Below are positions 1 to 64,000 of a stretch of 64,000 nucleotides of DNA, in pieces; positions within the stretch are counted from its first letter, which is position 1, and each line of letters begins with the position of its first letter. The notes beneath the pieces were generated by a model. The model did not search any database. It worked only from the letters and a program-made list of their open reading frames with translations, and had not been told where the DNA came from. The stretch is from Schmidtea polychroa (lineage: Eukaryota). The translations under genes were made by a program, and so were the position numbers. The DNA lies in the NCBI GenBank assembly GCA_044892525.1, contig CM097886.1, forward strand, positions 129,270,001-129,334,000, given 5' to 3'.

Positions 1-435
1 CAAAACCAATTAGGTCAAAAATGGGACAATTACAACGATTATGGGAGTATATAAGGAAACTCAACATTCACATAATCGGCGGTAGCCTGTAGGGAAGAAG
101 AAATAGACGATAGAATTTCGAGGAATAAAATAAAAGAAGAAAAGAATTATAAGAGGAATCGAGGAGTCGGAAAGGAATATTAAAAGAGTTCGAATCAGAG
201 AGTGGAATCAAGCAAAAAGGTGAAACTTAATTTTAAATCGTACAAGGTTGAGATCTTCAGAGCGGAGTCCGATCTGAAATTGTGTGAGAATTGTGATTAA
301 CCAACAGTGTGATTAATTGTTGAGAGTTGTGAATTGTTATTAAACAAATATACGTTGGGAGTTTGTGTTTATTGATTTTGGAACACGTGGAGTCAGAGTA
401 ACCAACGGTTGATTTTGATATCATAAAACCCAACA
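1..435 (+). mobile_element. 3' part of an LTR-like element ending in CCCAACA
   Basis: CCAAT (6-10), AGTATATAAGG TATA box (~47-57), AATAAA (~125) and terminus CCCAACA at 429-435. Its reverse-complement end (TGTTGGGTTT...TCTGACTCC) matches 39579-39630. Confidence 0.5.
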
Positions 436-590
436 TTATTATTATTATTATTTTTATTATTATTATTATCATTATTAATATTATTATTATTATTATTATT
501 TTCTAAGTTATTGCCAAAGTTATTTTGGAAGTTTTATTATTATTATTTTCAAAGTTATTTTCAAAGTTTTATTACTATTATTATTATTAT
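436..590. repeat. (ATT)n microsatellite / low-complexity tract
   Basis: Visible ATT triplet run, interrupted around 500-570. Confidence 0.9.
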
Positions 591-2422
591 CAGTGCTTTT
601 ATTCTGGGAAAAAGGTGCCGGAACGTTTCTGCACTATTCTTTATATGCAAAAAAATGACGCTGAAATTATGCAGGACACAAAATATACACTTATTCATTA
701 TTAGTAACTTATTATCGATAAATTTTATAATGTAGAAAAAATGTAAAGAAAATGAAATCGTTGTTTATAGCAAATTCCATAATTTTTTCCAATTTTCGTC
801 AGACAAATCATCTCGACTCCTTTCCTTGCTCTTAATGTCTACAGCAGAATGTCTTCTCCGAAGTAATCATAAATCAACATACTTCGAAGGATCGAAGCGC
901 GTGAGAGGGGTTCCACTAATCTGATGAATAACAGTGCTGAAACTGTTTTGGTCATCAACGAAGCTTTGCTATTCTTTGATTTGCCATATAAAGATCTAAA
1001 TTGCGCTCTTGAAGATCCAAGCTCAGCTCTGATAATTCATGAAGAGCACCACACATCAACCCTAGATCCAGTAAAAATTCCGTCGTTGTAATTTTCTTTT
1101 TTAAACCATCATACATGCATTTATCATTTTTGTTCCTTGTTGGATCAACCATCGCTTGTTCAAAATGATTCACCAGTGCTTCATAGTTCTCCCATACTGC
1201 AAAAACTGTATGGAACCTAGATGACACCCATCTTGTATTTAAAATTCGACCAATTTTCAGCAGTTCAACTTCAAATATTTCCGCACATGAATGTAACTCT
1301 CTGCTATTTTTTGGAGAAGCATGATACACGACGTAAAGCTTATCAAGAAATGATTTAAACCTATTGATTCCTGGAACCTGTTTCACAGTATTACCTACTG
1401 ATAATTCCAGTCTATGATTAGCACAATGCCAAACTATAACAGAAGGAAATCTTTCAGTGAGCAGTTTCTTAACCCCACTTTGGCACCCTAACATAACTGC
1501 TTCGCCATCACATGCCAGAGAAACTAAATAGTTCTGCAAGTATTCTTCTGTCATCTCATAAGAATGAAGACATTCCATTAAAGCTTCAAATACTCCTTTA
1601 GCCGTAACGGTTTCTAAAAATAAATGTATTGGTGAATCCATTCCACTGCCTTCTACAAAACTTCGAACGTACACTATAAGTGTCGATTTTTGGCTTATAG
1701 TTGTTGTCTCATCAATCATTATTGAAATCTTACTTTTTGATTTCACTATTTCTTCAGCCATTTTTTTTCATTTCGTTGCTTATATGATTCACAATATTAA
1801 TGCATGCGTTTGTAGAATGAAGAATTCGACCCATTTCAACTCCGTTCATTTCCTGCAGATCAACTTCCATTTCAAAGTTATTAAAGGATTGATTTAGTTT
1901 TGCAACTTTATATGCAGTTCAAAAAATATTTGCTGTTAAAATTTTCTTACGCGTTATAGACTTTAAAATAATGTTCTCAAGAGTCTCCTTTTCAGCTTCT
2001 GCAACCATCTTTAATGCAGCTTTATGTCCAGCAGATTCTTTGTGATCAAATATTTTTTTCCGCAGCGACGTCAGCTGTTGCCTCCTATCTTCACCATAAT
2101 GAGATATCTCATTATTGACCAATTCCTTTGATATTTTCATGCCCATCATGGCTTGAACGCCAAGTGTTCCAACATTTTGGCAGGTTATGCAGCCAAGCTT
2201 CTTGTCTTTAAAACAGAGCCATTCGTTTTTTGAACAAAAATAAGTTTTTTGCTCCAATATCCAACAACTTGGCCATTCGTTATTGGTGTACTCGTCTGCA
2301 TGAAGTATATGCGAGTCCGATGCCGTAATTTCGATTTCCTCTGTTGCCTTAAGATCTGTCCTGATCTTTTCCTTGGCCGGAGAACCAGCTGAAAAATAGC
2401 TGGTGAGTTTTTTCATTTTCAC
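591..2422 (-). mobile_element. hAT transposon relic with fragmented KIAA1586/ZNF862-like transposase
   Basis: ORFs 1919-2422 (WLCFKDKKLGCITC) and 955-1761 (IMIDETT, LACDGEAVMLG, WHCANHRLEL, NTRWVSS) are hAT transposase motifs. A TIR-like CAGTGCTTTT...GGTGCCGGAACG starts at 591. The opposite end was not found. Confidence 0.8.
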
Positions 2423-5400
2423 AAATGTACTAATTTTTATATGATTGGATAATTAAAAAATTAAATTTTTATATTTATTAAATTATAATTTTTGAATTTT
2501 CTAAAATTTTATTTAATTATTTAATAGAATTCTATTGACAATTAATAATTTATTAATATTTAAATTTTTTTATATTTTTACATTTTAAAATTTTTTTTAA
2601 TTTAAAAATTAAAAAATTTAATTTAAAAATAAAGTATATAAATAAAATTATTGGTTATATTAATAGAAATAATAAAAAGGTATTTTAAAATTTTAAAAGT
2701 AAATGTAAATATGTATATTTGTTTTTATCATGTTGGCTATTTCTATATAAAAAATAATTTTAGATTCCAAATTAATTTACTTTTGTTAATTAATATAAAT
2801 CGTGAATATTTCTCACTAACCCATAAATACCCTACCATTCTTAAAAGATAATCATTAATAAATTAAAAGTTTTAATATATTTAGTTATTTATTTTACTAT
2901 AAAATATAAAATTTTTAATTGTCCTTTCAATCTTTCCTAAACATATTTGTAAAAATAATTTCATGATATTCAATCTTATTCATTTACACAAACTGCAATG
3001 TCTTTTTTAGAACATGACTATATGTTTTGTATTTTTAACAATTTAATCACAATTTAATTTCACTTGTCTTATTTCCAAACAAAACCCAACAAATTTTTTT
3101 ATTTTCAAATTAAGTTTCCATTGACTGACGAAAATACATTAACAATTGTCATCCTAATAAAACAATATAATCCAATAACATGTCTTTTTTGCGGATGTAT
3201 GCATTTATTTTATAAATGACATAGAGATAAATTTTTATCTGACGTCGCATATGTTTTGATTGACTGCAAGCTATTAACAAATGACCCCGGTACTCATAAA
3301 AAATGCAATATAAACCTTTAAATCACCTAAGTTTATTTGTCATATTTCTTAAATAATGATATACAAAGTCACCTATATTTCCAATTCGCCTTACCTACCT
3401 TTAAATTATTATAGATTATTCACAAAACATACAATTCTCCCAAATAGTATAATGCCTCTTAAAGCTAGTGATACAAGCAATAAATTCTCAAATATTATCA
3501 AAAATATTCTTAAATTACTCAAAATTCGTCATTATATTCTAAACTTAATATACAAAGATCTTCAATACATCTTAGCCCATTTTATCATTTACTCTCAAAT
3601 TACCCCAAAACTTAAAGTTCCTTAAAGATAATATATTGTTTTAAATAACAAAACAAATATAATTAATTATCATAAAGATCAAAATCCAATAGTTAATTTA
3701 TATTCCAAACTCTCTTAATTTGAACAAATTACTCTAAATCAGTGGTCTTCAAACTTCAAAAGCTCGCGGAACCTTTTTTATCCCCTTCTATAACAACTGT
3801 TTCATACGCTTGTCTCTGCATTTTCCTTCTTGCCACTCATCTCATCCTTTCAATTGAAAATCTTTCATCATAATATCGATTCTACCTAAGACATAAATAA
3901 CCGTGCTCCTTCGAAGTCTAATCTGTTACTGAAATGGGAAGATGCAAAAATAACTGGGTAAACATAATGAAATTTATCGGCTTTTGAAAGATAAATATGA
4001 AAAATAAATTATATAACAAAGAATTTTCAAATTCACAAATCGAATATATTTATTTATTTGGATGTGAAATCTTATGAACTCGAATGGTAATCTTTTCTAT
4101 CGATTAATGCTTCTTTAAATGATTGCTCTCTTGGCCCGAATTGTTTCGAGTTTTCTTGTAATTTGTAGATTTTTCCATTGATCAGTAGGATTTCCTTTCG
4201 TTTCTAGTTTGAATTTGGGATTTCAATTTTAGTGATTTCTTTTGTTTTTTTGTTTTGGTCCGGGGTGTAGCTTTCTAGGTTTTTTGTAGCTGTTGTTGTT
4301 GGTACTGAGATGTATTAATCCTTTAATACGAGTTAATTATTGTATGGTAGAGTTTGTTTCGGCTTTTGTATGTCTTCTATGATTTTTCTCAGCATTTGAT
4401 TTTTTGTCTGTAGTTCTGTATGAAACTTTTTTGAGTTCTTTTTGATGGGGATTTTATACCCGTTTAAGCTCAGGTGTGTAGAGGAAAAAACTGAGGTTTT
4501 TATTACTGTTTTATTAAACCAAAATCTCACTCTACGGGTGTCTCTGACTACCTAATAAATTGTTCTGGTTAAATCAATGTATGTACTTGATGAATCAGCC
4601 CTCCACTTCTGTATAAAAAATTGTTAACTTTATCAATGTCTATATTTAAACATTTGCTTTTTCTAAAAAATATAATTTTTAACTCTGATTTACTTGAATT
4701 TTTTTTGGGTTAAATCACTTCTGTTTTATAAATACTTTTTTTGGGGTTTCTTTCTTTGATTCTTTTTACAGCGAATTTCCATGATTTTTTTGAATTTTCA
4801 TTCGCCAAAATTTATTCATTTTTCCTCAATAAATATTTTGTACACTACTAAATCATTTGAATCGTTTTCCCATTACATTTTCGGTTTGCAATATTTCTTT
4901 TACCAGCATTATTCCAGCTTATTTTGAATTTTTTAATTTTTTTCATAATCTCAATTTGTTAATTGTTTGTTTCAATTGATGTTTCTATATTTTCATAATC
5001 TTATGATTTTTTTATTCGTTAATTATTTTATTTTATGCTTCGTTTTATTTATTTATATGTTTTATTTTATTCTCATTCTATTCCTATTTTTATCGTCTAA
5101 TTTATTCATTTCTTGCACTTTTCCTCTATTTGCCCTTTCTAAATTAAATTGTTATCATTCTCCCGCGATGTTTTTTCACTTCATTAAAGTAACCAAGTTA
5201 TGAATTAGTTGTTACCCAAAATTTGTTTGCTTGGAATGTACAAAGGTTGTTAAATGCTATTAAATTGTTGTGAATTAAAAAACCTGAAGAGAATAAAACT
5301 GGAATATAAGCCTTTCATTGGTAGTCTATATACCTTTGGTAAACGGGAGCATTAGCAATTCCAAACAGAAGCTCGCGCTTTACTAGTATCAGCCTATCTG

Positions 5401-6699
5401 GTACATTTCATTGTCTAGCAATGGTTATTAGATGGTGGAACAATGTTATATCGAATTGGAGAACTGACTAAAATAGTCATCGCTTTTTGTTCGGTTTTGT
5501 TAGTCATCGCTTTTTGTTCGGTTTTGTTAGTCATCGCAAAAACCAGCAGCTTAGCATTCTTTAGCACATCTATAGATAAGTTTGAAATAGAATATTTATC
5601 GTAACTTCACTTTTACTTGAATGAAGTGATTAATCATTTAAAATGTTTCTAAAGGTAGCCTGTGAACCATAAGTGCGCCCCATTGATGACAGTCTTGAAA
5701 TAGAAGCTCACCTTTGCTGGACGATCACTTACTCGCAACACAGTTCCTACGTTTCTTAGCAATAAGTGCCGAGTGGTAACGAAATCATTTCTTTAGGGTT
5801 ACTGCAGAAATGTATACAATCATTTGCTTGTTAAAGTTTGTGCAAAGTTTGCATTTATATTTTAATTGCTACTTTCCTTTCTTTGTTAAGAAAAGTGTTT
5901 ATAAAGCAATAGTGAAGAACCATGAGAATGTTAACTGATTTTTTTAATAAAATCTAATAAATTGCAAATTATAAAATTTATAAAGTTCAAATGCGTTATA
6001 AATTGACACTATGTTCTTATATAATTGAAATTTGTAAAATTTATTAGAAATGTAAATAAAATTGAAAATTAAAGATTACTTGTTTTAATAACTAATTAAA
6101 TTCTGAGTTATTAAAATTTTAAATCATTTCTTGAGAAATATTAAATTTTACAAATTTCATATAAATTTCAAAGTAAGCTTTATGTTATGAATGGAATTTT
6201 GAAATGATTTTAAATTTTCTTAGTTTTTTCAATATTACATTGTTATTTTTTTAATTGCTTAGTTTATTTTGAATTAATTTGAGTGCAATTGATTCAGTTT
6301 TCTAATAAAATTAGGTCTTTAATTACATCTGATTAAATGGAATATAGTAATTTATAATACATCTATAATGCATTTATAATAATATTTTAGAATGACTGAT
6401 AAGTAAGATTATTTAAAATTTAATTAAAAATTTAAATGTTGAATCTATAAAATTATTAATTCATTATTAAAGTTTTTAATATTAATTTTATACAACTTTT
6501 TCTATTATAGTTAAGTTTTCTACAATTTTCCAAATTCATGAATTAAATTTTGAAATTATTTAGATCTAAAGTGAGTTCAATTTAAAATTATATATTATTT
6601 ACCAAACAAAAATAATTACCAAAGATTTCTATTTTTACAACATTTAGGGAAAAATGATGAACATAGTTTATTTAAATTTTAATATTTTTTTCATGAGCT

Positions 6700-7400
6700 G
6701 ACTTTCCAGAGCCTCATTCAGAAGTTCAAATCCGGTTGGGAAAGAGATTGAGCTGAAACCATTTGTTCTTAATATAATCTTCCGGGTGCTGAGTTTGATT
6801 ATGCTGAACATGCTTTCTATTGGTTTCAGAAACGGTTGTATGGTGGCAAGTGTTCAATATAATTATTGAAATAATAATTATCACGAATGAGACGATATCC
6901 CATACATTGCAATTTAGATGCCATTTAATTTCAATCCTTTTTGCAGGATCCTAAAACTAATTTTTAGTGTATTGACCTTTTTAGGGCAACAGCTGAAGCT
7001 AGTGACATGTTTTGCCTTCAATTACTTGAAACTAATGTATATTATTTCATTTCCGAAGGTATAGCTAATCCAGGTGTTAAAGCGACATTTATTTATTTCT
7101 ATAAGTTTTCATAGCCTTACAGTTCTTCTAAGAATATCGTCACATACTCCATTCTAATTTCCAAGATGCAATTCGAATTTCGTTCTGCGACACAGTCTTA
7201 CTTTTTATAGGAAATTATTTGACTCTGCAAAAATCCGAAAATAGTTGATTTTGAGACAATGCAATTTCGCATTTCACGGAGGCGTAAATATTGGACCCGA
7301 CAAAATCTAACAATTAATTTTTCTACTAAATATTATTTGGATGCGACTTTTCTAACTCACTTTGAGTTATCGAGCTTCCCATAATTAGAGCTTATTTCGT
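6700..7400 (-). mobile_element. Degenerate Tc1/IS630-family transposase
   Basis: Manual minus-strand translation gives LPPYNRFLKPIESMFSIIK (LPPYSPxLNPIE motif, ~6790-6850) and an AERNSNCILEIRMEY segment, with many stops. Confidence 0.55.
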
Positions 7401-7559
7401 GTCAAAACATTTGAATTTATAATATTGATCTTTAATTGCGAATTTTGACTGTAGTCAGAGGTACAAATAATACAAAATTTCAACAGAACAATTGTTCAAT
7501 AATATAATAATGCAACGGGTACTCACCTTTTCAGACAATTAGAACCGGTATATCTTGAT

Positions 7560-7850
7560 AACCTCCTGTGTTTAATAGCATTCTTAAATCTTCAGATGTA
7601 CAGAACTTGTTGAAAGGAATGTCATCTTTTGCAATCATTCTAGAGAGTACATCTTCAAGAGATTCGTCATTTTTTTTGAAATAAGAGGTGATTTTTTCTC
7701 TTTTATCAGCCGCTGGTTCTTTTATGCATTCTTCATTAGTTCTTTTTAATACACTGATTTTATGTTGACAATTTAGATGGCTATGTAAACCACTAGTACT
7801 TCCATCTACAGTTTTTATTCTTTTTATTGCTCTGTTTACATACAGCTACA
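7560..7850 (-). mobile_element. BED-finger hAT transposase N-terminal relic
   Basis: Minus-strand translation GSTSGLHSHLNCQH...KITSYF...LSRMIAKDDIPFNKFCTSEDLR resembles the BED finger and DNA-binding region of Ac/Hermes-type transposases. Confidence 0.5.
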
Positions 7851-9093
7851 TCTTTTGTTTCTGTACGATTAAAATAGTACCAAAACTGGTATACTTATGA
7901 GAATAGGATATTAAAATGTATTAATAAGGATTTTGGTCGACAATCAATCTTGTATTAAATTCAATTGAACTAATAAGAAATTCTGATTGATAAAATTGAT
8001 TAAAAAATGTTAATAAATAGAAAACTATTAGTTAATAAAGCTATTTCTGTGTCATTATTAGAAGTTCTAATTATTTAAAATTGTTTTTAGAAGTAAATAA
8101 AAACTGCGGTGTTAATGCTTATTATTAAAGAAATTTAGTTTGATTTTATACAATTTAGAAGTTAATCAAATGCTTTTACGTTAAAATTAAAACTATTAAA
8201 AACATGCAGTTACTCGATTTGGTAAGTGGCACGTTAATATTAAATGTAATAGCATAATAGTAGAATAAAAACTTACTTTAGCTTTCAAAACTCGCACAAA
8301 ATACAAACAAATTAAAATTTGATGGAGTTAATTGGTTTTATTATATATATACTCGGAGTTTATCCGACAGGATGTTTTGACCCCCATTTGGTATTGCTCA
8401 CAAGGGTACTGCTCACATTCAACATGTAGTAAGGGTACTGATACTGAAATTATTATATAAATTCTTGTGAGAAGTGGCAAGGAGGAAATATCCAGGGGAA
8501 AAAAGACTGGGGGTAAATGTTGAAATTTCTGAATGTTTCTTTTACGTGGAGAGAACTCTTAAATGATAAATAAGAAACAAACGCGGTAACGATCACCAGA
8601 TGTTAGAAATGATATATATCCGAAATTTTCGATGTATTTCCACTTCCACATTCTATATATCAAATGACGTTTCAATTGAAATGTAATAGATTTAAGAGCG
8701 AATTTATCATCCGTTTGTAAAAGCCCATTTAAATTAACTTGAAAGACATTAGCACATTACATATATATTCAAATAACGAGACCTCAACAGTATCAATGTC
8801 GCTTGTGTCGGGCATCTAGTGGCCGAATAAAATAATTATGCACGGTTGCTAGTAGAAAGTGAAACATAGCAAAAGTAGAGGAGATAAACTTGTAAAAATA
8901 AAAGATTCTCCCTCAGTTAACACCAATCTATATACTTAATCCTATCCCAACACACTCTTCACATAATTAGTATTAATGTCTTTCATCAATCGGAGTATAG
9001 GGAAGTATAAACGCTCAATCTTAGTACATACTTTTGTATCATCAATTCTCTATTGTCATTTAATGATTGTTAGTGAGCACAATACAAGCTGTA

Positions 9094-9298
9094 GGAGAAA
9101 TATATCTAATTTTAAAATTATATTAAAAAATTTCAATAATTATTAGGAACGTCTAATTTGTTTAGCTTTATTGATAAAGTCATGAATACGAAAATAGATG
9201 TGCAGAATGCAGTGAATAGTTATGTTTTAAATATTTTATATAAAGTACAAATAATTATTAAAAAATAGCTCGGTTAAACAAAATTGATATATTTCTCC
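9094..9298. mobile_element. Tc1/mariner-type MITE
   Basis: Inverted repeat GGAGAAATATATC / GATATATTTCTCC, with TA on both sides (9092-93, 9299-9300). No coding capacity. Confidence 0.6.
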
Positions 9299-9434
9299 TA
9301 CTTAATTCGTACAATTTAATTCGCGTTGGATTTCAAAAAAAATTTCAATAATTTAACACACAAAATCATCATTTCAGAAATATTAATGTTATAATAAACA
9401 CGGTAGATTGAATTTATTGAAATTTTTGTCTCAC

Positions 9435-9784
9435 CTATCAAAGCTAAAATTAATGGGGATTATAATTACGTTGTCAGTGATCAATCTCAGGTCATTCGAT
9501 AGGTCAGTGTGGCAAAAAGTAACGTGTTGTGTCAATTGCTGCCGACAACTCATCGTCAACTGGCACCCCAAGCACCCGTATATAAAATCTGCCCCCTGTC
9601 TACGAATTGTAAACTTCTTATCGAGGACCGAGTTGAGTAGCCCAACCAGGTCGTCATAGAATTCAAGTTGTCCTTCGACCGAACATAAAATTTGCAAAAG
9701 AGATGTCGAGTAATTTATGCGGAATTCTGTGACGACCTGGTGGACATGAGACTGATTGTGTATTTGTATTGATGTAGTAGGTAG
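9435..9784 (-). CDS. Candidate internal exon encoding a C2H2 zinc finger
   Basis: Open frame containing YGCLGCQLTMSCRQQLTQHVTFCH (C-x2-C-x12-H-x4-H spacing). It is bounded by a CATAG| acceptor (9785-86) and a |GTGAG donor (9433-34), and is GC-richer than its flanks. Partner exons were not identified. Confidence 0.45.
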
Positions 9785-10029
9785 CTATGTGCACTTCAGA
9801 TCCAGATACCCCCTCCCCCTAAATTTTTAAAAAAGACCCCCTACCTTTTTTTAAATTAAAATTTTTGTTTTAATTATCGGTTACGTAATAATTTTACTGT
9901 CTTGTTTCAATCATCGATTACGTAATATTTTTGTTTTAATTATTGATTAGATAATATTTTAATTTGCTTTATTCGTCGATTATGTAACATTTTAAACTTT
10001 TTAAAAACATTGATTACGTCATTGATTTT

Positions 10030-10300
10030 AATTTTTTATAAGAATATTTTATGTCAATATACTTGAAATTTAATTCTCTGTTTAATGAGACTATGATGTA
10101 ATCAAAATTCTGAAATTTCATTTTTAGTACACCATTTTTGAATTTACACATCTTTTTAAACAAATTGAGATATTTTCACTCAAACAATATATAGATAGAA
10201 TTTTAATCTCTATAAAATGACATCATTATTTACTTCAAATTCATAATCATAACACCTTAAACAATGCATTTTCAGCCAACTTTTACACACACACACATAT
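10030..10300. repeat. Interspersed repeat, inverted homolog at ~45225-45470
   Basis: Shared blocks AATGACATCATTATTTA.TTCAA and TTTTCAGCCAACTTTTACA(CA)n appear reverse-complemented at 45225-45470. Confidence 0.7.
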
Positions 10301-10385
10301 ATATATATATATATTTTCAACTTTTAAAAAATACAAATTATTCATATATACTTAATTCATTTCGATAGTAAATAATTATATTAAA

Positions 10386-10529
10386 NNNNNNNNNNNNNNN
10401 NNNNNNNNNNNNNNNNNNNNNNNNNNNNNNNNNNNNNNNNNNNNNNNNNNNNNNNNNNNNNNNNNNNNNNNNNNNNNNNNNNNNNNNNNNNNNNNNNNNN
10501 NNNNNNNNNNNNNNNNNNNNNNNNNNNNN
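10386..10529. other. Assembly gap (others at 41397-41549, 42425-42559, 44692-44831, 48151-48357)
   Basis: Runs of N. Confidence 1.
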
Positions 10530-10590
10530 AGATATTTTGTCCCTCTAAGGGTATTGCTCACAAGGGTACTACTCACACTCAATATTTTAG
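10530..10590. repeat. Short interspersed motif GGTATTGCTCACAAGGGTACT, also at ~8370-8425 and inverted at ~16750-16810
   Basis: Direct sequence match between the three sites. Confidence 0.65.
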
Positions 10591-13269
10591 ATTTCAAAAT
10601 CCTGTTCCCACAAAAAACCTATATAATAATGTATTTCATAAAATAGCATTGTAATAGCTAGAATTGGTGACATTTATTCACGATTATTGTGAGGTAACTT
10701 AATGTCTGCTCCTTCCATGGTAATTCTTATTGTTCGCATGTTTTCATGTAAATAGTTAACCCTAAATTATTCCAACACATTTCTTTCTTTTTCAATTAAA
10801 TTAATTATTTGCGGTGTAAAGCTGTCCTCAAATAAGTTGGCATTATGCAAATGGTAAAGCTAGTGTCAAGTTGACCTATTTTGTTTAATATTGTACTCGT
10901 ATATTGTTTAATCAAGAATATTAACCCAGTTAAGTTATATATCGGTTCTCTCATGATCTCCATATGAGCAACTCTTTTATAAAATGAATTCTTATCTGAA
11001 CGCGATGAAAACGAAATTAAAAAGATCTTGAACTTCTTATTTCGATTATTAATTTAATGATTATTTATATATTATTAAATAAATAAATTTATTATCTGAC
11101 ATTTTTATTATCTACAACAATAATTCAATAATAGAATAATAAATACAATAATACTATAATATAATATTATAATTCAATAATCTAATAATACAATATATCG
11201 TGGGAGAGCTACCCGCACAGCAAGCTAATAATCAGAAGGATAGATGAATTGAAAGTGCAACATAGTATAAAATTTTATTCCATTTAACAGATTCGATAAT
11301 AAGATTTTCATTGCTATTTGCGATCCATGAGCTGGTTTGTATTCTGTTTCAAGTTGTTCAGTGAATTGGCTTTTTCGCTGTTGCTGCTGAATTTATTATT
11401 CACTTTGAAATCAGAATATGGTGGAATTTTGTCTGTTGCTGTTAGTAAGGTAGGCATGTTGCTTTTTTAAAATTTTATATTATTCAGACAAGTTACACTT
11501 GAATCAAATTTAATACGTAATCTAATATTAAATTTAATATAAAGAAAAATAGTGATTCAGCAGTGCTACACAATAATTCTATAATAGAATAATAAATACA
11601 ATAATACTATAATATAATATTATAATAATTAAATATAGCAGGTGTACTCAAATTTTCAGATTATTTAAACCATAATAATCTATAAAGCTACTTATTGAAG
11701 ATAATTTTTAAAAATAATTTTAGGTTTCCTAATGCAACAAGTTTAGACAGTAATTTTCAACGGAAATTTACATGGAGTCCACAGACCTTTTTAGAATGAA
11801 ACGAAATGATGCTATTGTATGCTCTGATATTTCTTGTAAATAATAGATTTTTGTATTAGATTCCTCAATCCATCTAGTCAAAGCATTTTATATTTTGAGC
11901 TATCTTATACAGACTTTTAATAGGTTTGTTAAGTGGGATACAACTAACAGAGCAAAATCTCTGACTCCAATATAAAATGCGTATAGGTTTAAATAATTAT
12001 TATTATATACTACAACACTTATAATTAACTAAAATGATAATCAAAAGAAAATGCTGTCCCTTACTATAGGAAAGAGAATCGGTTCTTCAAACCACCCTGA
12101 AGAATTATTTCTGAGATCAAGGCTGGTCCTAATATGAAACAACAGCCCGATATAGGTGTAAAAAAACAAGACGAGGTTGCTTCTCAAAATTTAAACCGCG
12201 ATATTACACAACCCAGAATATGGTTGTACTTTTCCTTACTACCATCTTCTGTTAATTAAAAACAAATAAGCAAAACAGTAATAATTTAACCGTAAAAACA
12301 TAGTTTTTAAAACTATATTTCGCTCTTAATTTTTATCAAAACTGAAATTTCAATATGCGTAATACTATGAAAGATTTAAGATTAAGCAAAATCACCTGGT
12401 TAAGAATTACTTATTTCATTTTATTTATATTTTGTTAAATTATTTACTTAAGTGTAGTCTAACTAAAATCACTTCGCTTCATTCACTTTAAATCAATCAC
12501 TGACATAAAATATTGCATATATTGTTCAGAATTTTTGTTTTCATTTTTTCACGGGTTAATTCATGTTTTCATCGGACAGACAATTTACGGCGCTAATATT
12601 TGCAGCACAGAGCCAGCTATTAACACATTTCAACTAGATCCTATCACAGTAAGTGGGTTAATTTTCCGTCGCAAAATTTGCGTGGCACAATCAATCAATC
12701 AAACGCGAAGTTTATATAGAGATAATAAAAAGTACTGGTGCTTAATAATTATCTTTGGTGTATGATTACGTTCTGCTTAATCCAAACCTCGAAACGGTTA
12801 AATGGATAAATTAGATTTGATAGCTTTCTTTTTAAAAGTGCTCGACAAATAATTCCAATTCTGATTTATCAATAATTCCTATTCTGATCGAAAAATAATT
12901 CTAAGTCTGACTGTCAAATAATTCTACGCTGCCTATTAATTTTTGAATAGAAATCTCCAAATTTATTAATTGCTGTATAATCAAATCTTATATTTCTCTC
13001 CCATTTCTTCAATTTGATATATAAATAAATAAAATAACCAAAAATATTTAATTACTATAAATAATTATATTTTATTATCAGGATTAATTAAATGATTGGT
13101 ATTTTAAATAAAATGATCAGTATTTTTTTATTTAAATGATTAGTATTTTCAAGACAATTAAAAAAGACGAATGCAATATTTTTCAAATTTTTAACTAAAG
13201 TAATAGATAGATAAATAAATATATAGACAAACTTTCACACTTAAAATATATATATATATATATATATTC

Positions 13270-13870
13270 AATCGTCAATAAGAGCTTTCGTTAACTTATT
13301 TGGCCTTCCTCTTTTACGTTTTTTTCTATTGGCACTTGTTTGGCAGCTGCTGGAGGTTTGATATATTTTAAACTAATTGACATATATTCTTTTTAGAAAA
13401 CGTGGACATGTACAACTTCCTCTCCTTTTGACGCTCATGTCACCATCATTTGGTACATTGACAAACCAAGCAGAAAAAGCTCTTTTCTTGAACTGATCAA
13501 ACGTCTCAATCTCATCTCGATTACGTTTTGAATTTGGTCTTCTGTAACTTCTTCTTTATTTCCTGCTGGGCAAGAATACTACAGAATTTTCACGTTCTAT
13601 TGAAGTGACTTGTTTTTTACTCTTTGCCCAATGATAACCTTCTGTCCATTGTTTTAGATTAATTGTTACTGAATCAATTAATTGCTTGTTGTTGTTTGTA
13701 TATTGCTTTGACCATTTATCAACAGAATCTAAGCATTGTTTGTAAAAATCGTGATAATGGCATTCTTTAAACTTTTATTCTTTCTTGATGACTAGATTGT
13801 TCGATTCTGGTGCATTTATTTGTGATGGTGTGTTTGTAGCAATTCCTTCAAACCAATTTCGATGCGATGA
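13270..13870 (-). mobile_element. MULE/Mutator-like transposase C-terminal relic with SWIM finger
   Basis: Manual translation gives NWFEGIATNTPSQINAPESNNLVIKKE, ETFDQFKKRAFSAWFV, SCTCPRFLK and KPPAAAKQVPIEK-RKRGRP. It is frameshifted. Confidence 0.6.
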
Positions 13871-14199
13871 TAATCGATAATCATGTAATCGATAAATTTG
13901 TTTGTTGTAGGTAGTTAGTAGCCAATGCAGCTCGACCATCCGGTGTATCCCCCCCTAAAAAAAATTGCTGCAGTAGCCATTTTTGTGTTTATTGGTTACA
14001 TAATTGCTGCAGAGGGCTACGCTTATTTTCCTGGGATTTTCAATACAAAAAAGCCAAAAAAAAATCAAATTTTATTTTATGAAATTCAACTGGCCGGTCA
14101 AGGCTGAAGGCGAGAATTTCTCACTCTTATTTATTCTAAGGCTTTTATTTTCAAATCTTATGAACGCTAGAGCATGAGCTCAAAGCGTTAAACGTGGTT

Positions 14200-15270
14200 T
14201 CTTAGGCATTTGGTTTGAATTTTTTGGATATTTTTGAAATTTGATGATTGAATTGCAAGATCCGTCCGGAAACTTGGATAAGTTCAAGTTGAATCTCGGA
14301 GTAGGGGGCTCGCATATTCAATATCTAAAAGATTAAGTTGGGTGGAGTTGGAAGACTCCAGTGGGAAGCGATGATATTAAGTGAAGGTATTAGGTTAGAC
14401 ATGATTTATGAGTTTATGTAGTTTATATTATTGTTAAAATGGGTCACACTTTCTGGTAGGTGGTATTAAAGATACTTAAACTTAAATGTTTAATAGTAGT
14501 ATTGGTGTAGGTTGAGTAGCATTAGATAATTTATGGTATATTGATTTTGACATTGTGGTTTGGGTATTAGTGTTAGGTGGGATAGATTTAGTAGTATCAG
14601 TTCGGTTGCTAGGTTTAGATTTATTATTAATTATAGTTTTTTCAGTTCTTTTATTATCAGTTAATTTATTGTCAGCAATACTACAGGTTATGGGTTTAAG
14701 TACTTTAAGGGTATTTTCGAAGTCATATTTTGTCCAATTTTTCCTCTTCTACGCTGAAAAATATCTAAGTCACTCAAAGGTTCAATAGGTGTAGGCATCT
14801 TGGTTTGGTTACAATGTAGAGTTGGTTCATTGATTGATAAAGCCTGGGCTATAGGTGCAATAATTGAGTGAGTATCATTATATAATTTATGGTCTATTTG
14901 AAAGGCAGGATGAGACGTCTTGATTACGGTTTGGGAATTAGCAATAGTAATTTGGATAGATTGATTATCACTATGTGATTTATATTTTTCTGAAAATTTA
15001 GCGTTTGGTATGGTTCTGCTGGTAATGATGACATATTATTGATAGATATATGGGAGGCTATTACAATAGGTGAATTGGTTTATAGTAGTGGGGTCTGGGT
15101 GAGTTATTTATGTTAAAAATTGGGATAGTAACGCGCCTAGGTTTAATTCTGGTAGTTATTGGTTTTTTGTTAATTTGGATAGGAAGTGAAGACTTAGAGT
15201 CGTTTATGGTTAGTGGAATGGGTTTGGAATAGTGTGATTTTGGTGAGCTATTGATGTTCAAAATAGGGGA
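14200..15270 (-). mobile_element. Probable LINE reverse-transcriptase C-terminal relic
   Basis: Minus-strand IEYASPL...IQKIQTKCLR resembles the LEYASPVW...IQNKxLR motif of CR1/Jockey/L2 ORF2. Heavily decayed. Confidence 0.4.
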
Positions 15271-15999
15271 GGGTTTAATCCTATTAAAAAGGAGTTTTTA
15301 AGTTGTTTTTGCTTATAATTTAATATCAAAAAGTAGTCAGTAATAATATTATAGTTACTTCTCTTAGGATAGTATATAGGTTAATATATAATTATAGTAT
15401 ATTATATATGTGTATATATATAGTGAAGTAAAGTTATAAGGGTTGGGCGAGTTTGGTTCTACGTTAGAAATAAATGGCAGTGCATGGTACGGTTTTACTG
15501 GGTCTAGTAATTTAACAAATATTTAGGTATTTATGGTTAATGTTATCAAAAAAAATTTCATAAGTATTGAAAGGGTAGAATTCACGTTTAAGTTAAAACT
15601 GGATATTGCGAATAAACATTTAAATTGTATATGTCAGATTACATAAATTTTTATATAAATATTTAAATTAATAAATTAAAGTAAGTTTAAAATATAAAAA
15701 TAAATTAAAATATATTAAATATTAAAATAAATTAAACCAGCATTGAAATCAGGATCAAAATTAAAATAATAAAAAGCCTCGAACAGATTGTTTGAATATT
15801 ACAAAAAAGCGCAGTTTTGTGAATAAAATAAATTTAGTAATTTTATTTGTTTAATTTATTAATTATGGAGATTGAGAATGAATTCGACGTTGTTGCGGCT
15901 AACAAGTATCTAGAATATCATGTTTAGTATAATTTGTATTTAAAGTAGTAAATTAACTTTCAATATCTAAGATTAAAAATATAGTTATTACTTTCATTA

Positions 16000-16396
16000 A
16001 ATTTAATATTCATGGTAGGGGTAACACTTTTTGTGAGTAGGCTCATCAGTAATCTGCTCCTCATGTTTGCCCATATTCGTACTTTCAACTTCGAGTCGTG
16101 AGACGTCAGGTTCAGGTTCTTGTTGTTTTCAGTATTCACATTTTGGTCATTTCTTGTTAACTGTTCAGTCTGTTCAAACTGTTCTAATTCTAAAACTGGT
16201 TCTCCTGGCGGAGATGCAGCTGCTGTATTAGATCCCTTATTGCTGCCAAAGTCAGTTGTATTACTTTGATGAGTTGGGTCAAGTGCACTATCTGATGGTT
16301 TTAAAAATGAAAATATTGTCTTGTAGGTCTTAGCAGCTTCCCAGCCAGTTTCTTTTGCCGTCTTTTACAAGCACCACTTTCAAATTTTCTTTTCAT
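16000..16396 (-). mobile_element. hAT (ZMYM1-like) transposase N-terminal relic
   Basis: MKRKFESGACKRRQKK start is typical of this hAT clade. A frameshift follows and no catalytic motifs are present. Confidence 0.35.
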
Positions 16397-16416
16397 CAGT
16401 AATTTACAGAATTTTA

Positions 16417-17014
16417 TGTTACGGTAAATGTACAATCTTGGGAAATGTACACTTTTACCGTAAAATGTGTACATTTCCCAAAAAGTTAGGTATAAGTGAA
16501 CTGAATATGTACATTTCCAGGCAAATGTGTACACCTGCCTTTACGTTTTGGTAAATGTATACTCTTACCTTCGTATTTTAAAGCACCAGCACCAACTATT
16601 ATCCCAATGTAATGTAATTTTAATTATATGTGTTGAAGTGTAATATTCTTTATTTACTATTTACATTTTACATTACACTCATATATATTTATAAAAGAAA
16701 AAAAAGACTTGAGCTTTTACACGAAGCGTACGTGTGGGGTTTGGCGGGGGTTGAATGTACGTGTACCCTTGTGAGCAGTACCCTTTGGGGGTCAAATTAT
16801 AATTTCGGATAGTCCAGACTATATATATATTAAATTTCGTATTTTGTATGCTCACATTTACCAAAACGACATGGTCATTGTGAATTCAATGTACATTTCC
16901 CTTATTTGAAATTGTAAATGTTAGTTGAATGCACATTACCCAAATGAGGAGGCTTATGTGCACATTTACCGGAAAATGTATACATTTGCCACAATATCTA
17001 CTTTTACCGTAACA
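16417..17014. mobile_element. Foldback/MITE-like element with modular TIRs
   Basis: Termini TGTTACGGTAAA / TTTACCGTAACA flanked by TA, with many AAATGT(A/G)CAC/TACATTT subrepeats in both arms. Confidence 0.6.
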
Positions 17015-17049
17015 TATATAAATTATAAAGATAAACCATATAATATAAA

Positions 17050-17617
17050 TTATAAAGACAAGAAAAATATTCGAATGAAACTGAAATAACTTTAAATGTA
17101 TTTTAAATAAATGATTACAGAAAAAGAAGAAAAAAGACTGTCTAGACATCAAGTTCTATTTGGAAGCTGAAATTTATAGATTTAAGGCAAGAAATAGAAA
17201 ATAATGAAAAAAAAAGATTAAATGAAGAAGAATACGAAAACATGAATAATATGTTGTTGAAGACATGGTGTTCGCTCCCAGAAACATTTAATGAAGAAAT
17301 TGTCTTTAGCTATTCTAACATTATTTTCATCAACGTATAGCTGTGAAAGTCTATTTTCGATTATTAATAATATAAAATCTGATGTACGAAACAGACTTAC
17401 CGATGAATGTGGGGAGGCTTGTATTTCATTAAAATTGTCAAACTATGATCCGGATATTGATGCATTATCGAGAAATATTCAGCAACAAAAATCCCATTAA
17501 AAAACATGTCAGCATATTATAGAAATGAATCTATATATAATTTTTAAAAGCATGTATTTTCATTTAATAAAAATAATATTTATTGGCACGCAGTCAAAAA
17601 AAGGTTCGCCATCCCTG
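17050..17617 (+). mobile_element. hAT (Buster/GTF2IRD2-like) 3' fragment with right TIR
   Basis: ORF 17291-17500 (FSSTYSCESLFS...RNRLTDE...Y.PDI) is a dimerisation domain. Terminus GGTTCGCCATCCCTG at 17617 is followed by GTCTAGAC, which fits the Buster nnnTAnnn target. Confidence 0.8.
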
Positions 17618-19643
17618 GTCTAGACTCTAGACAGAAATGACGTAATAATAAGTTTTTGACATAAATATAATTCTATATGTCGGACTCGCACTTATATTAA
17701 TATTTATTAAAAGCATTTATATACAAAATTTTAGGCTCCTTTGATGTATAAAAAGAGAGTTATCAAATTGTTCTGTTCGGTAGCAGGAAATGTATTCTGT
17801 ATATGATTTCATTAAGTTGATAGTGGTTTTAGAATCCATATCTTTTGTTTGCAAGGATTTACTTACAACATTTATACGTTGAAGTATTTTGTACCACGTC
17901 ACTAACATAACTAAGAAAGAATACTCGCAAAGTTTTCTGTTAATGTTAAACATTCATGTTTAGTTGCTACATCAGCAGAATTTTCATGAAGTATTATTAG
18001 TACATCATAAATTTCAACTATTTGAAACCTCCTAGATTTTATACATTCAATCCAGCTCTCCCAGCGAGTTTCGCATACAGTTTTAATAGTGAAATTAAGA
18101 ACATTATATGTTAAAATTTTCCATCTAGCTACAGACGCCAAAAATAATATATATAATAGTTTTATTACACCAAAAAAGGATATTGCATGAGGACAAGACA
18201 TTGATGCCTCTCCTATAACTAAATTTAATGAATGGGAACCACAAGGCATGTAAAATGCTCGTGGATTTTCTTGAAGCAAGCGTGCTTGTACATCTTTACT
18301 TTTTCCTCGCATGTTGGAGCCATTATCATAACCCTGCCCTCTAATATTGTTAATATTTAATTTTAATTCAAATAGTTGTTGTTTAGTTTTATCAAATATA
18401 TATTCACCAGTGGATTCGTTTATTTCGTAAAAAGAAAATAAAATGTTCTTGAGCGACTACAATAGATTCAGTTAAATCTACATAGAGTTACTCTTTATGG
18501 TTAATATCAGGTGTACAATCTAGTATAATAGAAAAATATTTGGCCAGTTTGATTCGCTCTATTAAATTTTCGCGAACAGATGATGCCAAAAAATTTATTA
18601 TTTCGTTTTGAATTGTCTTACTGCAGTAAGTTACTCATGTTTCATGAGATAGAGTTCCCCATGCATGTTCGTGCCTGACTACATCATATTTACTTAATAA
18701 TTCTACCAACCCTAAAAAATTTCCACTATTTTTAGTAATTAACTGATCTCAAGATCTACGGAAAGCCAAATTATTCATTGATAAAATAATATAATATTGT
18801 AGAGCACATTTTTTCAATGTTCTTTTTCTTTACCAATCATCTACTGCAATTTTTTGTCAATTTCTTTATTTTTGTGGAATCTTGCGGTTTTTTCAATCAA
18901 CTTAAAATGATTTTTGATATGCTCAGATGCATTTTCATGTTTTTTTTACAATAGTCATTTTTATGCTTCCAATTGGAAAGGCACTTTCTTCCCAACGCTG
19001 TCACTTTATTAGAATAAAATATTTTACAGCAAATACAATATGCTGGGTCTTGGGTCGGGTCAGAAAATTATTCCTTTCGCACTAGGGGTTGATAGTCCTA
19101 ATTGCACAAGCAACACTGCATCATTCCACAGGACCCTTAACCAAAACCCACACGATCACACTCCGAACAAGACACCCATGATTTACATCATGTTGGCACT
19201 GTGCCATGTCGGCGAGCTACGATGGAGCAGGTGAGCCCCTGCTTTAGGACTACTCCCCCAATCGCAACTCGACTTAACCATCACTCGACTGCCGATAGAA
19301 GGTCTTACGTCATATTCAACATTCTAAGATCTCATGCATCATTTTACTTTGTCATCAAACTCTACTACGACACTCAACACACTAGTTTCGTCTTATTTAG
19401 CGTTCAACAGCAAGTTTTACTACATTACCATCATTTTTATCCTTCCTACACTCAGTCTTACCATATCCCTTCCACGTCTTAGTTCCATCACTCACTATCC
19501 CATCCCCTAATCAGCCATTCATCATGCTCAAGCATTCAACATCGTTCAATTTGACAAGTCACAATAAAGAAAAATGTATTGACGAATTATTACATTAAAA
19601 GTACATTGATAGGGCCACAATTTGTGAAATATCGCAGATACAA

Positions 19644-20400
19644 TCACAGAGTGCTTGGAGAAGTTCCAGCGAAGATCTCATCGAGATCGAAAAAATCTTT
19701 GGCGTTTTCTTCCCATGAGGAGTCGACGGGCGGGACTACCCGGAAGATAGGAAGAGAATGCAGGGTGGATTCTACCGGAGGTACTGGAGCTGGCGGTTGA
19801 ACAGAGGCGATCAGGGCCGCTTCTCTTTCGGCCTGGAGGGCCCTTCTCCTTTTAGTACGCTCAGCCCTAGATGGCTGGCGACGCTTCTTGATCTTCTTCA
19901 CCTCCGGAAGAGTGACCGGGGTAGTCAGATCCACTATCCTGGGGTCAGCGCGACTTGTGCCGGTGCAGACGACTTCGGCTAGGATTGCCGGTTGAGAAAT
20001 ACTGGAGTGGCTTAAGTTGACCTGGTTCGATGGTTTCACCAAAGAGATACCTGAGAGATGATGGGACGGGAATAAATTGTCTTCTTCCGCGAGTGGAATA
20101 TTGACTATCTTTCTTGTGACCGATGCTTGAACGAACACTTTGTGTAACGCCTCGGACTGCTCTTTAATGAGGGCATGCAAAGCGCGGTTTTCCTCTAGTA
20201 CATCATCGCGGCATTTTTCCACTCGGGTGAGTCTCGTCCTCACCTCTTTCATTTGAGTGGGGGAAAAATGTCCCCTCTAAGTGATCTGACTTCTTCTTGA
20301 GGAGGCCAATTTGTGCTTGTAACGTTTGAATCATCTGATTTTTATCCGAACAGGAAAAGCACGGGCGCAAGATCGTGGCATTGGTTGAAGCTTTTGACAT
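19644..20400 (-). pseudogene. Orphan ~251-aa element ORF, copy 1 (2-nt deletion frameshift near 20260)
   Basis: ORFs 20203-20400 and 19644-20252 join into the reading frame that is continuous in copy 2. Contains PCFSC, a heptad-rich region, a basic KKIKKRRQ...KRRR tract and an acidic/aromatic C-terminus. Confidence 0.75.
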
Positions 20401-20525
20401 TCTAGAAATGTAAATGTTTGCATTAACCCTATCATTCCTCTTTATCTCCCAACGTCATCCATCATACCTCGTTACATCATTTCCCAATCATGCCGAGCAT
20501 TCGTCAATCAGTAATACACTGATGT

Positions 20526-20790
20526 TCATAACAACAATAAAATGATGACACTCACATCGACCATAAAGACCACATCAACAACGATATTCAGACTCATGTT
20601 AATGATAACGACAAGAACAACAATCGTAACAATCACCATAATAACGACAACACAAACAACAACATCAATCGTAATAGTATTCCTGATAATGATAATGATG
20701 ATCATAATAATTATGATACTAATAATAATAATAATAATAATCATAATAATAATAGTAATGATAGCAATAAATGCAGTAATAGTCATAGTT
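20526..20790. repeat. Degenerate ATA/ATC/AAC triplet microsatellite inside element copy 1
   Basis: Visible triplet periodicity. Absent from copies 2 and 3. Confidence 0.85.
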
Positions 20791-22576
20791 CATGGGGACC
20801 CCGTGTCTACTTCTAATACACTGAGAAAAGAAATGTCAGAGTTCATTTACTTTACTTGAAAATGGTACTTCCCCACTTAAGAATTACTTTAATTACTTCG
20901 ACTTTTATTATATCAATCAACTTAATTTTTATATCCGATAAGTGAGAATTGTAAATTTTTGGTATTTTAGATATTATCAGCTCAGGTGTTAACTTTATTT
21001 GGAGATGAAATTTTTCTATGCGCCATCTACCGAGTTTGGTGTTTGTGTAATCTCACTGATGACAGACAGATTATCGGCGATTGATGCCTTACGTATACGG
21101 TGGGAATGGTCTTGTGTGGATACAGATGTGGCGATTAACTAATTTCATCGTCGGCTCATGCGTGTGTAGTTATCACAAATGCTAATTTTATGTATGCGGA
21201 TTTTTGTATCCGAGTATTATCTCAATGACTGCTTATCTCGTGTGAATGATCGTCTGTGTCGATGTTACTTTTTATTCACTGAAATATACCAGTTGTGAAT
21301 GAGTAGCCAAAGTGGCTTGTAATTTTTGTGGTAGTTCTATTGCCAACATCGTACTGGAATTAGTGTGGATTTTTATGTGATAATTTAACTTCGATCTGCT
21401 AAAATTCAGTTTCCGGTAACACAAGTACGAGTGGGATTTCTCGAAGCAGTCAAACCTAGCGTAATACGTTTGTGAAATACGAATATGAAGGTTACTTGAA
21501 CTCAAACCTTATTTAAATTTAAACGATTAATGTTAGATGGAAATTCATGGTTTATCGGTGAAGATTGAAATTCACTATAACTTGCTGATTTCGCAACTTT
21601 GGTCGACTTGATTATCAATGGTGGAGACTGTTTTGTTCGTTAATAAGACAAATAGATATGTTGGATCTCACGCAACGTACCAGAGTTATAAGTCGCGAGA
21701 GTCGGAAAATAATTCCTGTATATCAACTAAGTCGAAGGCTTTGTTAGTAGAAATTCATCGTGTCATTGATTTAACTAATATAACATAATCGACGCAGAAT
21801 TTATGGTTCATTGATGAAGATAGTGCTTCCACTTTTCATTACTACGCTGAGTGTTCTGAAAGAGCGTCGATTCTACTGGAATAACGATCGAATTTATGAT
21901 GTAAAGCTTAAGTTGACACGATATATGAATTTTGGTAGGAATTGCGATGACGATAATGAAAATCAAGAGATAATAACTGCCCGACAACATCCGACGAACG
22001 AGGATTGGATCACTTTAGTCATTGCGAAGATTGTTCCACACTACTTTCACGAAATTTTCTATGTTTCCTATACATTATCCTGCTCTATTACTTTTTGACT
22101 TCACCTTTCCTGCGGTGACGTATCAGTGAGGAAACCCTCACGATGACCCGCTCAACCACCACGTCGCTGATGTTATACCTGACCTTCTGGCGAGAGGAAC
22201 CACCCGTGTCCCTCAAGGTGTGGCCAGTTGAACCTCAGAGGCGTTTGATATCAGAATTAAATAGTATATTATACGACTTATAATAGTTAAATTCCATAAT
22301 ATTTAATAAAATCTAAATAAGAATGCATTACAAAAATTTAAGATTTATTGGTGAACAGGAAAAACTACTAACAATTTATCTAAGTAAAGTTGTTATTATC
22401 ATTACTAGCTTAACAAAAATGTTATAATAAATAATCAATCTTTACCTCGTATAAGTTTGAATGGTTCTCCGAGTGATTTGTATATCTGATCCTTGAGTTA
22501 GTCCGGTATAGTATCTGCGATGTACCTTAATGAATATTTTGGTTAACACTGTTGAATGGAAGTTTGATGCTCTTAC

Positions 22577-22660
22577 CTTAATGAATATTTTGGTTAACAC
22601 TGAAAATTCTATTTCAGTGTTTTCCTTATATACTAATTTTTGTGTTTATGCGAGCCAATC
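22577..22660 (-). promoter_or_regulatory. CCAAT + TATA + Inr promoter and 25-nt leader ending in a splice donor (element copy 1)
   Basis: Minus-strand TATATAAG starts at 22632 and the TCAGT initiator A is at 22601 (31 nt spacing). Leader AGTGTTAACCAAAATATTCATTAAG|GTAAG. Same geometry in copy 2 (27944 / 27913). Confidence 0.6.
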
Positions 22661-23629
22661 AAAATTGAGTGCGGCATAATTTTTTTAATTTAATTCGTTT
22701 CCTTTGTTTTTCTTGGTTTTCTTGGTGTTTCCTTATTGTTTTCTTTTATTTTTTATTTATTTTCTTATTTATTATTTAATTTCTATTATTTTACTATTTT
22801 CTCTGGTTTCTACATCTTAATTTTTCGTTTTTTATTTTTTTTTGTTTTAATTCTCTTTGGTTAATTTTTATTATTATTCTTATTGTTTATTTGTATATGT
22901 TTTTAATTTGTTTTTCGCTTTGTTTCCTAATTTTATTTTATTTCTTATTGTTTTCCTCTTAGGTTTTTGAATTATTATTTTACTTTCTAGCCCAACAAAT
23001 ACATCTTATTCGTACTCACTGAATAGGCAAGCCACCTTAAATATTTTGTCCCATTTGCTGTTATTATACATGAAATTTGTAAAACATCGATTATTTGAAT
23101 CTCTAGGATAATTTGTCGACATTTGTATCTTCTAATAAATACGATGATAAAATGTGATCGCGAAAAGCTGAGGGCAAAAGAAAAGGCCATGTAGCTGGAT
23201 CATTATATTGAAAAATACTTTCAGAAATGTAGTCTACATTTTCCTCAGTATTTGTCAATTTTTCGACAGTTGTCATTTCTCTAACATCTGGTAATTGAAA
23301 TCTTTAGTTTCGTTTGAGTTAATAGCACTCAAATTTTTAACATTTTCATTTTGTGATGTACCTTTTCCAAAAGCATTATTAACCAAATTTGAAATAGATA
23401 CATTTGATTGTAGAAAGTTGGATCGATGTGTTGCACTTTCAGAAAATTCTTTCCATTTTTTACGGTTTTGCGATCCAGATAATTTTTTATCTTATTAGGG
23501 TTGAAAATTCCAAATTACTTCAAAAATTTTAATAATTAGAACATGGATTTTAAATATGGTAAAATGTAAAACTTACCAATGTTATTAAAATAAATTTCAG
23601 ATATAATAACTATTGTAGGTCTCGAAGGT

Positions 23630-24215
23630 ATGTAATTTGTATGTAATTGGTATGTAAATGGTATGTAATTGGTATTAGTACTGGTATAGTATGATGACGA
23701 GCGATATTATGTTATAAAAAGCTTGAAGAGCCCGATAGAGTCACCGTTAAAAAAAATAAGGCGGGACAATCGGGGTGCGTGTGTGTAAAAACTTCCGACA
23801 AACGAGCGACAAATAAAAAATGATATTAAAATAATGTAGAAATAACAAACTAATTAACTATTACTATCTTTATTAAAAAAAATATAAAAACCTTGTAGAT
23901 TTGTGGTTGAGAATACTGAGAACTGTTTCTTTAATTGCTTCTACCGGAGATCGGTGAAGGAAAGATTTGTTCTATTTTCTTTTGACTTGAATAAATTTCT
24001 GTTCAAAAATAATTTTGTTCGGTGAAGAAAAGATTTGTTCTATTTTCTTTTGGCTTGAATAAATTTCTGTTCAAAAATAATTTTGTTCGATTTTTTTAAA
24101 ATTTTTCAATATTTGTATAGCGATAATTTACCATAGTAAATTATCGCTATATAGTTTCCTTAATTAATTTTATAGCGAGACTTACGCCCAACGAAATGGA
24201 CTAACGCCCCGTATC
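23630..24215. mobile_element. Solo-LTR-like interspersed repeat (family with ~37610-37830 and ~41575-42225)
   Basis: Shared CCCGATAGAGTCACC...GGGACAATCGG core and CTTTATT signal, plus an internal 68-bp tandem duplication (23951-24086). Probably continues at 28282-28316 after the copy-2 insertion. TSD not resolved. Confidence 0.5.
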
Positions 24216-24830
24216 CTTGTGCTGGGTCTTGGGTCGGGTCAGAAAAATATCTTCACATACCAGGTGTTGATAGTCCTATACGCACATGTAGCATGTCCTC
24301 ATTCCACGGGACCCTTAACCAAAACCCACACGATCATACTACGAGCATTACACCCATGATTCGCATCATGTTGGTACTGTGCCATGTCGGCGAGCTACGA
24401 TGGAGCAGGTGAGCCCCTGCCTTAGGACTACTCCTCCATCGCAACTCGACTTAACTATCACCGACTGCCGGTAGAAGGACTTACGTCATTGTCATCATTC
24501 TAAGATCCTATGCATCAACCCGATTGTCAACTAGTCTCCAACACGACACTCCATTCGCTGTTTTGACTTCATCTAATGTTCGACAGCAATTATTTACCAT
24601 ACTACCATTACATCGGTACTTTATAAATTCAGCCTTGTCATGGCCCTTTCGACCATTACCCTCATCGTTCACTACTTAATTTCACATTCGAAAAAATTCA
24701 ACACCAATCCAAACATTCACAATTATTTAATTTATCAATCCACAACAAGAAAGTGTATTTAAAAAACAACAAGATACATAGACGGGGTATGACAAGAGAT
24801 ACATTTGCGAGTGACAACCTGGGAGGTGGA

Positions 24831-25401
24831 TCACAAGGTGCTTGGAGAAGCTCCAGCAAAGATTTCGTCGAGATCGAAAAAATCTCTAGCGTTTTCCTCC
24901 CAGGACGAGCTGGTGGGCGGGACTACCCGGAAGACAGGAGGAGAACGATGGGCAGGCTCCGTCTGTACAGATGTCTTCGGCTGGAACCGTCGGCTGGGAA
25001 ATATTCAAATGGCTTAGATAGGCCTGATTTACTGATTTGGTCAATGAGATCCCCGAGAAATGGTGGGTCGGGAATAGATTGTCCTCTTCAGCGAGTGGAA
25101 TATCCACTATTTTCTTAGTAACTGACGCTTGCACATACACCTTGTGCAGTGCTCCCGACTGTTCTTTGATTAGAGTGTGCAAAGCGCGGTTTTCTTCTAA
25201 TACGTCGTCTCGGCACTTCTCTACTCGGGTGAGTCTCGTCCTCACCTCCTTCATTTGTGCTGTGGAGAAATAAGTCCCTTCTAAATGATCCGATTTCTTT
25301 TTCAGGAGGCCATTTTGGGTCTGGAGAGTCTTTATCAGCTGATTTTTATCAGTGCAGGAGAAACATGGGCGCACGACAGTGGTGGCTGGAATCTTGGACA
25401 T
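24831..25401 (-). pseudogene. Orphan element ORF, copy 2 (internal ~175-nt deletion with frameshift)
   Basis: ORF 24886-25401 matches the copy 1 N-terminal half. The alternative frame to the TGA at 24831 encodes FRVVPPTSSSWEENARDFFDLDEIFAGASPSTL, matching the copy 1 C-terminus. Confidence 0.75.
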
Positions 25402-27252
25402 TTCTAAAACTGAAGGAAATTCTGTTAAAAATTAAGCCGTGTCTAGCAAGCTCACAACCACTACCATACTCATTGAGTATTACTCAATCAAACGTCACTT
25501 CATTGTAAAGGGAAATCATAATAGCTTAACCGAAAGATCAATTCGACCACATAAACCGTGCACCTACCAGAAAACTTCGGAATCTGGATAAATTACGACA
25601 ATCAGAAATTTCGCTAAAGGAGAATTTGGTCAAAAACCATTTTAAACACCTATGACATTCATGGGCGGGTTCCCGTTTATTACTGGGAAGTGAGCTATTC
25701 CCCAAAAAGTCAGACATGTTAAATTATTAAATTAAACATTTATTATTAAAGTAAATTTATTTATAAATTGAATTTTAGAAAAATTGACATTTGTGCCGTT
25801 CGATCGTCATTCGCGATCTTATCGGTGTAAAGTTGGTCAGCGGTCGTGTTCTATCATCATCGTACAGTTCGGTTAAATTCTCAGTGTGATATCATGGTGT
25901 GGTTAGTTTACGTGATATGTGAGTCTACGCCTCGATTCGGTGTGATTGGAATGCTGGTGGGCTTATCTGTTTTTCTAGTGCAGTCGCTGTTCATGTCGCT
26001 TTCATTATCAATCGTTTTTGTCTAAACGGTTTATCTATGCACGACCTTATGTGTGATTATGATAATTGTGAAAAAACTATTGTGGATTCTCACCAGTATA
26101 CGTTCGGTTAATGTCACTACCGAATAGTCGCCTTATTAAACAACCAAATTGACAAAGTTATCGGCCATGCCGTTCAGAGTGTCTAAACAGTTTGATTTTA
26201 CCACTGGGTATTTACCTAAAAGTAAATCATTAGTTGGTGGAGGTTAAGTTATTCTGAACGATGAGTTACTTGTATCGAGACTCGGTCTTTCGGTCTATTC
26301 TACTCCTAGTGTTCCTCAGCATAAGTTCACTGGTTCAACCTGGTTTCAACTCGAAATTGTTATCCGTTCTATGGCGATTTGAGTACCGGTGACGATTTTC
26401 GGCGAAAGTAGCAAATTTACTCAATTTATGATCCCTACAGCTCTAAGATAGTCTTGCCGTACATGACTTTCAGACGACTCAAAAACGACGATGGACATTA
26501 GATGCTCTATTTCTCTGAAATGGCACGAGACGAGTGACGTTTCCGCTACCTTACTCATTGCGAAGATTCACGATTAATCATGCTGAAAAATTATATTTAT
26601 ACTCCTTTCAATTTTACCATTTCATTTTTCCCTTTACGATTTTTAATTCATACTTCTTCCTCTGGTGACAGATCAGTGAGGAAACCCCCACGATGACCCG
26701 AGTTCAACCACTGCGCCGCTGAAGTAACATCCGACCTTCTGGCAAGAGGATCAACCAGTCTCCCTCAGCTGTGGCCAGCTGAACCTCAGCTGTGGCCAGC
26801 TGAACCTCAGCGTCGCGTAATACGTATGTCATCATTAAAGCATAATTCACTACACTCCTTTGATCAAATATTATGTAAAGCATATATGAAACACTAAAGA
26901 ATAATTTACTGAAAAATTTTCATCAATACTATAAATTTAATTAAAGGTGAACAAAGAAAATTCGAATCTCATCATAAAACTTTTAATTTAAATTAGATTG
27001 GTTTACACTACATCTTAAAATACCAAATTAAAATTTAACTTTTCTAAATTTCCCAATGTTGCTCCTTGATAAATCGAAATCGTTGAATCCCCTTGTGATT
27101 TGTGGTTAACGAATAAATTGCTTCGGAATTAGTCCTATCGATTGAAGTTGTTGATCCTTGAAATGTTTAGTTCACCTTAAATAATTGCTGGGTTAACACT
27201 CTGAAAACTTTTCTAAAATGCATGCTTACCTTAAATAATTGCTGGGTTAACA

Positions 27253-27903
27253 CAGTGGCGTATCTAGGGTTCACGGCGCCCGGGGCAAAACTTAAAATTG
27301 CGCCCCTCTCCACGTGAATTTTTTCTTTTCCTTATTATTGGTATATTATTTTTGCACTAAAGTGACATTTTTTTTTAAGAAAAAAAAATTATTATTTAAA
27401 AAAAATCAAAAATTTTCACTCTTTAAAATTGATTTGCAGCAGTTTTAAAAAAAATTAATTTAATTTTGCAACAAGTTAGTTTTAAACTTTATTTATTGTA
27501 ATAATTTACAAACAAATTTTTCGTGCTTTAACACTTGCGAACTTGTCAATGACATCATCAAAGTTAATTTTGTTCACAGTGTTTTTCTCAATACTTAATA
27601 ATGCCAAATTATTTAAACGTTCTTCACTCATTGTTGCTCGAAGATATGACAAAATTAATTTTAATTTGCTAAAGGAACGCTCGCATGTTGAAACAGAAAT
27701 ACCAATTGTCAAAAGAATTTGCAATGAAATTCTTAAATTTGGGAAAACATCTTCACCATAAGATATTAAAAATTTTAAAAGATCTATAGGTATTTTGGAA
27801 TTTCATCTTTTCGAGCATTAAGAAGCATTTTACAGTCAGTAACTTCATTGCATAGTTCGTTTTCATCAAATGCCCCGCTTGCCCGGCCCTAGATACGCTA
27901 CTG
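27253..27903 (-). mobile_element. Internally deleted hAT element (651 bp) with ZMYM1-like C-terminal fragment
   Basis: 17-bp TIRs CAGTGGCGTATCTAGGG / CCCTAGATACGCTACTG (16/17 match) and 8-bp TSD GGTTAACA (27245-52, 27904-11). ORF 27506-27724 (CERSFSKLKLI..YLRATM.EERLN.LALL) is a dimerisation domain. Confidence 0.95.
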
Positions 27904-28519
27904 GGTTAACACTGAAAATTTTATTTCAGTGTCTCCCTTATATACTTAATTTTGTGTTTATGCGGACCAATCAATATTGAGCGCGGTGTAATTTTTTAAT
28001 TTAATTCGGTTTCTTTGTTTTCCGTAGTTTTCTTGGTGTTTCCTTATTGTTTTTATTTTTTATTAATTTTCTATTATTTTACTATTTTTTCCGGTTTTCT
28101 TATCTTAATTTTTAATTTTTTGTTTTAATTCTCCTTAGCTAATTTGTTATTATTTATTCCTATTGTTTATTTGTCTGGATTTTTAATTTATTTTCGATTT
28201 GTTTCTGATTTTTATTTTATTTCCTCGTGTTTTCCTCTTATGCTTTTTAAATTATTACCTTTCCTTCCAGCCCAACACTTGTTTAAACATAAAAAAGAAT
28301 AAGATTGTACATTACAATAACTAATAATAAAGATAAATAAAAATAATTAGCACAAAAGTACGATATTTTTTAAATCAACAGGTTTGTTTTACACATTTCG
28401 TAAATATATATTAATATATATTTGTTGTCACTAGCAGAATATATCGAATACTGACGAAACATGAAAATAAGCACGTCTAAACAAGTTTATAAACGGTTAA
28501 ATTTTTATAGCTTCATAAA

Positions 28520-29584
28520 TAATCGTATACAATGTAAACTGAATTATTGTTACACACGGATGTAAGATGGCTTAGCCGTGCAGCATTTTTAAAACGATTT
28601 AGAGATCTTTTGCCCGGAATAAAACAGTTTTTGACTGGAAGAGAAGAATTATATCCCGAACTGGAGGATAAAAGTTGGCTGATAAATCTTGCTTTTCTTT
28701 GCGACATTACAGAGCACCTGAATAAATTAAATTTACAGCTTCAGGGGAGACACAAATCAATTCTTGACATGATAACGGCAGTAAAGACGTTTAAAGAGAA
28801 ACTGTACTTGTTTGTGCGTCAACTAGAACGGGGTGATTTGAAACATTTTAAAAACATGGAAGAAGAATCCAAAAATGCGCCAGGAATTCTTTACGATAAA
28901 TATACAAATAAAATTACTACCCTTTTAAATGAATTTAACACACGTTTCGCAGATTTATCTAAAATTGCAAATATTGCTATGTTCATGTCATTCCCGTTTA
29001 ATGATGTTATTGATACAGAGGAGACCGCTACTCAGATTAATGAATTTCTGGATTCAGATTCAGCTTGCTTAGAAGATGAGATAATAGCGTTGAAAAGCGA
29101 CATTTACTTAAAATCAAGAGCTACAACCGAAGATAATTTTTGGAATCTTATTTCAGAAGAAAAATATCCAATTTTGCGGAGAGTAGTTGGATATATGTCC
29201 GCATTTTTTGGATCCACCTATCTTTGTGAATCAGCCTTTTCTTCAATGAATGTCATTAAAACAAAACATCGATCTTGTTTGACAGATGATCATTTGGAAT
29301 CATGCTTGCGGATCGCCATAAGCTCCTATTGCCCGAAATACGAAGAACTTGCTGATAAGATGCAGTGCCACGTATCAGGTGCAAGTAGTAGCAGTAAATA
29401 ATATTATATTAAGATATGTTTACGTTCTAGTAAAGTATTATAAGTTTTTTTCTAATTCGTTTTGTATTTAAATAGAATAAATAGAATAACTACAGGTAAC
29501 AATTGAAAATAGTTTTTCTGGTAGACCGCCAGATTTAATTTAGTTAAAAGTCACCCGCAAGACTTGAAAGTTTTGCCACCCCTG
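28520..29584 (+). mobile_element. 5'-truncated hAT (GTF2IRD2/EPM2AIP1/Buster-like) transposase and right TIR
   Basis: ORF 28547-29401 contains HTDVRWLSR, HLNKLNLQLQG, FGSTYLCESAFS and RSCLTDDHLESCLRI. Terminus TTGCCACCCCTG at 29584. Confidence 0.85.
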
Positions 29585-30386
29585 GTATACATTGACATAT
29601 TCATTTCACATTCTTTGGTTACAGTTTATTTTTCAGAAGATGAAAAGCCGTTATTTTATAAATATCGTATTGATATGAATTTATTTATATTGTCCGATTA
29701 ATATTTTGGCGCCCCTTTAACTCTAGCGCCCAGTCAGACCGCTCGTTAATTTACTAGTGATCAATAAAATCAGAATTTTTTAGAAAATTAAATTTTATTG
29801 AAACTTAGACATAACAGTCGTTTTTATGTTTTTAATTATTTATGAAAGTTTTTATCAAACAGACATAATTCAACTTTACATGAGCTGATCGACCGTTTGG
29901 TTCGGCTCAGTTCAGTACGCCTACTTCAAAAAGCATACTTTCTCAATGTACCATATTGGCATTATCGTAAAATTTTAAATTCATAAAATCAATTATTAAA
30001 TTAAGTTTAACATAAAATTTACGGAAATCTGTCTTCAATCCCCGAATCCTCCTGGGCATACTTCCATCTTAAAATAAATAGGCTTCCTTGCGTCCAGACC
30101 GTCCATAAGTCATATTGCTTTTCATTTTTGTGATAAAAAAAATTTTCTAATTTCCATGTTTTTTAATTTCCTGAAATTAATTAATTATTTAACAAATAAT
30201 TACTTGTAATGATGTAATCGATTCATCTGTGATTATGATTATGCAAGCTAGATTATATATTCACCACATATGTTGAGAAAAGCTGAAAAAATGAAATAAA
30301 AAAAATTTAATGGCCATAAAATTATACCTGACATTCGTCGATTGCCCACTCGAATAGTGATCAAATATTTCAAATATTCAAAAAAT

Positions 30387-30480
30387 GTCCACAACACCTC
30401 GTATTTCCAGGCGGTCACCCATCCAAGTACTAATGAGGCATTAACCTGCTTAACTTCCGAGATCGAACGAGATCGGGTGA
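30387..30480 (-). rRNA. 5S rRNA copy lacking its 5' ~25 nt (probable pseudogene)
   Basis: Minus strand CACCCGATCTCGTTCGATCTCGGAAGTTAAGCAGG...TTAGTACTTGGATGGGTGACCGCCTGGAAATACGAGGTGTTGTGGAC followed by a T6 Pol III terminator. The upstream bases cannot form the terminal helix. Confidence 0.85.
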
Positions 30481-30897
30481 ACCGTAAAAGTTTATTATAA
30501 CAAATTTGAGTTTTTTGTACAAGCGGACAATGATTAACATGGAGCACGCCATTCAGATAATAACAAAACCAAAAGAGTCAGAAAGATGTCAAATTATCAC
30601 AAATGTTTGAGAGTTTTTCGACTCAATTGTTAATGCTTCTTTTCTGAACTGTCCTCGGCTCTGATTTGTGGAATTGTCATCGGAACATTAGAATTGATTG
30701 TCCGGCTTTGCACATCGACGAATATATTCGGTTGATCATGATGTTTCTCAAGAGATACTTAATTTTTAATTTTACTTTGTTCTTGAGATCTTCTCTTCCT
30801 TATAAGTCTTTCCGTGTCTGTTCCTACAAGACCTGTAGCAATGAGCATCTGAAATGTCTTCTAATCAATGTTATTTATCTTTTGAGTCTTGCTGGTA

Positions 30898-32465
30898 CAG
30901 TGGCGAGCAAAAGTTTTTGCTAGTGATGCATAAAATCAGATATTCATTAATATATATTTATGTATGTTTCGTACGAAGACCAATTTTCTCAAGAATGTTA
31001 AATGTTAACAATGTAATGTAATAGTAAAGAAATATTTTTAAAAATTGCATTTGTTTGAATTTATTAAAGCATTGAAGTATAACTTCGCTAATTTTAAGCG
31101 AGCAAAAGTTTATGTTAGAAATTGAAAAGTTTAAAATGGTTGCGACATATCATTTACTTTGTGACAAAACTTTTCTAATAAAATACATAGATAATTAATA
31201 TTTAGAATGCATTCCACAATTTTTAATAATGTCATTTAGTCTCTTTGGGATTGATCTGTATAGATCAAATATCATTTGGCCCGGTATTAAGTTCCATTCT
31301 GTTAAAATAATGCCCCATAATCCGATAGATGTTTTCGGAGTTCTTTTATATACTTTTATATCCTTCAAGATCGACCATAAATTTTCTATTATGTTTATGT
31401 CAGGTGATTTTGTGGACCAATCACTTATGACGCAAATACCTTTCCTAACAAGAAATTCTGTAGTAGACTTCGAACGATGGCATGAAGCACCGTCTTGCAT
31501 AAAAATAATTTCCGGAGAATAAAGGTCTCTAAGGCCTACTTCAATAACAGTTTGATAAGCAGCAGAATCAATCTTCTCGGACATTTTATCAACATTCGTT
31601 TTCCATTCCCTAAAATAGCTCCCCACACTAATATTGAAATACCTCGTCGCACTGTTTTACACGTATACTTGTTCTTAAAACAACTTTTTATAGGTCTTCG
31701 TACATAACGACGCTGAGTGGTATATAAGTCAAACCGTACCTCATCAGTAAACATTACATTATTCTAATTATAGGTCTTGTTCCAATTAATAATTTATAAG
31801 ATTTGTACCAAGATATTCGTTTTCGAGTTTGAACCTTATTTAAAAGCGGTTTCTTAGCTCCTAATCTTCCATATAAGGCAGTTTTTCTTAAAATTCGTCG
31901 AACTGTCAAAATTGACAATTTCTCGTTCGTTTTTATCTCTCGAGATATTCAAAGTGATTTCTTTTTGAATGAATTTAAATTGATCTTCTCTCTCTTTCCG
32001 TAGATTTCAATGGGCGTCCTCTCTGCTGTTGATTTTTAACTAATCCACATCGTAAATACTTTCGCCATATGTAACTTATAGTTGTTTGCTTCACAAAAAG
32101 CATTTTAGACACCTCCATTTGTGTTTTGCCTTTCAGTAACTTATCTACTATTAATTCCTTAATTTCTTCAGAAATATTTGGCATTTCTAAAAGATATATT
32201 AAATGGTTATAAAATAAATATAAAAAATTAATTATCAATCAAAAATATATGAAAACATTATATAGAATAAATTTCTAGCAAAAACCTTTGCTCGCTTAAA
32301 ATTAGCAAACTTAATGCTTTAATAAAAAAATGCAACTTTTACATTATTAACATTACATTATTAACATTTAACATTCTTGAGAAGATTGGTCTTCGTACGA
32401 AATATAAATAAATATATATTAATGAATATCTGATTTTATGTACCACTAGCAAAAACCTTTTCTCA
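30898..32465 (-). mobile_element. Tc1-family element with long IR/DR-type terminal repeats and fragmented transposase
   Basis: TA|CAGTGGCGAGCAAAAG start, ~200-240 bp inverted repeats each with two GCGAGCAAAAG/TAGCAAAAAC motifs. ORFs 31975-32238 (HTH, GRP), 31536-31754 (FTDEVRF, LVWGAI) and 31195-31626 (QDGAS, SPDINIIENLW). The right outer end is degenerate. Confidence 0.9.
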
Positions 32466-32499
32466 CATTTATAATTGATCATTTATAATGAGGATTTAT

Positions 32500-33070
32500 A
32501 ATGAGGATTTATAATTGCTACGTCTAATAAATGCCAAAATCGTTTTGGACACCATTTTTGGCAATTGATACAGCATCATGTAATTTGTAATGCTCAGAAA
32601 AAGTTTTTGATATTATATTTACAAATGGTTGAACTGTGTATAACTTGTCATAATAAGGTTCTCCTCGCTTTGGTTGAACTGAATTATCGTTTAAGTGGAA
32701 ATTTCCAAAAATAAAATCAAACCTATGCCTACTCATAATTTGGAATATGTTCGAATTTCTCAGCTATTAGCGCGCTGCCCATTAGTCTTTATAACTGGGA
32801 AGTGTTTTTATTCCCATTAAGATATTTATAACAAGAAACATTTTCATTTTTTTGGTATTTGTGGGAGTAGCCGGTTTTTGACTTTGTATTGCATATAAAT
32901 TAGTTTGAAACACAATGTATTTCATGAGTTCATCAGGAAATAAACCTTTTCAATGGACGATTCTATGTCATCTGGAATATTAATGTCCTGTATTTTCTGT
33001 AAAAGTGAAATTTTCAAATGTTGGCATTGATTTTATATATACAGTTGACTCTTCATCTTCTTCGTCGTAT
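32500..33070 (-). mobile_element. piggyBac (PGBD4-like) transposase relic
   Basis: ORF 32524-32736 MSRHRFDFIFGNFHLNDN...DKLYTVQPF. Confidence 0.7.
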
Positions 33071-33120
33071 AAACTGATTTATTTCCAGAAGGTATTTATT
33101 CAATCAAATTTATATATAAC

Positions 33121-33456
33121 CAGTGGTGTATTGGGGGAACGCGTCCCGTTACTTTTTTAGTAGTCATTTTTTTACTGACCAGCAAACTAAAAGAGGAGGG
33201 TCAAATGATGAAATTGTGTGTTATCCTATTTTGGAGTTTTTGTAGTACACTATAAGTGTACTACATAAAAAAATAATATCTTTAAGATTATTTTTATCTT
33301 TTTTCGAATTTCTTATTTTTGTGTTTGTTAATATTTTGTATAGTAGGAATAAAAAAAAATAAAAAACTTACAGGAAGCTGCTTGTGGAAAGTCACGGACT
33401 ATTTTTTTTCTCTCACCATGCGTTCCGTTACTTCTTATTTTACCAATACACCAATC
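33121..33456. mobile_element. hAT MITE (336 bp)
   Basis: TIR CAGTGGTGTATTGG / CCAATACACCAATC, 8-bp TSD TATATAAC (33113-20, 33457-64). Confidence 0.8.
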
Positions 33457-33561
33457 TATATAACTCGTAAGCCATATTTTCTAATTTATGAAAGGAAAAT
33501 TGTTTTTTTAACAAAATATTATACATCAACTACATCATTCAAGTTGCCTTGTGACATATAG

Positions 33562-35590
33562 CAGGGGTGGCCAACATTTTCTTCCATAAGAGCCAAAAAC
33601 CGTAATCTTAAATTATGGAGAGCCATATTTTTACATAAATGTATTTTAACCAATCATTAATTTCAAAAATTTATTTATTATTCAGTATCAAATGTCTCTT
33701 TTTTGGGATTGCATTTTGGCTGCAAATTTATTAAAATCTGGCTTATAATTTGTTATTGCAATGCGAAGAAGTTCGGATAAGTGTTCATTTGTTAGATGCG
33801 AGCGATGTTTTGACTTAATATGCTTCATTGCAGAATACAAAGATTTACAACAGTAGGCCGTTCCAAACATTGCGATTATTTTTAAGGTGGCCTTTTTCAA
33901 ATGTGGGTATTTAGATTCAGTAACAAGTTTCCAAAATTTTATTGGAGACACTATCGATATATGATGCATTTTTAATCCAAGATCTTCTTGCATGTCAATC
34001 AATTCTAATTCTGCAGTAGTTGTTATAGGTAAAATACTTTGTATAATTGAAAATCCTTTGTTGATTACATCAATTTCAAATAGATTTACCAAAAAATCGA
34101 TGCATAATTTAAATTTTCTTAAATCTTCAAATCTCAATGCAAAATCATTTATTAATTCCTGTAATTTATCTATATGCTCTTCAAGTTTTGTATCTTTGAT
34201 TTGTGAAATGACTGAAAATGACTGAAAGTTTTCGAAATCAAATCGTTTTTGAACAGTTTTAATTTTCTTTTAAGATTAAAAATCGCCTGGGTGAGATCAA
34301 CGATAGTTTTTTCCTTTCCTTGTAATTTTAAATTGAGTGATTGTAGATGTTCCATAGTATCAGTTAAGAACATTAAATCTTGTAGCCAGTAAGTTTCTTC
34401 TAATTGTGAATAAAAGTTTTGCTTTTTTTGAAGAAAATCATTGATTGGGCCAATTAAATCACAGAAACGAATTAATATATTATATGTAGATAACCATCTC
34501 ACAATAGAATAGAACGGCAACTCATTAGGATGGTCATCAAATTCTAATTCTTCACAAAACATTTAAATTGCCTATGATTTTTTGAATTTGTTCGAATATA
34601 ATTAACAACCTTAAGAACTGTTTTCATAACATTGCCATACTTGGCTATTAAATTTTTACGGTGAATAATATAATGAACAGATATAAAATCAGGTATTCTC
34701 GGATCACTTTTTAATAGATCAACAAGACCTATATTTTTACATAACATCGCAGATCCACCATCGGTTGCTACGCATTTTTTAATATCAACTATTAGCTGTT
34801 CTACACAATCTCTACTCATTTAAGAAACACGTCTCTCGGTTGCATGGAGTGAAACCAGAATTTTTCCAACCAACCTATGTAATTTGGTATTATTATAATC
34901 TAGCACATATTTTATTTTATAAATTCACCTTCTGTATACCGGCGTTTAGTTCGTGCAATATTCCGGGGTATGACGTAACTAGCCTCGGCTACAAAAATAC
35001 TCTCACCAGTAAATGATGAAAACAAATTCTGCTGGAAACTTAGTTTGAACGAATTCATTTTGGTAGTTCTTATAATGGTATTATAGCGATATGTGATAAT
35101 ACAACTTCCGTTTTACGATAATTGCTTTGAATTGGAAAAGTGCCTGATTGTAAATAAGACATGTTGGTTTACCGTTTCCTTCAATAAAACCATAATTATC
35201 CCAATATTTTAATTTAAAGCTTCTATTTTCTTCTTCATATTTCCTTTTCTTGTTTTCTGTCATATTGACGATATAATTAATGCATGTCAAAAAATAAAAA
35301 ATTTTGTTTGAAAAGGATGTGGTTGTTAAAGGCTGTAAACAAAACCAAATTGTTATTAAAGTATTTTATTCAATTTTGATTATAATAATTCAAATTAAGT
35401 TTTATTAGTGGTTTGCATAACTTATGGAAATAACATGGAAAGCCAATTTATGTTTAAAATATAATTAAAATGATTTTGGTTATTCATAAACGAAGTTGTT
35501 CCTAATTTCAGAAAAAAATTAAATTTTAAAAATCGATGAATTTTCTGCGACTCTAAGGAGCCGCATGAAATATGTTGAAGAGCTACATCC
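33562..35590 (-). mobile_element. hAT (GTF2IRD2/SPIN-like) element with fragmented transposase
   Basis: TIR CAGGGGTGGCCAAC at 33562 and GAGCCGCATG subterminal motif near 35560. ORFs 35081-35290, 34544-34819 (VATDGG), 34170-34562 (VRWLS, LNLKLQG) and 33688-34137 (MFGTAYCCKSLYS). Confidence 0.85.
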
Positions 35591-35891
35591 TCCACTTCCC
35601 GTGTATCGAAAAAACAAATTTTACATTAAAAATTGTTTTATATTAAACATTCATTAAATTAATTAAATTTTAAGAATTACATAAATACCTTAAAAGTTAA
35701 ACATAAAAATAAAAGTTAAAAAATTAATTCAACTCATTTTGGTAAATCTAAAAATATTTATTAATTTTTATTTTATGTTTTCCTTTAAACTTACTACATT
35801 TAGATTGTAGTTTTTACCTACATTATGTGAAAAACGATAATTAATTTTTTTTATAAATTTTCTGTTACTTACATTTTTATATTTAAAACAG

Positions 35892-37060
35892 TTAAAGTTT
35901 TCTAGCCTTTTGTTTAGCAAAGTCAGCAACGCCATCTTCAACATTAATGTTTTCGGCTATTTCACCTTCAATTAACAGTGTCGCCAAGCCTATAAGCCGT
36001 TCTTGAGTCATTATTGAACGAAGATAAGTTTTTATTAATTTAAGTTTTGAAAAACTTCTTTCGCAAATGCTACTGTAACCGGTAAAAAGTTTTCTTAAAC
36101 TAATAAATATCGGACAATTTTTTTTCATAAATAAAATGTAGGACCTCATTCGGTGACGAATTTTGTTCAACGCGTTTTGAAATAGATTGTAGCTCATTAC
36201 ATAAATCAACTGCTTCAATGTCGATTCAAGCTTAGTACACGACGCATACAATTCCTGTGTTGTTGCTTTTTGTAGGCTGTGAATGTAAAAAAAAATCCAA
36301 AAACTTACTCAAGATTTTACATCTGTTCAAATCGATCTTTAACAAAGTTAATTGCTTTATCAACTACTACAAACTAAAAATTAACTTTACAATTTTCCTG
36401 AGGGTCTTGGATAACATTATTTTGCGATTCATATGAAAATTGTCTTTTTTTTAACCAAATGCAAGGTGGTTTTCGCTCAAATTCCGTTGCAAAGTCATTT
36501 TCCTTAGCAAGCTCATAAGCATCTACTAAAACTCTGTTAAATTCAATATCACTTCTAAAATTCTCCAAAAAAATTTTCGCATTCTTTAATTGTTGGGTAG
36601 GTTATTAAACATTTAATTTTTTTTTCTTCATTTATTTTGTTGGTTATGTTAATTTCAAACAATATTTTATACGATATTGTAATTTGGACAACAAAAATTA
36701 AATTTAAAAATTTTTGTAGCTTAAACCCTGTGCTTTTGAACGTGTTGGTTCTCCAATAGTACCAACCAAAATTTTATCGTCAGAGATATCCATAAGGGAA
36801 TCGTATATATTTCCCAATTCGTAATGCAATGGCTTCAAAGCACCAATTCAACTTTCCCATCTTGTATTACTTAGTGGTTTAACAGTCAACGTCTTAACGT
36901 ACCGCACCAAAAAGTCCCATCTACGTGTTGAACCCGAAAAAAAGTATATATTCCTTGTACTATATCAAAAATTTTTACAACTTCTACAAAACACTTTGCA
37001 GCGTCATTAACAACCAAATTTAATGAATGTGAATTGGCTTTTTCTCGAGTTTTTTGAAAT
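35892..37060 (-). mobile_element. ZMYM1-like hAT transposase relic
   Basis: HSLNLVVNDAAK (36886-37185), FSYES (36374-36568) and CERSFSKLKLIKTYLRS.MTQERL (35892-36251). Confidence 0.8.
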
Positions 37061-37149
37061 AATTTCTTGCCATTTTCTATGTGAATGTCATCGGTGGGCC
37101 CGTCATCGTGGAAGATTTCGTTGATTAAAGATGTGATTGATCCAAATAG

Positions 37150-37450
37150 CATCTGGGCTCTACTTGGTTTTGAAAAAAATTGCATTTTTAAAATTTAAGT
37201 TGTAGTTTATGACCGTGTAATAATTGTAGTGTTTTCGTAAGATGAATATTGCGTGTTTGTGTATCTTTTGACGCAATAATTATAACGTACATATATAATG
37301 ATGTGATCATTACCTTTTAAAACTTGGTCAATGTGGTGTTGAAATGTTTGTGCCGCATTGCGAAATCCAAAGGGGATTTCTAGATATTCGAATAAACCAA
37401 ATGGTGTTGTGACTGCGATTTTCCCATTAAATAACTAGCAACGGAATTTT
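37150..37450 (-). mobile_element. Ty3/gypsy reverse-transcriptase fragment
   Basis: Manual translation KIAVTTPFGLFEYLEIPFGFRNAAQTFQHHIDQVLKG matches the gypsy RT TAxxTPFGLFEFxxMPFGLxNAxxTFQ motif. Confidence 0.8.
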
Positions 37451-37609
37451 GATGATACGAATTTTTTAAATCGACTATTGAAAATATTATACATCCAGCA
37501 AATCTTTGGAGAATATCTGAAATGAGTTTTATTAGACAAGAATATTATATAATTATGTAAAATATAAAACTAGGTAATAATAATTTTTTTATTACAACTG
37601 TTAAGTATT

Positions 37610-37830
37610 ATAATTGTTATGTGTTATAATTGCTAAAGAGAAATTTGTTGGACCCAGCAGAGTCACCTTTAAAATCTGCATTGGGACTACTGTGGTGCGC
37701 GTGAGTTTACTTTTCAATTATAATTAACACTTCAATTATATTATGTAATTGTAACTAAATAAATGTATACAACTTTTATTAAATAAAAAAACAATAAAGA
37801 AATAATCTATCTCCATCCAGCTTGGGGCAT
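37610..37830. mobile_element. Partial member of the CAGAGTCACC/GGGAC LTR-like repeat family
   Basis: TGTTATA...CCCAGCAGAGTCACC...GGGACTACTGTGGTGCGCGTG resembles 23709-23790 and 41590-41670. Confidence 0.45.
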
Positions 37831-38189
37831 AATAATTTTTAAACTTTTCCGGAATATAATTGTAATAGGAATTTAATTTTTATGTATATAATTTCCAAGG
37901 ATATATCGGAGTTTACCGAAAAATGAGGTTTTTAAGAAAAAATTAAAAATCCGAAAGTAAGACCGGTATTATTTTTGGAGAATTAGATTAAATAATAAAA
38001 ATTAAAAAAAATAATGATTTAAAATTTATTCATTAGAACTGCTTGATAAATCACAAATTTCTTCCGAATCTTCATTAGTTAACAAAATAGTTTTAAATTT
38101 TTGAATATATTTTTCAATCTCAATTGCTTTATTCTGCTCAAAAACACCAGATAAGCTAAAACTTCTTATAATTGATTCTCTATCAATCG

Positions 38190-38650
38190 CATCAATTGAT
38201 CAAGAAACAATACCTTCGATATCCTTTATTGATAAAGCTTTTAGTCCCATTAAGCATCCATTGATCCCATTCTCTCCGTAATGATGCTTTAAAAATACTA
38301 TTAATAAAACATCCAATAGTTGGAGATAATGAGTAAAACGAGCTGGTATTAAAGCAACATCAACTTTTCTCTTGATAGTAAATTTAACACAGCTTCGTTT
38401 TTATGGCTGACAAATTCATCCATTATTAAAAGCTGATTTGAACTGGAATTGAATGGACCAGATGTGTCAAAGCATACATTGATCCAAGTCTTCATTATCT
38501 CTGAATTCATGCTTCCTTTATTTGATGGTAAGACAAATAAATTATTTAGAATACGAGCTTTGTGTACTTTCTTTAATCACTTTAAAATTACCATTCTTTT
38601 AACCATTTTACCTCCTTTGGAAATGCAAAGCACAACAGTCAATCTTATTT
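38190..38650 (-). mobile_element. pogo-family DDE transposase relic
   Basis: Manual translation RLTVVLCISKGG, SMNSEIMKTWI, LLIMDEFVSH and IPARFTHYLQLLDV. Confidence 0.7.
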
Positions 38651-38675
38651 TGAATTTTTGGCAAATATGTGATTA

Positions 38676-39371
38676 TTATATATCTTTCTTACGAATGGCA
38701 GCTCTATTTGTAATCACGGCTTTGTATCCAGCAGATTGTTTAGCAACGACGTTCCGAGATCCACAGGCTCTACAATTGAGAAACAATAGACGAGTTTCAT
38801 TTTCTAACTCAGTGTTACTCGACTTGCAGGCCTGACACAATACATAGGCATTGCAGTAATTTCTTATCAGACTTTCCATCTGTGTAGTTTGAAAGCGACC
38901 TCTTATAATCAATTGATTATTTTGATCTAAACTGCTTGTTGATCCGACTTCATTTTCTAAATATTGTTTCACATCCGACATAGCACGATTAAGACATTTG
39001 CAAACCATGCCGAAATTTGTGAAACAAGTTTTTTTGGTTCCCAGTTTTGCTAATGAAGGAGGAACGACTTTCAATTTCTCTTTATTTGCTCCCATTAACT
39101 TAGGATTTATTTGATATAATTTGTTGTATATTTTCCCAAGGATTTGTTCATAATTATAATCGTCGTTTTCACAGGGATCAAGATTTGATTCCTGAATTTC
39201 CAACACATCTTCTAGTTTGAATTGATCTCTACGTTTTTTCCTTCTCCCTTCAAATGACAATTGATGAGGAAATGAATCGTCGAAATCATTATAAAGAATT
39301 TCTGTCTTTTCTTGAAAAGAAATTTTGGTTTTCTTTTTCTTTAGAATTTTAGAAAAATTAATATCAGACAT
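38676..39371 (-). CDS. EIF2S2: Translation initiation factor eIF2 beta subunit, copy 1 (231 aa, intronless)
   Basis: Lys box KKKKTK, YEQILGKIY helix, PPSLAKLGTKKTCFTNF, YLENEVGSTSSLD, RGRF and a C2-C2 zinc finger (CQAC...CRAC) are eIF2B/eIF5-family hallmarks. Confidence 0.92.
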   Translation of the reverse strand: MSDINFSKILKKKKTKISFQEKTEILYNDFDDSFPHQLSFEGRRKKRRDQFKLEDVLEIQESNLDPCENDDYNYEQILGKIYNKLYQINPKLMGANKEKLKVVPPSLAKLGTKKTCFTNFGMVCKCLNRAMSDVKQYLENEVGSTSSLDQNNQLIIRGRFQTTQMESLIRNYCNAYVLCQACKSSNTELENETRLLFLNCRACGSRNVVAKQSAGYKAVITNRAAIRKKDI

Positions 39372-39578
39372 TTGATGAATATGATGAAACTACTCGAATA
39401 CATTTAAACAAATTAAGATGTTCATAGTTTCCGTAAAATAACATTTTCTGTATATTTCCGTATATATTTTGAATTCAAATTATTGAAAAATATTATTTAA
39501 CACATTTACCTATATATAAAATTGTCAGTCTCTATAAAATGTTTCAAAATTTAAGATAGGATATTTAAGTCCTACTAA

Positions 39579-39990
39579 TGTTGGGTTTGTAGTTTAAATT
39601 ATTATATAATTCATTATTGATCTGACTCCGAAGCCTGCTTTTATTATTAACATTAACGAGCTCTAGACAATATAAATTTTATTGATTAACACAATATAAT
39701 TACCAATTTACAGCGACACTCAAAATTTTCTGTTACAATGACAAAATTGAGTGGTTATTACAACCCTTTGGGAGGAATAGCACGTTTCAATACAACTTGG
39801 AACTCACAACCACTTGACTACTGTTTCGGGTTTCAATAATCGGCAGATTTTATCTAGTTGCTTTCTTGGCTTTGACTCAAATATATTCTAACTTTAACTT
39901 CTTAACTTCTTTTCTCTTGTAACTCTTGTAATTTTGTAATTCACGTTAAGTTTCGCATAATTTCCAATTTCTTAAAATTAAATTCTCTAT
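39579..39990 (-). mobile_element. LTR-like fragment related to 1-435
   Basis: TGTTGGGTTT start and TCTGACTCC motif match the reverse complement of the 1-435 terminus. The other end was not found. Confidence 0.4.
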
Positions 39991-41574
39991 TTATTGAGGT
40001 TATGACGTAATCATAATTTTGAAATTTTATCATAACGTATTGTTGCTAGAAATCTGTTTATAATTATTATTTCTTTTAAAATATATATAAAGCCAGCATG
40101 TTTTAATTAAAATAAATTCATGATAACATATTAATTAAGACTAATAATAATGATAAATTTCTATCAGATATAAAAGTTATATACTTATAATTTTTTATAT
40201 TTTTATGGTTCATTGTGTTTTTATTTGGGGAACGTGAAAAGTTTTCAAATTTTCTATCAGTGTGTTAAATATCTATATAACATATGTATTCAAATTTCTG
40301 TTTGTCACAGCAAATATAAAATTATTATTATCCATTGTTAGGGATATTTAAATAATTAATTTATAAATAAAATATATATTGCATTATAAGTATCAAATAC
40401 TATTATATAGTAAAAGTATAATAAGTATAAATGCTGGCACGCATAATTAGCATTATTATTAAATTAATTCATTCGCCATTTAAATCGGGTGTTTTAATAA
40501 TACCAGATTTAGGCAATAATTTGTATTTTAAATACATCCATTATTAAATAAAATTTCTTTTCGTTTTATGAACTTAAACATAAAATAATCAATCTTTTAT
40601 TGAAAAATAATAAATATATTATTATTATTATTTACCTTTGTTCGAATCATGTTTCATTTTGATATTTCTATATTCTATAAATTGATAATCTGTAAAGTTA
40701 AATAAATTTGATGCACTTATAAATTTTAAACCTTATTAATTTCTAGAACTATTTCATAATTAAATTCGAATGACATGCTAATTTAGAATTCTAAAACTTA
40801 AATTTAGCAATAATAAAACTTACAATTTTGAATTTTACAGCTTATATAAATATTATTTTAAAAATATAATTTTAAAACTTTGTAATTATAGTTTAATTAG
40901 GATTTAGATTTTAATTTATTTAAAAAAATTAAGTTAAGATTTTTAATTGTAATAAGTAAAGTTTTTATAATTTTACTTGAAAATTAAAATTTTAATTGAG
41001 AATATTGCTTTAACAAAACTTTTTTTTAAAAATTTATAATTTGGAGTTATGTATTCTTGGTTTGATGTTCATAAAACAATCACAGATTGTGTTCTTCTAA
41101 AAACGCAATTCGTAATATTATAGGGTCAAAATATTAAAGTAAGCACAGGGGTTAATTATCCGCACTATCTGCATTTGTTTTGCATATATAAGTCATATGT
41201 ATATGTCGAAATTTCTATAAATACTTAATAAATATGATAATATAGTAAATGAATCAAGAAAATATTATCACCAATTTGCTCAATGACACAGAGATTCAAT
41301 CCAATCCAATTCATTGCTCATGGATTTTAAATCAAAATTTACAATTGCAATTAACAATTAAATTCGAAACTTAACTTCTATATTTTGAATATTTATNNNN
41401 NNNNNNNNNNNNNNNNNNNNNNNNNNNNNNNNNNNNNNNNNNNNNNNNNNNNNNNNNNNNNNNNNNNNNNNNNNNNNNNNNNNNNNNNNNNNNNNNNNNN
41501 NNNNNNNNNNNNNNNNNNNNNNNNNNNNNNNNNNNNNNNNNNNNNNNNNATGTTACAAGTTTTTTATCTATATA

Positions 41575-42224
41575 TGTAATTGTTTAGGTGTGTGATAGAA
41601 AATTTTGTAGAACCCGATAGAGTCACCAATAATAAGTGTCGGGACAATCGGAGTGCCTGTATGTCGGGTATTTATATACAATTTATGATAATATAAATAA
41701 ATGTTAACTTTTTGGGAAAAAATATATAAATAACAAAACTTAATTTAACTGACTGAACCTTTATTAAAACCAAAAATAAAGACCTTTTTTTGCCAAGAAC
41801 TCAGTTCAATGAAAGTTCGAATAGAATAGTCCGCAGATCAGAAGAATTTAATATTTAATATTTTTACTCTTTTCTCCTAATTGATACTCGGCTATTTGAT
41901 GATAAATTGCTCACAATAGGAATATAAAATAGTCTTTATTTTCTTTCGAAGTTTTAAATGGTTTTTCTTTTCTTATTGATACTTGGGTATTTGATGATAA
42001 GTTACTCATAATAGAATTTGCTTTCTACTACTTTCTGTTTTGAATATTTTATCGATTTCTTTTCAATTTTTATTTTGTAATTCCATTTAGTAACTTATTA
42101 CTATAGAGAATTACTATATAGATTCTTTTTGTTGGGTTGCAGGGGGCATTACTCAAATAAAGATAAATAGTACAGTTTGTAATTACATTCAAAAAATTAT
42201 ATACAAAAATTAACGTTATATTAC

Positions 42225-42225
<1 letters not shown>
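41575..42225. mobile_element. Solo-LTR-like repeat (family with 23630-24215)
   Basis: CCCGATAGAGTCACC...CGGGACAATCGG core, internal direct duplication, and TGTAAT / ATTACA candidate ends. Confidence 0.5.

Positions 42226-42309
<84 letters not shown>
42226..42309. repeat. (AAT)n microsatellite
   Basis: Perfect AAT run. Confidence 0.95.
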
Positions 42310-42752
42310 GTATAAAATGATGATTGCTTGGTAGCAGCATTTATTATTTAAAACAATAAAATGATAATTTAAGCCTTTTGCTGCAAATAATGTATTTAAT
42401 GAAAGAATTTTCGACTATAAGATANNNNNNNNNNNNNNNNNNNNNNNNNNNNNNNNNNNNNNNNNNNNNNNNNNNNNNNNNNNNNNNNNNNNNNNNNNNN
42501 NNNNNNNNNNNNNNNNNNNNNNNNNNNNNNNNNNNNNNNNNNNNNNNNNNNNNNNNNNNATTAAATGATAATTTAAGCCTTTTGCTGCGAATAATATATT
42601 TAATACAAATGAAAAAATGTATAAGTATAAAAAAGTCATGGTCAATTTCTTGGAATTTAGTTTCTTCTATTTTATTTCCTTTTTCTTACTACTTATCATT
42701 GGTTAAAAATAATAATAAACTCTTTTCTGAAGAATTTAAAAATTTTTATTAA

Positions 42753-44230
42753 CACTAGAAGCACGGAAATTACAATGTACCTATAACTACGGATGTGTCA
42801 GTTTTGGCAAAATTGTTTTTTACTAGATATGGCTGCGTTTAAAAGTATGTGTGTTTTGGTCAAAGGTCATGTTAATTAAAATTTTTAACTGAAGAACAGA
42901 GAGAGTTTTCATCCCTTGTAGCCTTATGTTACAAAAGAAAACAATAATATATTGACGGTATAGACAATACCCAATATTAAAAAACAAAAAATAGTTGCGT
43001 GTGGGACGATGAACACGAATCACATATAGTGTAAACATACTCTTGTCGATTATTATGGTTTCCACAAACACTCTTATTACACTTCATACATAGCATAAGA
43101 GACAAATTAGGACATTGTGAAACGAAACAATCACATCGTTTTCGTACATTGGGAACAATAATATGGGTGTACAGTTGTAAAGAAGTTTGTGAGCATAGAT
43201 GTTTTACAAGCGCCTTTTGAAAATCACACATGAAATTCACCGATTTATAAATGATCCAAGAATTGAGCAAACATATATCTAGCACATTATAAAATATTCA
43301 CAGAGGCCATCTTCGATTTTAACATCTCGTGGAATATTGGCGCATCATTTGGTCAACACAATCCACTCCACATTTTGTGGTTTTATAGAAATTAATAATG
43401 TTGGATGTTGCTTGGGTCATCTATTGGCACTGTCTCATGCACAAAACTGAGGAACAACACCACTTTATTTTTTTTGAATTTATAGACTGTAAGAATAGTT
43501 TTTTTTTCAGAAATGAAGAACCTGGAATCAAATAACTCTACCCTTCATGAGATACTCCACTTCGTGCAACTCACGCCGATTATTACGAATCATTCCGATC
43601 CTATTCACACCTTTACATCTTCGACCAAATTCAGTGATGTAAAAAAATTTACACAAGTGACGTTGTGACCATTTCGTTCATATCCTTGTAATATAGTATG
43701 GATAATGTATGGAGGCAACGCTTGGTTGGCTGGTCTGCTATGATTTTTGCCTAAATACGTAAATCCGCGGACAAACGTCGTCTGGAGATCAACTAAAAAA
43801 AGAATTTGATGCCAAACTTGTCGGGTTCTGAAACAATGTACAGAATAAATGGACACCGACATTTAAATGGATAAAGCTACTCATCAATGGTGAAATTTTC
43901 CTTTGAAAAAAGAAGCTTTCTTGCAGTTTTCAATAAATGGAAACCATATTGAAGACGCTAAGTCAAATCGATCTTCTTGTAATCGGCTAGCTCTCTCTGA
44001 TTTCATATCTAATCGTAAAAATTTCATGATAGCTGTAAACCTATTTCTAGCCATAGAATTACGAAAAATAGACGCACCCCATTCTTTAGACCATAATTCG
44101 GCAATAGATATATGCTTAGCGAGCACCTCTTTTGTATAGCAAAAACCTATGAAAGTCTTCATTTCAAGCAAAGGAACGAACAACTTGAATGAGCTATATT
44201 GTGAATCATCCACTTGGGATAACAGTAAGA
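42753..44230 (-). mobile_element. piggyBac element relic (PGBD4-like transposase, one terminus)
   Basis: TTAA|CACTAGAAGCACGG terminus. ORFs 43884-44213 (MARNRFTAIMKFLRLD), 43605-43862 (NVTCVNFFTS) and 42977-43285 (Cys-rich tail RKRC...C..CNKSVC.NH). Confidence 0.85.
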
Positions 44231-44264
44231 AGTTTGTTGATATTCTCGGTATTCATTTCCTTTA

Positions 44265-44691
44265 TTAACAAGTTGCTTTCTTTTCTAAATATTTAATAGA
44301 ATCTTTTGGTTCGATAGATGTGTATAGTGATATGACATCAAGACTGGATGGATATTTGAATTCTCTACGAGTAGTTCTGGTTTTATTTAATCTTGCCATG
44401 AGGTAGTCGCTGCTCTGAAGATGGTGTGGTACAGTGTCCAATAATGGTTTTAAAATCTTTGCAAGGAGCCAACTTGTTTTAGTTGTTGGTCCATTTGCGC
44501 TTGATAAAATAGGTCTAATTTTGTTAGAAGGACTGCCTTTATGAGTTTTTATTAGTTGGTAGAAGTTGGGAAGATTTTTTTGTAACGAAGCTTTTGGTTT
44601 ATTTATTATTGGGGCCCATTTCCAAAGCAATGGCTTTCCATACTTTGTTGATCTTCATTTCGATGGTGTTGGGTGACATGCTGCTAACTTT
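44265..44691 (-). mobile_element. Penelope-like element reverse-transcriptase fragment
   Basis: ORF 44265-44630 contains PNFYQLIKTHK, IRPILSSANGPT, LAKILKPLL and SLDVISLYTSI. Runs into an N gap. Confidence 0.85.
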
Positions 44692-46372
44692 NNNNNNNNN
44701 NNNNNNNNNNNNNNNNNNNNNNNNNNNNNNNNNNNNNNNNNNNNNNNNNNNNNNNNNNNNNNNNNNNNNNNNNNNNNNNNNNNNNNNNNNNNNNNNNNNN
44801 NNNNNNNNNNNNNNNNNNNNNNNNNNNNNNNAAATGCAGTCAAATTGATCAAGTCGCATGCTTCATTGCTCAAATAATAAAAGAAGATGTTGCAGTAAAT
44901 AAAATGTTGGGGAATCTAAGAATCTATGAAAATATATTTATCAACAATCGAAATTCCAGTTTTCATGATACATTTGAAGAAATTGAATATAAAGATTGGG
45001 AAACCTGGTTTGTAAATATTTCAATATAGGGATATAGAATGGATGAGAAAGATGTCATATCAACAATTTAGAGAGTAAATACTATCTACTAGATAGCACT
45101 CGAATTTCTCTGGGATTTTAATAAATATTTAGTTTTTAATATATCTTTTAATATGATTTTTCAATAGCAGAATTGGTTTTCTTAAGTATAAATGAATAAT
45201 TTGTATTTTTAAAATTTTGGAAATGTGTGTGTATGTAAAAGTTGGCTGAAAAGGGCGCTGTTTAAGGAGTTATGAGTGTGAAGTTGAAATAAATAATGAT
45301 GTCATTTTGTAGAGAAATAAATTCTGTCTATACATTGTTTGATTGAAAATATGTCAAGCTGTTAAAAATGATCTGAAAATTCGAAAATGATGTTATAAAA
45401 ATGAAATTTCAAAATTTTAATTACAGCAGTCTCATTTAATAGAAAATTTAATTTCAAGTAATACCCTTTGAAGTCCACACATATATCTACTAACTAAATT
45501 AAATTTATTCCTGAGTCTTCAAGTTTTCTTTTTAAAATAATCAGTGGTGTAATTGGAAAAAAATTTATCATAATAACTAAATTAAATTAATAGCAAGTGC
45601 GATTAATTGTTCACGAAAATAAAACGAAAGAAGTTTAAATATCAAAATGGCAATAACAAAAAAAATCAATTAACCGTTACGCTGCTGAAGCCATTTTGAA
45701 GGGACATACTACGCGTCAATTTATTGACTCTCCACACTCTAACAGTTCAATGCATTATTTGAACTTGTTTAATCGCATACATTACTCAAATCTTAATAGA
45801 CAGAAACAATTAAATATGAATAGTGATGCATTAAAACAAAATCTTAATATTTTTGTACTTTATTACGCATTTAACTTTTATTTAAAAAGTATTTCAGCAA
45901 ACAGTGAATATTTTGATATATCTTTATAAACTTTTTTGTTAATCCTTATTTAATCATGTCATAAAATTAATAAATTATTTAAATTAAATTATTTAGGGTT
46001 ATCGGCAAAATGTTAAATTATCAATTATTGATTTGTATCCAAAGTGTGATAGAAATAACGAATTCCGCAGAATAAACTTTTATTATTCCTCGAAATGAAT
46101 TACCAAATTTAAAAGGACAAAACAGTTCGATATTACAACAATGACTTTGAGTACTTATTGCAAATGTTTGGGACGACTTTGTTCTAATATTCTAATCTAT
46201 ATATTGGGTGAAATAGGAAAATGATATCTATCTAATGACATATTATCCTATATGTTTTCTTGAAATAGAAAAGGTATTCAAAATTAAAAAAAATTATGAA
46301 AACTATATTTTATAAAACTTGTTAAATTTTTCACACAGATGATCAAAAATTAGATTGGCGAACATATTATTA

Positions 46373-47068
46373 TTATATATTTTTCTTACGAATAGCAGCT
46401 CTATTTGAAATCACGGCTTTGTATCCAGAAGATTGTTTAGCAACGACATTCCGAGATCCACAAGCTCCACAATTGAGAAACAATAGACGAGTTTCATTTT
46501 CTAACTCAGTGTTACTCGACTTGCAGGCCTGACACAATACATAGGCATTGCAATAATTTCTTATCAGACTTTCCATCTGTGTAGTTTGAAAGCGACCTCT
46601 TAAAATCAGTTGATTATTTTGATCTAAACTGCTTGTTGATCCGACTTCATTTTCTAAATATTGTTTCACATCCGACATAGCACGATTAAGACATTTGCAA
46701 ACCATGCCGAAATTTGTGAAACAAGTTTTTTTGGTTCCCAGTTTTGCTAATGAAGGAGGAACGACTTTCAATTTTTCTTTATTTGCTCCCATTAACTGAG
46801 GATTTATTTGATATAATTTGTTGTATATTTTCCCAAGGATTTGTTCATAATTATAATCGTCGTTTTCACAGGGATCAAGATTTGATTCCTGAATTTCCAA
46901 CACATCTTCTAGTTTGAATTGATCTCTACGTTTTTTTCTTTTCCCTTCAAATGACAATTGATGAGGAAATGAGTCATCGAAATCATTATAAAGAATTTCT
47001 GTCTTTTCTTGAAAAGAAATTTTGGTTTTCTTTTTCTTTAGAATTTTAGAAAAATTAATATCAGACAT
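46373..47068 (-). CDS. EIF2S2: Translation initiation factor eIF2 beta subunit, copy 2 (231 aa, intronless)
   Basis: Intact ORF with 7 amino-acid differences from copy 1. Confidence 0.92.
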   Translation of the reverse strand: MSDINFSKILKKKKTKISFQEKTEILYNDFDDSFPHQLSFEGKRKKRRDQFKLEDVLEIQESNLDPCENDDYNYEQILGKIYNKLYQINPQLMGANKEKLKVVPPSLAKLGTKKTCFTNFGMVCKCLNRAMSDVKQYLENEVGSTSSLDQNNQLILRGRFQTTQMESLIRNYCNAYVLCQACKSSNTELENETRLLFLNCGACGSRNVVAKQSSGYKAVISNRAAIRKKNI

Positions 47069-47779
47069 TTGATGAATATGATGAAACTACTCGAATACAT
47101 TTAAACAAATTAAGATGTTCATAGTTTCCGTAATATAACATTTTCTGTGTATTTCCGTAGATATTTTGAATTCAACATATATTTTTATAAATTGGTTTAT
47201 ATTTGTCTACCATACACAAATATTATCTTCATTACGATTTATCACAAGATATTATATATAATAGAAAATTGAAAATTCTTCATCGACATCCTCGCCACTT
47301 AAAGAATAAAATCAAATAAACATTCAACAAGTTCTGGCGAATAAAAGATTTATTATAATTATATAATCTGGAAATATATGCGAAATTTTTATCATAAATA
47401 AAAAGGACCGCCCTCGGCTCTGGCCATACACTGTGGCAATTATCCGTTGAAGATCAAAGGAATCGCTGAAACTTGTCACGTTTTCAGGAGTCTTTTTACT
47501 TATATGTAAAAGAATATGCGACTGAGCAATTACTGGGATTGATTTTGTGAGATTTCTGGTAATTCTGTGATTCTCTTTAAAATAGTTGTCGTTGGTTTTG
47601 GCCCATATAATATATTTTTTTATATTTTTATATTTTTTATATTTCATTGTCATTTAGAACCTAAATTTTTGCATTTCTCAACAAATCAAGGATAATATCA
47701 ATAATTTTCTCGCTCAATTGATCTGGCTACGATATCGAAGAAATGAGACATCTGGGTAAGCAGCTTTTGTTTTGTTTAA

Positions 47780-48016
47780 CCCATTAATGCTCAAAGGAAA
47801 ACTACTATTAAAAATTACTTTTAATCGTTATTTGTCATGACATATTGGGTACATTAGAACATTTATATATAAAAAAATATGGAGAAAACTAGAGAAAACT
47901 ACTAGTGCCATCTATTGTTGAAATGGGTCACTACTTCCAGGATAATCATTATAGAAAAAACATGAAATCGCACCTTTAAAAAGTGTACCCATGTGAACAA
48001 AGTGAGAGTTAATGGG
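47780..48016. mobile_element. piggyBac-type MITE (237 bp)
   Basis: TTAA|CCCATTAATGCTCA ... TGAGAGTTAATGGG|TTAA. Confidence 0.75.
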
Positions 48017-48889
48017 TTAAATTGAATTTTATTAATTATATATTTATAATCTTTTCAAGTCAGTAATTGTGACGATATGAATTATATATTGCATATTTAT
48101 TCTCATTGATTACAATTCTTATCGAAATAATATTTATCTGAATATGATTANNNNNNNNNNNNNNNNNNNNNNNNNNNNNNNNNNNNNNNNNNNNNNNNNN
48201 NNNNNNNNNNNNNNNNNNNNNNNNNNNNNNNNNNNNNNNNNNNNNNNNNNNNNNNNNNNNNNNNNNNNNNNNNNNNNNNNNNNNNNNNNNNNNNNNNNNN
48301 NNNNNNNNNNNNNNNNNNNNNNNNNNNNNNNNNNNNNNNNNNNNNNNNNNNNNNNNNTATCGTAATGAACTTTTCCGTGAGAATTCCTGAGTATTTCATT
48401 ATTCATTATTTCCTACAATAAGAATTTTCTTCAAAGTTTTTGTTTTTATCTGAGAGAACTTCATTGATTAAAAGTTTCCAATCTTTTAATTCTACTTAAA
48501 TATTTAATGTTAAAATATTAAGTAAATTTTTTTTTCTTAAATTTAAAATTGATTTAAAAGTGTCATCAGAGATGGTGATCTAGTATGTTAGTAAAAATTA
48601 AGGGAATCAAATTACACTTTACCACCTATATACTCGGAAGAAAGGTTTCTGAAAAAAAACCCGCCTAAATCGAGTTTTAAATTTTACCATGTAAAACCGC
48701 GTAAATTGAAAACAACCTTTAAATGCTCGCAATCCAACGTATAAAATTTTTATATTTAAAAAAAACAAAACATAAAGTATGCATAAAGTATGCATAAAGT
48801 ACATTAACAAACATAAATATCAATTTTTTTTACATATTTTTAATAACGCTTAATAAAACACATTCACTGTCATCAGAAACTACTATTAA

Positions 48890-49440
48890 TTAATTTTTTT
48901 GTTGGTGCGATGTCATTTTCGTTATTAGATGGAACTTCATGCGGTTCTGATTCACTGGCTGATAGATTTGAAACAATTTCAGACCAGTTAGACTTGATAA
49001 TGAACGCCTTTGTTTAAATCTTTCAAACCAGCCATGGTTTGCTAAAAATGACATATTTGCTTCAGTTGCAGAGGTGGATGGTAACTGAATCTTATTTTTT
49101 TCATAAATTTTGAAAGCTTTATCTGTAATTACATTGGTATCAATGGGAATTCGGTTTTGTGTTTGGTCTTCTAACCATATAATTAATGCCTTCTCAATTT
49201 TTTCGATTGCAGCATTTCTTACGTATGAGGTTGCACTTGTGGTCACGCAAGAACCAGTTACCACACTTTTTCTGATAGTCTTCAATTTTTTTATTGTTAT
49301 TGTAGACTCATTCATGTTATAACATTGAGCAATATTTGTTGCTTTTTATCCATTACGTAAATGATCTAAAATTTTAATTTTTGTTTCTAACGAAATAACT
49401 TTTCATTTCAGTTGGTTTTTCTTTACTTCTTTTGGCATGG
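48890..49440 (-). mobile_element. Tigger/TIGD-like transposase N-terminal relic
   Basis: KVISLETKIKILD, EKALIIWLED and HGWFERFKQR are CENP-B HTH motifs. Truncated. Confidence 0.8.
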
Positions 49441-51043
49441 TAAGATAAAACTGCTAAAAGTTTAATTAAACTACAAAACCATTAAACAATTAAACAAAAC
49501 CAGTAAATACGAAATTTAAAAAAAATAATCCAAATTTACACATACGTTTTATTTCTTATAAAATTACAACACCAAATGACATAAACAGATTATTTTTATT
49601 GTATAGATAAAGTGAGGAATACCAATTTTAGCAAATGGTACCAACCAAAAAATAAATGGGAATAATTACTGTCAAATTATGTACACACCCAAAGCGTTCA
49701 CTTTTCGCGGTTTTTTTTAAATTTTAAATTTCAAAACCATGTAAAGCGAAATCGCGTTAAAAAAGTACCTTGTAGATCAGGGGATAAGTGTAATTTTAAA
49801 TTTTATGATTTTATTGAAATAATTAATGATGGATTAAATAATAAATTTTAATTTTTAAGTAAATTAGAGATTCTTAAGCTAATTTTATAAATTTTAATAT
49901 TTATTATTTAATGATTATCTTTATTGATTCTATGAACAAAAATTTAGCGGTTTTATAGTAATTCTAGGATAAATTTTAATTTTTAATTGAAATTAATTGA
50001 TCATACTTTTATAAATTAAAATTTATCTTTTGAGTGGAATATTAATGAGTGTAACTATGGTAATTTATGTGTTAGTAATAGTTTTTAAAATTTTTTTTTA
50101 AAAATTTTTCCTCAAAGCAAGTCAAATTAATCACATTTGTAATTTTTCGTATATTGTGTTAGTGGGGACTATGTTTTTAACGAATGTGTGTATCTGTGAC
50201 CTACTTATTTTATATTTTGTGCCAGCAGGAACATGTATTAAAGTAGACTTGATCCACTTAAAATTTGATTAATTTGACTTGCAACACATAAAAATTTATG
50301 AAAAACATAATAATTCCGTAAAATCTAGTTGGCTTGCTTAAAAAATATTATGCAAAAAATTTTTAGTTTAATATTTTATTTCCTCATCAGGCGGGTTGTC
50401 AGCCTGGACCAATCCATCTACTAAAAATTCTCTAATATAAAGATATATATAAATAAAAAATTGCAATTTCTGGTCGAAAAATAGTTGTGTGGAAATGAAA
50501 ATATTTGAAATTAAAAACCATTAAACAAAAGGATTAATCCTTACGAAATCCTTCAATTTCAAAAGTTTTGAGAATGGAAAATTTAATATTTTTAGTTTAT
50601 GAGCTTATTTTTTTATAAGTGTCTAAAATTAAGAAAATATTTACTTAAAATATCCTTGAATTCGCAAAAAATAATTCTTACTCGGAATGATTCCTAGAAG
50701 AAAACCTTAAAGATTTCATCAAAAATTCAAAAATATTGCATTTTATGTAAATTGAAAAATTGCTTTCCGGCTCATCATTTATTATTAGATTACATAATAT
50801 AAATACAAATATCACATAAATATATTTTCGCATATATTTTAAAATCTAAATTCTAAATAAAAATATGATTTTTCACAAGTATTTTAAAAGTTTTAAATTT
50901 TGTTTTTTTCTATTATTTTCGATTTTTATTGACTTTATATAATATTCACAATTATGTAATCATTGTTTATTGTATAAATACATATTTCATCAAGACGCTT
51001 GATTGCCTGAAAGTGAAAAGTAATCTTTCGAAACATTTTAAAA

Positions 51044-51232
51044 AATTTATTAAAAAGAGAGCTTGAAGACTATAAATCAGTAATATATCGATGTTTGTTG
51101 ATACTCACGAATATTCGGCACTGCCTTTTTCAAGTGAATTTTGGAAAAAAGACAGTGCCGAAAATTCGTGAGTATGAAGAAACATCGATATATTACTGAT
51201 TTATAGTCTTCAAGCTCTCTTTTTAATAAATT
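51044..51232. repeat. Near-perfect 189-bp palindrome (hairpin MITE)
   Basis: Arms of ~85-90 bp (AATTTATTAAAAAGAGAGCTTGAAGACTATAAATCAG...) pair with few mismatches. TTAA at 51050-53 and 51223-26. Confidence 0.9.
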
Positions 51233-51723
51233 CAATAGAAAAAATAATCAGTGGTGAAATTGGAAAGAAAAGTTCTTATAATTGTAAAAAATATATTTAT
51301 AAATTGAAAATTGAAAATTCCATTTAAATTAATTTATCAAGAAAATTTATCAAAATTTCAAAAGCCAATTTTTCAAAATGTCAATTCATATTTTAAAAAT
51401 TAATTTAAAAAATATATGTTTTGCATTTTTATTGGATTTTTTAATAAATTTCTAACAGAACCAATTTTAATATTGGAGCTCTAGTAGAGGAAAGTTTTTG
51501 GCCAAGGCAGTAAAATCATTTTTCTTCTGTGAAAAGTTAGAAAAATTCTACCTTGAAAAACAATTTATTATTTTAACTACATTTGTTTAAATTTATATTA
51601 AATTAATAAAATAACCTAATAAATTGTTTAAATTTACGAATTTTTATAAGCAATATTCTCCAATAAGATATACTGTGAGTTGTATTTAATTAATAAAAAT
51701 TAATAAAATTAATTTTCTAGGAA

Positions 51724-54016
51724 ATGAGAGGCCGAAACAATGAACAATACGACAATTATAATACAAATTTTAACAGCTATTTAAGTCCTATGCCAATACA
51801 TATATATCCACAACCATTACATTTGATACAACTGAATGTTGTGAGTATACAAATCATTTTTGATAATTAACTAATAGAATTAATAAATTTAATTTTAATA
51901 ATGGTTTTTATAGGCAATAAGAGGCCGAAACACTCAACAGTACAACAATTATAATAGCAATATAAGAGGCAATCCGTCATCTCTTACATTTCCACAAGCA
52001 TCACATTTGATAAGGCCGGATGATGAAGGTAAGTACCATTTTTCGCAACATTTATGTTACATTTATCAATACGAAGGCCGAAACACTCAACAGTACAACA
52101 ATTATAATAGCAATATAAGAGGCAATCCGTCATCTCTTACATTTCCACAAGCATCACATTTGATAAGGCTGGATGATGAAGGTAAGTACCATTTTTCGCA
52201 ACATTTATGTTACATTTATCAATACGAACAACAGATTATCTTTCTCATATATACACTGAAATCGAGGATTCTCATACAGATACCCTGTACGGAGAGGATG
52301 AAAGGATTGAGAGATCATTACTAAACGAACATTATTTGAACCAAAGGTTACCGATTCAGTTAAGATCTAGAGTAAATATATCGGTAAATAATTATGTTAA
52401 TCCCAACATTCTAAATCTAGTTGCTATCGGACAATTTACAAAACCCCACTGGCAATACTCGTATTCGACATGTTGGCTGTGATTTTTTGAACTTGAGAAA
52501 CCAGTATTTAAACATTGCTAACACGACATCAATTCCAAGCTGTCCCAGGGTCAGGGATGGTTATTTTGGGAATTCTTCAACTCAATTTCAAAGTAATTTT
52601 GATAATTAATTTTCTCATTACGTACTAAAATAGGAACTAGACCCGACATTCTGAACCACTCAAACTTCACAACAAGCGTAATTTCAATTTCTAATGTTAT
52701 CTAGTTTGTACAAATCATTCCAGAACCGACAATCATTCCGTAACCGACAATCACCTGAATTACAACCATTCCAGGACCGACAATCACCTCAATTACAATC
52801 ATTCCAGAATCGACAATCATTCAATAACCGACAATCATTCAATAACCGACAATCACCTCAATTACAATCATTCAACAGAAGGCAACCGGTAAGACTATTT
52901 TTCAATTAATATTCATAAAATGCTTTATAATATGTCTCTGTGATTTTGAAATAAAGTCACTAAAAATATAATAAAATAATTTATAAAACCATTTGAAACC
53001 TAAATTACAACTTTTTTTCTTATAAATCTTCATTTAATTTTCGATTATAGATCTAATAATTTATCCGTTCGATAATCAATTTGTGGAATATAATGAGCAC
53101 GATATACCTAGAATTAATCCATATTTATCGACCATTTTATTTAGTCATTTCAATTTATATATAACATTTAAAATTTAACAAAAAATTAACACAAAATTAC
53201 ATTTAATAATTTTGCAACGTTTTTTTAATTGTGTGGTGAAAAAATTAATATCTCTGTTCCTATAATAAATGTGTTATCCAGAGTAACAAGATTTATTTAC
53301 AAATAAGTGTATGCGTTATCTATATCATAAAATTTAATTATTTATTTAATACTTTTGTACTTTTAAGGTCTCATTTTTTGAATAATATATTTAATTTCTA
53401 TTTCATTTTGTTTACTAATATCGAAAAACAGAAAGCAATGGTAGGTATAATTCTATGAGAGCACTGTTATAGTATCGTTTGTGATGAGTTTTTGTAATTT
53501 TGTAAAATTATCCAGTGGTGAAGTAGAAAATACAAGGTAATTGAAATTTGGGGTTTGCAAAGTTATGATTTTAGATCATTGTTGTTGAAGGAATCGTAAA
53601 AGACTTACTGGAAATAAAATATTTTATCAACTTTCAGAAAATCAAATTCTTTTTCCACTTTTCTTATCTTTTTTTTTAAATCCTTCTTATGATTTATAAA
53701 ATTTTACCTTGTTTCAGGTCATTAACAATCGAGCGTCAGACACTAATGTTACCTTAAGTTCCTCGCATCCAGTTACAGAAGAAACAACTGAAATCCGTGA
53801 AAATGCAAATCAAGAAAATCACGATGTAAAATATGATTTATTTGTATTTAATCATCGTCAATTTAGGGAATAAATGTATGCACAGTCTGTCTCGACAGAA
53901 AAATAAATACCGCTTTGAACTGTGGCCATACATTATGTGACAATTGCGCTATGAGGATACAAGCCTGTCACATTTGCAGGAAACGTATCCAAAAGAAAAT
54001 TAGGATTTATTTGTAA
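51724..54016 (+). CDS. Multi-exon N/Q-rich protein with C-terminal Mind-bomb-type RING finger (putative E3 ligase, ~370 aa from ATG 51724, 5' end uncertain)
   Basis: Manual model: exons 51724-51840, 51914-52028, 52077-52181, 52235-52371, 52421-52592, 52634-52677, 52724-52888, 53718-53825, 53867-54016. All introns are GT-AG and phases are compatible (1113 nt). Last exon encodes CTVCLDRKINTALNCGHTLCDNCAMRIQACHICRKRIQKKIRIYL*, with AATAAA overlapping the stop. Confidence 0.75.
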
Positions 54017-55339
54017 ATAAATTTATTCTTTTCCACTTATTATATTTCTCATGATTTTCATATTAGTCTTTGTAAGACTGGATCAAAACAATATATAAGT
54101 TACAAGATATTTTGTCACAGCCTACTGCGTATTTCTTGTTAGATAATATAAATAAAATTAAAAAGGTCATAAAATGATAGGGCTTTATCTTTATTCATTT
54201 CTTACATCCTAAAGCTTTTATATTTAGATGTTTGATATTTTCAATAATCACATAATTTTCACGGTTTTGAAAATCATATTTTGTAACTATAAAATTAATG
54301 CTTTAAAATAACTGCCAGAAATTGTAAATAACATTTAAAAAAATGCTTGGAACAAAAAAAATGCAATACAAAATAAGTAATTTCATTTATGACCAAATCG
54401 AAGTTAAATTGATGATCACAGGTCACCAAATAAAACCTTTCCATACATTTGGAATGTTCTTCAACTATTAGCAATTCAAAAATAAATTTGCATTTATTTT
54501 AAGTAGTATTAGTACTGATGATTTAGAAGATAAAATTTTATGCTCATGATATGATGAGTGAGAATGATAGAGATAATGACATAAGCCTCTGATTATCAAA
54601 TAATCAAGTATTTTGATTCTTAACTTATTTTGCAAATAAGCTCGATTTTATTATTAAAACTTTTTAAATAATGGTTCCAAGTTTTTGCATTTATAATTGT
54701 AAAAAATATTTTGATGGTTGAGGTATTGTGAAATTGAATGATGATATTGCTCAAAATATTATATATATATATATTTTGGAAATTGTTTGTTTTAATAATA
54801 CATTTGTTGCAGTTTCCCCTTCAGTTGATGCGATTTCATTAGATAGGCTAGGTGTTCGCAATTGTAGATAACCAATTCTGTTAACATCTTTCACTTATCT
54901 AACTCCTCGCCGTCAACTGTTTAAGATTCCTCATGACTATTTCACATAGGACGCGGTGCCCATGGAAGTTGCTCCATGTTGGTACTGCTTCAAGTCGTCG
55001 AAAATTTATAAGGTGAGCTGGTGTCCTTACAACTACTTCTTGATATTTCTGTACGGGTTCTGGGAGACCGATAGAAGTCTTATCCTCGTATATGATTCGT
55101 GTTAATATATATGCAGATAAGCAGATAAGCAAAAATCTCTGGTCCAATCGAGATTATTAAACTTTCTCTACTTAGTTATGAAATAATTAAATCACTGAGA
55201 AGTTATGAAAAAAAAATTAAAAGACATAAAATATCAATATGTACTGCAGGTGAAACTGTACAAATAGATGAGCAAGAATCGAAATTTATCACCAATAAAG
55301 TCAATTCGCACTCTGAAACATGTAGCAATAGGTTGAGGT

Positions 55340-56091
55340 GACTGCAGATAATCATTGCCTAGATGGAGAAGCTTGGTCATTCCATCTCTCCTATTTTAGC
55401 GGCTCAAAACTCATTCCCTTCTACTTCTCGGAGCAGACGATCAGTTTCTCCTTCAAGTTGTGGGTCTTCCAATCATGGAGTGCCGACAGCTGGTATCACT
55501 CTATAGTAGTTCAGTTATTGCTTGAGTAGCGATGAGTCCAGTCTTGGTTGGAAGGGATCCGAGAATAGCGCGGCTTCGACAGCGGCTAACTCATCCTTCT
55601 TGAGCATAGAACGCTGCACTGGTGTGAGCTTCCTTCTTTTCGGGCGATTGATTGGGTTAGAAGTGGATGGCATGGCAAAAGGTGCAAGCGTTACTAGTTC
55701 CAATGTAGACAATATCCGGTGCGGGTGAAGTAGAGACAGGTGGTTCTTTTAGATGGCTTGGAGTCATCTGGCAAGTGATGAATTGGAAATATATTGTGTG
55801 TGTCAGAGATTGGACATTTCGTGATGCGTTTGCGTAACTCGGACTCGGATGAGATTCGATGCAATATCATTGATTGTTCTTTGATAATGAGTCTCTGATT
55901 TCTACTCTCTTCTAGCAGGTTATCCCTGCAATATTCTAGCCTCAAGAATTTACGATTTGCCTCCCCTCCATGTGGTCAATACGTTTTGTCAGACTCCTGA
56001 TCTCCAATTGCACCTTTCTCATCATTGCATTTTTGTCTGCGCATGAAAAACACGGTTTTACGCCAGACTTGGTTAGAGTTGGTTCCGAAAT
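55340..56091 (-). pseudogene. Orphan element ORF, diverged copy 3 (multiple frameshifts, ATG position reads ATT)
   Basis: VKPCFSCADKNAMMRKVQLEIRSLTKRIDHMEG, RLEYCRDNLLEE..IKEQS, NIFPIHHL, RPKRRK..EAAL and RVIPAV align to copies 1 and 2. Confidence 0.75.
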
Positions 56092-56699
56092 TTTCTATAA
56101 ATGAGACATTTAAGAATGAATAAATCATATTTTGGATGATTAGTCCGTCGACAAAGGATACTGCATTCACTACAGTGTTCTCATTTATACGTCAAAAATG
56201 GTTCCAACGAAGTAAAGATCAATTTCACCGGGGGATGACGACAACATTCAGGGTATTATTAACATTTAATCCTATTGTTAAAAATCATTTTATCTACTTA
56301 TTAAAAATCTATTGATATAATATACATTTATTTATTAAAAGTTTTACTGTTACCAGATTTATTTACTTATCATCTTTTACTTATCATTTGTCTTTATCCT
56401 ACTTATCCACTTGTTAATATTTTGTTAATACGATGTTTATTATACATTTATAGTTTATTATTCTTTGCCAACATTTACTGCAACATTTATTTACTAAATA
56501 TCAGTCTTAAATGTGGAGCTCTTTTCAGATCGTCAGTCCTAGAAGTTTTTGGATAGTCATTACCTCACTATTTTTAATTAACAAGATGATCACTTCCGAA
56601 GTTGGGTTAAAACTAGCATTGACGAGATTGAACGTCCACAATACTGGTTTATCAGAACAATACGTTTGCCATTTTAATCTTTCCCAGCATACCTTAGAG

Positions 56700-56912
56700 C
56701 AGTGGTTCTCAAAGTGTGGGTCGCGACCCACGATGGGGTTGTAGAAATTTCAAGAAAACGGAAGATTGTAACTAAAAAAAATATTAGGTTGGCTTCAAAA
56801 TAAAATATTTTTTGAATATAATAAATATTTTATTTTATATTACTATTTTCATCGACAGAATATTTGCTAGGGTTAATGAGGTCGCTAAGTAAAAAAGGTT
56901 TGAGAAGCTCTG
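56700..56912. mobile_element. hAT (Charlie/Buster-type) MITE, 213 bp
   Basis: TIR CAGTGGTTCTCAAA / TTTGAGAAGCTCTG, 8-bp TSD CCTTAGAG (56692-99, 56913-20). Confidence 0.9.
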
Positions 56913-58131
56913 CCTTAGAGAGTAGTAATAGCAATGAAAGATGCAAGACTGGCAGGGAAGGCTTCGCTGGGCAGCGATGACCCATTTAAACATGGTGGCG
57001 AGTTTCATTTGGATTATAGTACCAGAACTACCGTATCATAAGTTTAATTGAATCAGTTTGATATATTTACATTTCTCAACTGCTACTGTCGTGAGATAAA
57101 ATTGAATTGAGGTTTCTAAGTGTTATCAGAGGTTATAAACAAATGTGCGGTGATACCATAAATTTAATTAATCTTGGAAAGTTTCCAAGAATTTCCAAGT
57201 TAATTCGGCCAGCGCTAAATAGATTGTCGACCTGATCTCAATCACTCTCGCCTTTTGGCTTATTAAAACCCTTCTCTCGAGATATTGTTTACCTATCATT
57301 TGTCGGTCTGCAACTTTTATTTGCATTCAAGGTGATGTCGATTTGCTAGATCGGAAACCTTTTGTTGATTTGACAAATATCAGAGTAACTTCGTCTATCA
57401 TATGAACTGATTAAATATTCTATGCAATTCCATAAAATCTCAGGGAAACATGATGCTAACGACTATTATCATCTTATACTTATTTCAGACGACTCATTCA
57501 ACGGGAATGATATTCTATCACCACTTTACAAAAAAGAATCTATACCATTTCTCCTGCCGGAATTTTCATCATCAATTTCGTCATTGTACCATACTAGTTT
57601 CCCTATCAATACTATGAGTTGAAGATCTTAACTGAACTATACACTACTCTGAATTTATGATAATTACTGCTATTGATTCGATCTATATTGTTCCACGTTC
57701 TCATTTAGTCGATTAACCGAGTTTCTACGATGGAGTTCCTAATCGCTCCTACTGGATCTTATCTCGACTTCCAAAAACTCTCTACATTCAACTTAGATTT
57801 CCTATTACTATACTCAAATCGGTCAAAATGAACTCTATATTCTATTAACAATCCTATCTCTGACTTCATAAAACAGTGCGCCAAACTGTCCAACACCCGC
57901 TGTCGGATCAGCACGAGTGCCAATGGTTCACGAACATCTTTCAATCTGGTGGCATCAATAAATCAGCAAAATCATAAAAAATGAATCATCCATAAAATCA
58001 TAAAATCCTTGAAAATTGTTATAATTACTTCTACTTTTAATAAAATATTCATAAAATTGTGAGAGGAAAAAGAAAGTTTGTTTGTTTAAAAATTGTTATA
58101 GTTATAAATACAATACTTTACTACTAATATA

Positions 58132-60684
58132 CACCTAATTCTGTTTTTACGCGAATTTGATTTAACGCGATTCAAAAAATTATTTCGTTCTGTTTTTACA
58201 CGATTTGATTTGATTTAACGTGATTAAAAAAAATTCATTTTTTAACAAGAAAAAACATGTATGTACATGTATGTACATAATTCTTTATAGTTTACTGCTA
58301 ATTTGTAGTTTAGGTTTAAAACAATTTCTATTTTAATGTATGTACAATAATCAAAATTCTGAGGTGAGAAAACAAAAATATTTACATTGACATGTACCTT
58401 TATTTTTCTAAAACATTTGAATTTTTTAAAGTTATTCGATAATAGGTGTTATAATAGGTGTTTTAGTATAAAATACCAATCCAAATTTGGTATCAATTGC
58501 GTTTGAAGATTTTACCAAGAGATTTATACAATTCCTGAATTCAATTAACGGTAATTTATAATTTGAAGTGCATTTATTTATTACCTGCAAATAAATTATT
58601 TTTATAGGGACCTCATTACAATTAACAATGTCAGCTAAAAAACAAACGAATAGAAAAGCTATTTCTTTGGAAGTTAAAATCAAAATTTTGGATAGACTAG
58701 CCACTGGAGAAGGTGCCACTTCTGTAGGAAAATATTTTAATTTAAAAGAATCTACCATAAGAACAATAAACAAAAATGAAGAAGCTATCAGAAAATCTGT
58801 GATTGCTGGAACAAATATGAGTGCTCATACATCATCATACACAAGAGACATTGTAAAAGAGAAAATGGAGAAGGCTCTTGTAATATGGATGAAGGATTGC
58901 TCACAAAAACGAATATCAGTTGACGGAAATGGCATAAAGCAGATGGCATTACGTATCTATAAGCAGATGAAAGAAATGGAACCACAAACATCAGGCCAGA
59001 GAGATAAAAAATTTGAATTTTCTGCAAATACAAGTTGGATGACAGGTTATCAGCAAAGGCACGCGCTGCATAATATAAAAATTAGGGGTGAAATTGCATC
59101 TGCAGATGAGGTAGCAGCCAAAGAATTTCCCCAAAAATTGGCTAAAATAATTGAAGAAGGTGGCTACACTGCTGATCAGGTATGGAATGCAGATGAAACC
59201 GGCCTTTTCTGGAAACGAATGCCGAGCAGAACATACGTAGCTAAATCCCAAAAAATTGCAAGTGGGTTTAAAGTAGCCAAGGATCGTGTGACCTTTTTAT
59301 TTTGTTCTAACGTTTCAGGAGATCGAATGCTAAAACCTTTACTTGTAAATCGAGCTCTAAAACCACGGTCAATGAAAGGTGTAAATTTCAGTACATTGCC
59401 AGTTCACTGGACAGCTAATAAAAAAGCTTGGGTGACAACTGAGACTTTTAAGGAGTGGTTCCTCTATATCGCCGCTATATGAGCGATAAAGGTCTTGAAT
59501 TCAAGGTTCTGTTGATTATAGACAACGCACCAGGTCATCCCCATATGGAGCATCCAAATGTCGAATTTTGTTTTTTGCCACCCAATACTACTTCGTTGAT
59601 ACAACCACTGGATCAAGGAATTATAGCAACCTTTAAAACCTATTATGTTAAGCAAACATTCCGGTATATTTTAGATCAATTAATGAATGATGACAATTTA
59701 AAAGTTATGGACGCGTGGAAGAAATTTTCTATTAATGACTGCATCAAACATGCTGGATTAGCGCTATCCGAACTAAAACCATCAACTTTAAACGTATGTT
59801 GGAAGTCCCTTTGGCCGGAATGCGTCCAAAATAAAGATCCGATACCTTCTAATGCAGTCGAGTTTAGCAATATCATAGCCTTAGCTCATGAAGTAGGCGG
59901 AGAAGGTTTTGATGATCTATCGTCTGCAGATATAGAAGAACTATTAGTGGATACGGTACTTAGCAGTGATGAAATCATTGCTTTTGCGCTTGAGACACTT
60001 GATGTGCAAGAAATTAGCGAAGATGACGACGTAGAGGTTCCTACACTCACCGCAGATCTAATTAAAGAAGGACTTCAACTAGCAGCTAAATTAAGCGATC
60101 ATTTTGGCAAGCATGATCCTATTGAGGAAAGAGCTCGGAAATTTCAACGTGACGTGAAATTATTAATGGGAAATTATCGCGAATTACATAACAGCATTAT
60201 CAAACCCAGACAACAACAATTGATTACTGAATTTTTGCTAGAACCGCTAAAACATCAACACCACTTCAACATGAAAATGAAGTGGAAAATATTTCTAGTG
60301 ATGGCAGTGATTGTGGCGTTCAAGTCTCAAGTAAACGAATACGTATATCATCAGGAAGTGACAGCAATTAAAAAATATGTTTAATGATATATTTTGCCAC
60401 TTTTTGTTTTACTAAAATGAATTTTTTGTGATTTTTTTGTTAAATAATGAATTTTCTTTGTTAAATTAGTATTTTTTTTTGTTTGTCGTTATTTTATTAA
60501 TAAATATATATTTAAATAAATAAAAGTGTATAAAACACGTAAAAACCATGAATTTGTATACTTTAATCACATTATTTTAGTTGATTTTGGAAATGAAGAA
60601 CCAATCCTCTACTTTTATATGGACACCATATCTTTTTTTACGCGTATTTTCGGGGAACGTATCGCGTGAAAACAGAATTAGGTG
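58132..60684 (+). mobile_element. Full-length Tigger/pogo transposon (2553 bp)
   Basis: 23-bp TIRs CACCTAATTCTGTTTT(T/C)ACGCGA (22/23 match) with TA on both sides. Confidence 0.95.
58628..60384 (+). pseudogene. Tigger transposase split by one frameshift near 59470
   Basis: ORF 58628-59482 (HTH psq/CENP-B, WNADETGLFWK) and ORF 59455-60384 (LLIIDNAPGH...IQPLDQG, DD29D spacing by count). Confidence 0.9.
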
Positions 60685-62499
60685 TACATGAAACATTTCA
60701 CATTCAAAATCAACAAATATAATCACATTTTTCCGAGATACTGGCTCAAAAGGTTAAACTGGATCTATTCGATTTATACTTCTCGATTAAATTGGTTCAA
60801 AATGTTAAATAGATTGATTTGATTGATATTGCTTGATCTTAACTTGGAGAACCTAATGTAAAGTAAGAAATATCATTTTAAGAAAATTCATTTCCTTAAT
60901 GTAAAGTAAAAAAGAGCATTGGGAAATCCATCTCTGATGCTCGTATATATACGGGTTTAGCTACGATCTTATCCAATCAGGATTAAGTATTGGTGCAATT
61001 TGTACATTTTTTGTATTTTATTTATTATTTTAATGTTAGGCTTTTAATTAATTAAATTTTGTTTTATTAATTTATTTTTTTAATTATATTTTCCTCGATC
61101 TGATTTATTCCTATTTATACCCTATTTTGTTGCGTATTTTCTTAATTTTATTTAGTTTAATTATTTATTAATTTCCTTATTTTATTTTATTTTATTTTAA
61201 TTATTATTATACAAGTTATTATTCTTATATTCGTGTTGAAATTCATGTTGAAATTCCTAGCTGAGAAAATACAAGATTCTATGTTAAAATAATAGAAATT
61301 AAAATCCAAAGTTTTTCTCAAAAGGTGTTTTACTCGTTCCAGCCCAAGGCATTGTTGAGATCGTTTTATTTATAAAATTAAATCTTATTCTAACAGTAAT
61401 TATATTTACTTATTTACTATTAATTTCTGCAAAGTCTTTTTATATTGAACTGAATTTTGTCTCTGCCATCGTTCATCTCTTGATTAATCTACGATATTTA
61501 ACCTTTAAATACATTTGATGCATTAGCTCGGGTTTCCCATTATTTCTGGTTTTCTATTAGCTAATTAATTTTAGGTTTTTTATAATTATTTCTTTCTAGG
61601 GACCCCATTGACTTTATATTTATCATATTTGAACTCGACTCATTGTTCGGCATCCACCCATACCAGTTTCCCCCGGAAAATATTCATTTTAATTTTTTTT
61701 TATTTTTAATTAATATTTTATACTTTAAATTATTATTGTGATTTTGATGTTTAATTGTTTTTCACCTTGTTTTTGTGCCTGTCTCGTCGAACCCCAACAC
61801 ATTCATAGCAAGGTTTAGATGAATATTTTCCCTCTCAAATTTCTGTGTATTACACATATCTATAGGGCTATTATAAGGTCATAATTAATCTCGTTCAATA
61901 AGCTAGTATATTTGGTTATTCTATTCCAATAATTTCTAATCTGATCATGTTTTAATATAGCAAGTACACTATATAAAGCACATGTTGTCTGTAGTCTTAA
62001 TGTTCACTATGGCAGTTTTATTATACAACAATGATGGTGTTTGTAAATGGATGTCCAGATAATCGATTAATTGGAAAATATTTGCTCAAGATAAAGTCAT
62101 TGTCTTTAATTTTATTTATTCTCCACAAACTACCAAGATATGTAAATCTATCAATTTTATCGTTTAATTTTTGTAATCCTTTAATCAAAAAATCATCCGA
62201 GAAAACCTGTGCAGTATTTAAAAAATAGTCCCTAATTTTTTAATATTGGGTGAAAACTGTAAATTGTACTTTTACAGACACTATCTTGTTAATTTCTAAC
62301 GCTAGACGGTCATTAATTTTATGTCGAAGATATTTATAATTTGTAATATACTTCTAAAATATAATTATATTCATGAAATAACCGCTAGTTTATTTATACT
62401 TAAAAAAACTACTATAATTAGTCATTTTTAAATGCGTAATATGTTATTACATGATTTGTTAATATTTATCGTCGTTAGTAATATCTAATTTAGAATTTA

Positions 62500-62900
62500 T
62501 AATGTTATCTAAGTTATTGAAAAAAGTTTTTGATGACAATTCAGATATATGGAAACATAATTTAAAGAATAAAATCACAAAACGTTCAGAAATACCTATA
62601 AAATTAACAGAATTAATTGGACTTACTTGGAATTATATCAATTCATTAGAGAAAGGAAGGCGAGGTAAGACAAAATTACAGAGGAAATTATACGTCTTTG
62701 GATGAAATTTAATTTTCCCTTTGTATCGAACAACATGTTTCCACAAAAAAATAAGTAAATAAGTAATTTTATTTATCGTAAGAAATGAAAAATTCGAGAA
62801 GGATTTGTTTGGTGTTTTTGACATTACAAAAGTAAAAGGGTATTGGTTGAGTTCAGAAGACAAACATTTAACAATGGTTGAATCCAATAGTATATAGCCT
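62500..62900 (+). mobile_element. Possible piggyBac transposase relic
   Basis: ELIGL...EEIIRLW...FPFVSNNM resembles the piggyBac N-terminal catalytic region. Heavily decayed. Confidence 0.3.
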
Positions 62901-63885
62901 CGAAATTAGCATCTGTATCAACAATTAATCAATCAAAGCGAAGTATAGTTGGTAGTGACATCAATTGAGTAAAGTAGTGGCGAATTATCCGATGAGTGCT
63001 TGAATGAAAATGTTTCTATTATGTCACCTGATGCGTTAATGGAAACTGATACACAGATAAAGAAAGGAAATAACAATGTACAATAAATTTAGATTTGCAA
63101 TTTTTAAGCTGAGAAAATTTTATTTTTGGACATTTTTAAAATTTGGGAAATTTAAAATTTTGGGATTTTTCGAGTTGGAAATATCTTGTAAATATGTTGT
63201 ATTTTTTCCAATTTTTTTATATAAAAGTTTTATCTAAGTGGTGTGCCTTGAAATACTTTGTTTTCAAAATTTTATCCAGGTATTTTTATATGTCAAGACC
63301 TTCATATTAAAGTACTTTGAGTAGAACTACATAATTTTTCAAAGATTTTCTAAGTCAGTGATTTGATCTATCTATTTTTAAAAAAAAATTCGAAGTATTT
63401 CATTCAATCTTTTGTTCATTGTAACACCATGTGTTGAAAAATATGGTTTTATTTCTATCATATAAGATCACATGTGTTTGATAATACAGTAACTACTCTC
63501 TTATCCGCCAAAAACGGGACTATAAAAAAGGTGGCGGTTTCTAAAAAATGACGGCTTTTAGAGTAAAAAATAATAAAATTTAATAAAAAAATCTAGTAAA
63601 AAATTCATTTCTTTATTGTGCAGTTATCTAAAGTCATATTAAATTTTCGTTTTTTCTGTTTTTAATTTTAATTTAGAGACTTTGGAGCTCATTTCCATGG
63701 GAACTAAGCATTTTTAATGTATAAATACCATATAATCAATATATTGGATCTAATAGAAAAATAATATCTATCTAATATATTATCCTATGACATATTATAC
63801 TATGTATTTTATAAAAATAGAAAAAGTATTCAAAATTAAAGAAATTATGAAAAACTATATTTTATAAAGCTTGAATATGTGATTA

Positions 63886-64000
63886 TTATATATCTTTCCT
63901 ACGAATGGCAGCTCTATTTGTAATCACGGCTTTGTATCCAGCAGATTGTTTAGCAACGACGTTCCGAGATCCGCAAGCTCCACAATTGAGAAACAATAGA
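63886..64000 (-). CDS. EIF2S2: eIF2 beta subunit, copy 3 (C-terminal 38 codons; continues beyond the window)
   Basis: Encodes LLFLNCGACGSRNVVAKQSAGYKAVITNRAAIRRKDI*, nearly identical to the copy 1 and 2 C-termini. Confidence 0.85.
   Translation of the reverse strand, partial: LLFLNCGACGSRNVVAKQSAGYKAVITNRAAIRRKDI

Follow-up and report, generated by a model that had tools for sequence, protein, structure and literature searches.

Three long units in a 64,000-nucleotide stretch of Schmidtea polychroa DNA (the window), designated A, B, and C, are very likely lone long terminal repeats (LTRs) of giant Burro-type Ty3/gypsy elements, each carrying a broken copy of a conserved gene; splicing of this gene is predicted, and its product is likely a nuclear regulator. 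The lone LTRs themselves are likely leftovers of recombination. Their LTR identity and orientation, their 4-bp target site duplications (TSDs), and the tRNA-Pro primer site and gag-env-pol partners of their family were observed directly. There is little doubt as to the route: an element of ~30 kb would have integrated, duplicating 4 bp, and recombination between its LTRs would have dropped the ~22-kb interior to leave one LTR between the TSDs.

Boundaries of the window copies

The element sense of A, B, and C is the minus strand of the window. The units and their parts are as follows.

19041..22997, minus strand: copy A, solo LTR of 3957 bp; sense TGTTGGG...CCCAGCA; TSD AATA at 19037-19040 and 22998-23001
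19041..19340, minus strand: conserved 3'-terminal LTR block of A; in 5' LTRs the primer binding site (PBS) lies 7 nt beyond this end
22107..22238, minus strand: conserved GC-rich block of A within the predicted intron; 82% versus B 26657-26789
22464..22481, minus strand: 16/18 match in A to the reverse complement of the junction preceding 3' LTRs; A/B subfamily only
24220..28277, minus strand: copy B, solo LTR of 4058 bp including a nested insertion; TSD CTTG
27253..27903, no strand assigned: terminal-inverted-repeat element nested in B, which we take to be hAT-like; 8-bp TSD
54805..61349, minus strand: copy C, solo LTR of a diverged subfamily; TSD CATT at 54801-54804 and 61350-61353
56700..56912, no strand assigned: short element nested in C; 8-bp TSD
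58130..60686, plus strand: Tigger/pogo-like DNA transposon nested in C; DDE_1 and CENP-B matches
61520..61799, minus strand: outside C, initial ~280 bp of an unrelated ~866-bp gypsy LTR; 78-89% identity

The ends and TSDs of A and B are those given in the preliminary description. For C, the left end and the CATT flank were retained, but the right end, formerly put at 61799, had to be moved. Two C-type solos (L251 and L255), which start with TGTTGGGC and have TSDs of their own, align to C only inward of 61347; therefore, the right end of C was placed at 61349. Within the 450 bp thus removed lies the start of the unrelated short LTR, and 61799 was rejected as a terminus of C or of a Burro element. 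Minus its two nested insertions, C measures ~3.8 kb, with a damaged sense-5' terminus. L251 is collinear over the empty site of the Tigger/pogo-like insertion.

A and B share four blocks at 74-82% identity around non-alignable middles; C is related to them at the protein level only (39-41% by tblastx). The statement that no reverse transcriptase (RT), integrase, PBS, or LTR pair lies inside the units was correct, as was that on the lack of an enzyme ORF, once the transposon nested in C is set aside. A retrozyme or other RNA family was considered and rejected; an RNA-family scan of the window found 5S rRNA only. RNA structure in the last 300 nt was likewise rejected as a general trait, the z values being -3.0 for A and -3.2 for B, against a range of -0.2 to -1.4 for three relatives.

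Full-length partner elements

Four full-length relatives (G8, H3, H4, and H6) are 29.7-30.8 kb long, and their paired LTRs of 3823-4201 bp differ at 1-6 sites. Like the window copies, they have 4-bp TSDs. The PBS, found 7 nt past the 5' LTR, is complementary to a genomic tRNA-Pro(TGG). These relatives represent sister subfamilies, in which the homologous sequence forms paired direct repeats around gag-pol. G8 and H6 match A/B DNA at 66-76% in blocks, and the LTRs of all four contain the ORF, equally far from the end and only 35-45% identical to the LTR-ORF protein P0001. No polypurine tract precedes the 3' LTR; a conserved non-purine junction ending GAGTGATT is present there. Genome-wide, 932 PBS-type matches and 659 3'-junction matches were obtained. 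One abundant family that shares the PBS has a 1644-bp LTR without an ORF. Hence, not every element needs the gene in cis.

Domain scans covered the ORFs of two elements (G6 and H4), where the polyprotein order was gag-env-PR-RT-RH-IN. Pfam matches in the partner elements were to Retrotrans_gag, zf-CCHC, a viral fusion protein, protease, RT, RNase H, integrase, ankyrin, and RING-MATH. The env-like fusion domain (PF24664; E values 9e-65 and 1e-72) was in frame between gag and pol. A Bcl-2-like motif gave a weak match below the cut-off (E=0.047), and Pfam showed no BIR, dUTPase-like, or ubiquitin-like motif in the scanned G6 and H4 ORFs. An RT search returned generic gypsy polyproteins and no named Burro; by their match to the described architecture, the partner elements are giant Ty3/gypsy retrotransposons of the Burro type known from planarians. 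The element type, a GC content of ~29%, and the four large contigs agree with a planarian host.

The ORF within the LTR

An ORF of ~250 codons lies downstream of a CCAAT-TATA promoter. It is broken in all three window copies, and many elsewhere in the family are still open.

19644..20400, minus strand: LTR ORF of A, ~252 codons; frame broken near 20263-20270
24831..25402, minus strand: LTR ORF of B; broken by an internal deletion near 24960
55772..56061, minus strand: alignable part of the broken LTR ORF of C; 42-52% to P0001

The part in C also matches the ORF in the LTR of a full-length element (60% over 67 aa). The dN/dS values were 0.11-0.21 (dS above 0.1), falling to 0.04-0.10 in residues 12-120; the LTR ORF is under purifying selection. 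A second, antisense gene in the variable middle was looked for and rejected, there being no ORF conserved across subfamilies and none convincing in the young G8 LTR. An ORF within a gypsy LTR may be new, yet it may already be known.

The predicted protein has a CxxC motif, a coiled coil, a conserved arginine-rich helix, and an acidic-hydrophobic tail. A structure model placed helices at residues 15-42, 48-100, and 179-199 (pTM 0.32). No support for a function came from Pfam, folds, or named proteins: a word-index database held no homologs of P0001 or of a 20-member alignment, an Atlas search gave matches of at most 0.85, none named, and a viral fold search gave no match at E<=0.001.

The protein is likely a nuclear regulator of the element, to be compared with Tat and Tas, the small regulators of complex retroviruses. 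As a best guess, held tentatively, it would be a transcriptional activator of the element. It is somewhat doubtful, though quite conceivable, that the protein is something other than an activator or an RNA-export factor. A Rev/Rem-like RNA-binding factor for export of the unspliced ~26-kb RNA appears rather unlikely. The conserved arginine-rich helix would suit such a role, and the Pfam REV model weakly matched this motif in 1/16 distant relatives (E=0.0013); however, that match scored 19.1 against a curated cut-off of 22 bits, and REV matched none of the 20 family members. Rem, Rev, Rex, and Rec do have such a motif, and Rem is made from spliced RNA (PMC2661877, in excerpt), but the acidic tail here, of the form hydrophobic-x-x-hydrophobic-hydrophobic, resembles an activation domain more closely than a leucine-rich export signal.

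Promoter, predicted start site, and splice signals

The sole conserved CCAAT-TATA of the LTR is found at ~340-375, with TATA at ~365, and a TATA box is present at the equivalent place in 41/43 LTRs.

22627..22659, minus strand: inverted CCAAT box and TATA box of A; predicted start site near 22602
22500..22602, minus strand: ~51-nt unit of A repeated at the predicted start site; holds an AG/GT donor-like site at 22578-22572
27939..27971, minus strand: inverted CCAAT box and TATA box of B
60944..60977, minus strand: inverted CCAAT box and TATA box of C

Since the predicted start lies ~395 nt into the LTR, U3 would probably be short and the ORF would lie in R/U5, with R and U5 together spanning ~3.5 kb. 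A 45-57-nt unit, in 1-3 copies, begins exactly at the predicted start in several clades. It is repeated there in 27/41 LTRs, and AG/GT is present in 37/41. A repeat that begins at the start site is what would be expected at the R boundary.

An improbable alternative is that these solo LTRs have their ORF in a long U3, like MMTV sag, in which case genomic RNA would come from a second promoter near the LTR 3' end and the TATA at ~365 would serve the LTR gene only. The best-conserved DNA block is indeed the 3'-terminal ~300 bp, poly(A)-like hexamers recur 95-135 nt past the stop codon of the ORF, and no 3.5-kb strong-stop DNA would be required. However, a TATA-like element was not seen in the 3'-terminal block, and the repeat at the upstream predicted start would suit an R boundary there.

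With transcription starting at ~395 nt, splicing would quite probably remove ~2.1 kb, from a donor at ~420 to the AG that immediately precedes the ATG, and leave a short first exon; the intron would be the variable middle. In A, an acceptor-like AG is found at 20403-20402, directly before the ATG. The donor and acceptor signals are conserved among LTRs, as is the CCAAT-TATA, and splicing of the gene is predicted from such conserved signals. Loss of the GT-AG intron was seen in 0 of 24 pairwise copy comparisons; intron-loss copies were thus rejected as proof of splicing, and the small indels are copy-number changes of the ~50-nt unit. When one young LTR was compared with four contig runs, no joint appeared at the predicted intron, a result uninformative either way. 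It may be noted that one contig, from a run only guessed to be RNA, has a poly(T) loose end in the element interior.

Solo LTRs across the genome

The 41 stretches taken in comprised 39 genome loci along with A and B. Both ends were present in 36/41, giving 32 independent sites after collapsing. An exact 4-bp TSD flanked the solo at 30/32 of these sites; one site had a mismatch, one had no TSD, and none extended to 5 bp. This recurrence of ends and TSDs exceeds chance.

A single common flank followed the right end of the unit in 5/84 exact matches, and this flank is the 3' internal region. At five independent sites (L047, F1/F3, F5, G7, and H2), A/B-type LTRs lie directly next to the canonical 3' junction, with the interior beyond it. 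L047 is a B-type LTR with 2.2 kb of 3' internal sequence attached, and the sense-5' 640 bp of A shows 86% identity to the start of an LTR that adjoins internal sequence. Locus F1 is collinear, at 74-86% identity, with positions 12932-22100 of a full-length interior, through the integrase and ankyrin ORFs to an A-type LTR start.

The genome matches yielded no intact LTR pair for either the A/B or the C subfamily. Exact A/B end matches (n=58) had no common flank apart from duplicated loci, and the pattern of an A/B-type end plus PBS gave a single match, belonging to another family. Two matches with a PBS-like TGG after the A/B end were rejected as TSDs of solos, and two 24-kb TSD-bounded spans, considered as full elements, proved to be solos interrupted by nested insertions. 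Of the PBS-joined LTRs, the nearest (L201) has 82% DNA identity in the 3' block and no recognizable interior. A PBS was present at 0/30 C-type loci; C is tied to the family through its termini, layout, and ORF.

The preliminary description had offered two readings. That of an undescribed non-autonomous unit mobilized in trans by a gypsy-like integrase, here taken as a single 4-kb element using a Burro integrase, found no support and is very improbable. The predominance of stand-alone sites, the lack of an intact pair or PBS junction for the A/B and C subfamilies, and the numerous open ORFs would agree with it. Against it, A/B-type LTRs adjoin the interior at the five sites above, the sister subfamilies have plainly paired LTRs, and a lone LTR lacks the PBS that reverse transcription needs; moreover, gene-bearing solos far outnumbering full elements have a precedent in sag (490/527 contigs; PMC4667437, in excerpt). 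The other reading, solo LTRs of great length that carry an accessory gene of their own, with Burro as precedent, is supported by the relatives: the proposed check was run, and in the four full-length elements paired copies do lie on either side of a PBS and gag-pol. The units are real, yet they are not a new enzyme-free family. Ginger DNA transposons have long terminal inverted repeats and an integrase-like transposase, and a Ginger-like origin is barely conceivable, for despite the TG...CA ends and 4-bp TSDs the ends are inverted over just ~7 bp, a transposase is absent, and the same sequence is found as direct repeats around gag-pol.

Comparison with known systems

If the reading as LTRs with a gene holds, a selected gene after the promoter in a gypsy LTR would entail ~3.5-kb strong-stop DNA and an added regulatory layer, one not described for these elements in the excerpts of the literature considered. 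A wider proposal, which we regard as speculative and rather doubtful, is that Burro-type gypsy elements have a complex-retrovirus-like regulator encoded wholly in the LTR after the promoter, so that each solo would be a promoter-intron-gene cassette, and full elements, perhaps host genes as well, might be provided with the protein in trans by hundreds of open-frame solos. In planarians, piRNAs target Burro elements (PMC8532177), which have also been reported to support regeneration (cited in PMC13465017); for these reasons, the LTR protein left in many solos is a testable candidate. Gene-carrying solo LTRs would account for long 'enzyme-free' repeats in such genomes, and caution in annotation is advisable, as the LTR-gene exon gets fused into predicted host genes.

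Like Burro (GYPSM1) in the excerpt of PMC6431247, the partner elements have a length of ~30 kb, a gag-pol polyprotein of ~4,800 aa in which an env-like fusion domain follows gag and precedes protease, together with zinc knuckles, ankyrin, and MATH/TRAF; the match to Bcl-2 is weak. Unlike it, the two elements scanned here lack the BIR, dUTPase, and ubiquitin-like matches, and RING-MATH is a separate ORF downstream of the polyprotein. The Burro text of that excerpt does not mention an LTR-internal ORF. Plant Ogre elements, according to the same excerpt, also have multi-kb LTRs and additional ORFs of unknown function, but these are in the internal region.

Rev, Rex, Rec, and Rem (PMC2661877, in excerpt) resemble the LTR protein in being small, made from spliced RNA (here predicted), and equipped with an arginine-rich motif; the LTR protein differs in having no significant sequence match to them, a long coiled coil, and a coding region wholly within the LTR. 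LTRs are ordinarily non-coding, the usual exception being MMTV sag (PMC4667437, in excerpt). As in MMTV sag and other betaretroviral LTR genes treated there, a protein gene lies within the LTR and is kept in solos that outnumber full elements, with a dN/dS below 1 that goes back to the phase of replication. Sag, however, is located in U3 and encodes a superantigen, whereas the present ORF is downstream of the main TATA, has no sequence relation to sag, and belongs to a gypsy element.

Ends of the A/B-type units and of copy C

Three units flanked by target-site duplications (TSDs) fall into two subfamilies, A/B and C:
19041–22997, copy A
24220–28277, copy B
54805–61349, copy C, right end as revised here

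The termini and TSDs of A and B were exactly those of the preliminary description, and four blocks of 74–82% identity are common to both. The genome was searched with the left 300 bp of A, and the best 40 of 868 candidates were scored; 10 kb was fetched round each of the 39 other matches, making 41 stretches with A and B. Both ends were present in 36 of these, representing 32 independent sites once duplicates were collapsed. The 4-bp TSD was exact at 30 sites, had one mismatch at another and was lacking at one (L047). Units with both ends measured 1.9–5.0 kb (median 3.95 kb), and their middles were of several mutually non-alignable types flanked by common ends. The right end was absent from five stretches, one of which (L019) was a solo interrupted by about 20 kb of nested sequence.

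The right end of C had been placed at 61799, wrongly: there C matches, over about 280 bp only, gypsy elements with 866-bp LTRs. The pattern at 61799 has 904 genome matches (a purine tract precedes 30 among the first 100 listed), and three elements with this end are gypsy elements of about 17 kb with 866-bp LTRs, in which no trace of the LTR ORF was detected. Two C-type solos (L251 and L255) start with TGTTGGGC, each with its own TSD, and a third (L252), judged by its ends, has the same start and also its own TSD. Since L251 and L255 align with C only from 61347 inward, the right end of C is 61349; the terminus there is damaged, and CATT comes directly after it. With its two nested insertions taken out, C is about 3.8 kb long. 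The young gypsy family with these LTRs (L238–L246; about 17 kb), unrelated to the units, has 866-bp LTRs that are 99.8% identical, a purine tract and a 3437-aa ORF.

Other features of the window are:
30386–30505, minus strand, 5S rRNA, single match
30905–32464, 115-bp inverted repeats round broken transposase-like ORFs, presumably Tc1/mariner-like
38658–39478 and 46355–47175, repeats of about 820 bp, 97% identical, both carrying an eIF2-beta/eIF5-domain ORF that has no intron (Pfam E = 5e-32)
63874–64000, third repeat of this type, cut by the window end, with an eIF2-beta/eIF5-domain ORF, likewise intronless

Full-length partner elements

One common flank followed 5 of 84 exact right-end matches in the genome; two of these loci are duplicates of one another (99.6%), and another is just a short remnant. 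The flank runs for kilobases, is coding on the minus strand and, at locus F1, is collinear (74–86%) with positions 12932–22100 of a full-length interior, through the integrase and ankyrin ORFs, being interrupted by nested elements only. Because this flank is coding interior of the full-length type, the element sense is the minus strand of the window and right ends are the starts of 3′ LTRs. Such A/B-type 3′ junctions were seen at five independent sites (L047, F1/F3, F5, G7 and H2). The ankyrin ORF of F1 (L084–L085) holds an insertion with a 525-bp flanking duplication, which we take to be non-LTR retrotransposon-like; presumed Polinton-like insertions lie close by.

When the genome was searched with the common flank, the best 40 of 594 candidates were scored and nine loci examined: G8 was complete, G6 was a tandem LTR–interior–LTR, and the others were disrupted. 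Three further complete elements (H3, H4 and H6) were found through primer-site loci. The four are 29.7–30.8 kb long, with 4-bp TSDs and LTRs of 3823–4201 bp whose pairs differ at 1–6 sites. The primer site lies 7 nt beyond the 5′ LTR and is complementary to genomic tRNA-Pro(TGG). No polypurine tract was found before the 3′ LTR in these elements; a conserved non-purine junction stands there instead. Genome-wide, the primer-site pattern matched 932 times and the 3′-junction pattern 659 times, the first 100 matches to each being listed. The 3720-aa ORF of G6 comprises gag, zinc knuckles, a viral fusion domain, protease, RT, RNase H and integrase, followed by ankyrin repeats; H4 also shows a weak match to Bcl-2 and carries RING-MATH in an ORF of its own.

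The tRNA-Pro(TGG) gene pattern has 2218 genome-wide matches, and a long tandem array of the gene with a 475-bp period begins at G000:C1:130901010 (L233). A/B-type LTRs carry a 13–16 of 18 complement of the 3′ junction about 150 nt past the TATA box (in A, 22464–22481); it is absent from the G8 clade.

A 15.6-kb element with 1644-bp LTRs (H5, G000:C1:5728807–5744373; also L193, L227 and L228) has a primer site and 3′ junction identical in type to those of the Burro-like partners, no LTR ORF, and a single long ORF with a zinc-knuckle match only. Its LTR end accounts for about 40 among the first 100 primer-site matches listed. This type is likely the real non-autonomous partner of these elements.

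Relation of the complete elements to A, B and C

The complete elements are sister subfamilies of A/B, their ORF being 35–45% identical to P0001, the reference LTR ORF protein. G8 and H6 match A/B DNA at 66–76% in blocks; H3 and H4 gave no DNA match to A/B. No intact A/B-type LTR pair was found, and 58 exact A/B end matches had no flank in common beyond duplicated loci. The A/B end joined to the primer-site pattern gave one genome match, belonging to another family; the closest primer-joined LTR (L201) has no recognisable interior. None of 30 C-type ends had a primer site beside it. At the loci examined, the picture is in keeping with older subfamilies that survive as solos only. A, B and C are very probably solo LTRs of a giant element of known kind.

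The LTR gene and its protein

P0001 (252 aa) is a natural open copy. A genome search with it gave 6494 candidates, of which the best 150 were scored; identity went down to 44%, and many were free of stops. Four of 47 distinct open ORFs, with shifted or altered tails, were left out, and the remaining 43 gave 903 pairs (671 saturated, 232 usable). For these 232 non-independent pairs, dN/dS was 0.38 at dS under 0.1 and 0.11–0.21 at higher dS; in residues 12–120 it was 0.04–0.10, again over non-independent pairs. The purifying signal reflects the replicating phase of the element, not selection on solos. Among 12 primer-joined LTRs, a clear ORF match lay within about 1.3 kb of the LTR end in five and a weak one, by profile, in two; none was found in the other five, the 1644-bp LTR family included.

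Sequence signals predict a promoter and splice sites for this gene. Of 43 LTRs, 41 have a TATA box at 280–374 nt and an inverted CCAAT box about 27 nt upstream of it; an AG|GT donor-like site follows shortly downstream in 37 of the 41. Within about 15 nt before the ATG, A, B and the other, diverse copies inspected have an AG that comes after a pyrimidine-rich tract. Poly(A)-like hexamers occur 95–135 nt past the stop in many copies, not all. In 27 of 41 LTRs, a repeated unit of 45–57 nt begins at the predicted start site, its sequence differing between clades; this hints at a possible short R region. In one solo (L046), the predicted intron holds an insertion of about 900 bp with a small-GTPase-like reading frame, presumably Rab-like.

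The protein matched no Pfam family, and neither P0001 nor the family alignment had a match in a word-index protein database. A full profile search returned 16 proteins at E ≤ 0.001 (P0002–P0017), none named, most of which join the LTR domain to unrelated host domains; these fusions probably stem from faulty gene prediction in a related genome, an annotation artefact. The proteins returned have kept an arginine-rich motif along with the helices, but not the CxxC. The structure model (pTM 0.32) has helices at 15–42, 48–100 and 179–199, the remainder being disordered. A weak REV match in one relative leaves some room for an RNA export factor. The coil may mediate dimerisation; taken with the basic helix and the acidic tail, which contains bulky hydrophobic residues, it suggests that the protein may be an activator.

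Comparison with Burro

The LTR gene is under selection and apparently unreported, its function being inferred only. No account of an ORF in Burro LTRs was found in the literature searched; Grohme et al. 2018, Lee et al. 2026, the supplements, Repbase and Dfam may have one. As described in PMC6431247, Burro, a giant planarian Ty3/gypsy retrotransposon type, has the same layout as the partner elements G6 and H4, including an env between gag and pol.

Follow-up and report, generated by a model that had tools for sequence, protein, structure and literature searches.

A conserved accessory gene within the long terminal repeats of a Burro-type Ty3/gypsy element of Schmidtea polychroa

The window analysed here is a stretch of 64,000 nucleotides from the planarian Schmidtea polychroa (assembly GCA_044892525.1, contig CM097886.1, positions 129,270,001 to 129,334,000), in which six-frame translation and tblastn revealed three copies of a single open reading frame (ORF), all on the minus strand. 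Copy 1 (19644..20400) runs from an ATG at 20400 to a stop codon ending at 19644 and comprises 757 nt, 2 nt less than in a relative of 252 codons, and its frame shifts near codon 45. Copy 2 (24831..25401) shows an internal frame-shifting gap of ~185 nt when compared with its closest natural relative (L026). Copy 3 (55419..56091) is kept in pieces with several frame changes and belongs to a divergent clade, its core sharing 61% identity with a member of another clade (L127) versus ~42% with copies 1 and 2. The original prediction that each copy is broken in its own way holds for the 2-nt loss of copy 1 and the frameshifts of copy 3, whereas the gap of copy 2 had been put at ~175 nt.

Both copies 1 and 2 lie inside long terminal repeats (LTRs). 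The repeat around copy 1 (19041..22997, minus strand, 3,957 bp, TGTTGGGCT...GACCCAGCA) has TG...CA ends shared by its relatives and a 4-bp target duplication, AATA, and the one around copy 2 (24220..28277, minus strand) is flanked by the duplication CTTG; the LTR ends of copy 3 are not fixed. A DNA-transposon-like insertion interrupts the copy 2 LTR (~27253-27903) at the first of two repeated units described below; like another one near copy 3 (~56700-56915), it is small and has short inverted ends together with what look like 8-bp duplications. When the same genome (781 Mb) was searched with the protein, at least 152 matches were obtained from 150 scored candidates, many with open frames, and the 3′ end of the LTR occurs in 72 exact copies. 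Boundaries were found for 13 of the 20 relatives fetched with their flanks, and perfect 4-bp duplications border 12 of these 13 units of the clade of copy 1, the remaining one having a single mismatch. Such ends and duplications are those of solo LTRs. In this clade no paired LTRs were seen, and the sole evidence of a primer site comes from the 5′ LTR of one locus (L046), downstream of which come a primer-binding site and a leader with 71-80% similarity to the leader of full elements. A hammerhead ribozyme considered for the middle of the LTR was discarded, since its core differs by eye between copies 1 and 2 and a search of Rfam with window positions 19000-28400 gave no match.

The context of the ORF is completed by a divergent relative, whose matches among the 150 scored form at least 37 same-strand pairs, most of them 25.7-26.5 kb apart. 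In nine pairs compared, the LTRs are 3.9-4.2 kb long and 99.45-100% identical, with the ORF open in both LTRs in eight cases and target duplications visible also in eight. An ORF-to-ORF spacing of ~26 kb plus one LTR of 3.9-4.2 kb gives an element of ~30 kb in total. In these paired elements the ORF has the same sense as a giant polyprotein, which rules out an antisense HBZ-like frame; a DNA transposon with short inverted ends was also ruled out, because the units come as LTR pairs and are accompanied by a primer site. Pfam searches with separate pieces of two young elements detected Retrotrans_gag, CCHC knuckles, an env-like fusion domain, protease, reverse transcriptase (RT), RNase H (RH), integrase (IN) and ankyrins, in the order gag-PR-RT-RH-IN. 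The env-like fusion glycoprotein (PF24664, E 7e-68) precedes the RVP protease domain in one open frame, whereas the ankyrin repeats lie 3′ of integrase. RING ORFs are found in the leader, where the frame is of the IAP type, and in the 3′ region; further accessory ORFs occur at L112:1-2434, L130:4964-6500 and L111:7167-7652, four or five of them, including one RING, 3′ of integrase. tRNA-Pro(TGG) genes present in this genome match the primer-binding site, with 617 LTR-primer junctions at up to two mismatches, and the sequence before the 3′ LTR, checked for a polypurine tract, is conserved without a clear purine run. A tandem array of tRNA-Pro(TGG) genes with a period of ~475 bp was observed at G000:C1 ~130.90-130.95 Mb and beyond (L141-L144); the tRNA-Pro 3′ motif has 2,164 exact matches genome-wide, and the tRNA fits the primer site of the element.

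Altogether, the element fits the Burro/GYPSM1 type of planarian Ty3/gypsy retrotransposons, as judged by the published description. In the parts of PMC6431247 covered here, that description includes a length of ~30 kb, a giant polyprotein with gag and CCHC knuckles, RT-RH-IN, ankyrins and accessory ORFs, and an env-like fusion protein that shares the reading frame of the protease and precedes it. As a difference, this text does not mention an ORF, an intron or a division into U3, R and U5 for the LTR, and the MATH, BIR and BCL2 domains of Burro are unseen here: Pfam at E<=0.01 gave no MATH/TRAF, BIR or BCL2-like match in the incomplete pieces of the two elements scanned. The idea of a retroelement accessory protein, already advanced from the window, is thus borne out by an LTR-borne accessory gene of a Burro-type element whose paired LTRs flank gag-pol. 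The qualifier "orphan" attached to it survives at the level of the protein family, but no longer for the genomic context, since the ORF belongs to an LTR.

The intact copies sought are present in the same genome as natural uninterrupted ORFs of 249-254 aa, carried by both LTRs of young elements. From 55 such frames, eight were removed (frame-shifted tails, 3′ twins) and 47 kept, which fall into three clades. Comparison of copies 1 and 2 over codons aligned without gaps gave a dN/dS of 0.09 (dS 1.19, dN 0.11); in the control frames the synonymous excess was absent in four of five, the fifth being the antisense frame that shares third positions. The 13 natural intact ORFs of the same clade gave 0.13, so that the purifying selection originally proposed is confirmed on both sets. 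By region, these 13 ORFs show 0.04 in the N-terminal core, 0.35 in the linker, 0.11 in the basic tract and 0.11 in the tail. Across all clades the ratio ranges from 0.12 to 0.44 by divergence bin, with 678 of 1081 pairs saturated; pairs are non-independent and the choice of open frames pushes the ratio down, but the two broken window copies agree. Private changes of copy 1, used as a check for drift after insertion, are 10 synonymous versus 4 non-synonymous and mostly reflect its lineage. Selection acted on replicating master elements rather than on the three window copies, which are decayed. We regard it as virtually certain that window copies 1 and 2 are solo LTRs holding, in sense orientation, an ORF that evolved under purifying selection.

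Among 25 natural intact relatives, the invariant positions are P-C-F-x-C-x-x-K-N, E42, T44, R60, C64, E71, R76, L86-H87, F-P-x-H and R221. Of the motifs initially listed from the window, the PCFSC-type and F-P-x-H ones are therefore fixed in these relatives, while the H of DH(L/M)EG is variable and RV(V/I)P keeps only its R. The CxxC pair, initially listed among the suggestive features, falls outside the deepest conserved core and is missing in all five distant relatives aligned, which discards it as a defining catalytic or zinc site.

An AlphaFold2 model whose global confidence is low (pTM 0.33) places helices at residues 15-41 and 48-100, a disordered linker at 116-171, an Arg-rich helix at 179-200 and short helices in the tail at 230-244. 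The tail is conserved as F/V-D/N-L/I-D-E-x-L/F, acidic and with spaced hydrophobic residues. In this regard, the coiled coil, basic tract and acidic-aromatic tail suggested at the outset reappear as predicted features of the model. Homology searches were mostly negative. Pfam with window pieces and the 25 natural members reported only sub-threshold coiled-coil families, without RRM, PHD or esterase domains in those members; a sequence search of the PDB gave one match (E 0.37), the ESM Atlas a best value of 0.85, at lead level only, Foldseek only generic helices, without a match at E<=0.001 in its viral and PDB libraries, and a word-indexed homologue search, in the length range covered, 0 matches for one protein and for the alignment. 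No bZIP or other DNA-binding family was matched, and no solved structure showed homology, nor did Rev, Rex, Tat or Tas. A confident match to a gag, ORF1p or host family, the outcome named beforehand as fatal to the idea, did not appear in Pfam, the PDB, the ESM Atlas or Foldseek, and the protein is without match among known families or folds. A full HMMER scan of 1.84 billion representatives returned 18 proteins at E<=0.001, one of them a likely chance match and 17 unnamed, mostly chimeric-looking gene models. These 17 have in common a helix-GTW..P-helix-E.R.QR-P.H core, accompanied in most by the Arg-rich tract. As gene models, these distant relatives (P0001-P0016 and P0018) appear fused to unrelated host proteins and may be annotation artefacts, probably because predictors used a strong splice acceptor that precedes the ATG.

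Such an acceptor is predicted at 20402..20417 (minus strand) as a pyrimidine-rich tract plus TAG that ends 1 nt before the ATG of copy 1. In 47 of 52 natural ORFs the last 12 nt ahead of the ATG include a pyrimidine-rich YAG, versus 70 of 1137 control ATGs (upstream, same strand), and the leader RING ORF likewise has an acceptor before its ATG. Upstream, a predicted promoter (22600..22660, minus strand) comprises a reverse CCAAT at 22660, TATATAA at 22632 and an initiator-like TCAGT at ~22603. These signals are kept in the three clades, each with a reverse CCAAT, a TATA box and, ~55 nt past the latter, a GTAAG-type donor; the TATA box lies at LTR nt ~365, except in one clade, where it is at ~520. 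In the clade of copy 1, similarity between LTRs often stops near the donor and returns at the ORF; in young elements the stretch between both exists as two strongly different haplotypes (19 and 16 of 35 elements) despite flanks that differ by 1-3%. This gap in similarity and the haplotype split are those expected of an intron. Speaking against such expression, no polyadenylation signal is conserved past the ORF. Judging from these sequence signals, transcription very probably starts at the initiator-like site near LTR nt 395, and a cap-proximal donor ~25 nt further on would splice over ~2.2-2.4 kb to the acceptor before the ATG. On the side of the haplotypes themselves, termed A (19) and B (16), they span nt ~445-2870 of young-clade LTRs (L145-L174, L112-L122), start exactly after the second of the repeated units and extend into the ORF N-terminus, in elements otherwise ~1-3% divergent.

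Immediately past the start site, a unit of ~25 nt that begins at TATA+31 and ends in AG is duplicated (22526..22600, minus strand). Unit 1 (~22600-22577) is followed by the GTAAG donor at 22576, a variable spacer and unit 2 (~22549-22526), an array within which a 51-nt mini-intron and a scar of first-strand transfer are predicted. Of 35 young elements, 31 have two units and four have one, the latter being without the donor. Those one-unit LTRs (L150, L152, L115, L117) have lost exactly the GTAAG, as though spliced RNA had served as template at both ends. A stretch of 45-55 nt runs from the donor to where unit 2 ends, with a branch-point-like TTAAY in 43 of 45 units; against splicing at this point, unit ends are AAG in nine and AAT in two of 45 rather than YAG. 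Three units occur at none of 61 sites, twins and some false ones being included in this number, and the unit sequences of the three clades are unrelated. Within an element both units are identical in 30 of 31 cases, and one element has a private change in both; over 10 copies, unit identity is 0.98 within a copy versus 0.75 between copies. For the junction before unit 2, 31 elements yielded 12 variants. No other window along the 4.16-kb LTR varies as much (17 copies show 10 haplotypes here versus up to seven elsewhere), and among 17 near-identical young LTRs variation peaks at nt 433-443.

A replication cycle that would account for this arrangement can be proposed. The same donor may alternatively join the end of unit 2, removing a mini-intron of ~50 nt, so that packaged RNA would begin with one unit. 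Minus-strand DNA would then jump to unit 2 on the unspliced 3′ end, which would restore an LTR with two units and leave behind a hypervariable junction where transfer errors accumulate, errors at junctions being a feature of strand transfer. With an RNA start at unit 1 and transfer to unit 2, both new units would descend from unit 1. Transfer at the duplicated unit would also place the gene in a giant U5 of ~3.4-3.7 kb, with short U3 and R, and would rebuild the mini-intron at each cycle. Promoter signals and the junction scar both point to a start upstream of the ORF, and we consider this layout, with the donor joined to the end of unit 2 and the ORF in U5, probable. A window-by-window comparison of linkage is blurred by pervasive recombination. 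Linkage between larger regions offers the layout weak and mixed support: ORF variants are linked to the 5′ leader with r2 0.073 (p=0.005) versus 0.051 (p=0.07) to the 3′ internal region, and U3 variants are linked to the A/B haplotype across the proposed junction with r2 0.135 (p=0.005).

Against this layout, the ORF may be placed in U3, as in MMTV sag or HIV nef, with genomic RNA starting near a conserved structured block ~300 nt before the LTR end; the TATA box and donor at nt ~365-420 would then be no more than a second promoter, serving the ORF, and the duplicated unit ordinary tandem-repeat turnover. The block (19170..19325, minus strand) holds a second GTAAG and a stem-loop with compensatory changes in 17 of 32 predicted pairs (13 sequences, a count inflated by kinship). 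Long LTRs usually have a long U3, a strong-stop DNA of ~3.7 kb would be unusually long, and the partial linkage of U3 variants to the middle haplotype also favours this placement. Ordinary turnover, on the other hand, does not sit well with a unit found once or twice and never thrice, at 45-55 nt spacing and with GT...AG ends, in three clades with unrelated units, nor with a top variable site at nt 433-443 of otherwise near-identical LTRs. Moreover, the ORF shows linkage with the final 300 nt and with the leader, and a TATA-like match near the 3′ end appears in one clade only. A U3 location is considered rather unlikely. Returning to the U5 layout, we give even chances to the broader picture drawn from these signals, that of an env-bearing giant Ty3/gypsy element whose LTR is mostly U5 with an entire spliced gene, whose genomic RNA loses a cap-proximal mini-intron that reverse transcription restores every cycle, and whose solo LTRs would act as regulator cassettes.

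The predicted parts of the protein suggest, tentatively, a Rev/Rex-like regulator of the element's own RNA acting in trans, a possibility that we place somewhat below even. With one cap-proximal donor and several acceptors, the ~26-kb RNA must stay mostly unspliced. The long helices would oligomerise the protein, the Arg-rich helix would bind RNA, and the acidic-hydrophobic tail would recruit a host factor, whereby incompletely spliced ~26-kb RNA would be spared further splicing or exported. The stem-loop near the LTR end is a candidate for the RNA target or, alternatively, for a packaging signal. Rev, Rex and Rec share a domain layout to which the oligomerising helices, Arg-rich helix and short hydrophobic effector motif predicted here are alike, together with the single cap-proximal donor and several acceptors. 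Here the Arg-rich motif and the oligomerisation helices are present by composition and prediction, RNA binding is a candidate property, and the tail, with spaced hydrophobic residues but acidic and short, has no clear leucine-rich export signal; in contrast to those proteins, the helical N-terminus is much longer, the tail is acidic and homology is not detectable. The role of such regulators is summarised in the part of PMC7264820 covered here. The whole account, from decayed solo-LTR accessory gene and spliced RNA to long U5 and Rev/Rex-like trans regulator, falls just short of an even chance.

Keeping the same place and splicing, the protein could instead be a transactivator of the LTR promoter, like Tat, Tax or Tas: a helical dimer with the basic tract as nuclear localisation signal or DNA/RNA binder and the tail as activation domain. 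The conserved tail, acidic and with spaced hydrophobics, presumably resembles activation cores such as that of VP16, and the ORF uses the first long-range acceptor past the promoter, so that it would be an early product. However, the absence of a match to bZIP or other DNA-binding families, a basic tract that comes after and not before the long helices, with a disordered linker between, and an Arg-rich tract that in distant relatives is more like an RNA-binding motif, which we take to resemble that of Rev, make this function rather unlikely. Even less probable is a modulator of the host (apoptosis, ubiquitin, piRNA/antiviral defence) that leaves the element RNA aside, as other Burro cargo would do. 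The elements do carry RING and ankyrin cargo, and apoptosis and ubiquitination domains are described for Burro in the part of PMC6431247 covered here; but that cargo consists of recognisable host domains, while the LTR protein is without host relative and keeps its Arg-rich helix under purifying selection (dN/dS 0.11). As for a derived CR1/L2 ORF1p or another non-LTR element protein, raised originally as an alternative, some ORF1p proteins bear a superficial likeness in having a CxxC at the N-terminus and a long helix after it, but TG...CA ends, 4-bp duplications, paired copies around gag-pol and a tRNA primer site are LTR anatomy, no RRM, PHD, esterase or other ORF1p domain was matched, and the non-LTR features (a linked APE-RT ORF2, a 3′ tail, 5′ truncation) are not those of this element. 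The chance left to this origin is negligible.

Coding frames in LTRs are familiar from retroviruses, where MMTV sag, HIV nef and foamy virus bel/bet are expressed from spliced RNA and lie in or reach into U3. The Ty3/gypsy gene described here differs in that the whole frame plus promoter, donor and acceptor are in one LTR, likely in U5, and it has no sequence similarity to them. In plants, Ogre, Retand and Grande retrotransposons have conserved extra ORFs of unknown function, some nuclear-localised; in the parts of PMC7264820 covered here these lie in the internal region, and the wordings "inside the LTR", "within the LTR" and "in the LTR" are absent from that paper. Burro elements are abundant, transcribed and piRNA-controlled in planarians according to the part of PMC8532177 covered here, and the literature, to the extent covered, describes their LTRs just as long repeats. 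An ORF or intron in Burro LTRs was not found described in the covered parts of the literature (including PMC6431247, PMC8532177, PMC11410931, PMC4558846, PMC7264820 and PMC13238120), and neither was the layout of a U5 ORF with a mini-intron or its strand-transfer outcome; the supplements and figures of the 2018 genome paper or the Repbase GYPSM1 entry may already mark the ORF. The element is thus of a known kind and its LTR carries an accessory gene, in what appears to be an undescribed arrangement. Solo LTRs are normally leftovers without coding capacity, but those of this element, given the conserved gene that they contain, could express a protein acting on full-length elements or on the host. 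Should the U5 and mini-intron layout be correct, even lone repeats would hold a complete gene, and hundreds of solo LTRs would each serve as an independent cassette expressing a trans-acting regulator of a new family. RNA ends, splice junctions and RNAi would then also be direct handles on the control of splicing and export in a 30-kb provirus-like element.

Some other sequences were noticed in passing. A solo LTR of the clade of copy 1 is brought to a length of 4.6 kb by a coding fragment in its middle (L042:5211-6005, minus strand) that we take to be Rab1-like from its motif, possibly a captured host cDNA. Elsewhere in the window there are many transposase remnants, presumably hAT- and Tigger-like. 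Finally, two ~95% identical open frames of 237 aa (38676-39389 and 46373-47086, minus strand), presumably resembling eIF2-beta, are repeated together with their flanks, possibly on a mobile element, and related flanking DNA is found at 63781-64000.
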